Positions 1 through 32,000 of a stretch of DNA of 32,000 nt are shown here, in pieces; the first letter of the stretch is position 1, and every line of letters starts with the position of its first letter. Made by a program: the position numbers and the translations under genes. Source of the DNA: Candidatus Jordarchaeales archaeon. Lineage in GTDB: Archaea; Asgardarchaeota; Jordiarchaeia; Jordiarchaeales; Freyrarchaeaceae. The notes under the pieces were generated by a model. That model made no database searches. It was not told the origin of the DNA and saw nothing but the letters and a program-made list of their open reading frames with translations. The stretch lies in NCBI GenBank assembly GCA_038889235.1, contig JAWAHN010000001.1, positions 150,001-182,000 of the forward strand, in the 5' to 3' direction.

Positions 1-1
1 A

Positions 2-2812
2 ATAATTTATCAGACGTACACTGACACTACGCCAGTCAGCTTGGATGGGGATACATCCATAACCGTTGTGCTAGGCATAGTTAACCTCATATGCCAGGCG
101 GTATACCCGTGGAACAGCAGCATACCGTACATTAACGTTACGGTCATGAAGGAAGGACAACTTATCACTTCAGGAATAACTAACAGTACAGGATACGTAC
201 ACTTCCGCCTGCCACCAGGCACATACAATGTATTTCTCTACGAAGATGGCGTGCAGCGAGCAGTTAATGAGTCGGATTATGTCCAGTTAGATCTTTCAGA
301 AAGCAATACACCATACACCGCAATTCTCAACTGCACCTACTACCTCCAAGTTCCCTCACTCACAGGGACAGTCATATCCATTGTTAACGGCACATCGCTG
401 TCATTTACCTGGACACCGCACAAGGTTATGCTCATGGTCACATGGTATTATGAAGATGATAACGGGACTGACGTGAACCGCTCTGAGGATGAAAGTCGCT
501 ACTTGCAGTACAGGGTTATTAACGCTTCAAGAGTGGTTTTAGACTGGACGAATCTGACGCAGCATTATAGCAACGGCGGAATATATTATTTAGCTGATCT
601 TACTGGCCTTCTTTATGGTGGAGTGGTTTACACTGTCGAGTTTAGGGCTGGTGGCTCAGGGTTTGAGTCTGTTGCGGCAAGCGCACTCGTTCAGGTTAAT
701 CCTGTTATACTGAGTGATTCCAACGTTAATGTTTCGCGTCTGGGAACCTACTTCTGGAACCAGGAGGATATCCCAGTTTGGGTCCGTGTCTACGACGACT
801 ATAACGGGCTCCCAGTGGTTGGTGCCAACGTCACGTGGAGCGTTGAGGGGTTCGGCAGTTTCCGGCTAAACCACGCTGGGGACGGAAACTACACGGGAAT
901 CATACCTAAGGACCTCTTGCCTCAGGGAAGTTACATTGTGAGCTTCAGGGTGGAGTGCGCGAACTACACCGTTTACACGAAGGACAGACCTATAGTAATC
1001 GCTCCGAGGCCGATAAGCTTGGAGTTTAAGCCTACGTACGACGTCGTCTTTGGAGACAGCGTCATGTTTTACGTTTACTGTAAGGATAATCTTACGGGTG
1101 AGCCGTTGAGATCTGTGGCAAGCGTCTTCTACTCTATCGAAGGAACAATGTTCTCTGGCGTTCTTACAGACGAGGACGGGGATGGTAACTACACTGGCAC
1201 ATTTGATACTTCGCTTCTCCCCTCGGGTGTAAGCTACGGCATCACGGTTACCGTCAAATTAGAGAACTACGTTTCAGTAGAGAAGACAATATACTTGTTT
1301 GTTAAGCCTGTTCCAATGGTAATCCAGGATGTTCAGATTTCTAGGACGCACTGGAGGGACACGCTTAACTTGACTGTTACTGTTTGGGACGTGCATAATA
1401 GTGTGCCAGTTGTGGATGCGAGCGTCAGTTGCACCGTTACTAGGGATGGGGTTGTAGTGTTCGAGGCTCCGCTCGAAAGCCTGGGTAACGGAACTTACAT
1501 GCTTAGCGTCGATACGATAGGCATGCCTCCGGGCGAGTACACCGCGGTGTTCAGCGCCTCCAAGGAGGACTACTCTGCTCAGAATATGACGGTGAAGTTC
1601 AGCATACTGCATATTCCAATGGAAATTCAGAATGTTAATGTTACAGAGGCGCGCTGGAGGGAAAAGCTCAACTTGACGGTTACGGTTTGGGACACTCACA
1701 ATGGTGTCCCGGTTGAGGATGCGGTGGTCAGCTGTGTTATAATGAGGGATGGCGTGGTTGTGCGCGAGGTTCAGCTTGAGAGCTCGGGTGACGGAACCTA
1801 CAGGATTAGCATCGACACGACCAGCATGTCTGCGGGCAGATACACTGCTGTTCTCAAAGCATCCAAGGAAAACTACCTTGCCCAGCCTATGCAGGTGGAG
1901 TTCAGCATACTGCCTGCTTCAGCTACAGTTGCTCCGGTGGGCAACGTCGTCCTCGGAGGAGGCGCACCATACATGGTCCTGCTTGGAGGTTATGGTGAGG
2001 TTGAGAATGGTGTTCCCTTTGTTGTTCTTGTTTTTGAGTACAGGGATGCTTATGGTAACCCTGTTCCTGGAGCCACAGTCACAGCCAACGGCTTACCACT
2101 AACACACATCGGAGACGGACGGTACATGATGGTTGTTCCCACAGGCATGCCTTTCACCATGCCCATTGTGGTTTCGGCTTCGGCGGAGAACTATGAGTCG
2201 TCTCAGACATTTCAAGTGTTAACGGTCAGGGAGAGGAGCGTTGTTATACCTGGGCTTAATTTAAGGGTGCCGTTGACGATGTTCTTGGTGGCTTCGCTCG
2301 CGGTTGTTGCTCCGCCCGCCAGTATCGCGGGGTATGTTTATGTGAAGAGGGCGCGGACGCCACCTATAATAAGGCGCATAGACAAGTTGATTGAGGCTAT
2401 ACAGAAGGGTGCTAGGATTGAGGTTGGAAAGCCGCTGACGAGAGACGATGTGATCCTGTCCCTCCTCTGGGAGGAGATGGCGGTTGTCGGCGTTGAGCCC
2501 AGGATCGCTGTGATGCCTGTTGAAGTCGTGGACAAGCTGGTTCCGCTACTGGTCGAAAGCGGGCTAACCAAGGACGAAGCTGTCACTACTCTGAAGGAGC
2601 TTAGAGCTACCGCACCGGCTGAGAGAGAGCGGTTACTTGCATCTCTAGGAGTCCCACCCGACGTGAGCGCGGTGATACTTGGTGAGCTGGAGAAGCAGGA
2701 GGAAAAAGAGGGCGCAAAGAAGACAGCGAAGGGAAAGAAAAAAGCAGAAACGGAGGAAGGAGCAGGCGAGGGGCTCGAGGGGGACATTGAAGAGAAAATA
2801 GATGAGGAGTAG
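2..2812 (+). CDS. Large membrane-anchored surface glycoprotein with Ig-like repeats (5' partial)
   Basis: The frame is open from position 2 (IIYQTYTDTTPVS...), so the gene starts upstream of the window. It has five beta-rich ~100-aa units with G(D/N)G(N/T/R)Y motifs, many N-x-S/T sequons, a C-terminal TM helix (FLVASLAVVAPPASIAGYVYV), a basic stop-transfer segment KRARTPPIIRRIDKL and an acidic tail. Confidence 0.85.
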   Translation: MIYQTYTDTTPVSLDGDTSITVVLGIVNLICQAVYPWNSSIPYINVTVMKEGQLITSGITNSTGYVHFRLPPGTYNVFLYEDGVQRAVNESDYVQLDLSESNTPYTAILNCTYYLQVPSLTGTVISIVNGTSLSFTWTPHKVMLMVTWYYEDDNGTDVNRSEDESRYLQYRVINASRVVLDWTNLTQHYSNGGIYYLADLTGLLYGGVVYTVEFRAGGSGFESVAASALVQVNPVILSDSNVNVSRLGTYFWNQEDIPVWVRVYDDYNGLPVVGANVTWSVEGFGSFRLNHAGDGNYTGIIPKDLLPQGSYIVSFRVECANYTVYTKDRPIVIAPRPISLEFKPTYDVVFGDSVMFYVYCKDNLTGEPLRSVASVFYSIEGTMFSGVLTDEDGDGNYTGTFDTSLLPSGVSYGITVTVKLENYVSVEKTIYLFVKPVPMVIQDVQISRTHWRDTLNLTVTVWDVHNSVPVVDASVSCTVTRDGVVVFEAPLESLGNGTYMLSVDTIGMPPGEYTAVFSASKEDYSAQNMTVKFSILHIPMEIQNVNVTEARWREKLNLTVTVWDTHNGVPVEDAVVSCVIMRDGVVVREVQLESSGDGTYRISIDTTSMSAGRYTAVLKASKENYLAQPMQVEFSILPASATVAPVGNVVLGGGAPYMVLLGGYGEVENGVPFVVLVFEYRDAYGNPVPGATVTANGLPLTHIGDGRYMMVVPTGMPFTMPIVVSASAENYESSQTFQVLTVRERSVVIPGLNLRVPLTMFLVASLAVVAPPASIAGYVYVKRARTPPIIRRIDKLIEAIQKGARIEVGKPLTRDDVILSLLWEEMAVVGVEPRIAVMPVEVVDKLVPLLVESGLTKDEAVTTLKELRATAPAERERLLASLGVPPDVSAVILGELEKQEEKEGAKKTAKGKKKAETEEGAGEGLEGDIEEKIDEE
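1313..1918 (+). repeat. Two tandem 303-bp (101-aa) intragenic Ig-like domain repeats
   Basis: PMVIQDVQISRTHWRDTLNLTVTVWDVHN... starts at 1313 and PMEIQNVNVTEARWREKLNLTVTVWDTHN... starts at 1616, a period of 303 bp. Confidence 0.85.
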
Positions 2813-3193
2813 CTATGTACTCTGCCTTCCCATTCTTTCTTGTTTTTGATTTTTAGGGTCTGAGAGCTGTTGTTTTACTTGCGCTTATTCGGGCTGTGGT
2901 TGCCCGTGTTGTTTGGGTGTTTTTGATTGTTTTGGGTGTTGTAGCTATGGGCTTCTTCCTCGTCACCTGCTCACCGTTTGCAGGGTCATCGGGAGCCGCA
3001 TCGGCGGGCACCACAGAGCCCGCCTCGAGGAACATTGTACCACGCCTCCAATGGCTACCACACAGTCATCGAGGCGAGATACATCCTCCAAACACCCCTA
3101 GCAGCTAAAACAGCTCAAAAACTTTTACAATAGACACAGTCTTTTTATGTGTCTTTCACGTCTTCGATTATTGTTCTTACGGCTTTTAACAGT

Positions 3194-4432
3194 TCACGTT
3201 TTTGGTCTTTTATTCCAGTCTTTTTTCCAATCCCATACTTCGACGTTTTTGGGTGTTCTTTTGAGCACGTCTTCACTTGGGACGATCAGTATTTTTCTCG
3301 CTTCTCTGAACCTAGCTAGTTTTTCTTCGATTCTGTCCACTTCTTCGCCGTTGACGTTCTTCTTCCATTTTACTTCGGCCACGACCTTCACTTTCATGTG
3401 TTCTCTGAGCGCTATGTCTACTTCTAGGTCTGGCTTTGATATCTTGACTGGCTGCATGCTGAACGTTCTCGACAGCAGTTCCTCGAAAAACCACTCCATG
3501 TACACTGGCACCCTTTCGTTGAACAATTCCCCAACCCTCTGCTCGTCCATGTCTGCCTCGAAGAAGCCGTACTTCTCGTTTAGGTAGTATGCGATGTCCA
3601 GTATTGGGGAGGCGTGCCTGTACTGGAAGCTCCTCCTCTTTCTCCCCTCTATTGGTATGGCTTTGATCAACCCCATCTGGATGAGGTTTTTAATGTATTG
3701 AGAGATGAGGCCGGGGTTGTCCTTCTCGATTAGCCCCTTCGAGTAGAGGTAGCTTGATATTTCAGAGGAGTACCTTTTCCCGTTGGCTATGGCGCCCAGG
3801 ATGGCCGAGTATCTGGCTGTGAGTTCTATGTCCTCCTCTGCGAAAACTTCCCCCACTAAGTGGGGGGCGTAGACTCTCAGCGCCTCCTTTAACCTGAAAG
3901 GCGCCTCCTCCTTGTACCTTTCAACAAGCGGTGCAAGCCACGGCTCCTGAACGATGCAAGCAGCCTCAAACATCTCTCTTCCCTTTAAGCCGAGGGACCC
4001 GGCGAAGACCAAGGCGTCCCTCGGGTCGACCAGCGAGACTTGCCTTAGCTCGAAGAGGCCGAGAAGCGGGCTTCCCTTCCCAACGACCTCCTTGAAGTAA
4101 TGCATGGTTGACGTTACCAGTATAAGGTGTCCTACGCCGCCCAGAGCTTGAATAGTCGAGAGCACGGGCTCGTCTAAGCGGTGGAACTCGTCCACTACGA
4201 TCTTCTCTTCCTTAACAATGAGCGGTAGAACCCTCCTGAACTCGCTTTGCGAGTAGTCTTCCCCGCTGCAGATGTCGATGAGAACCTTGTTCCTCGAAAC
4301 CACAAAATATCTGTCATACTCCGCTCTCTCCCTCACATAAAAGGTTTTCCCGGTCTTTCTCCGCCCGTAGACCAGCAACCATTTGAAACCGCGAAGGACG
4401 GGGTCAAGCTCTCTTCTTGGTATAACAGCCAT
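3194..4432 (-). CDS. Archaeal ATPase (ATPase_2-type) with C-terminal DUF234/PD-(D/E)xK-like domain
   Basis: Walker A YGRRKTGKT, Walker B IVVDEFH, a winged-helix-like middle region and C-terminal EVDIAL...AEVKW. The start is placed at ATG 4432 (MAVIPRRE); ATG 4447 is an alternative. Confidence 0.85.
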   Translation of the reverse strand: MAVIPRRELDPVLRGFKWLLVYGRRKTGKTFYVRERAEYDRYFVVSRNKVLIDICSGEDYSQSEFRRVLPLIVKEEKIVVDEFHRLDEPVLSTIQALGGVGHLILVTSTMHYFKEVVGKGSPLLGLFELRQVSLVDPRDALVFAGSLGLKGREMFEAACIVQEPWLAPLVERYKEEAPFRLKEALRVYAPHLVGEVFAEEDIELTARYSAILGAIANGKRYSSEISSYLYSKGLIEKDNPGLISQYIKNLIQMGLIKAIPIEGRKRRSFQYRHASPILDIAYYLNEKYGFFEADMDEQRVGELFNERVPVYMEWFFEELLSRTFSMQPVKISKPDLEVDIALREHMKVKVVAEVKWKKNVNGEEVDRIEEKLARFREARKILIVPSEDVLKRTPKNVEVWDWKKDWNKRPKT

Positions 4433-4455
4433 TATAATAACCACCATTATAATAA
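4429..4455. repeat. 15-bp-period duplication of the ATPase translation-start region
   Basis: ccattataataa occurs at 4429-4440 and 4444-4455. On the minus strand this reads GGTGA-TTATTATA-ATG-GT-GG-TTATTATA-ATG. Confidence 0.7.
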
Positions 4456-4647
4456 TCACCGTTACAACACTACGAAGACATTTAAACCTAACGACGAAGA
4501 GCACCAAAGGAAGGAAGAAGCGGACGTTTTAATTGACCCGGGAAGTAGGGCTAAACGTGACCCATGAGTGTGGTGGAAAGTTGCTGGTAAACACGAAGGA
4601 GGGCTTTTGCACCCGGGGTATCCCGCCAACTGAGCTTCGCTCATTGC

Positions 4648-5475
4648 CTAGTGGTGGCTCCACCCTTTCTCCCTGGTGAACATTCTAGAGAACATTTTGT
4701 AGCAGATGGCTGGGAGCTCCACCCTTCCGTAGTTTTCTGCCGTTATGAACCGTATAACGTGGTTTATGAGGAAGGTTGCCAGTAGCTCGAGCTGGTAGCT
4801 TCCAACACTGGACAGGTTTCTGCCAGAGTAGGATACGTCAAGCACCTCTCCGTTATAGAGTGCTTCGACGAAAACTTGCGGGAAAAACTCCCTTTTCACT
4901 CTCCACTCGGAGCCACTCTTCAGCACCTCTGCACCCGTAAACCTTCCAAGCTTCTCAGAGTCCTCCGCCTTCAGCAGCCTGAAGGGCTCCCTTCTCTCCT
5001 CCAGTATTTTGACCATAAGACTAGACTTTCCACCGTAACCCTTGTCCACTGATTCTCGCCCAGTTAGCTTCGCCGCCAGGAGGTTTAAGGCGATACTTGT
5101 GAACGTAACCAAGTCCTCTCCGGGAACCCAGTAGGCTCTCTCGCCTGAGAACAGGAACTTCAGCTCGCCCTCAACGTCGCCGAACTCGTCCCCGTAGTAG
5201 AAGTAAAGCACGTGGACGTTGACCTCTGGAAAGAACTCGAGCGTGAAAGCCCAGTCCTCTCCCAGCCCAAGACTCTCAAATCTGCCGCCCAAAGCCTCGC
5301 AAACCACGCCGCGAACCCTCTCCAGCCCAAAATCCTTGAAGAGTGGAAACATCGCCGCACTAAACTCTTCGAGCTCCCTCTGGTGGGGGCTCCCGACAAC
5401 CCCGTCGATCTGCCCTACAACCAGAAACCTCGGCTTCACCAAACCCACCCTTTTCCACCCGGTCAAGTTGGACAT
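4648..5475 (-). CDS. DUF3786-like protein (two related halves)
   Basis: FFPEVNVHVLYFYYGDEFGDVEGELKFLFSGERAYWVPGEDL resembles the DUF3786 motif. A second, degenerate copy follows (FFPQVFVEALY...ELLATF). The start is placed at ATG 5475. Confidence 0.6.
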   Translation of the reverse strand: MSNLTGWKRVGLVKPRFLVVGQIDGVVGSPHQRELEEFSAAMFPLFKDFGLERVRGVVCEALGGRFESLGLGEDWAFTLEFFPEVNVHVLYFYYGDEFGDVEGELKFLFSGERAYWVPGEDLVTFTSIALNLLAAKLTGRESVDKGYGGKSSLMVKILEERREPFRLLKAEDSEKLGRFTGAEVLKSGSEWRVKREFFPQVFVEALYNGEVLDVSYSGRNLSSVGSYQLELLATFLINHVIRFITAENYGRVELPAICYKMFSRMFTREKGWSHH

Positions 5476-5547
5476 TAAAAGACGCGAGAATTTAAACTCT
5501 TTCCCAAAAAGCGAAAACAATACGAGCACAAAAATAGAGTGTGAAGA

Positions 5548-8409
5548 CTATGCTCCGCCAGTCTCTATCTTGCCCAGCTCATCTATGAGCCTTTTAAGCT
5601 CCTTTTCAAGAGCGCGCAGCTTTTTCCTCTCTTTGTCGGTGAGTTCACCCCTCTCCTCCTTCACCCTGAACTCCTCGATCTTGGACCTTATCTCGTTAAA
5701 CCTCGCCCTAACCTCCTCAATCTTACCCGTTATTATCAGCTCTCTCACCCGTATCCTCGAGAGCGTGTCATCTATACTCGCAATCCTCTGCTCAAGCGTC
5801 TCCTTCTCACGGCTCAACTCAGAGATACGCCTCTCATACTCCTCAACACTCAAAACCCTCTTATCGAGAAGCTCGCCAGCCTTCTTAGCCTCCTTCTCCA
5901 GGGAAGCGATAGCAGTCATCAAACGACTCTTCTCTTTAATCAACCCTCTCATCCTTGCCTCGTGAAGCTTGAGAAGCCTAGGATAGTTGAAAACGCTGTT
6001 AAAAGCACGCCTGAAAACATCCCTGAACTCTGAGACGTCACCACCCTCCCACTTTCTGAGGGCTGAGCCAGCCTCAGCCTCCACAAGCCTCAGAAACTCG
6101 GCGAGTCTACCTCTAAGCCACTCAACCTCAAGCTTGCCAACCTTTCCAGCGACGCAGACGACCTCCAAGAGCTCGCTTTCAGCCCTCACAAACGTTCCAA
6201 TGCGCGTCTCAAGCACGTTGAACCCTCCAAGCCTCATCTCCTCAGCAAAGCTCCTCACCGCAGACACGAAGCCCGACACAAGCGTAGCATCAACATCCAG
6301 CGAGAGAACGTCAAAGCTCCACAACGGAAGACCCGTCTCCCTATGCGTAACCAACACGTTCTCGATAGAAGAGAGAGCCTTAACAGGAGCCCGCCACCTC
6401 CTGTAAACCCTACCACCAGCAACACCACCAGCAACCACAACGGCAGCCGAAACACCCAGAAGAGCAAGAAGGCGTGAAAACTGAACGGACTGAGCAGATT
6501 GGGCCATGAAAGCCAAAACCTCAGCAACCACCTCTAGAGGCAACGGCGGCGGACTATAAGAAAGTTCAACAATCCTATATGTCTCCTCTATGTGACTCCC
6601 CCACACAACCATCTTAAACTTGTAGAAGCCCCCGCCAGGCAGAGTAAACTCCACAAAGTAAGACCCATTCCTATAGTTATCTATCTTATCCAGCCCAACT
6701 TCGCCTCCATCAACATAGAAGAGTCTTACTTCGGCATTTGTAACAGGGAAGCCAGTGTCGTTCCTCGAAACGTAAAACAGTATCCTTACACGGTCCGTGC
6801 TCTCAAGCCTATCTATCCTAATAGAGCATGGAGCCCTATCCGAAATACTGAAGGAGGACTGCTCGATCAAGCCAACCTCTAAGCCACACTCCACGAGAAG
6901 ACGCACCACATAGCTCCCAGGCTCGACGCTCACGTTAAACCAGCCAACATCAACTGTGCCGCCGCTGAAAACCGTCTGGTTTTCAAAGACTTTACCTCCA
7001 TCTTTGAGGACCGTTAAATTCGCTTTCCCGCTCAGTGTAGCAGTTAGCGCGCCCCTCACGGTCAAGTTGTCACCGACAACCGCACCACTAACATTGACCG
7101 GGCTGAAGCCCTCATACAGAGAGTAAATCGTTAAGAAGGAAAGAACGTTCGGCCCTCTACACTGTATTATCCACGTGCCATTCGCGGCCTCAAAAAGCAA
7201 CATCCCAGGGGCGTTAACCAGATAGACCCTTTCTTCCCCCGTATCACTATTCAGAGCGCCCGGAGTAATGTTCCACCAGTCAGCCGGTATCGACACGTTG
7301 ATGAACATACCTGAACCAATGTCAGGGAAACCGTGATCTTCTGTGGCGTCAATGGTAACATTCCATTTTACTTCGCTAATCGCAACTGCATAAGTAGTAG
7401 TGGCATTTATTTTTCTGTAAAACACAGAATTGGCCTTAGAAACGTTGAAATAGACAATGTCATTCCAACTTGAAGACGCATCGAAATGCACTATCCCATC
7501 TTGAGACTCAAATGGACCATTAATAGTACAATTTCCAACTCCTCTCTTCCCAGGAAAATCAAGGACACTAGCACCCTCAATTTTCAACCCAACTTCACTA
7601 GGGTACGCAGGACCATAACTAAGAAAAACGTTCATTAGAAAGTCTCCTGGTATACTTAGGCCTACCTCAAAAGATCCATCTGTTAAATTTATGCGTCCAG
7701 CGTAAGCTTCACCGTCGTTATATGGCTCTTCATCGTCAACATAAAACCATTCAGCCCATATTCCATTGCTCTCAAGAACTACGAAAAAAGTATTATTTAC
7801 TGTATTAGAAGCGTTCAGCATTGCATTGTTAAGAGAAAGGTTCAACCATCCCCTCTTAAACGTAGCATTACTATAAGAGATTTTGTTTGTTACATTTTTA
7901 TCAGGAACTAGACGATTCAATGTAGTATTCATTGTAGCATTCATAATATATACAAGCAAAGCTCCACTATATTGTACCTGAAGATAACAAGATACATTAT
8001 ATACTATGGTATTAATAGTTGATACAGGGAAAGACATAGCGAGTGTTGTGTAAGTAAATGGAATATTCGTAAAAAGAGTTACTCCCAATGTTCCCTTTCT
8101 GTCACCTTGCTTTATTGTTGCGTTTGGTGCTGTTATGTTTGTTATTGTTAGTGTTGTGTTTAGTATTCCCCAACCTTGCGGGCATGATATGTTGAAGCCG
8201 CTTTCGGTGTCTGCCTGACCTGGTGATGTGATATTTCCCGTTATTATTAGTGTGGCGTTAGTGTCTGCTCCCTGCCCTGTTATTGGGGTGTTTTTTGTTG
8301 CGGGTGTTGTTGTCATTGATATGGGTGTGATTATGTTTTGGTTTTGGATTATTATGGGGGTTAGGAGGATTAGGGTTAGTATTATTATTGATATTGTTTT
8401 TAGTTTCAC
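5548..8409 (-). CDS. Single-pass surface receptor-like glycoprotein: signal peptide, ~600-aa extracellular region, TM helix, cytoplasmic longin/roadblock-like domain and coiled coil
   Basis: GTG start with a GGAGGAGGG RBS and signal peptide MKLKTISIIILTLILL. It has more than 25 N-x-S/T sequons, TM LLALLGVSAAVVVAGGVAGG, then IENVLVTHRETGLPLWSF...DATLVSGFVSAVRSFAEE (Asgard-type longin-like signature) and an E/K-rich C-terminal coiled coil. Confidence 0.85.
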   Translation of the reverse strand: MKLKTISIIILTLILLTPIIIQNQNIITPISMTTTPATKNTPITGQGADTNATLIITGNITSPGQADTESGFNISCPQGWGILNTTLTITNITAPNATIKQGDRKGTLGVTLFTNIPFTYTTLAMSFPVSTINTIVYNVSCYLQVQYSGALLVYIMNATMNTTLNRLVPDKNVTNKISYSNATFKRGWLNLSLNNAMLNASNTVNNTFFVVLESNGIWAEWFYVDDEEPYNDGEAYAGRINLTDGSFEVGLSIPGDFLMNVFLSYGPAYPSEVGLKIEGASVLDFPGKRGVGNCTINGPFESQDGIVHFDASSSWNDIVYFNVSKANSVFYRKINATTTYAVAISEVKWNVTIDATEDHGFPDIGSGMFINVSIPADWWNITPGALNSDTGEERVYLVNAPGMLLFEAANGTWIIQCRGPNVLSFLTIYSLYEGFSPVNVSGAVVGDNLTVRGALTATLSGKANLTVLKDGGKVFENQTVFSGGTVDVGWFNVSVEPGSYVVRLLVECGLEVGLIEQSSFSISDRAPCSIRIDRLESTDRVRILFYVSRNDTGFPVTNAEVRLFYVDGGEVGLDKIDNYRNGSYFVEFTLPGGGFYKFKMVVWGSHIEETYRIVELSYSPPPLPLEVVAEVLAFMAQSAQSVQFSRLLALLGVSAAVVVAGGVAGGRVYRRWRAPVKALSSIENVLVTHRETGLPLWSFDVLSLDVDATLVSGFVSAVRSFAEEMRLGGFNVLETRIGTFVRAESELLEVVCVAGKVGKLEVEWLRGRLAEFLRLVEAEAGSALRKWEGGDVSEFRDVFRRAFNSVFNYPRLLKLHEARMRGLIKEKSRLMTAIASLEKEAKKAGELLDKRVLSVEEYERRISELSREKETLEQRIASIDDTLSRIRVRELIITGKIEEVRARFNEIRSKIEEFRVKEERGELTDKERKKLRALEKELKRLIDELGKIETGGA
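8110..8220. repeat. 111-bp perfect direct repeat, copy 1 (inside the intact receptor gene)
   Basis: Identical base for base to 11073-11183. It encodes GQADTESGFNISCPQGWGILNTTLTITNITAPNATIK on the minus strand. Confidence 0.95.
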
Positions 8410-8482
8410 AAGCCCTCCTCCTTTGAAGATTTCGCAATGATAATTTGTACAAAATATTCTCTTTCTCTTCTCTTATAAATAG
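8410..8482 (-). promoter_or_regulatory. Putative TATA box and RBS of the intact receptor gene
   Basis: The minus strand has TATTTATAAG at about 8472-8481 and GGAGGAGGG just upstream of the GTG at 8409. Confidence 0.45.
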
Positions 8483-8621
8483 TTAATTAGTTCTTTCTTT
8501 TTCTGGCTTTTGGTTAGTGTGTTTAGTTTTGTTTGTTACTGCGTGGTTGTCGTTTGTTTTTGTCGTTAGGTTGTGTGGTTGTTTGTTTTGGGTGGGTTTC
8601 GTTTTTGAACTTACTTTTTTG

Positions 8622-11385
8622 TTATTTTGGTGGTGTTTGTTTTCTTTTTGTTAGTTTAGCTTGTTTAAGTTCGTCTAGTTCTTTTTTGAGGGTTTTTAGC
8701 TCTTTTCTTGTTTTTTGGAGTTCTTCTCTTGTTTTTGCGTCGCTTATTATGGTGAGTTCTCTTATTTTTGTTCTTGTGAGTGTGCTGTCGATTATTGCTA
8801 GTCTTTGTTGGATGAGTTCTTTTTCGTGGCTCAGTTCTGGTGTTTCTTTGATTGCTTTTAGTGTTCTGAGTAAGTGTTCTTTTTCTTTTATAAGTTTTAG
8901 GATTTTTGTTTGTTGGATTCTGGTTATTTTTTGGGGGTCGAAGAGGGTGTTGAAGGAGTGGTCGAGGATTTCCCTGAATTCTTCTGTGTCTCCTCCTTTC
9001 CATTTTCCGAGTGCTGGTCCAGCTTCGGCTTCCACGAGCCTTACGAGTTCTCTGAACCTTCTTTTGACCCACTCGACCTCAAGTCTGCCAGCTGCTCCTG
9101 TGATGCACAGTGCTTCTATGAGTTCGCCTTCAACTCTGATGAATTTTCCGATCCCGGGTTTCTAGGGTGTTGAATCCTCCGATCTTCGTTTCTTCAGCGA
9201 AGCTTCTTACGGCTGAGATGAATCCTGAGACGAGTGCTTCGTCTATTTCTAGGGAGAGGACGTCGAAGCTCCAGAGTGGAAGACTGGTTTCCTTGTGGAA
9301 GATTAGTATGTTTTCTATGGAGCTTAATGCTCTGGTGGGTACCCTCAGCCTCTTGTAGGCTCTTCTGCCGCTGATTCCGCCGGCTATCGCAGCGATTAAT
9401 GCGGCTCCCAGGATGGAGAACATGCGTGAGCTTTGCATGAATTGCAGGAGCTGTAGTGTGACGAGCATGAGTTCCAGTAAGTGGTCAGGAATCGGTGAGG
9501 GAGTATACTCGTAATAATAGACGCTCACCGTTTTTTTGCGTGGTGGCTATGCGGTTCCCCGACAAGGTTATGGTGAAGTTATATGGCCCTTCGCTGGGCG
9601 GCTTGAAGGCTATGAGGGTAGGTTCCGTTCTCGTAGTCGGTTACAGCTGCCTCGATCCGGCTTCCGTTAACGTAGAACACGTTCACGCTGGCGCCTGCAA
9701 CTGGGAACCCGTATCGCTCCTTGAAACGTATATCTTAATCTTCACGACGCTTACGCTCTCAACGTGAACCAAACTTACGAAACAGGATGCTTGAGCTGAG
9801 ACGCTGAAGTTCTTCTCTAGAAGCCCGACTTCTAGGCCACAGTAAACTAGCAGGCGGAGCACGTAGTTTCCGGGGTCTGCCACGCTCCATTCGAACGCGA
9901 CGTTGCCTCCGCTGAAGCCTGCCTGGTTTGTGAAGACGACACCTCCCGACTCGTTAAGTACTGTTAGGTTTGCCGTGCCAGTTAGCGCGGAGCTAAGCGT
10001 GCCGTTTATGGTTAAGTTGTCCCTGACGACAGCTCCGCCCACCTCCACCGGGCTCCAACCTTTGTAGAGCGCGTAAACTTTGAGCTGGAAGAGGACGTTT
10101 GCCCCCCACACTGGATAACCCATGTGCCGTTTGTGGCCTCGAACAGCAACATTCCAGAATCGTTACGCAGGTATGGCGAGTTGGATATAATGTTGCCGTT
10201 GATGACGTTGAGCGCTTCACCCGTCAGGTTCCACCAGTCTGCGGGAATTGAGACATTGATAAACTTACCTGCTCCAGCCTCTGGGAACCCCTGGTCTCCC
10301 GTGGTTTCAACCGTAACGTTCCAATACGCAGACTGGTCGGGCATTACGGAGTAGACTGTTGCTGCGTTCACTTGCTTGTAGAATGTTGAGTCCGCCTGAG
10401 TAACGTTGAAGTATACTGTGCTCGTGTAGTTCGTTGAAGCATTAAAGTGCACGTACCCGTCCTGCGATGGAGGCAAACGAGCTGTTATCATACACTTACC
10501 ATTTCCCCGCTGTCCTGGGACATCTTCAACAGTGAAGAAAGCCACGCCATCTAACCCAACTTTTAAGTCAACCTCACTCGGATAAACAAGCCCCGGTTCG
10601 ACCACGACGCGCATCTTGAAATCTACAGGCATATAATTCCATGGTTTAGACGGAGACTTAATGTAGGCGTATCCGTCATTGTTGGAGTCGTCTTCCACGT
10701 ATACCAGTAGGCAACCTTATCCACGCTTCCTTTAACTAGGACGAAGAACGTCTTATCATAAGTGTTGCTGGAGTTTAGAATGACCGAGGAAAAAGAGAAG
10801 TTTAGCCATCCTTCACTACCGGGAACTGGCAAATTGGCTTGAGCTAATACCGCCGATCCGGGTTCCGGAAATCCCGATGACTCATTAAACGATGCATTCG
10901 CAACGTAAAGAGTAATCATCTTTGCAACACTAAGAGTAATAGAACTAGAAGGATTTATGTATATTGAGATTCGGTTGAGGTTCACTGTGTCTGTTGGAAT
11001 TCTGAAGGACATTGCTAATAAGGTGTTGACACTAATCTCTTGGGAGCTTGTGTTCCCAGGTCTTTCTCTTGTCTTTATTGTTGCGTTTGGTGCTGTTATG
11101 TTTGTTATTGTTAGTGTTGTGTTTAGTATTCCCCAACCTTGCGGGCATGATATGTTGAAGCCGCTTTCGGTGTCTGCCTGACCGGGGCTTGTACTATTAC
11201 CGGTTATTATTAGCGTGGCATTAATGTCTGCTTCCTGACCCATTATGGTTGCAGTGTTTTTAGTGGAAAGTGTTGTTGCCGTGTGAAAAGTTGTTGGGTT
11301 TGGTGTGAAGATGGTTTAATGAAAAGAGGGTTAGTGCCAGAGTTAGTGTTAGCGTTAAGATAAGAGATTTTTATGTCTTTTTCAT
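8622..11385 (-). pseudogene. Frameshifted paralog of the 5548-8409 receptor (true pseudogene or consensus error)
   Basis: ORF fragments 10623-11243, 10012-10698, 9683-10123, 9130-9528 and 8622-9035 align colinearly with the intact paralog. The frame is restored by 1-bp indels at about 11320, 10700, 10102-10107, 9706-9707, 9616-9618, 9531-9537 and 9153-9155. The ATG at 11385 opens a signal peptide that has a TAA at codon 5. Confidence 0.85.
11073..11183. repeat. 111-bp perfect direct repeat, copy 2 (inside the frameshifted paralog)
   Basis: Identical to 8110-8220. Confidence 0.95.
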
Positions 11386-11542
11386 TGCGATTTTTTCAAT
11401 AAGAGCGCCCCCCTCCAAGGTCCCGCGACAATCTAGAAAATAAATATCCAGTTTTATAAGTTTGTTAATTACACGTTGCTATTTTGGCTGTTAAGTAAGG
11501 GTTATTTGTCCCTAAGTTGATTTCTTGTTTTTGGTGGTTGTT

Positions 11543-12565
11543 TTGCAGTTGGAGATTGTTGAGCCTGGTGAGCTTCTCGATGTTGATGGTCGGCTGAGGG
11601 TGCGTGGCTGGGCTCGCCGCCCTATTCTTCGTTATGAGAGGGGTAGGGTTCGCGCTCCGTGGTGTAGGATAAAGGAGTGGGATTACTACTGTGTGCTCTG
11701 TTCAAGGTACGGTTTTGCTTTGACTTGCGCTGACCTAGGTTATTTGGGTTTGGTTTCGGCTGTTTGGCTTGACTTCGAGGAGGGGGGCTTTCACCAGGAG
11801 AGTAGGATGGTTCTTCTTCCTCGTGGTAGGATGGGGCTTCCAGAGAGCTCTGGGGAGGGTGATGTGGTTTATGAGGACGGGCGTGTGAGTTTGAGGTTTC
11901 TTAAAAGGGGGGTGGAGAGGAGACTGATTGTTGAGTGGCCGGGCTTCATGAACGGTGGTGGCTTGAGCGTTAATGTTGGGCTCAGCGAGGATCCAGGAGC
12001 AGACAGCATGGTGATTGTTGTTCCCTTCAAGAATCCGAGGCAATTCTACTATAATAGGAAGGTTAACTGTATGCCCGCTGAGGGTGTCGTCGTGGTGAAT
12101 GGTGAAGTGAAACAGTTCGGTGGGCGAGACTGCTTCGGTGTCCTTGACTGGGGTCGGGGCGTGTGGCCCTACAAGTGTGAGTGGTATTGGGGTTCCCTTT
12201 CGACTAGGCTTGAGGATGGAAGGGTTTTCGGGTTCAACATTGGTTACGGATTTGGGGACACGTCAGCGGCGACCGAGAACATCGTGTTCGTGGATGGAAG
12301 GGGGCATAAGCTTGACCAGGTGACGTTCCACTTCGACAGAAAGGATTACTTGAAGCCCTGGACTTTCACGAGCAACGACGGAAGATTCGAGATGACCATG
12401 GAACCCATACTTGACAGGTGCTCTAAAACGAACCTCCTGGTGCTCAAGAGTGTGCAGCACCAGGTTTTCGGAAAGTTCACGGGGCGAGTAATTCTGGACG
12501 ACGGCTCAGAAGTGAGGGTGAGGGACGCGGTGGGCTTTGCAGAGTACGTCGTAAACAGGTGGTGA
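11543..12565 (+). CDS. DUF2804 family protein
   Basis: RIKEWDYY, ADLGYLG, YYNRKVNCMPAEG, LDWGRGVWPY and FGFNIGYGFGDTSAATEN motifs. TTG start with a GGTGG RBS. Confidence 0.8.
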   Translation: MQLEIVEPGELLDVDGRLRVRGWARRPILRYERGRVRAPWCRIKEWDYYCVLCSRYGFALTCADLGYLGLVSAVWLDFEEGGFHQESRMVLLPRGRMGLPESSGEGDVVYEDGRVSLRFLKRGVERRLIVEWPGFMNGGGLSVNVGLSEDPGADSMVIVVPFKNPRQFYYNRKVNCMPAEGVVVVNGEVKQFGGRDCFGVLDWGRGVWPYKCEWYWGSLSTRLEDGRVFGFNIGYGFGDTSAATENIVFVDGRGHKLDQVTFHFDRKDYLKPWTFTSNDGRFEMTMEPILDRCSKTNLLVLKSVQHQVFGKFTGRVILDDGSEVRVRDAVGFAEYVVNRW

Positions 12566-12639
12566 AAGGTTAAAGCTACCCGGTGGAGGTTCGCGTTCCT
12601 CGAAGGCAAAGGGTTGCTGGTCCCTTAGGGGAGGGTCTT

Positions 12640-14457
12640 CTATGGAAGAAGTATGGCTTTTATGAATGTCTGGTAGAATTTTTTGTCGATTGAAAGCTCT
12701 ACGTAATGGATTTTCTCCAAAAGTTCTTCAGCCTCCTTTCTTACTTTTGTCGACTTTAGGGCCATTTTCGCCCCTCCAACCGCGGTGTCGCCTGCAAAGA
12801 CTATTTTTCCCGTTTCCACGTCTGGAAGCAAGCCTATGACCTTGGCGCTCTCGATGTCTATGTGTTTTCCGAAGGAGCCTGCAATGTATATTCGGTCGAG
12901 CTGCTGGGGGGTTATTCCCATGTTCTCCATAAGGGTCTGCCAGCCTGACCTTATAGCTGCTTTGGCGAGAAGGAACTCGTTGATATCCTTCTCGGTGACT
13001 GTTATGGGCCTCCCGCTTTCGGTTTCATCGCCCCACGCCACCACGAACACCGGCACTTTGTCGCGCACTATTCTCTCGTGTTCCACAATGAACTTGCCGT
13101 TCCTTCCTATGATCCCAGCCTTGTAAAGCTCTGCTATAAGCTCGATCATTCCGCTCCCACAGATTCCCTTGGGCCTCGCTCCTCCCACAACCTCGTAGTA
13201 GACTTTTGTTCCCTCCAAACGCACACTCTCTATGGCTCCAGTGACAGCTTTCATGCCGTGGGTTATGTGTGCTCCTTCAAACGCCGGTCCTGAGGGGGCG
13301 GAGCAGGCGAATATTCCATCCCGGTTTCCTATCATTATCTCGGTGTTCGTCCCAACATCTATGACCATGCTCATCTCGCTCTTCTTGTGAACTCCAGTGA
13401 TTAGTATGTCGGCTACAGCGTCCGCCCCTACGAAGCCAGCTATGATTGGAAGAGAAGTAACGCGGCCGTTTGGATTTATTTCGACGCCGAGCTCGTGCGC
13501 CGGGGCGCTTATGATGCCTCTCACCACGGGGACGAATGGGGAGACGCCGACATACTTTGGGCTTATGCCGAAGAGAAGATGGTGCATAACGGTGTTCCCG
13601 ACAACGACAGCCTCGTAAACCCTATCCTTCTTCACGCCAGCCCTACCGCAGACGTCTTCCACGAGACTGTTTATCGCCCCGACAACCACCCTTTGAAGCC
13701 TCTTCAGGTTGTCCTCACCTTTCGAAGCATAGGTAATCCTGGAGACCACATCCTCGCCGTACGCCACCTGGGGGTTCTCAACCCCACCTCTAGCAAGCGT
13801 CTCGCCGGAGTTAAGGTCGACGAGATGGCATACTATCTTTGAGGAGCCGACGTCCAAGCCGAGCCCATACTTCTCAGTCGACGTGTCTCCAGCCTCCACG
13901 TCCAGTAGCCTTCCATTCCAAAGAACCGCAGTCACACACCAGTCTGCTCCCCTCAAAACCTCTGGAAGCTTTCTAACCAGCTGGAGATCAACGCCAACAG
14001 GCATGAGGTGGGTATAGTGGATGAGCGCGTCTCTAAGTCTCTCAAAGTCAGGTCTGATATCGCTGAGGGAGGGCTTGGGAAGCCTTAATGGAACCTTGAC
14101 GACCGCAGGCTCCAAGGGAACCTCTTGTTCTATAGACACCTCTGCTATCTTCCTTGCAGCCATCCTGCTCTCAAGCGGAACTAGGACCGTTAAAGAACCC
14201 TCAGACACATATGCCTGACATGCAAGCCTATACCCTGAAGCTAGCTCCTCCCCGTTGAGGTATTTCAGCTCCACGCTTGTCGGGGGGTTGACCTCAGCTC
14301 TTCCACCGGTCAAAACCACCCTGCACTTGCCGCAAACCCCTTTCCCGCCGCAGTCAGACCTTAGACTGACGCCGGCGCTTCTAGCTATTTCGAGTATAGA
14401 TGCCGGCTTAGATCTAACTTTCCGCCCTTCGGGTTCAAAAGTCACCGTGACACTCAT
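12640..14457 (-). CDS. Corrinoid reductive activator (RACo/ASKHA family with N-terminal 2Fe-2S domain; MtoD/AcsV-like)
   Basis: CGGKGVCGKC...RLACQA 2Fe-2S motif, plus GLDVGSS, NPQVAYGEDVVSRI, IDVGTNTEI, SAPSGPAFEGA and GICGSG. Confidence 0.92.
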   Translation of the reverse strand: MSVTVTFEPEGRKVRSKPASILEIARSAGVSLRSDCGGKGVCGKCRVVLTGGRAEVNPPTSVELKYLNGEELASGYRLACQAYVSEGSLTVLVPLESRMAARKIAEVSIEQEVPLEPAVVKVPLRLPKPSLSDIRPDFERLRDALIHYTHLMPVGVDLQLVRKLPEVLRGADWCVTAVLWNGRLLDVEAGDTSTEKYGLGLDVGSSKIVCHLVDLNSGETLARGGVENPQVAYGEDVVSRITYASKGEDNLKRLQRVVVGAINSLVEDVCGRAGVKKDRVYEAVVVGNTVMHHLLFGISPKYVGVSPFVPVVRGIISAPAHELGVEINPNGRVTSLPIIAGFVGADAVADILITGVHKKSEMSMVIDVGTNTEIMIGNRDGIFACSAPSGPAFEGAHITHGMKAVTGAIESVRLEGTKVYYEVVGGARPKGICGSGMIELIAELYKAGIIGRNGKFIVEHERIVRDKVPVFVVAWGDETESGRPITVTEKDINEFLLAKAAIRSGWQTLMENMGITPQQLDRIYIAGSFGKHIDIESAKVIGLLPDVETGKIVFAGDTAVGGAKMALKSTKVRKEAEELLEKIHYVELSIDKKFYQTFIKAILLP

Positions 14458-14467
14458 CTTTTTAGCC

Positions 14468-15337
14468 TCAAAGCTCTATGAACTCTTTCATCCTGTAAGC
14501 GTACCTGTACGACGAGGTCACCGTGTAGACCGCTGGGAAAACATGCTTGCAGTCTTCTATCGGCCCATAGAGAACGAAGTTTGATCCTAGGATGAGCTGC
14601 ATGGTGTTCGCTATCACGGCAGCGGACTTCGCCGCCTCCTTGCCCAAGCGGTCTTTCAGTCCACTCCACGTGGCGACGGCGTTGTGGGCTCCGGAGCCGC
14701 AAGGTAGACCGTACCTCCTCTTTATCTCAACCGCCGCTATGGCTGCAGGGGTGAGGCTTGGAACGTCTATGACGAAGGTGTCCACTAGGGGTTTTGTAAC
14801 TCCGGCTGCCTCGGCTTTCGGCAGCAGCTTCTCTAGGACTTCAACCCTTGCCTTGCTGCTCATCACGTTCCTCGTGTAGGTTAGCAGTATCGCTGCTTTG
14901 ACACCGCTCTCCTCTAAAGCTGCAAACTCAAAGTCCTTTGACTCCGCCGAAAGGGAGTTGTAAATCATCCTATTCTCTGCTCCCATCTCTTTCGCGAACT
15001 TGAGGGCTTGAATTTTCACTTCGGGCGTTGGTGAGTCGAGGAGGAACGGCTTATCCGTGGCGTCGACGATGAACTCCATGTACCTTCTCGCCGCCTCCTC
15101 CGTTGAAGCCACCACGTCTACTAGCCCGGGTAACCCTGTTTTGTCGCTGAGCTCCTCCATCTCCCTCAGCAGCTTCTCAGCTCCTCCTTTATTGTAAACG
15201 CCCCTCTTTTCGTCTTCAACAATCTTGTGCTTGGCATAAAACATGCTCCCCACGAGGACTATGGGGTTTTCTCCAGGCTGCCCGCCAAACTTGACTCCAG
15301 CAACGTCAAAAACCTTCTGCTCCGTCTTGAAGCGCAA
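14468..15337 (-). CDS. MtrH-family methyl-corrinoid:tetrahydropterin methyltransferase (MtoA/MtgA-like)
   Basis: KFGGQPGENPIVLVGSMFYAKHKIV, IYNSL and GLPCGSGAHNA. The TTG start lies 5 nt after the MFS stop. Confidence 0.88.
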   Translation of the reverse strand: MRFKTEQKVFDVAGVKFGGQPGENPIVLVGSMFYAKHKIVEDEKRGVYNKGGAEKLLREMEELSDKTGLPGLVDVVASTEEAARRYMEFIVDATDKPFLLDSPTPEVKIQALKFAKEMGAENRMIYNSLSAESKDFEFAALEESGVKAAILLTYTRNVMSSKARVEVLEKLLPKAEAAGVTKPLVDTFVIDVPSLTPAAIAAVEIKRRYGLPCGSGAHNAVATWSGLKDRLGKEAAKSAAVIANTMQLILGSNFVLYGPIEDCKHVFPAVYTVTSSYRYAYRMKEFIEL

Positions 15338-15341
15338 CACT

Positions 15342-16784
15342 TCAACCACCACCCCTCAAAAGTTTCCTGGCGCCTAACGCGACAATGAGCGTTGACGCCA
15401 GGTGGAGAACGGTAAAGAGCAGTATTGAACCGAAATATGTTCCGGTGGCGTCCCTTATAAAGGCTCCAACATAGGGCCCTATGATGGACGAGAAAGCCAC
15501 CGACGAGTTCAATATCACGGTTATCCTGCCAGCTGCTTTTCCGCCGAAGAAGTGTGGAACTGCTGCGAAGTGGACTGTCGGCTCTCCTCCCAGGGCGAAG
15601 TACACGGCGACTCCTAGGATGAGAAGCAGCGCCGAGTTAGTGTAGCCAAGGTAGAACGCTATGCAAGCTACGCCGGCAAGCGTGTAGACTATTGGCAAGG
15701 TTCTTAGGGGGCCGCCTATCCTATCGTTGAGGTTGCCCCAGATTAGTGCTCCAAGGGCGTTTGCAACAGCCGTTACGCTCATGAATAGTGGAATTATATT
15801 GTTTGAGATGTAATTTGTGACGTAGCTGGCGAGAGCTGCCAGTTGGCTTCCCGTGAAGTATCGCATGTAGCTTACCAGGTTGGCGTCTATCCCCATGCTC
15901 TTAGTTAAGCCCTCAACTACTATTGTGGCGACGTTGAGTATGAAGAGGAACCACCCTATCGCCGTCGCCACCATTATTGTGAAGAGGATCCAGAAGCGTC
16001 TATCTCTGACAGCTTCTTTGAGGGAATATTCGGCTAACGTGGCGGCCGTTCTTTCTTCGGCATTGTTGATGCTGCCAGCGCTCCACCCTTCAGGCGGGTT
16101 TTTCCACAAGGCGACGCCGACTCCATATGCTAGGACAAAGACGATTATTCCCAAAGCTATGAATGCGTCAGATAAGCCCTTTCTAAGAGGGAGGTACAAG
16201 GTTAACGTAATCAGGTGCTGCGGTGTGACTGTGGAGGCCACTATGGTTGAAGCTAGGAGCGGCGCGTTGGAGGTGCTTCTCGACAGTATGATGTAGGTTA
16301 GGAGTGGAGCTAGCAATAGTGGGGAGAGGTTTTGACCCGCGATCGTTACACCGAAGGCTCTGCCGGGTCTATCGACAAACCATTTACCTATAAGCCCCGG
16401 GAAGGTTCCGATGAACAATGCGACGCCAGCGCCTATTAGGAATGAGCCAAGGTACCAGTATGTTTTCGCGTGTTCCCAGAAGTATAAGCTGAACATGTGC
16501 GATACGATGAGCGCACCGGCTAGGAAGACTAAACCTGATGCTGCCATCGGTATCTTTGGCCCTAAGCGGTCTACGGCAAACCCTGCTGGAACCTGGAAGA
16601 TGAGTAGGGCAACACCCATAAGTGAGGCTGAGAGGGTTACGGGGGCTACTTCACTTAAGCCGTAGATTTGCAGGATGTAAGGGTAGAACTGGCTCCATAT
16701 GAAGGCTACAACGATGAACATGGCAAGGGCCGCTGCGGAAAGCGGGTAGAACCATCTGTAGCGTCCACTAGCGTTGGGCTTCAT
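15342..16784 (-). CDS. MFS transporter (OFA-like)
   Basis: About 12 hydrophobic helices, with MFS loop motifs GFAVDRLGPK, KWFVDRPGRAFG and GNLNDRIGG. Confidence 0.88.
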   Translation of the reverse strand: MKPNASGRYRWFYPLSAAALAMFIVVAFIWSQFYPYILQIYGLSEVAPVTLSASLMGVALLIFQVPAGFAVDRLGPKIPMAASGLVFLAGALIVSHMFSLYFWEHAKTYWYLGSFLIGAGVALFIGTFPGLIGKWFVDRPGRAFGVTIAGQNLSPLLLAPLLTYIILSRSTSNAPLLASTIVASTVTPQHLITLTLYLPLRKGLSDAFIALGIIVFVLAYGVGVALWKNPPEGWSAGSINNAEERTAATLAEYSLKEAVRDRRFWILFTIMVATAIGWFLFILNVATIVVEGLTKSMGIDANLVSYMRYFTGSQLAALASYVTNYISNNIIPLFMSVTAVANALGALIWGNLNDRIGGPLRTLPIVYTLAGVACIAFYLGYTNSALLLILGVAVYFALGGEPTVHFAAVPHFFGGKAAGRITVILNSSVAFSSIIGPYVGAFIRDATGTYFGSILLFTVLHLASTLIVALGARKLLRGGG

Positions 16785-16837
16785 AGTTAACTCCTCCTTG
16801 AATAAAAAAGTTGGAAGTTAAAGTGGAATTGTGTGGG

Positions 16838-18097
16838 TTAATATCTGCCGTACTTTTTCACTGCTTCAACCATTGCTTTCAAGTTTTCTGGCTTCACGTC
16901 TCTCGAGAGGCCGCCGTCGACTCCCGGCCAGACCATGAATCCGCCCTCTTTTACGTCTTCGAGGAGTTTCTTCATGAATTCCTCGACTTTCTGCGGTGTC
17001 CCGCCTATGAGTAGAGCGTTTGGTGGGCCGCTCACGAGTATCACGTGGTCACCTGCTACCTCTCTAACCTTTCTAGGGTCAGTCTTTTCGAAGACTCCGA
17101 TAACCTTCTTCTTTGGAAGCTCGCGCAGGGTTTCTAGGTGTGCATCATGCCTTCCTTCGAAAAGGACGAAGGGGGTCTGCCCCATCTTGATTACTTCGTT
17201 AAAAACTTTTTTCAGGTAGGGCCAGTAGAACTCGTTGTAAAGCTTCGGGTTCAGGTACTCGTTAAGGTGTAGTGGGAAGAAGCATTGAACTATGTCTGTT
17301 CCGAGCTGCTTCTTGACCTCCGGTGGTATTGCACCGGATATTGCAGCGGTCTTTACGAACACCGGTGTTAGGGCCTCGACGGCCGCCTTAACCTTGTCGG
17401 GGTATCTGTAGAGGTCAAGCACTATGTTCTTTACGTCCCTCAGAAAGTCACCGATGAAGTCGAGTGGGGCATATGACCACGACATAGGTATTGCCGGATA
17501 GCCGAGACCTATGAGGCCGGCTATGAGGCTGTTGAAAAACGCGTTGTAACGTTCAACCTCCATTCCAAACTTCGCAAGTGTGGCGTTGTATTCGGGTGAG
17601 CCGACATCCCTTAACCCTTCGCACATTCTCGGCAGGATCACACGGTGTATGAAGTCCAGCGGGTTCTCAGCCAGCTGCTCGTATTCTTCGACCTTCATCA
17701 ACTCCTTTCCTATAAACTGAGGGTGAGCGTTTTCCGCAAGCTCTATTCCGGGCCACCTTGTGAAAACGTCCCTGAGAACTTCATGGAACTTCCCTACCAG
17801 GAACCTTGAGGAGATCCCTATTTCGGGCTGTTTTTCCATGAACGCCGTGCACAGGATCATTCCTTCCAGTCCGGCTATTACAGCCCAGGAGTCGAAGTCA
17901 AAGTCCCTCGCTACTTTGAGGGCTGCTTCCTTGCACTTGTTGTAGTCGAAGAGCACTTCACGCGTGGTGTAGCCTGCGTAGGTTCCATGCCACACGGCGG
18001 TCGCAGCGTATATCGGCACTCTGTCGGGCTCTTTGCCCTTCATCACAGCCTCAAGCCTTTCAAGCCTCTCCTTGTAGAGTTGCATGGGATCCACCAT
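16838..18097 (-). CDS. URO-D/CmuA-like substrate:corrinoid methyltransferase (MtoB-like role)
   Basis: N-terminal EPDRVPI, APLDFIGDFLR, FFPLH...LNPKLYNEFYWPYLKK, and C-terminal GGF...LSRDVKPENLKAMVEAVKKYG. It lies directly downstream of a corrinoid protein. Confidence 0.8.
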   Translation of the reverse strand: MVDPMQLYKERLERLEAVMKGKEPDRVPIYAATAVWHGTYAGYTTREVLFDYNKCKEAALKVARDFDFDSWAVIAGLEGMILCTAFMEKQPEIGISSRFLVGKFHEVLRDVFTRWPGIELAENAHPQFIGKELMKVEEYEQLAENPLDFIHRVILPRMCEGLRDVGSPEYNATLAKFGMEVERYNAFFNSLIAGLIGLGYPAIPMSWSYAPLDFIGDFLRDVKNIVLDLYRYPDKVKAAVEALTPVFVKTAAISGAIPPEVKKQLGTDIVQCFFPLHLNEYLNPKLYNEFYWPYLKKVFNEVIKMGQTPFVLFEGRHDAHLETLRELPKKKVIGVFEKTDPRKVREVAGDHVILVSGPPNALLIGGTPQKVEEFMKKLLEDVKEGGFMVWPGVDGGLSRDVKPENLKAMVEAVKKYGRY

Positions 18098-18098
18098 T

Positions 18099-18731
18099 TC
18101 ACGCCACCCCCGCCAACTTCTTTATCTTACGCACTCCGACCGCTGCATCATCTGCCCAGTCATCGGCTCCGGTGTACGCTTTTACCTCCTCGCTCGTTCT
18201 CCCTCCGCCGATGATCACTTTTACTTTATCTCTTAGCCCAGCGGCCTTTATGGCTTCAATCGTCTTCTTCATGGACTCGATAGCTTCGGTGAGCAGACCG
18301 CTTAGGCCGACGACTTTAGGGTTATACTTTTTGATGGCGTCAACGAAAGCCTGCGGTGGCTGATCGACTCCTAGGTTAATCACTTCGAAACCCTCTGCTT
18401 CGAGAAGTGCTGTAACTATGCTCAGCCCTATGTCGTGGACGTCGCCCTCAACAGTCCCCAAAACTATTCTACCCTTGCTCACGCCTTTTTTCGCCCCTAT
18501 AACTGGCTTTAGGAGCTCCATGATTTGTTTAAGAATTTCGCCGGCCATTATTAGGTCTGAAACGAAGTATTGTCCTTCTTCGAACCGTTTGCCTATAATG
18601 TCCGTTGCCTTTCTAACGTCGTCGAGTATAACGAAGGGGTCCTCTTTAGACTCTATTCGTTTCTTGACGAGTTCGAGGGTCTTGGCTTCGTTGAGATCTG
18701 CAAGAGCATTTACAAATTCCTCGCCCGCCAT
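18099..18731 (-). CDS. Corrinoid (B12-binding) methyl-carrier protein (MtoC/MttC-like)
   Basis: N-terminal B12 cap domain, GDVHDIG (DxHxxG), VGLSGLL and IIGGG. Confidence 0.93.
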   Translation of the reverse strand: MAGEEFVNALADLNEAKTLELVKKRIESKEDPFVILDDVRKATDIIGKRFEEGQYFVSDLIMAGEILKQIMELLKPVIGAKKGVSKGRIVLGTVEGDVHDIGLSIVTALLEAEGFEVINLGVDQPPQAFVDAIKKYNPKVVGLSGLLTEAIESMKKTIEAIKAAGLRDKVKVIIGGGRTSEEVKAYTGADDWADDAAVGVRKIKKLAGVA

Positions 18732-18779
18732 CCCTCAAACACCCAAAAATAAGTAGAAGAAAATGTAAATTAAAATGTA

Positions 18780-18814
18780 TTTATGAACTACTTCATAAAA
18801 GGATAATTTATCCT
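18780..18814. promoter_or_regulatory. Two abutting palindromes upstream of the corrinoid operon
   Basis: tttatgaa-ctac-ttcataaa (18780-18799) and aggataa-t-ttatcct (18800-18814), next to an AT-rich TATA-like tract. Confidence 0.6.
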
Positions 18815-18827
18815 AATAGGCACTTTT

Positions 18828-19436
18828 TTACCTTTCTTTAACCCTTATGAAAATTTTCTCTGTCGTCGAGTCCATGTCGGCGTTTATGCCCAAAGCGTCA
18901 AATATGCATTTCACTATGAGCTTCGTTATTACAAGTATTTCGGGAGGGGTCTGGAAAACGAAGTCCGCTGCACCCACTTTGGTCAGTGTTCCAGCCCCTG
19001 CGAAGTCCATCATCCAGAGGACGTCTTGAGCCTTCTTAACCGGGCTTTCGTCGTCTCTCCAGCGGTAGGCATACTCGAAGAGGCGGGCTGTGCTCTGGAT
19101 TGCCATCAAAAACTCTTCGTCTTTTTCAAGCTCGCTTGGGTCAACTTTTTCTTGAAGCTTTTTTACCAAAACCCTGTAAAGTTCCCTATCGATAACCGCA
19201 AACTGTCTTTCTTCAACTCCGTGAATGTGCAGGGCGAGTCTGCCTATGTCGCTGAAGTACTTCCTGTAGTCTCCTATCCCAGCTTTCTCGGTTGCCTTAA
19301 CCAAGTTGTGGTAGAGTTGGAGGGCCTCCCTAAAAACCTGGCTTACACTCTTCCCAGTCTTCTCTCTTAGATAATCGACTAGTTTAATGTCAAAGTCGTC
19401 CAGTGCAACAGTAATTCTATGAAAAATTTTAGGCAA
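18828..19436 (-). CDS. CopG/ribbon-helix-helix regulator with a C-terminal putative ligand-binding domain
   Basis: N-terminal RITVALDDFDIKLVDYLREKTGKSVSQVFREAL (RHH pattern) followed by an ~150-aa extension. It lies directly upstream of the operon. Confidence 0.7.
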   Translation of the reverse strand: MPKIFHRITVALDDFDIKLVDYLREKTGKSVSQVFREALQLYHNLVKATEKAGIGDYRKYFSDIGRLALHIHGVEERQFAVIDRELYRVLVKKLQEKVDPSELEKDEEFLMAIQSTARLFEYAYRWRDDESPVKKAQDVLWMMDFAGAGTLTKVGAADFVFQTPPEILVITKLIVKCIFDALGINADMDSTTEKIFIRVKER

Positions 19437-19463
19437 AAGTTTCCCTCCAAGTAGGCCGCATTC

Positions 19464-19483
19464 TTCCCGTTAGAAAACGGGAA
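19464..19483. promoter_or_regulatory. 8-bp inverted repeat upstream of the RHH regulator (operator or terminator)
   Basis: ttcccgtt-agaa-aacgggaa. Confidence 0.45.
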
Positions 19484-19603
19484 CAATACACTTTTTTACC
19501 TTTCTCGATTCCTTCACCTCTTGCGGTAAAATTGTAGGCGTTTATCTTAAAAGTAGCGCTGAGATCGCACGACACCTCTCTACTCCTTGAAAAAGCGCTC
19601 TTT

Positions 19604-20017
19604 TCACGGTATGAAGAGAGTTCTGACGCCGTATTTTGCTGCGACGCCCGCCTGTGCTCTGTCGCTGGTTACAAGTTCACCCAGCTTTTCAGCTAAGGCT
19701 ATGTAGAGAGAATCATAGATGGAGACAGTCTCTGCTAAGGAGATCGTATATGCTCTCTCCAGGTAATTAATCTCAGGCTCCAGTATTATGACACTTCCTT
19801 TCACGAGCTCCATTAACGCCTTGAACAGTAACTGTGCACGTGCTTCATCGATTGCTTTCACTACCTTAGCATGCTTCCATAGGACGTTGGAAACCTCTTT
19901 TACTAAGAGGTCCACTGAGTGGAGGGGGCTTCTAGTTTCCAGGAGGCTTCTCACGTTGGTCCATCCTTTTTCTTTAAGAAGGTACTTGGCTAGGGATGAG
20001 GCGTCAATGGCTATCAC
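19604..20017 (-). CDS. vapC: PIN-domain toxin
   Basis: IAIDASSLAKYLLKE, EVSNVLWK and SIYDSLYIALAE acidic PIN motifs. It overlaps the antitoxin stop. Confidence 0.9.
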   Translation of the reverse strand: MIAIDASSLAKYLLKEKGWTNVRSLLETRSPLHSVDLLVKEVSNVLWKHAKVVKAIDEARAQLLFKALMELVKGSVIILEPEINYLERAYTISLAETVSIYDSLYIALAEKLGELVTSDRAQAGVAAKYGVRTLFIP

Positions 20018-20234
20018 GGTCTTCCCTCAGAAGCTTAGCCACAGTTCCCTGCGGGAGCTCGGGTAAGTCTTCAATCATTTTGTCTATTTCTTTCAAAAGC
20101 CGCTTCTTTTCCAACTCTGCGACCTTAGCCTGCACAAACCTTCTGACCTCATCGCTCCAGTTGACTTCACTTTTAAAGGCATCCATTTTTTCCTTCAGCT
20201 TTCTCGGAATCCTGAAGGAAACTGTTACGCTCAA
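20004..20234 (-). CDS. vapB: RHH antitoxin
   Basis: MSVTVSFRIPRKLKEKMD...VNWSDEVRRFV, ending LLREDRD. TTG start with a GGGGTG RBS; 14-nt overlap with vapC. Confidence 0.85.
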   Translation of the reverse strand: MSVTVSFRIPRKLKEKMDAFKSEVNWSDEVRRFVQAKVAELEKKRLLKEIDKMIEDLPELPQGTVAKLLREDRDSH

Positions 20235-20260
20235 TAAAAACACCCCACGCTGAATACTCA

Positions 20261-20304
20261 TAATACAAAATTTGTAATACAAATAATAAGTTTTTTGTAT
20301 TACA
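20261..20304. promoter_or_regulatory. Probable vapBC operator (inverted and direct repeats)
   Basis: tgtaatacaaa (20273-20283) and tttgtattaca (20294-20304) form a perfect 11-bp inverted repeat. A third half-site, taatacaaa, lies at 20261-20269. Confidence 0.65.
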
Positions 20305-20400
20305 TTATACATAAGGTGGATGCGTCATTTTTATCGGGATGCTCACTCTAATAGCGGTGGTGAGGTTGCTTTTTCGTTGAAGGCTGTTTTGGAGAGTGGT

Positions 20401-20940
20401 GTGGTGACTGCCGGAGGAATTGTGATAGCGATTGATTATCTCAAGTGTAGTGGTTGTAGGCGCTGCGAGGTGGTTTGTTCTATTAGCCATGAGGGGCGAA
20501 TATGGCCTGAGGCGTCGAGAATAAGGGTTTTCGCTCCGTCCCCGGGAATTGAGGTTCCACATGTATGCGTTCAGTGCGATGAACACCCATGCGTGGACGG
20601 GTGCCCGGTCGGAGCACTGAGCGTAGACGGGGGGACAGGCGCTATAATTGTCGGCGAGGAGTGCATTGGTTGCGGGGGGTGCATAGAGGCGTGCCCGGGC
20701 TCGATACCGCACCTCCACCCAGTGACGCGGAAGGCGCTTATATGTGACCTCTGCGGAGGAGAACCCTTGTGCGTGAAGGCTTGCAGCGAGGGTGGATGGA
20801 ACGCCTTAAAGATCATTCGAAGAGAGGAAAGAGCTAGGTATGGTGTACAACCCCGAAAACCCATGGAAGTAGCCGAAGAGCTCGCCGCCAGGCTTTTCGG
20901 TGAAAAAGGAAGAAGGATTCTGCCAGACGCAAACTCCTAA
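20401..20940 (+). CDS. 4Fe-4S polyferredoxin small subunit of a WOR5-like oxidoreductase
   Basis: CSGCRRCEVVC, CVQCDEHPCVDGCP, CIGCGGCIEACP and CDLCGGEPLCVKAC. HEGRIWPEASRIRVF matches my recollection of Pyrococcus WOR5-S. The start is uncertain (GTG 20401 or 20422). Confidence 0.85.
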   Translation: MVTAGGIVIAIDYLKCSGCRRCEVVCSISHEGRIWPEASRIRVFAPSPGIEVPHVCVQCDEHPCVDGCPVGALSVDGGTGAIIVGEECIGCGGCIEACPGSIPHLHPVTRKALICDLCGGEPLCVKACSEGGWNALKIIRREERARYGVQPRKPMEVAEELAARLFGEKGRRILPDANS

Positions 20941-20952
20941 ACTTATCTCCAC

Positions 20953-20967
20953 CCGGGTGAAACCCGG
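20953..20967 (+). terminator. Short GC-rich hairpin after the ferredoxin-subunit stop
   Basis: ccggg-tgaaa-cccgg. Confidence 0.3.
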
Positions 20968-21351
20968 TAGAGTGATGTTTTCCGAGGCGAGGCGTGATTG
21001 CCGTTTTAAGCTGCCAGCCTTCTCTTCTCTAGCTTCACTTCTAAGGGGTTACTTAACTCTCTTCACAAATCATTCACTATGCCTCCAAAATATCATGCTT
21101 GTGATAACGAAGCCCCGGAGGAGCGGAGCCCTACAGTTTTTCACAATTATAGGCGAGGGCTCGAATATGAACATAGTGTGCTGGCGTGCGGCTTTCGGCA
21201 AATTCAATCTGAGCTCATGGGTAAGCTTCGCACGTAAGGAGCCATGTCAACATCGCCATATAGCATGGTATCTTTTGCGTGAGTTTCAAAAACACTGCTA
21301 AAATTCAAATTACTCACATTTTGGTGTGTTGTGTGATGTTTCTTTTAGTGG

Positions 21352-23223
21352 TTAGAGTATTCCTGTTTTTGCTAGTTTTTCTTCCACGTTTTTTAGTCCC
21401 AGTTTTCTCAGCGTTTCTCTTTTCGGGATTCCGTGCTCGTTCCATCCCAGAGCTTCATAGTACTCCTTTCTCTTTTGGTTGAATGCCTCTGTTAGTGTTT
21501 TTCCTTTGTGTGGTCCTGATGGTAGGGGTTGGTTGAATCTTGGGGGGTTTGTGTCGTCTTTTTCCGTCCACTTGGCGTCTGGTCCTCCTAGTAGGAGGGC
21601 TGCCCGCTGTATGTGTATTATTCTGAGGGCTTTTTCGTTGCACCATTCTTCTGGGGTTAGCTTCCACCCTGTTACTGCCTCATAGAACTGGAATATTTCC
21701 TGTTGTGATATTGGAAACGTGTTGAAGGAGCAGTAGACTGCTGAATCGTGGAATATGGATAAGGGTTCGCCGAACCTGTGGTTTAGGGGGAGGCGGGCGA
21801 CCGATGTATGGTCTCCGCACTGGACTGAGCAGGCGTATGATATTTCCTCCACTAGGAAGTCTGCTCCGCTTCTTACTCCATGTGCTCCGACGGCGACTCC
21901 CTTAACTTGGACGGCGTACTCTAGCACTTCTTCGGGTTTGAGTTTTTTGATTTCGCTTATCTTTATGGCTGCCCTGTATGTTCCTTCTGCAAGCACATCT
22001 CCTATGCCTTCCCTGTAGGCGGTCATTCTTGCCAGCTTGGCGAAGGCTTTCGTGTCACCCCACTTGAGCTCGAAACCCAGGTCTTCTTTTCCAATTATTC
22101 CTTTTTCGAATAGTTCGGCTGCAAAGCCGAGCACGTTGCCGGCCTGTATGGCGCACAGGCCAAGCTCGTTCATGAGGTATGAAAGGAATATGTTGTCTCT
22201 CGGGGAGAATATTCCGAGGTTTGTACCGTTATAGGCTTGGTGCTCGTAGTCTGGAGGGTCGCATATTGCTCCTTCGAATTCCCCCTCACGTATGAAGGAT
22301 ATTTTCATGCACGTGGTTGGGCAGTTGAAGTCCCCCCAGTATGGTTTAACCCAGTACTTCGAAAACTCTTCGACCGAGTAACCTTTATCGTCATGCCACT
22401 CCTCTTGCCAGTTCCTTATGGGCTCAGCACTCATCAACGCTCCGACGTTGTATCCCCCGCTCGCCGTCCCGCTCCTCCTGAAGCCAGCGTTCTGGTAACA
22501 ATCTCTGCAAATGGACTCCATGAGCTCAACAACCCTCTTCATGTCTGCCGGCTCCGGAAGAGGACCTGTCCCCTTCACCACTATGGCTTTAAGGTTCTTT
22601 GAACCCATGACCGCGCCGTAGCCACCGTATCCCGCAGCGTGGCTTCTCTTCTCCATGACGCAGGCAAACCTGACGCGCCTCTCACCAGCTGGACCTATGT
22701 AGAGGACTGCAGGCTCCTTTAGCTCCCCGAGCTCCGGGTGGACCCCTTTAACTAGGCGACTTCCTTCCTTCACAAGCGTTCTAAGGGTTTCAGTTCCATC
22801 CATCCCCCAGACGTGTCCAGCGTCTTTGATTTCTACATGGTCGTCGCAGATGAACACATAAGACGGCTTCTCGGCAACCCCAGTAATTATCATACCATCG
22901 TAGCCTGCACACTTGAGCTCCACTCCGGCTTCGCCAGAAACAGTCGACCCTATTATGCCGTTGCTCAGCGGAGACTTCCCGGAAACACAAAGCTTCGAGC
23001 CGGGAAAGTAACCTGTCAGGGGGCCTGTGAGAACCGTGAGAATGTTCTCTGGGCCTAATGGGTCGACTTCCTCCCAACGTGACCCAAGCCTGTCCCAGAG
23101 GATCTTAGCTGCAAGCCCCCTGCCGCCTATGTATTCCCTCAGAACAGACTCTTCAAGCCTAACTTCTTTGACCCCGCCGCTCTCCAAGTCGACCTCTAAA
23201 ATTTTACCAGCATACCCTCTCAA
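21352..23223 (-). CDS. Tungsten aldehyde:ferredoxin oxidoreductase family, WOR5-like large subunit
   Basis: GGRGLAAKILW, HAAGYGGYGAVMGSKNLKA, EPIRNWQEE, AHGVRSG and GDHTS. The WOR5 subfamily call rests on recalled similarity to Pyrococcus furiosus WOR5. The start is placed at TTG 23223 (GGTG RBS). Confidence 0.88.
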   Translation of the reverse strand: MRGYAGKILEVDLESGGVKEVRLEESVLREYIGGRGLAAKILWDRLGSRWEEVDPLGPENILTVLTGPLTGYFPGSKLCVSGKSPLSNGIIGSTVSGEAGVELKCAGYDGMIITGVAEKPSYVFICDDHVEIKDAGHVWGMDGTETLRTLVKEGSRLVKGVHPELGELKEPAVLYIGPAGERRVRFACVMEKRSHAAGYGGYGAVMGSKNLKAIVVKGTGPLPEPADMKRVVELMESICRDCYQNAGFRRSGTASGGYNVGALMSAEPIRNWQEEWHDDKGYSVEEFSKYWVKPYWGDFNCPTTCMKISFIREGEFEGAICDPPDYEHQAYNGTNLGIFSPRDNIFLSYLMNELGLCAIQAGNVLGFAAELFEKGIIGKEDLGFELKWGDTKAFAKLARMTAYREGIGDVLAEGTYRAAIKISEIKKLKPEEVLEYAVQVKGVAVGAHGVRSGADFLVEEISYACSVQCGDHTSVARLPLNHRFGEPLSIFHDSAVYCSFNTFPISQQEIFQFYEAVTGWKLTPEEWCNEKALRIIHIQRAALLLGGPDAKWTEKDDTNPPRFNQPLPSGPHKGKTLTEAFNQKRKEYYEALGWNEHGIPKRETLRKLGLKNVEEKLAKTGIL

Positions 23224-23359
23224 CTCGAAACACCAAGCAGAAGTTAGAAACAACACCCTAGAAGAAATTTTCCTCGCCTGCGAAAGATCGGTCAGATCCA
23301 GGTAGCGCCCTACAAGCAAGATCTAGGGCCCGGGGTAGCCTGACGGGGCTTAGGAAGGT

Positions 23360-24313
23360 TCAACTAGTTAGCTTGGGCGGCGTTATGTCCCCCGTGGCTT
23401 TGAGCACCCACACCCCCTTCTTTTTAGCTTCCTCGATAGCTTCGTAAGGTATCCAAGACGTGTAAATCAAGAGAATCTTTCTCGGCCTAATCTTTTCAGG
23501 GTACTTTCTTTCCAAGAATGCAGCTTTTCTGACAACTTCATCCACCAACTTAACCCCAGCCCTAACAGACACCTCACCTATAACGCACAAGCCATCAGAA
23601 ACACCGTAAATGTTTATTTCGCCATCAGGAAGCATGAGCGGCCCCACCTCAATGTCATAACCCATCTCACGCAGCCTCCACTTTACAACAGATCTAGCCT
23701 CCTCCTCTATGTCCAATGTAAGCTTGTCAAGAGTGGCTTCCATCCTAGTTAGGCGCTCGTCCATACGAAACTGAATCTCCTCTAATCTCTCAATACGCGC
23801 AAGCATCTTATTAAAGTCCTCCCTAAGACGCAACAATTCCTCTTCAAGCCTAGCCTGCCGCTCCTCAAGCCTAGCCTGGCTCTCGCTCAACCTAGCCAGA
23901 GCAGCCTCAAGCCTAGCCTGAGCCTCTTCAAGCCTAGCCTGCCGCTCCTCAAGCCTAGCCTGGCTCTCGCTCAACCTAGCCAGAGCAGCCTCAAGCCTAG
24001 CCTGAGCCTCTTCAAGCCTAGCCTGCCGCTCCTCAAGCCTAGCCTGGCTCTCGCTCAACCTAGCCAGAGCAGCCTCAAGCCTAGCCTGTCCCTCGCTTAG
24101 TTTGGTTAGGGCTTCTCTGAAAGAGACGTGTTCTTCGGCGAGTTTGGCCTGTGTTTTTTCGAGACTTTCTAGTCTTTCGAGTATTTTTATCTGAGTTTGG
24201 TGATGCTGATCTAGCCGTTTTACTATTTCGTCTAGCCCGAGGAGGCCTAGTACCGCATACCTGAACTCTTTGTCTTTTTCCAGTAAGATGAGGAACTCTT
24301 CTTTGACCCCCAA
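23360..24313 (-). CDS. Coiled-coil repeat protein with a C-terminal PD-(D/E)xK-like domain (DUF3782/DUF1626-like)
   Basis: N-terminal LLEKDKEFRYAVLGLLGL, heptad QARLEE repeats, and C-terminal EINIYG...CVIGEVS...LLIYTSW. Confidence 0.75.
   Translation of the reverse strand: MGVKEEFLILLEKDKEFRYAVLGLLGLDEIVKRLDQHHQTQIKILERLESLEKTQAKLAEEHVSFREALTKLSEGQARLEAALARLSESQARLEERQARLEEAQARLEAALARLSESQARLEERQARLEEAQARLEAALARLSESQARLEERQARLEEELLRLREDFNKMLARIERLEEIQFRMDERLTRMEATLDKLTLDIEEEARSVVKWRLREMGYDIEVGPLMLPDGEINIYGVSDGLCVIGEVSVRAGVKLVDEVVRKAAFLERKYPEKIRPRKILLIYTSWIPYEAIEEAKKKGVWVLKATGDITPPKLTS
23839..24088. repeat. Perfect 84-bp x ~3 in-frame tandem repeat built from 21-bp subunits
   Basis: Units start at 23841, 23925 and 24009. 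Each encodes the 28-aa QARLEAALARLSESQARLEERQARLEEA. Confidence 0.95.
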
Positions 24314-24628
24314 GATTTACGTCTTCCCCTATGTGCTCTTGGGTGAAAATTTGCAGTTTTATGGTTATAAATGTGATTCGTGTTTTGTGTTTTCTGCTTG
24401 TCTTTCCTCTTTTCACCTTTCGCCTGTTTTCGGATAAAATGTACTGTTCTGTTTCCGCGTCGATTGCCGCCGTTGACGTCTCTGTCGTTGCTTTTGGCTT
24501 TGAAGAGTTTTGTTTTAGTTAGCTTTTTCTTGGGTGTTTTTGTATGACTTGGCTGCCGAAGGGGGTTTGCTTTTCTTGGGGGAAGTTTTTTAGTTGCGTT
24601 TTTCCTCTTATTGTTAAGGGGTGGTTTT

Positions 24629-25630
24629 TTGCGGTGCCTTGTTACTGCTGCGTTTCACGAGGATGGCTTGATGATTTTAAGGGAGCTTATGGAGGTGGAG
24701 TATAGGAGTTGGAGGGAAACTGGGAAGATTTACCTGGACGGAGGGGAGTTTGCTTCGCTTATCAGTGAAGTTGGAGCGGATGTTCTCGTGGTCGAGTCGG
24801 ACTTCGTTACCAGTGACGTCGTTGAAAGGTGCGACTTGAAGATTATTGCGTCGTGTAGGGATGACCCTTATAACGTTGATGTTAAGGCTGCGACGGCTAG
24901 GGGTATCCCCGTGGTATATGCTCCCAGGAGGAACACTGTCGCTGTGGCTGAGCTCACCATAGCCCTTATGCTGGCAGCTATGAGGAGGGTGGTTAAGGTT
25001 GACAGGCTCCTTAAGTCTGGGAAGGTTAAGTATGCTAGTGCGAGGGACTTCATAGAGGTCTACAATGCCACGCTGGGTTTCGAGCTTGGTGGGAAGAAAG
25101 TTGGCATAGTTGGGCTTGGGGCCATAGGGTTTGAGGTTGCCAAGAGGCTTAAGGCATTCGACGTTGAAATACTGGTTTACGACCCATACGTCGACCCCGA
25201 AAGGGTTAGGATGGTTGGCGGGCGTGTCGTCAGTCTTGAGGAACTTTTTAGGGAGTCAGACGTCGTCACAGTCCACTGCAGACTGACACCGGAGACGGCT
25301 GGGATGATAAAGGAGAAACATTTTGCTTCAATGAAGCCGACTGCCTTCTTCGTCAACCTTGCTAGGGGTGGTATAGTGGACGAGGATGCGCTCTTCAGGG
25401 CCTTGAAAGAAGGGTGGATAGCTGGCGCAGCACTGGACGTCGTCCAACACGATCCGGCGCAGTCGGACAACAGGTTTCTAACGTTAGACAACGTGGTGCT
25501 AACACCCCACATAGGGGGGAACACGCACGAGACTATAAGAAGACAGAGCGTCATGGTTGCTGAGGACATCAAAAGGATACTGAGAGGGGAAAAGCCTAGA
25601 AACATACTCAACCCAGAGGTGCTAAAATGA
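24629..25630 (+). CDS. D-isomer-specific 2-hydroxyacid dehydrogenase (Bacillus YoaD-like)
   Basis: GIVGLGAIG Rossmann motif, VNLARG, LDV and TPHIGG. The N-terminus LVTAAFHEDGLMILRELMEVEYRSWRETG resembles YoaD as I recall it. Confidence 0.85.
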   Translation: MRCLVTAAFHEDGLMILRELMEVEYRSWRETGKIYLDGGEFASLISEVGADVLVVESDFVTSDVVERCDLKIIASCRDDPYNVDVKAATARGIPVVYAPRRNTVAVAELTIALMLAAMRRVVKVDRLLKSGKVKYASARDFIEVYNATLGFELGGKKVGIVGLGAIGFEVAKRLKAFDVEILVYDPYVDPERVRMVGGRVVSLEELFRESDVVTVHCRLTPETAGMIKEKHFASMKPTAFFVNLARGGIVDEDALFRALKEGWIAGAALDVVQHDPAQSDNRFLTLDNVVLTPHIGGNTHETIRRQSVMVAEDIKRILRGEKPRNILNPEVLK

Positions 25631-25926
25631 CCATGAAAAAAGGGGGGAGGATGACGCGAAACAGCATAATTTAACCCTTAAAGGCAGCATTCCTTCCAGC
25701 TTAACAGTGCGGGCTTGTGTGTCCGGGCGTCCAGCAGGCTTTAGCTCTCGAGGGGGGCCGCAAGGCAAAATTTCCATTGAAAGGCTCACACCAGAAGGCT
25801 AAAATTTACCGGCATGAAGCTTTCAAAAAACAATCCAATATCTTGTTTTTGCTGATGCTCGGTTTTAGAAAGGCTTTTCAGACGGTTTCCTCCTTTCTAG
25901 TCTATTTGCGAGGGAAGGTGGTTGTC

Positions 25927-27444
25927 TTGGGGGAGTTGTTAGCCGTATTAGATGTTGGAACTGGGTCGGCCAGGTTTGTGTTGGTGAACGATGTAGGCGA
26001 GTTCACTTACTTCTCTTCCTTCAAGATGAAGTACACTGCTTCGGAGGGACTGGCTGGTATTGGGTTTGAGTTTGACGCCGAGGAACTCTGGAGGAACCTA
26101 GCGCGTATGATTAGGGAGAGCGGGCGGGCCGGTGAGGTTGTCGGCTTAGGAGTTACAAGTCAGAGGTATGCTGCGGTATTTACGGACGAAGAGGGGCGTC
26201 CCCTCTACTCTGGTCCAAACCTTGACGGGAGGGGGGTGTTCGTCCAGCATGTTTTGATGGAGAGGTTTGGGAAGGATTTTCACAGAATAACCGGCCACTG
26301 GCCACCCCTGGTGTTCATGCCATCGAGAATTCTTTGGTTTAAAATGGTGAAGCCCGAGATCTACGCTAAGTTCGGCAAGTTTCTTAACCTGTGCGACTGG
26401 ATCACCTTCAAGTTCTGCGGAGAGTACGTGACAGACTTCTCTAACGCGTCAGAAACAATAATGTTCGACGTTTCAAGACGCGAGTGGTCGAGGGACGTGC
26501 TGAGGGAGCTAGGGGTCTCCGTTGACCAGTTGCCAAGGATTGTCGAAGCTGGAACCGTTGTAGGCGAAGTTACAGGGGAAGCTAGCAGGGAGACAGGCAT
26601 ACCTGAAGGAGTGGAGGTCGTTGCATGTGGAGGGGACACTCAATGCGCCGTCTTAGCGGCCAGAGGAATGGGCGACGGAGATGTTTGTGCCGTTACAGGA
26701 ACGACTACTCCTATCCAGATAGTGCTTTCTAAGCCTGTCATCGATCCCGAAGTGAGGGTTTGGACGAGCTGCCATGTGTTACCGGACAAATGGGTGCTTG
26801 AAAGCAATGCTGGCATCACCGGACGACTCGTCGAGTGGTTCAAGGACGGGATCGCGGAGAGCGAGGTGAGGGATGCTGAGAGGAGGGGGCTAAATCCTTA
26901 CGAGGAGCTTTTCAGGAAGGCTGAGGAAGCCCCTCCGGGGGCTGGCGGAATACTGGCGTCCATGGGGCCCCAGATAATGGACTACAGAGAGGGGGTCAAG
27001 ATTTTCCCGTCGACGCTGGCCTTCCCTCCACTGATAGTGGTTGACAAACCTGTAACTAAGGGCGAAATTTTCAGGGCCTTGCTTGAAAACATAGCCTTCG
27101 CTATCAGGGCGAACTGTGAGCAGCTTCGGGATGTCTCGGGAGTTGAGCTAAGGGAGTTGAAGGTTACTGGCGGGCTTGCTAGAAGCAACTTCTTCCTAAG
27201 GCTGGTTTCCGACGTGATGGGGCTTCCCGTGCGTAGTCCGGTGGAGAAGCAGGGGAGCGCTCTCGGATGCGCCATATGCGTCGCCAAAGGAGTGAGGTTT
27301 TACAAGACATTTGACGAAGCTGTCAGTGGAATGGTTAGGGAGGGAGGAGTTATTTTGCCGTCGCTAGAAAGGTATAAAGAGTACACGACGGTATACTCTA
27401 AGTGGAGGGAGTTTTACAGTAAGGTGGCCGGTTTGGGGGTTTAA
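25927..27444 (+). CDS. FGGY carbohydrate kinase (YoaC/LsrK-like)
   Basis: LDVGTGSAR, GVTSQR, SNASETIMFD, GGDTQ, TGTTTP and VTGGLARS. TTG start with a GGTGG RBS. Confidence 0.88.
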   Translation: MGELLAVLDVGTGSARFVLVNDVGEFTYFSSFKMKYTASEGLAGIGFEFDAEELWRNLARMIRESGRAGEVVGLGVTSQRYAAVFTDEEGRPLYSGPNLDGRGVFVQHVLMERFGKDFHRITGHWPPLVFMPSRILWFKMVKPEIYAKFGKFLNLCDWITFKFCGEYVTDFSNASETIMFDVSRREWSRDVLRELGVSVDQLPRIVEAGTVVGEVTGEASRETGIPEGVEVVACGGDTQCAVLAARGMGDGDVCAVTGTTTPIQIVLSKPVIDPEVRVWTSCHVLPDKWVLESNAGITGRLVEWFKDGIAESEVRDAERRGLNPYEELFRKAEEAPPGAGGILASMGPQIMDYREGVKIFPSTLAFPPLIVVDKPVTKGEIFRALLENIAFAIRANCEQLRDVSGVELRELKVTGGLARSNFFLRLVSDVMGLPVRSPVEKQGSALGCAICVAKGVRFYKTFDEAVSGMVREGGVILPSLERYKEYTTVYSKWREFYSKVAGLGV

Positions 27445-27448
27445 CGTT

Positions 27449-28102
27449 TTGGACGAAGAAACTAGGAAGGTTGGTTTAGAGATTATCAGGGTTGCCAGGG
27501 AGATGCTCAAGAGTGGTTTAGTGGAGGGAACAGCGGGCAACGTGAGCGCTAGGGTTGGCGACGACAAGGTCCTCATAACGCCCACTTCAATGGACTACAT
27601 GGAGATGGAGGTTGAGGACCTTGTCCTGCTCGACTTAGACGGAAACGTACTGGAGGGTAAGAGGCAGCCGTCGAGCGAGAAACCTATGCACCTTAAGGTT
27701 TACAGGGTTAGAGATGATGTGAAGGCGATAATGCACACTCACTCGCTTTACGCGTCCATCCTAGCCGTTTTAAGGAAGCCGCTGCCCCCGCTGATCGAAG
27801 AGTTCCTGTTCAAGTTTGGTGGAACGATAGAAGTTGCAGAGTATGGCATGACTGGGACGGAAGAGCTGGCTGAAAACGCTGTTAAGGCCCTTGGAAACAA
27901 GGCGGCCGTCCTACTAGCAAACCACGGGGCGCTCTGCTGCGGGAAGAGCCCGGCTCACGTTCTCGAGCTGGCGAAGGGCCTTGAAAGGATGGCGAAAATA
28001 TACGTTATAGCGTCAATCCTTGGAGAACCACACCCGCTGCCGGAGAAAATTCTGAGGGATGGGGTGGCGATCTACGAAATTTTCAGAAAGACAAAAAAGT
28101 AG
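27449..28102 (+). CDS. Class II aldolase/adducin family (FucA-like)
   Basis: EGTAGNVSAR, PSSEKPMH, MHTHS and LLANHG zinc-binding motifs. Confidence 0.9.
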   Translation: MDEETRKVGLEIIRVAREMLKSGLVEGTAGNVSARVGDDKVLITPTSMDYMEMEVEDLVLLDLDGNVLEGKRQPSSEKPMHLKVYRVRDDVKAIMHTHSLYASILAVLRKPLPPLIEEFLFKFGGTIEVAEYGMTGTEELAENAVKALGNKAAVLLANHGALCCGKSPAHVLELAKGLERMAKIYVIASILGEPHPLPEKILRDGVAIYEIFRKTKK

Positions 28103-28103
28103 G

Positions 28104-28118
28104 CCCCTTCGAGAGGGG
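28104..28118. terminator. Hairpin between convergent genes
   Basis: cccct-tcgag-agggg between the aldolase and HAD stops. Confidence 0.3.
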
Positions 28119-28132
28119 AACGCACTTCATCC

Positions 28133-28807
28133 CTATTTTTGTTGGAGAACATGTATTTTCTCTTCTAGCTCTGCCACGTGACTTACTGTGAGGTCAACTA
28201 GGGGGGAGTTTGTTTGTTTTTCCTCACTTACGAGAACTGTTTTCATTCCGAGGCCCTTTGCAGGGGCGAGGTCTGAAGTTACTATGTCGCCAACCATCAC
28301 TACTTCTTCTGGGCGGACCTCCAATTCTTTAATGACTTTTGTGAAAGCTGACGGGTGCGGTTTTAGGTGCTCTAGTTCGTCAGCAGTCAAAACTACGTCG
28401 AAAAGTTCCTCGCTTAAGCCTAGGGCCTTGAAAACGCCGAGCAAGCTTCTACGGCTGAGGTTAGTCAGGATGGCGAGCTTAAAGCTCTTTTTCAACTCCT
28501 TCAGCGCAGACACCAGTCTAGGATCTGGGTTGACATGCTTGATCGGATCCACGGACTCTATGGCCTTGTAGAACTCTTCCCGAGTTAGTCCAAGTCTTTC
28601 GGCTATCAAGGTGGATGGGGGGCGCTGGTCGTACCCCTCTTTTCTGAGCTCGACTATGACGCGCTTCACTTCTTTTAGCAGGGACTCGCCGTCCAGTCCC
28701 CTCTTCTCAGAGACGAGCTTCAAAACTTGGTTGCGGTAGGCGTCCGTCAGACTCTTGGACCTAAAAAGAGTTCCTTCGACGTCAAACACCAACGCCTTTA
28801 TCGGCAA
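28133..28807 (-). CDS. HAD-superfamily hydrolase (subfamily IA)
   Basis: FDVEGTL, AILTN, KPHP and VGDIVTSDL motifs. The start is placed at TTG 28807. Confidence 0.85.
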   Translation of the reverse strand: MPIKALVFDVEGTLFRSKSLTDAYRNQVLKLVSEKRGLDGESLLKEVKRVIVELRKEGYDQRPPSTLIAERLGLTREEFYKAIESVDPIKHVNPDPRLVSALKELKKSFKLAILTNLSRRSLLGVFKALGLSEELFDVVLTADELEHLKPHPSAFTKVIKELEVRPEEVVMVGDIVTSDLAPAKGLGMKTVLVSEEKQTNSPLVDLTVSHVAELEEKIHVLQQK

Positions 28808-28947
28808 CTTAATCCCCCCAGCCGTTAAACGGACAGGAGATAAAAACTTTCTGGGAGGTTGCACTAGAGGAGTCACAATTAGGTGTCCGGCCGGAAAGTG
28901 AAGGTTCCAAGCTAAAATCTTTTATGTAGCTTTCTCGCCTTCATTTC

Positions 28948-29850
28948 TTGGAGGGTGGAGTGTTGAGGAGGCTGGAGTTAACCTTCACTAGTGGTGGGCT
29001 TAAGTGTTCTGGGTGGCTTTTCCTCCCGGAGGGAGCGAGAAAACCCCCGGTCGTGGTTATGGCTCACGGCTTCGCAGCTGAGAAAGTCTTCCGCCTTCCG
29101 GCGTACGCTGAGAATTTTTGCGCGGAGGGGTTAGCGGTCTTTTTGTTCGACTACAGGCACTTCGGTGAAAGTGAGGGGCTGCCAAGGAACCTTGTGAGCG
29201 TTAAAAGGCAGCTGGAGGACTGGAGGAGCGCTCTTGAATATGTTCGAAGCTTAAAAGAGGTTGACGGCGAGCGGGTGGCGCTTTGGGGGACGTCTTTTAG
29301 CGGGGGACACGTCTTAGTCACAGCAGCCCAAGATCAAAAAGTTTCAGCGGTCGTAGCGCAGGTTCCTTTCGTAGATGGATTGGCGACAGCGTCTTACCTT
29401 GGATTAGGATTTGTCTTGAAAGCAACAGTTCACGGTCTAATGGACGCTGTGGCGTCCACTCTCGGTAGGGTTCATTACGTGCCGGTAGTATCAGACCCAG
29501 ACAAGTTTGCAATCATGAACACCCCTGGGTCGAAGGAGGGCTACCTCTCTCTCATACCCGAAGGCTCGTCGTGGAAGAACGAGTGCCCCGCTAGAATACT
29601 CCTATCGATACCATTCTACAGGCCTGTGAGATATGCGTCCAAGATAAAGTGCCCAGTCTTGATACTCTACGCCGAAAAGGACTCGTTGATCCCGCCGGAA
29701 GCGGTCAGGAAGACAGCTAGCAAGATAAGAAACGTCAAGGTAGTATGCCTCGACGTAGGACACTTCGACGTGTACTTCGACCCAGTATTCAGCGAAACCA
29801 CAAAAATAGAAACCGAATTTCTAAAAGAAAATCTAGAAAAGCGTAGTTAA
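28948..29850 (+). CDS. Alpha/beta-fold hydrolase (peptidase S15/S9-like)
   Basis: VVMAHGF, FDYRHFGESEG, nucleophile elbow WGTSFSGGH, EKDSLIP and GHFDVY. Confidence 0.85.
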   Translation: MEGGVLRRLELTFTSGGLKCSGWLFLPEGARKPPVVVMAHGFAAEKVFRLPAYAENFCAEGLAVFLFDYRHFGESEGLPRNLVSVKRQLEDWRSALEYVRSLKEVDGERVALWGTSFSGGHVLVTAAQDQKVSAVVAQVPFVDGLATASYLGLGFVLKATVHGLMDAVASTLGRVHYVPVVSDPDKFAIMNTPGSKEGYLSLIPEGSSWKNECPARILLSIPFYRPVRYASKIKCPVLILYAEKDSLIPPEAVRKTASKIRNVKVVCLDVGHFDVYFDPVFSETTKIETEFLKENLEKRS

Positions 29851-30409
29851 GCAACTGATGCCACCCAAAACTCTAAAGAGAACAATGCATTACACGACTT
29901 ACCGCTCTAAAAGTGAGCTCAAAAGCTTCCAAATCCTCTTGCTACGAATAAAAAATAACGCTCAAAAATAGAAACGTTACAAAAAGTTGGACAATTATTC
30001 AGCTCGGAACCTTACATCAAAAATACTCAACATAAAAGATGATCCCATGTGGATGATTGACGCATCGAAAAGAAGCATTTTTGAATGTATAAAGGTTGCG
30101 TGTTGAGAGCGGATAGGCAACTGAACACATCAGCAAGTATATAACTTCAAAAGAGCTTTTAAGCCAAAAGTTCTTCGACAAACTCATGAAAATAAGGGAG
30201 GACACCCTTGACAGAGGAGAGATTGACGATTTTCCTGGTAAAGACTGATGAATCCAACATTTGTTCTATTAAAGCTGATAACATAGACCATGGGAAAAGG
30301 AAAACGGGGAGGGAAACGTATAATCCACAACATCACCCTACCCCGCTAAGAAGGGGGGATAAGAAAAAAGAGTCACGCTTCCAAAGTAGCTTTGCTGCGA
30401 TAATTCCTC

Positions 30410-31186
30410 CTATGCTTTTTTCCTGTGAGAAGCCCACTGCATGAAAGCATCCATGTTTCTCTCAACTGAACGACGTCCTTCATAAACCCAGAAGAATAGG
30501 CCACCTAACATTGGACATGTAAAAGCTATGCTTATAACGAGCGGGATGGTAGGAATATAGGAGACTACCCCAACGGGGGCGGCTGAGGGGAAAGCACTTA
30601 GTGGAGTGAAGGGTAAGAGGAGAGCTGGATCGCCTATCCTAGTAAGTACGTAGTGAAGCAGAGGTGGAAGCACTATGATGCTAGTTGTATGGGATACCGT
30701 GGTGAGTTGCATAATGTAAACAAAGATAACTGCCATTGTTGAGTAGCCTGTTATCCAGAATCCAAGTGTTTCTAGTATTCTCCATCGCTGGCGCAGTGGC
30801 ACATGCGGACCGATGATGAACCTGATAAATTCTACTGCATTTGAGGCAGCATCACGGAGAGAGTAACCATGCGCAGAGAATGACAACATGAAGGCGGTGA
30901 TAATGTTAAGCGGAAGCAGGAGCACTGACAGAATGAGGCCAGTCAACGAAACCATAAGCTTAGTGGCCCAGCCCCATGTGACAAAGTCATAAACGCCCAC
31001 AGCACTAACGAAAACATACGCACTCTCATTATTAATTAAAATAGAAGGAAGGAAAACACCAACCGGAATAACTGGTGTCAAACACAATTTAATACCAAAC
31101 AGAAAAATCACCATGAAATAGGATACCAAAAAAATTGGGGGAAGAAAATATAATGCCCGTAAAGCCACATGAGACCACCTTGTCAT
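30410..31186 (-). CDS. Hypothetical multi-pass membrane protein
   Basis: 258-aa ORF with several hydrophobic segments and a basic C-terminus; low GC; no family recognised. Confidence 0.6.
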   Translation of the reverse strand: MTRWSHVALRALYFLPPIFLVSYFMVIFLFGIKLCLTPVIPVGVFLPSILINNESAYVFVSAVGVYDFVTWGWATKLMVSLTGLILSVLLLPLNIITAFMLSFSAHGYSLRDAASNAVEFIRFIIGPHVPLRQRWRILETLGFWITGYSTMAVIFVYIMQLTTVSHTTSIIVLPPLLHYVLTRIGDPALLLPFTPLSAFPSAAPVGVVSYIPTIPLVISIAFTCPMLGGLFFWVYEGRRSVERNMDAFMQWASHRKKA

Positions 31187-31201
31187 TATGCGACACCTCC
31201 T

Positions 31202-31996
31202 TTATAGGTAATATGGAAAAATCCAGACCTCATTACCCCAACACCAAGTATATGATTTTATTGTGTTTGCAACGAGACCAGCACTATACGAGTTTATTGG
31301 AAGCTCCGGAACTGCATTTCTCCACTCGCCACTAGGCCAGACGAACCAAAACGAGATGGTCGACAATAACCAGAAGAAGGGGTTCGACGGATACAGGTAA
31401 TGAACTTTCAAGACAAGTTTTACTCCGTAATTATTGCCCTGCATATAAGCTGCTATACTTCTCTCAAGGGCTAAGTTTGCCTCGTACCTTAACTTGGCAA
31501 TAATCTCAGCGGTAATCAGACCAGCGAGAGCACCTGCCACGGCGCCTGGAAGATTTCCGGCTTTAGAGGCCAGAGCAGCTCCTAGAATACCGCTTATTAC
31601 AATGGCTACAGCCCCATATGAATCTAACAAGTAATTAATATAGTAAACGAAGGCTGTGGCTTCAAAGAATGGTGTTCCATTTACTTCTATGAAGTGGGGT
31701 GCTCTTATGTGTAGGTATACGTCTTCCCCGAAATTCACCCAGCCCCATGGCCAAATGGGGGCGATCAAGGGGAAAGCGCTAACTGAAATGTATGGGTCTA
31801 TAACCTCGCTGTTCGCATAAACTGTTATTTTACATAGTTTTAGTGTTTTTCCGTCTTTATTTAGTTCATATGTCTTGTAGTTGCATGGCCAGCATGTTCC
31901 GTTTATTTCTATTGTGCCATTCCAATCTGCGATAATAGTTCCGTACTTGACTGCTTCTTCTATTTCTTCATCTGTTAGACAGGCTTGCTCAGCCAT
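31202..31996 (-). CDS. Hypothetical protein with a glycine-zipper-like hydrophobic hairpin (probably 5' partial)
   Basis: The frame stays open to the window edge. It contains GAVAIVISGILGAALASKAGNLPGAVAGALAGLITAEII in an otherwise aromatic, beta-rich sequence. Confidence 0.65.
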   Translation of the reverse strand: MAEQACLTDEEIEEAVKYGTIIADWNGTIEINGTCWPCNYKTYELNKDGKTLKLCKITVYANSEVIDPYISVSAFPLIAPIWPWGWVNFGEDVYLHIRAPHFIEVNGTPFFEATAFVYYINYLLDSYGAVAIVISGILGAALASKAGNLPGAVAGALAGLITAEIIAKLRYEANLALERSIAAYMQGNNYGVKLVLKVHYLYPSNPFFWLLSTISFWFVWPSGEWRNAVPELPINSYSAGLVANTIKSYTWCWGNEVWIFPYYL

Positions 31997-32000
31997 AAGG

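Follow-up and report, generated by a model that had tools for sequence, protein, structure and literature searches.

In Neisseria pilE/pilS, Borrelia vlsE/vls and trypanosome VSG, several to hundreds of promoterless cassettes accompany an expressed surface gene, silent-to-expressed conversion runs over the variable region, and switching is frequent and involves dedicated cis elements or factors. Diversity-generating retroelements are recognized by a reverse transcriptase together with a template/variable repeat pair that differs at adenines. The closest analogue of the locus described here is the lpl cluster of tandem lipoprotein-like paralogs in Staphylococcus aureus, in which a conserved segment inside each open reading frame, lying between variable regions, is the site of homologous recombination that reshuffles the variable regions and also yields deletions and apparent conversions (Tsuru and Kobayashi 2008; PMC2568036). 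In the archaeon Haloquadratum walsbyi, the glycoprotein genes of the cell-wall island, a replacement-type surface island, differ sharply among co-occurring lineages via homologous recombination (PMC4535781).

We analyzed a stretch of 32,000 nucleotides from a Candidatus Jordarchaeales archaeon (hereafter, the window), in which gene A and pseudogene B, two tandem paralogs, share an exact 111-bp segment that we call the anchor (Table 1). The locus has in common with lpl its tandem surface-protein paralogs, a conserved segment inside each open reading frame and recombination at that segment, but it belongs to an Asgard archaeon and to an unrelated protein family, it consists of two copies instead of many, and one of the copies is always decayed. 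Furthermore, the conserved segment lies near the N-terminus, whereas it is central in lpl, and only the post-anchor side is hypervariable, and this only in paralog A. As in the Haloquadratum island, archaeal surface glycoprotein genes are diversified by homologous recombination (PMC4535781), but there whole genes or islands are swapped, whereas here a sub-genic module of ~265 aa between conserved flanks varies, in addition to intragenomic conversion between the tandem paralogs. Judged from sequence comparison, the anchor appears to be a real recombination hotspot and allele breakpoint, while a programmed silent-cassette system is not supported. The mechanism itself is ordinary and already known from bacterial tandem paralog clusters.

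Table 1. Positions of the features of the A/B locus in the window.
Feature	Position	Strand	Description
Gene A	5548..8409	-	Intact ORF, 953 aa
Cytosolic longin/roadblock-like domain (predicted)	6052..6366	-	~aa 682-786; beta-beta-alpha-beta-beta-beta-alpha in the structure model
Hypervariable low-GC module of A	7315..8109	-	aa 101-365; begins at the first base past the anchor
Extra C in the hybrid gene	7664..7664	-	Deletion-type assemblies; frameshift splitting the gene into products of 220 aa and 695 aa; gene A of the window is unbroken at this site
Anchor copy 1	8110..8220	-	Gene A codons 64-100; 111 bp; encodes the first conserved ectodomain beta strands
Pre-anchor segment of A	8221..8313	-	~80% identity to B's 11184-11276; ordinary paralog similarity; follows orthology
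2963-bp unit	8221..11183	-	Absent from GCA_038820475.1 and GCA_038821275.1; body of B, intergenic spacer and 5' end of A
Pseudogene B	8622..11385	-	Full-length A paralog, ~45-50% aa identity; ortholog of the intact 931-aa P0007
Anchor copy 2	11073..11183	-	Inside pseudogene B; at 7/7 informative sites has the state of neighbor A, not that of orthologous B genes

Two tandem paralogs and their shared segment

The two anchor copies are identical over all 111 bp, with mismatches bounding the run on both sides, and both are read in frame on the minus strand, giving the same 37 residues, GQADTESGFNISCPQGWGILNTTLTITNITAPNATIK. A BLAST search of the entire 2.14-Mb genome returned these two copies of the 111-mer only. 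On the gene's 3' side of the anchor, A/B identity drops immediately to ~45-55%. Hence, both the perfect 37-codon match and its abrupt end at the variable module, which a sequence-only reading of this DNA had claimed, hold as described. A match at 111 of 111 positions has a probability of 3e-4 at 93% identity (an unconverted A/B pair) and of ~1e-29 at the paralogs' background identity, and chance is excluded as its source.

The anchor is the one ectodomain segment with strong conservation throughout the family and the sole long near-identical run between A and B. It corresponds to positions 37-73 of the structure model, where it is modeled as strands with a pLDDT of 95-97 that contain three N-glycosylation sequons, and in many distant homologs the alignment begins at about residue 64-72, i.e., at the anchor start. 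Its synonymous sites are conserved family-wide as well, with identical codons in 214 of 282 pairs compared to 132.5 expected from the same amino acids elsewhere, and a core of 49-60 nt is nearly invariant even among genes with 50-60% amino acid identity. Simple opportunistic recombination alone does not account for this excess synonymous conservation.

Gene A encodes a signal peptide, an all-beta ectodomain rich in N-glycosylation (29 sequons), a filamin-like Ig repeat, a single transmembrane helix (aa 647-666), a predicted cytosolic longin/roadblock-like domain and a coiled coil. Pfam returned no domain match for the whole protein or for three pieces of it, only coiled-coil noise in the tail. 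The membrane-proximal filamin/Ig-like repeat was detected with a family profile against the gelation factor/filamin in the PDB (E = 4.9e-8, profile positions 557-625), and the homologs P0006 and P0007 carry a precomputed PF00630 annotation. For the model of the cytosolic domain, the top Foldseek matches were AP sigma, zeta-COP, SRX, Fuzzy/Inturned and Asgard Roadblock, all of them weak (E ~3e-3 and above, TM by target 0.4-0.64). The predicted fold resembles the Asgard Roadblock homodimers of Prometheoarchaeum (PDB 9jq8, 9jue) and the eukaryotic AP sigma, zeta-COP and SRX longins, which are among these best matches, but unlike the Asgard longin/roadblock proteins, to which the matches are weak, the gene A domain is fused to a transmembrane helix, a glycosylated ectodomain and a long coiled coil. 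A fold search with the ectodomain model (pLDDT 90.7) gave weak beta-sandwich matches only (TM by query <= 0.38), to phage baseplate proteins, birnavirus VP2, the lectin-like domain of Cwp84 and small hypothetical proteins, and led to no family assignment. The A/B family is a type-I membrane glycoprotein specific to Jordarchaeales, and its receptor-like build, as seen in the profile match, the structure models and the Foldseek results, agrees with the earlier description of the gene as an Asgard surface receptor.

The claimed low-GC module is present in gene A, with 32-39% GC over 7400-8100 compared to 47-57% in the remainder of the gene. In close relatives the module alleles share 39-55% of their residues, while the flanks share 84-97%, and at the nucleotide level the module alleles are ~50% identical. 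The A genes of L031 and L034, for example, are 92-97% identical in their flanks and 51% identical in the module (amino acids), and their B genes are 99-100% identical; between the window and L034, dS reaches 1.40 in the module compared to 0.16-0.31 in its flanks. The identity of A modules to B modules is 38-47%, and neither B nor any other part of the genome resembles the A module alleles. The mosaic alleles that had been anticipated in relatives thus exist, with the hypervariable module opening at the anchor end, and these alignments suggest that the 3' edge of the anchor acts as an allele breakpoint among strains.

Pseudogene B is the frameshifted copy of the sequence-only reading. Compared to its intact ortholog it carries a TGA at codon 6 and nine 1-bp indels. 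Its tblastn pieces are spread over four frames, and its per-piece identity to the ortholog is 72-91%. Long-read homopolymer errors were ruled out as the origin of these frameshifts because the assembly bears short-read de Bruijn signatures and independent assemblies contain the first two indels as well. Classical homopolymer phase variation was rejected as well, the indels being located in runs of only 2-7 bases. The functional paralog varies by lineage, being A in the window but B in those relatives that we examined, and every tandem genome seen has one intact and one broken copy.

Probable conversion, deletion and allele replacement at the anchor

Segment identity matrices over the 95 nt before the anchor and the 270 nt after the module gave 89-99% identity among A genes and 89-100% among B genes, but 63-80% between A and B. 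Within the anchor, by contrast, the window's A and B are 100% identical, whereas the window's B is 94-95% identical to its orthologs. A triplet test showed that the window's B has the state of A at 7 of 7 informative anchor sites versus 64 of 1132 sites elsewhere (Fisher p = 2.7e-9). At window 8187/11150, a T is present in A, in B and in the hybrid gene described below, and a C in all other family members. Matrices and test support the proposal of recent gene conversion that had been made from the letters of this DNA, and the 111-bp identity appears to be a recent conversion tract between the tandem paralogs.

Tandem pairs in relatives contain exact matches at the same place (95 bp in L031, 91 bp in L046, 49 bp in L034), each with its own sequence, indicating concerted evolution by recurrent gene conversion. 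In these pairs the site states are mosaic and the tract edges differ; between lineages the anchors differ at 5-8 sites, but the copies inside one genome match fully or almost fully. Both copies have orthologs in other species, where P0007, the intact ortholog of B, and orthologs of A lie in tandem in L031, L034 and L046, and the A/B duplication predates the divergence of the species under comparison. In the window's anchor, B-like states (TCAGGC) occur beside A-like ones (G, GGT). A firm A-to-B direction of conversion, drawn from the sites G/GGT, was dropped, as L046 and the outgroups leave the polarity ambiguous and show a mosaic anchor. We therefore claim only that there was an exchange, and probably more than one, with the number and direction of the events not fixed by the mosaic states.

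Elsewhere in the same genome, two other surface-protein paralogs, 120 kb apart and with 49-54% amino acid identity, share a second identity island of 153 bp, which points to general ectopic recombination. In the closed genome of a related genus, five paralog clusters contained no identity island of at least 85% (nucleotide), and as far as these five clusters show, only the A/B pair of the present genus displays the phenomenon.

Loss of the ~2.96-kb interval between the copies had been named as a test, and two near-identical assemblies indeed lack exactly 2963 bp, with the junction in the anchor. The loci L029 and L030, 99.8% identical to the flanks, pass from window 11068 directly into 8312 and are B-like up to their single anchor and A-like beyond. 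The register of the deletion inside the anchor is not fixable, and the loss leaves a B-5'/anchor/A-3' hybrid. In these assemblies the loss appears to be an unequal crossing-over between direct copies, and the hybrid gene is dead, with no working copy left in the genomes. The tandem form, within this species, is found in the window's own assembly only, and a look-up of a protein from a B fragment likewise led to the window's contig and no other. In principle, assemblers run with k below 111 could also have produced the deletion form by skipping a loop. Related assemblies of the same accession series broke at their own 95-bp repeat and showed no skipping.

Overall, the best explanation, to which we assign a probability of roughly 0.8, is a conversion tract between tandem paralogs that arose by recurrent ordinary homologous recombination at a conserved segment. 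We suggest that the general homologous-recombination machinery, presumably of the RadA type, reuses the anchor repeatedly because it is the sole long near-identical run between A and B. On this reading, three types of outcome are seen. Short non-reciprocal exchanges homogenize the anchor within each genome, unequal crossing-over deletes 2963 bp and, in the sister genomes, fuses the dead B 5' end to the A body, and the anchor 3' edge serves as the 5' breakpoint for allele replacement of the hypervariable, compositionally foreign A module among strains. Diversifying or fluctuating selection on the surface protein, exerted for example by viruses or partners, may drive both the module turnover and the repeated gene loss.

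Alternatives to ordinary recombination

The anchor could, alternatively, be a selected recombination site of a programmed system, in which an expressed ectodomain is switched or rebuilt with a neighboring, often silent paralog as the donor, as in pilE/pilS and vlsE, or by reversible deletion and re-integration. The likeness to pilE/pilS, vlsE and VSG is that an expressed surface gene lies beside a non-expressed homolog, that conserved segments guide non-reciprocal recombination, and that a variable exposed region follows; the opening of the module exactly at the anchor end, the surplus of synonymous conservation, the pairing of one intact with one broken copy in each tandem genome seen and the deletion junction within the anchor would all suit such a system, as would the frame-breaking indels at the tract edges of L031_A and L046_A. 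On contig L032, moreover, an A copy runs on with B-type module sequence past A-specific sites. This stretch, however, is the final 112 nt of the contig and belongs to a copy that has become a pseudogene, and it is the only hint of a variable-region transfer from a silent to an expressed copy, which was not found otherwise: the B module occurs in no working A gene, and the tracts seen cover the conserved anchor and not the variable module. The genome has two family copies with this ectodomain, two anchors and no archive of silent donor cassettes, and each broken copy is a complete, decayed gene that has a 5' region of its own; B, which the sequence-only reading had considered a possible donor, is not a promoterless cassette. 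We noticed no recombinase, reverse transcriptase or G4-like initiator in the vicinity, the product of the deletion does not function, family paralogs of the related genus are without identity islands, and an island of the same type connects the unrelated surface-protein paralogs elsewhere in the genome. The cassette archive, the silent-to-expressed conversion of the variable region and the dedicated elements of pilE/pilS, vlsE and VSG were not found at the A/B locus; the analogy to silent-cassette antigenic variation is not supported on these grounds, and we consider programmed variation unlikely. The idea of a recombination anchor that permits ectodomain swapping survives in part, namely as a hotspot over evolutionary time with a deletion and mosaic alleles, but not as a working swap, as no working A with a B module was seen and the deletion hybrid is dead. 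We likewise regard as improbable a variation device of only two genes, in which the anchor would be a selected nucleotide-level signal, and conversion, deletion or re-integration would switch which module (or none) joins the longin-domain signaling tail, with the decayed neighbor as the reservoir. If it existed, selection for keeping the copies recombinogenic would have left its trace in the family-wide excess of synonymous conservation at the anchor. A diversity-generating retroelement was ruled out, with no reverse transcriptase among the neighbors, identical repeats, and module alleles that are only ~50% identical in nucleotides.

It is very improbable that the identity arose in the absence of recombination, by purifying selection on the nucleotides of an RNA element, a DNA-binding site or codons constrained by translation or glycosylation. 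Such selection could explain the family-wide surplus of identical codons in the anchor and the near-invariance of its core, but the genome-specific anchor variants, including the private T in the window, disfavor selection for one optimal sequence. There was also no Rfam match at E <= 1 over window 5000-12000 and no stable RNA fold of the anchor (z = +0.29), and the deletion junction indicates that recombination does happen at the anchor. An artefact of assembly or polishing, in which a collapsed graph or the chimeric joining of strains that occur together made the copies identical or built the tandem, is very improbable, even though the source is a metagenome-assembled genome, the tandem form of this species comes from this assembly alone, and several exact repeats of the genome are just above 127 bp long. 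The k of 127, which we infer from 127-bp overlaps of contig ends (SPAdes-like), exceeds the 111 bp of the anchor, so k-mers tie each copy to its own flanks. The identical 111-mer recurs in a single-copy context in independent assemblies, which also have the first two frameshifts of B. All other assemblies differ by 8-11% from the A 5' end and the B body, so that no known strain can have lent these parts. Three further lineages, which come from different samples, likewise have tandem pairs with long exact matches at this place; among them is a JGI contig with 91% identity to the window. Assembly collapse hence seems unlikely from these comparisons.

A candidate receptor and a marker for recombination

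With recurrent ordinary recombination as the preferred reading, one 111-bp segment shows intragenomic gene conversion, population-level deletion and sub-genic allele replacement, making it a compact and well-resolved case. The locus can serve as a natural marker for measuring recombination tract length in an uncultured lineage. The protein joins a glycosylated hypervariable ectodomain to a predicted longin/roadblock-like cytosolic domain, and it appears to be dispensable, because null alleles exist and lineages retain different paralogs. We suggest the locus as a candidate receptor for work on Asgard virus-host or symbiont interactions. Between related species, gene B and gene A outside the module have a dS of 0.15-0.3 compared to 0.8-1.3 in the neighboring genes, and a divergence so much lower than that of its neighbors is what one would expect of a locus that viruses or partners target.

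The 111-bp identity and its two genes

The identity that the sequence-only reading had noticed between two nearby stretches was confirmed: the run is exactly 111 bp, bounded by a mismatch at each end, and falls close to the 5′ end of each of two genes, A and B, arranged in tandem on the minus strand. A BLAST search of the window's full genome (2.14 Mb, 8 contigs) returned 2 copies only, both in the window. While A and B share ~45-60% nucleotide identity along a global alignment, they are 100% identical in this patch; they are ~80% identical over the 93 nt preceding it, and identity collapses from the first base past it. A repeat search of the window gave a wider pair around the patch (216 bp, 84% identity). 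With the 93% identity that an unconverted pair shows, 111/111 identical positions would still have a chance of only 3e-4.

Coordinates of the features, in window positions (C1, a contig of the same genome)
Feature	Position	Strand	Description
Gene A	5548-8409	minus	intact ORF, 953 codons
Gene B	about 8622-11385	minus	five A-like pieces, all three minus-strand reading frames, in-frame stops
Patch, copy 1	8110-8220	minus	in gene A
Patch, copy 2	11073-11183	minus	in gene B
Surface-protein ORF	2-2812		CarboxypepD_reg/Big_1 domains
153-bp exact island	1976-2128		in ORF 2-2812; = C1:272317-272469, inverted
155-bp exact repeat	2909-3063		just downstream of ORF 2-2812; = C1:487475-487629, inverted
437-aa protein	3194-4507	minus	
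293-aa protein	4648-5529	minus	
21-bp tandem repeats	23765-24139		about 11 or more units in register, in ORF 23360-24313 (minus)

The label "receptor-like surface glycoprotein" is fairly justified for the predicted product of gene A, given its domain layout, sequons and transmembrane (TM) helix: from the N to the C terminus, a signal peptide is followed by an ectodomain carrying 29 N-x-S/T sequons, an Ig repeat of filamin-like type (profile match in PDB at E = 5e-8), a single TM helix spanning aa 647-666, a cytosolic domain whose model has the order beta-beta-alpha-beta-beta-beta-alpha, and a long coiled coil. The top structural matches of the cytosolic model, at weak E-values, were the longin/roadblock proteins AP sigma, zeta-COP, SRX, Fuzzy/Inturned and Asgard Roadblock. 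The N-terminal 400 residues gave a confident all-beta model (pLDDT 90.7) that matched no known family in a structure search, and the patch's 37 residues form confidently modelled strands where the region common to distant homologs begins; many homolog alignments start at residue 64-72. Among 1.8 billion proteins searched, this small family has 78 representatives at E <= 1e-3, and because its named homologs and the records with the conserved core come from Candidatus Jordarchaeales, Jordarchaeum and Freyarchaeota MAGs, the source organism is an Asgard archaeon. The 437-aa and 293-aa proteins, which have weak AAA_14 and DUF3786 matches, are always found downstream of gene A in related genomes and may be functionally partnered with it.

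Gene conversion in the patch and likely loss of the interval

Outside the patch, the sequences follow orthology: over the 95 nt preceding it and the 270 nt past the module (the variable segment starting right after the patch), A genes agree with A genes at 89-99% and B with B at 89-100%, compared to 63-80% for A versus B. Within the patch, the two window copies are 100% identical, whereas window B matches orthologous B genes at 94-95%. A triplet test, comparing window B with its neighbour A and with its ortholog, showed B siding with A at 7/7 informative sites in the patch versus 64/1132 elsewhere (Fisher p = 2.7e-9), supporting the earlier proposal of recent gene conversion. A T at 8187/11150 is common to A, B and the hybrid gene described below, while all other family members carry C. 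Other tandem pairs contain exact A/B matches at the same place (L031, 95 bp; L046, 91 bp; L034, 49 bp), each with its own mix of A-like and B-like states and differing tract edges. We conclude that the patch is a conversion tract, in concerted evolution via repeated short exchanges; because of the mosaic patch states and conflicting outgroups, no direction is assigned to it. Frame-breaking indels occur precisely at tract edges in the A copies of L031 (L031:13206, +T, 5′ edge) and L046 (L046:3100-3190, 5-nt AAAGT, 3′ edge), and may be scars of error-prone recombination. Two alleles from a different genus, the P0006 and P0009 proteins of a G004-like lineage, form a further mosaic with its breakpoint at the patch: they are 100% identical over residues 30-63 and 86% in the patch, and the module and the part past it have 44% and 50% identity.

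Tracing P0001, a protein that differs from the last 695 residues of A by one substitution (99.86% identical), brought up contigs in GCA_038820475.1 and GCA_038821275.1 whose flanks are 99.8% identical to the window. Both run from window position 20597 down to 11068 and then straight on at 8312. In a three-way alignment they have a single patch copy, with B-like states upstream of it at nearly every A/B difference and A-like states downstream; the switch shows that the missing sequence is precisely the 2963-bp interval separating the copies (B body, spacer and A 5′ end). The loss of a ~2.96-kb interval, suggested beforehand as a check, was thus found in two assemblies, with its junction inside the patch. 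An assembler with k below 111 could have skipped the loop, but in sister assemblies from the same series of accessions the contigs broke off at their 95-bp repeat rather than skipping it, and at the level of assemblies the deletion is likely real. Since the resulting hybrid inherits B's broken 5′ end (-1 and +1 indels with a stop between) and is split by an extra C at 7664, the deletion-type genomes have no working copy.

Old paralogs and a hypervariable module

Compared to the gene of P0007, an intact B ortholog of 931 aa (72-91% identical by piece), window B has nine 1-bp indels, mostly within short base runs, and a TGA at codon 6, in line with the prior description of one copy as frameshifted. 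Long-read errors were ruled out, because the 127-bp overlaps at contig ends are the signature of short reads assembled in a de Bruijn graph at k = 127 and B's first two indels are also present in independent assemblies. B is genuinely a pseudogene, one of two paralogs of old origin. Two contigs of this assembly, C2 and C4 (22.7 kb), bear the same 127-mer at both ends and may be circular or circularisable paths.

Tandem B-A pairs adjoin the same DUF2804 gene in several other assemblies, indicating that the duplication is older than these lineages. The surviving copy varies: it is A in the window and B elsewhere, with B intact in L031/L032 (A with at least 2 frameshifts) and L034/L035 (A split, 546 + 437 aa), and open in L046, a JGI contig that matches window 11264-7638 at 91% identity and whose A is shifted by the insertion at the patch 3′ edge. 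L038 has fragments upstream of an intact A-like gene.

The low-GC variable module said to follow the identity holds for gene A (32-39% GC versus 47-57% across the rest of the gene). Between L031 and L034, B genes are 99-100% identical and A genes 92-97% in the first 270 nt and 92-100% past nt 1170, whereas the A segment between drops to 48-79% at the nucleotide and 51% at the protein level. Among all known alleles, A modules share 39-61% identity, compared to 92% aa identity for the conserved B module. The A module thus looks like a replaceable unit with its 5′ breakpoint at the patch end. Between the window and L034, dS was 1.40 in the A module; it was 0.16-0.31 in the A flanks and 0.155 in B, lower than the 0.78 and 1.27 of the neighbouring DUF2804 and RACo genes, which suggests that the locus was exchanged between species more recently than its neighbours. 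Across window 3200-11260, B and A outside the module are 85-97% identical to L034 (dS 0.15-0.3), and the adjacent corrinoid methyltransferase operon 75-83% (dS 0.8-1.3). For the pair of genes downstream of A, identity to L034 is 85-90%. In the large surface protein gene at 1-2812, 92-97% blocks are interspersed with 75-79% blocks, making it a mosaic in its own right.

Dedicated cassette system or general recombination

We consider a programmed variation system at the patch improbable. It would fit the excess of identical codons at residues conserved in five intact family members of different lineages, where 214/282 pairs in the patch were identical versus 132.5 predicted from how those amino acids are encoded in the rest of the gene (74-80%, versus 31-54% in equally conserved peptides elsewhere). 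Repeated homogenisation between lineages, codon-level constraint or selection for recombinogenic copies are possible sources of this excess; the patch showed no RNA family or stable fold to account for it. The L032 contig also fits, as it terminates in 112 nt of B-type module immediately after A-specific sites and, if real, would be a recombinant. Against such a system, the genome has two copies only, the broken copies are full-length decayed genes, conversion tracts are limited to the conserved segment, A modules are similar neither to B nor to any other part of the genome, and the deletion product is a dead gene. We found no recombinase or reverse transcriptase near A-B, a pair flanked upstream by DUF2804 and downstream by genes for two conserved proteins of unknown function. 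Of the earlier interpretation, gene conversion and the recombination anchor are both supported, while the analogy to silent donor cassettes is not.

Further exact islands in the same genome, about ten of 98-168 bp, also speak against a dedicated system. One of 153 bp joins two large surface-protein paralogs, 120 kb apart and with only 49-54% aa identity, and looks like another ectopic conversion tract. Given these islands, this genome seems generally prone to ectopic recombination between its surface-protein paralogs. That the family's paralogs in a related genus showed no identity islands is another point against a dedicated system. The flanks of the 153-bp island fall to 26-65% identity, and those of the 155-bp repeat show no relation on one side and 82% identity over 100 nt on the other.

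Full-text literature searches found no description of such a locus in Asgard archaea. The anatomy and outcomes of the A/B locus fit a model published for the tandem lpl cluster of Staphylococcus aureus: recombination takes place at a conserved segment within each ORF, and 3′ region, spacer and next 5′ region make up the conserved unit (PMC2568036). Archaeal surface glycoproteins likewise vary through homologous recombination in Haloquadratum walsbyi, where this was read as lowering viral infection (PMC4535781).

Follow-up and report, generated by a model that had tools for sequence, protein, structure and literature searches.

A predicted Mto-type O-demethylase operon in a Jordarchaeales genus, with a probable origin in Halobacteriota

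In the genome of a Jordarchaeales archaeon a gene cluster is found that, judged by its sequences and layout, does not merely resemble the characterised Mto system but is orthologous to it. This is concluded because the gene order RHH-mtoC-mtoB-MFS-mtoA-mtoD is that of Archaeoglobus fulgidus, and because the best matches of the proteins are found there or in Methermicoccus shengliensis, at identities of 47-77%. An earlier note on this DNA had proposed that the component set of the Mto system is present, which is thereby borne out. Taken as a whole, we consider it highly probable that the cluster serves the corrinoid-dependent O-demethylation of methoxylated aromatics as an operon of the Mto type, and that one Jordarchaeales genus acquired it as a block from the Mto lineage of Halobacteriota.

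Genome context and gene layout

The host is a hot-spring Asgard archaeon with a genome of 2.14 Mb that is 95% complete, and the window analysed here is a stretch of 32,000 nucleotides from it. Since the mto cluster lies on a contig of 1.11 Mb (C1) that also carries the genes for Mer, Mch, FwdA and RFAP synthase, and since the synteny of its flanks extends to two sister genomes of the genus, it is not a binning error. Five close-packed, co-directional genes had been described between positions 12640 and 18731, and all of them were recovered on the minus strand in the order mtoC, mtoB, MFS transporter gene, mtoA and mtoD. Neighbouring genes overlap by as much as 11 nt or lie at most 53 nt apart, and profile searches against Pfam and NCBIfam assign all five proteins unambiguously. 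The functional unit extends beyond these positions and includes the gene of a ribbon-helix-helix (RHH) regulator as well as a palindrome.

The corrinoid (cobalamin) methyl-carrier protein MtoC (18099-18731, minus strand; 210 aa; PF02310 and PF02607, B12-binding and B12-binding_2) has an intact cobalamin-His motif DVHDIG (DxHxxG) at residue 97. It is 77% identical to MtoC of A. fulgidus and 74% to that of M. shengliensis, and only 35-46% to the other corrinoid proteins of its own genome. At the other end of the operon, mtoD (12640-14457, minus strand) encodes a RACo-type ATP-dependent reductive activator of the corrinoid protein with 605 residues and a four-domain architecture (Fer2, RACo_linker, Raco_middle and RACo_C_ter), in which an ASKHA domain stands beside the 2Fe-2S domain. 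All four 2Fe-2S cysteines, C36, C42, C45 and C80, are conserved. MtoD is 63% identical to its counterpart in M. shengliensis and 59% to that in A. fulgidus, compared with 47% to the second RACo of the genome.

The MFS transporter (15342-16784, minus strand; 480 aa; PF07690) is the orthologue of AF_0008, with which it shares 47% identity. It is of the oxalate/formate-antiporter and monocarboxylate-transporter type, with matches to the NCBIfam models SfMCT and OFA below cut-off, and it carries two genus-specific inserts. Only 22 homologues reach E<=1e-20 in a large protein database, nearly all of them from Jordarchaeales or Archaeoglobi. The transporter is not of the aromatic-acid:H+ symporter type, and this, like the lineage-specific inserts, counts against reading the cluster as an operon for methoxy-aromatics.

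The methyltransferase MtoB and its substrate

Separated from mtoC by 1 nt, mtoB (16838-18097, minus strand) encodes the predicted substrate-specific methyltransferase I (O-demethylase), a protein of 419 residues from the URO-D superfamily (PF01208). With AF_0007 it shares 69% identity and with M. shengliensis MtoB2 68%; bacterial homologues reach only 43-47%. A phylogeny including MtoB had been proposed as a check, and a tree built from 93 proteins indeed places the window protein, along with its two congeners, inside the MtoB clade (SH-aLRT support 99), which holds AF_0007, MtoB1 and MtoB2 and is otherwise made up only of Archaeoglobi, Methermicoccus and Methanomicrobiales. Within the crown clade the Jordarchaeales MtoB proteins form a lineage of their own, and their divergence from any MtoB that has been tested is about 31%.

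A zinc methyltransferase of the MtaA/MtbA/MtsA/CmuA type was considered and rejected, based on the missing H-x-C...C motif and on scores against the NCBIfam MtaA and CmuA models that are far below the cut-offs. At the site that aligns with the HxC motif of these enzymes, the window protein reads EGRHDAH and has no cysteine, just as do the MtoB proteins of A. fulgidus and M. shengliensis, and an in-genome paralogue at 67 kb of contig C1 carries the zinc motif HSC. The earlier note had regarded a lack of methyltransferase metal ligands as an argument against its reading. The HxC motif is missing, yet this is not diagnostic, as it is missing from the characterised MtoB proteins as well. Also MtvB and CdmB have been reported to be zinc-free (PMC13222342).

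Methoxy-aromatics, methyl-sulfur compounds and methylated sugars had all been put forward as substrates. Because of the 68-69% identity to MtoB and the position inside the MtoB clade, methoxylated aromatics appear to be the likeliest of these, and nothing supports either methyl-sulfur compounds or methylated sugars. Similarity alone cannot give the specificity here, since CdmB, a close relative of the O-demethylases, uses chloromethane and not methoxy-aromatics (PMC13222342). In principle, the specificity of the Jordarchaeales enzyme could have shifted within an Mto architecture, so that another natural donor such as methanol, methylated thiols or sugars, or other methyl ethers is used. The separate Jordarchaeales branch would fit this, as would the monocarboxylate/OFA type of the transporter with its lineage-specific inserts, and the occurrence of MtoB paralogues in single genomes (MtoB1 and MtoB2; five in Methanomicrobium sp. 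W14) suggests a diversifying specificity. We nevertheless think that a shifted donor is unlikely: aryl methyl ethers are the substrates of every characterised member of the MtoB clade, neither methanol nor trimethylamine supported activity of M. shengliensis MtoB (PMC8630106), the zinc motif of the MtaA/MtsA type, which serves methanol and thiol chemistry and is present in the C1 paralogue, is missing from the window protein, and distinct MttB-, MtmB- and MtaA-like modules are available in the genome for other donors.

Methyl acceptor and proposed pathway

MtoA (14468-15352, minus strand; 294 aa) is a stand-alone methylcorrinoid:pterin methyltransferase II of the MtrH family, and not of the MtaA or MtvA type. 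Its gene begins with a GTG codon and overlaps the MFS gene by 11 nt, and the protein scores 335 bits with PF02007 and 360 bits with NF002142 (cut-off 287). The identity to MtoA of M. shengliensis is 62% and to that of A. fulgidus 60%, compared with 37-42% to the three other MtrH paralogues of the genome. Methyl transfer to H4MPT or H4folate had been predicted in the earlier note, with Wood-Ljungdahl genes named as a point to verify. The pterin-linked pathway is present: beta-RFAP synthase, FwdA, Ftr, Mch, Mtd, Mer and CdhC of an H4MPT-dependent C1 pathway were all found above cut-offs, and in addition to the CODH/ACS represented by CdhC there is an ADP-forming acetyl-CoA synthetase (ATP-grasp domain). 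McrA, DsrA and formyl-H4F synthetase were looked for in this 95%-complete genome and not found.

Of the two acceptors, H4MPT is the likelier. Tetrahydrofolate in its place has a low probability, even though M. shengliensis MtoA, which was assayed only with H4F, is active with it in vitro (PMC8630106), and although H4F is the pterin used by bacterial enzymes of the MtrH family such as MtgA (MtoA scores 242 bits with NF047990, below cut-off) and the genome contains genes for FolD (240.9 bits) and for a MetF-like protein (72.5 bits). Against it stand the failure to find formyl-H4F synthetase in the genome, the complete H4MPT methyl branch with the biosynthesis marker beta-RFAP synthase, the above-cut-off match of MtoA to the H4MPT MtrH family as its top NCBIfam model, and the fact that the nearest MtoA orthologues belong to H4MPT-using organisms.

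With H4MPT as the most likely acceptor, a pathway can be proposed in which every step is taken over by analogy from the characterised orthologues, the orthology itself being established by the comparisons above. The MFS transporter would import methoxy-aromatics, and export of the hydroxylated product may be an additional role. MtoB would methylate the Co(I) centre of MtoC with the O-methyl group, yielding CH3-Co(III)-MtoC and the phenol, and MtoA would pass the methyl group on to the pterin. MtoC that has become oxidised to the Co(II) state would be reduced again by MtoD with its 2Fe-2S domain and ASKHA ATPase domain. Part of the CH3-H4MPT is expected to be oxidised through Mer, Mtd, Mch, Ftr and Fwd, and the remainder would be converted by CODH/ACS to acetyl-CoA and by the ADP-forming acetyl-CoA synthetase to acetate. 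The net process would be methoxydotrophic acetogenesis without methane formation and without sulfate reduction, and the gene set fits such an acetogenesis via CH3-H4MPT.

A regulator gene and its candidate operator

Upstream of mtoC lies the gene of the RHH (CopG-type) regulator (18828-19436, minus strand; 202 aa), which has a TTG start preceded by GGAGGG. The RHH domain (PF01402) covers residues 7-43, and no Pfam family matched residues 45-202, the C-terminal part of about 155 residues. The protein is 50% identical to the RHH protein encoded immediately before mtoC in A. fulgidus and 53% to the one in M. shengliensis. The palindrome TTATGAACTACTTCATAA (TTATGAA-N4-TTCATAA; 18781-18798) stands between the regulator gene and mtoC, with 50 nt separating it from the mtoC start codon ATG and an A/T-rich, TATA-like stretch following it.

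The exact palindrome occurs once in the 2.14 Mb genome (0.011 occurrences expected), and with at most one mismatch it is found 66-83 nt upstream of mtoC in the loci of Jordarchaeales, Archaeoglobi and Methermicoccus. It is present upstream of mtoC in all seven of the examined Mto loci that bear the RHH gene. Among the 37 loci lacking this gene, 36 do not have the palindrome, although the sequence upstream of mtoB is missing in six of these. The exception is an Archaeoglobaceae locus that has the palindrome, with the RHH gene being undetectable within 8 kb. Because it is unique in the genome and accompanies all seven RHH-bearing loci, the palindrome is a candidate operator of the RHH regulator, a proposal based on conservation and co-occurrence. 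Binding to this site, just upstream of the mtoC promoter, is the probable way in which the RHH protein controls the operon. In the literature searched, no description of the regulator and a TTATGAA-N4-TTCATAA operator was found.

Origin of the operon

In a concatenated tree of MtoC, MtoB, MtoA and MtoD (1523 columns), the cluster is placed inside a crown clade with support of 100/100, and apart from the Jordarchaeales genus this clade consists entirely of Halobacteriota. An AU test rejects a single clade of the Jordarchaeales homologues (p 4.6e-51). The nearest MtoB from outside the genus comes from Archaeoglobaceae, at 73% identity. Genomes of the sister family in the same order have MtoB homologues of 52-53% identity and only a two-gene module of corrinoid protein and methyltransferase; the MtoB homologues of other Asgard genomes are 38-50% identical, their MtoD homologues at most 49%, and the in-genome paralogues of the mto proteins 28-47%. 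As the trees and the AU test set the cluster in a Halobacteriota-only clade, away from the other Asgard homologues, the whole operon appears to have been taken up by one Jordarchaeales genus from the Halobacteriota Mto lineage, from an Archaeoglobus-like or methanogen-like donor. The signals on the donor conflict: in the concatenated tree the cluster forms a pair with Methanomicrobiales, but its gene order, its palindrome and its RHH and MFS genes are those of the Archaeoglobi type.

Vertical inheritance from an Asgard or deeper archaeal ancestor, followed by loss elsewhere, could account for the wide distribution of MtoB, MtoC and MtoD homologues in Asgard archaea, Thermoproteota and Bathyarchaeia. 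It would also agree with the lack of any tRNA, integrase or flanking repeats that could mark an island around the mto cluster, and with a GC content that is only slightly raised (51.3% versus 48.2%). The synteny of cluster and flanks within the genus indicates that any transfer was not very recent. Still, vertical descent is very improbable in view of the AU test, the Halobacteriota-only crown clade and the two-gene module of the sister family, and it would have to explain a six-gene order and a cis element common to different phyla as well as a linked MFS gene for which no Asgard homologue beyond the genus was found in 200 genomes.

Implications

In anoxic settings, aromatic methoxy groups derived from lignin make up a large C1 pool, and to our knowledge the use of this pool by archaea has been shown only for Methermicoccus and Archaeoglobus. 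An Asgard orthologue on a megabase contig together with a complete H4MPT Wood-Ljungdahl pathway makes it likely that methoxydotrophy extends to Jordarchaeia. With somewhat better than even confidence we propose the wider view that one hot-spring Jordarchaeales genus became a methoxydotrophic acetogen through a complete, self-regulating mto operon from Halobacteriota, including a ligand-sensing RHH protein and an operator conserved over three archaeal classes. If true, this would be the clearest case yet of an Asgard archaeon with a direct orthologue of a lignin-methoxy pathway validated by experiment. A whole catabolic operon would then have crossed from one phylum to another and taken its cis-regulatory site along. 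The regulator and the operator would form a pair that can be tested in archaeal methoxydotrophy, and the conserved palindrome would offer a simple way of approaching the regulation of this metabolism by experiment. For Jordarchaeia, the use of methylamines via CoM and MtrAH has been proposed (Sun et al. 2021, PMC9723677); the MtrH-like genes found here look like direct methylcorrinoid:H4MPT transferases, which revises this picture. Specialists will not be very surprised, because the Mto enzyme system and its homologues in other Asgard archaea (Loki- and Helarchaeota) are already known (PMC8359953).

Comparison with known systems

The closest solved structure to MtoB, and its best PDB match, is CdmB of Acetobacterium dehalogenans (9rui; E 8.7e-72; 245.7 bits), and the CdmBCA system resembles the present one in combining a zinc-free TIM-barrel methyltransferase I with a corrinoid partner. 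It differs in acting on haloalkanes instead of methoxy-aromatics and in its methyltransferase II, the MtqA-like, H4F-using CdmA (PMC13222342). That the cluster encodes such a haloalkane (chloromethane) dehalogenase/methyltransferase and not an O-demethylase is scarcely credible: CdmB homologues are known in Asgardarchaeota (Sigynarchaeales) and near relatives of O-demethylases can differ in substrate (PMC13222342), but the match of the window protein to CdmB is similar to that of the genuine M. shengliensis MtoB2 (218.6 bits) whereas a CdmB-like Asgard protein (L063, family f9) reaches 479 bits, this protein is separated from the window MtoB by a fully supported branch of length 1.18 and falls in another clade of the 93-protein tree, which includes the f9 proteins and leaves out CdmB itself, the methyltransferase II is of the MtrH/MtoA and not of the CdmA type, and gene order, regulator and palindrome are features of mto loci.

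The bacterial three-component O-demethylases, MtvABC of Moorella thermoacetica and Odm/Vdm of A. dehalogenans, share with the Mto-type operon described here the logic of methyltransferase I, corrinoid protein, methyltransferase II and activator; their methyltransferase I belongs to the same branch of the URO-D superfamily, and their end use is acetogenic (PMC8630106, PMC13222342). Their methyltransferase II is MtvA-like and H4F-dependent, in contrast to the MtrH family found here.

In M. shengliensis, MtoB, MtoC, MtoA and MtoD have been assayed in vitro (Kurth et al. 2021, PMC8630106). Its locus has the arrangement RHH-mtoC-mtoB...mtoA-mtoD with 53-74% identity, an MtrH-type MtoA, and the palindrome with one mismatch upstream of mtoC. 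The operon (MtoC, MtoB1, MtoB2, MtoA and MtoD) contains two tandem mtoB genes where one is present here, no MFS gene lies between mtoB and mtoA, and its transporters (MatE and a non-homologous MFS protein) are encoded downstream. M. shengliensis is moreover a methanogen that converts the methyl group to methane, unlike the Jordarchaeales host.

The greatest likeness is to A. fulgidus, whose cluster AF_0006-AF_0010 shows the highest induction on 2-methoxyphenol (Welte et al. 2021, PMC8359953). The order of AF_0006 (MtoC), AF_0007 (MtoB), AF_0008 (MFS), AF_0009 (MtoA) and AF_0010 (MtoD), with an upstream RHH gene, is identical, the same palindrome precedes mtoC, and this host, too, is non-methanogenic and uses H4MPT. 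A. fulgidus has two sets of corrinoid protein, methyltransferase and MFS transporter and two palindromes, and the Jordarchaeales locus has one of each, with an MFS protein that is about 60 residues longer than AF_0008. In the Asgard host, in which DsrA was not found, acetate is the likely end product instead of CO2 formed by coupling to sulfate.

Gene content of the mto cluster

The earlier note had read window positions 12640-18731 as five tightly packed co-directional genes, and an ORF listing together with Pfam and NCBIfam scans bore this out. All five lie on the minus strand, encoding the corrinoid protein MtoC (18731..18099, 210 aa), the URO-D-family methyltransferase MtoB (18097..16838, 419 aa), an MFS transporter (16784..15342, 480 aa), the MtrH-family methyltransferase MtoA (15352..14468, 294 aa; NF002142 at 360 bits, cut-off 287) and the four-domain RACo activator MtoD (14457..12640, 605 aa), with intergenic distances from an 11-nt overlap up to a 53-nt gap. 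The cobalamin-histidine motif DVHDIG of MtoC and all four 2Fe-2S cysteines of MtoD are intact. Immediately upstream and on the same strand is a ribbon-helix-helix (RHH) gene (19436..18828, 202 aa), which turned out to be a member of the mto unit. The C-terminal domain of its product found no match in a Pfam scan even at E=10, and an Atlas feature search yielded CopG-like archaeal clusters and, as a weak lead, AF_0136_C, but nothing else.

Phylogeny and origin

In a search of 301 Asgard genomes, MtoB is 85-94% identical to its congeners and 52-53% identical to homologues in the sister family of the same order (three of its six genomes), where the gene is found only in a pair of corrinoid protein and methyltransferase; the remaining Asgard matches reach 38-50%. 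The best Asgard match of MtoD beyond the genus is at 49%, and the MFS gene has no Asgard match beyond the genus at E<=1e-30 (200 genomes). In a large protein database, no more than 22 homologues of the MFS protein were found at E<=1e-20, nearly all of them from Jordarchaeales or Archaeoglobi.

The earlier note had proposed a phylogeny of the URO-D-family protein, and in a tree of 93 MtoB proteins (without CdmB, MtvB and OdmB) the window protein indeed groups with the Archaeoglobi/Methermicoccus MtoB clade. The three sequences of the Jordarchaeales genus lie within this clade (support 99), which otherwise comprises 51 sequences of Archaeoglobi, Methermicoccus and Methanomicrobiales or of unnamed metagenome contigs. 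The remaining Asgard homologues branch outside it, with Thermoproteota, Bathyarchaeia and Baldrarchaeia. A single clade of Jordarchaeales homologues, a group set by taxonomy but named once the tree had been viewed, was rejected in an AU test with a log-likelihood difference of 197 (p 4.6e-51). The concatenated tree of MtoC, MtoB, MtoA and MtoD (1523 columns) recovers the same crown clade at 100/100 and places Jordarchaeales as sister to Methanomicrobiales (99/97), at a point where the single-gene MtoB tree is a polytomy. From these sequence comparisons, the mto cluster was most probably acquired by operon transfer between phyla.

The sister position of Methanomicrobiales in the concatenated tree conflicts with the gene order of the window, which is of the Archaeoglobi type. 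In Methanomicrobiales loci, the genes run mtoA-mtoD-mtoC-mtoB, and three features of the window are missing: the RHH gene, the MFS gene and the palindrome described below. Owing to this conflict between the tree and the other characters, we do not name a single donor within the Halobacteriota Mto group. The cluster and both its flanks are syntenic within the genus, and its GC content exceeds the genome mean by only 3 points. Given this small GC shift, and as the window contains neither tRNA genes nor convincing direct or inverted repeats flanking the cluster, the boundary of a mobile island could not be defined. The genus-wide synteny and the lack of tRNA or repeat boundaries therefore indicate that the transfer is older than the radiation of the genus.

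Among the Methanomicrobiales, the locus of Methanomicrobium sp. W14 (JAGGMM010000003.1) carries four tandem mtoC-mtoB pairs, a fifth mtoB and two MFS genes within 15 kb, a striking case of the substrate-specific module being amplified locally.

Metal ligands and the relation to chloromethane methyltransferases

It had been suggested that a lack of the methyltransferase metal ligands would speak against the function assigned to the URO-D-family protein. The MtaA-type HxC motif is indeed absent from window MtoB, but it is likewise absent from characterised MtoB, so that this feature is uninformative; zinc is reportedly lacking in MtvB and CdmB as well (PMC13222342). As alternative to an O-demethylase, the system could be a Cdm-type chloromethane methyltransferase, since the nearest solved structure to window MtoB is that of CdmB, a chloromethane methyltransferase I, and the 2026 CdmB paper reports CdmB homologues in the Asgard Sigynarchaeales (PMC13222342). 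However, the score of window MtoB to CdmB (245.7 bits) is about that of a genuine MtoB2 (218.6 bits), whereas 479 bits are reached by an Asgard protein that is truly CdmB-like and that, serving as proxy for CdmB in the trees, lies in a distant, fully supported clade away from window MtoB. These scores and the tree position favour the assignment as an Mto system over a Cdm-type one.

CdmB-like methyltransferase I proteins (479 bits to PDB 9rui) occur in 13 of 68 sampled genomes (Asgard family f9, e.g. L063-L066), which agrees with the reported Sigynarchaeales Cdm homologues; their clade is far from window MtoB.

Host C1 metabolism and further corrinoid modules

The genome comprises 2.14 Mb in 8 contigs and is 95% complete, and the window sits on the 1.11 Mb contig C1 (C1:150001-182000). 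That the host should possess a pterin-linked C1 pathway, as the earlier note expected, agrees with a check for Wood-Ljungdahl genes: whole-genome searches found beta-RFAP synthase as marker of H4MPT biosynthesis, FwdA, Ftr, Mch, Mtd and Mer of the H4MPT methyl branch, CdhC of CODH/ACS and ADP-forming acetyl-CoA synthetase domains. McrA, DsrA and formyl-H4F synthetase were not found in this 95% complete genome. Mis-binning is not an issue, because several of the C1-pathway genes share contig C1 with the cluster. The most economical physiology would be an acetogenic disproportionation of methoxy-derived methyl groups via CH3-H4MPT. H4F is an unlikely methyl acceptor, which keeps some chance because of FolD and a MetF-like gene in the genome. 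The latter, of the MTHFR family, lies about 3 kb from mer (C1:293682-298560), with FolD elsewhere on C1; without a formyl-H4F synthetase, the two may represent a hybrid or partial folate-type branch beside the H4MPT pathway.

Besides the mto cluster, the genome contains at least three further corrinoid modules. In the first (C3:143000-150500), an MtrH and a corrinoid protein are accompanied by an MttB-family protein (501 aa) and a second RACo. The second (C3:120000-125000) likewise encodes one MtrH and one corrinoid protein, here with an MtmB-family protein of 451 aa without an in-frame stop, and in the third (C1:66400-69800) the corrinoid protein is accompanied by an MFS protein and by a URO-D-family protein that has an HSC zinc motif. 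With these in-genome paralogues, the window Mto proteins share only 28-47% identity, and they are much nearer to their counterparts in A. fulgidus and M. shengliensis. Together, the three modules suggest a broad methylotrophic repertoire in which methyl groups are fed directly to H4MPT. For Jordarchaeia, methyl routing through CoM was proposed earlier (PMC9723677), and direct feeding of H4MPT, if true, departs from that route.

Neighbouring genes

At 2 kb upstream of the mto cluster, there is an aldehyde:ferredoxin oxidoreductase gene (AFOR_N and AFOR_C domains, 21352-23319, minus strand) with a syntenic position in Ca. Jordarchaeum sp.; aromatic aldehydes, for instance vanillin, could be substrates of its product. 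Between this gene and the mto regulator, a PIN-domain protein (19604-20017) and a small overlapping upstream ORF (20004-20312), both on the minus strand, are likely a VapBC-type toxin-antitoxin pair. Further away, a D-2-hydroxyacid dehydrogenase, an FGGY-family sugar kinase and a class II aldolase follow each other on the plus strand (24611-28102) and make up a small fuculose/rhamnulose-type cluster for sugar catabolism. A 953-aa ORF (5548-8409, minus strand) matched no Pfam family, and around it GC drops to 37-42% (composition at 7001-9000), with a very strong AT skew of -0.53 at 8001-9000. Its product and that of the adjoining 936-aa gene (2-2812, plus strand), with CarboxypepD_reg and Ig-like domains, may be surface proteins.

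A candidate operator upstream of mtoC

In the spacer between the RHH gene and mtoC lies a perfect palindrome, TTATGAACTACTTCATAA (TTATGAA-N4-TTCATAA, 18781-18798), 50 nt upstream of the mtoC ATG and followed by a TATA-like A/T-rich run. This pattern has a single exact occurrence in the genome of 2.14 Mb, where 0.011 would be expected. With at most one mismatch, it is also found 66-83 nt upstream of mtoC in both other Jordarchaeales loci, in four Archaeoglobi loci, in A. fulgidus and in M. shengliensis. Across 44 loci, it is present in all seven with an RHH gene and in one of the 37 without (in six of these 37, the contig lacks the region upstream of mtoB), a co-occurrence that we take as support and not as a statistic, as related loci are not independent. 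We infer from this that the palindrome is a candidate operator of the RHH regulator that would have moved along with the operon.

A second exact palindrome is present in A. fulgidus just downstream of mtoB and before the MFS gene (L051:9266-9283), and in M. shengliensis after mtoB2 and before mtoA (L053:9265-9282), which implies a putative internal regulated promoter in both, whereas the window lacks such a copy. The only match within the window operon, at 14476-14493, has three mismatches and is within chance expectation.

The window also carries a 26-nt direct repeat (18821-18846 and 19489-19514) with the exact 16-nt core GAAAGGTAAAAAAGTG on the minus strand; one copy precedes the RHH start by about 55 nt, and the second is located at the 3' end of the RHH gene. 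The 16-nt core is not conserved in the sister genomes.

Comparison with characterised Mto systems

In the large protein database, MtoB is 83-85% identical to its congeners and 67-73% to Archaeoglobaceae proteins, and the M. shengliensis homologue bears the NCBI name 'methoxylated aromatic compound--corrinoid protein Co-methyltransferase'. In pairwise comparison with their counterparts in A. fulgidus and M. shengliensis, respectively, the window proteins reach identities of 50% and 53% for RHH, 77% and 74% for MtoC, 69% and 68% for MtoB, 60% and 62% for MtoA, and 59% and 63% for MtoD; the MFS protein is 47% identical to that of A. fulgidus and has no homologue in the M. shengliensis locus. The window order is identical to that of A. 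fulgidus, in which RHH, corrinoid protein, URO-D protein, MFS, MtrH protein and RACo follow each other (the regulator and AF_0006 to AF_0010), whereas M. shengliensis has RHH, mtoC, mtoB1, mtoB2, a small ORF, mtoA, mtoD and then a MatE and MFS gene.

During growth of A. fulgidus on 2-methoxyphenol, AF_0006-13 was the cluster with the strongest induction (Welte et al., PMC8359953). For M. shengliensis, it could be shown in vitro that MtoB uses 2-methoxybenzoate and trimethoxybenzoate, but neither methanol nor trimethylamine, as donors for the methylation of Co(I)-MtoC, that MtoA demethylates CH3-Co(III)-MtoC with H4F (as stand-in for H4MPT) but not with CoM, and that MtoD reactivates Co(II)-MtoC (Kurth et al., PMC8630106). 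Mto homologues in other Asgard lineages have already been noted (PMC8359953); the literature searched contained nothing linking Jordarchaeia with methoxylated compounds or Mto. It also described no regulator or operator for methoxydotrophy, and the conserved candidate operator is the sole feature of the cluster without a description there. The earlier interpretation as an Mto system is supported and sharpened by the gene order and by the identities of 47-77% to characterised Mto proteins. From these, and from the characterised proteins of A. fulgidus and M. shengliensis, it follows that the window cluster is a direct orthologue of the characterised system, and it is an instance of this known system in a new host lineage.
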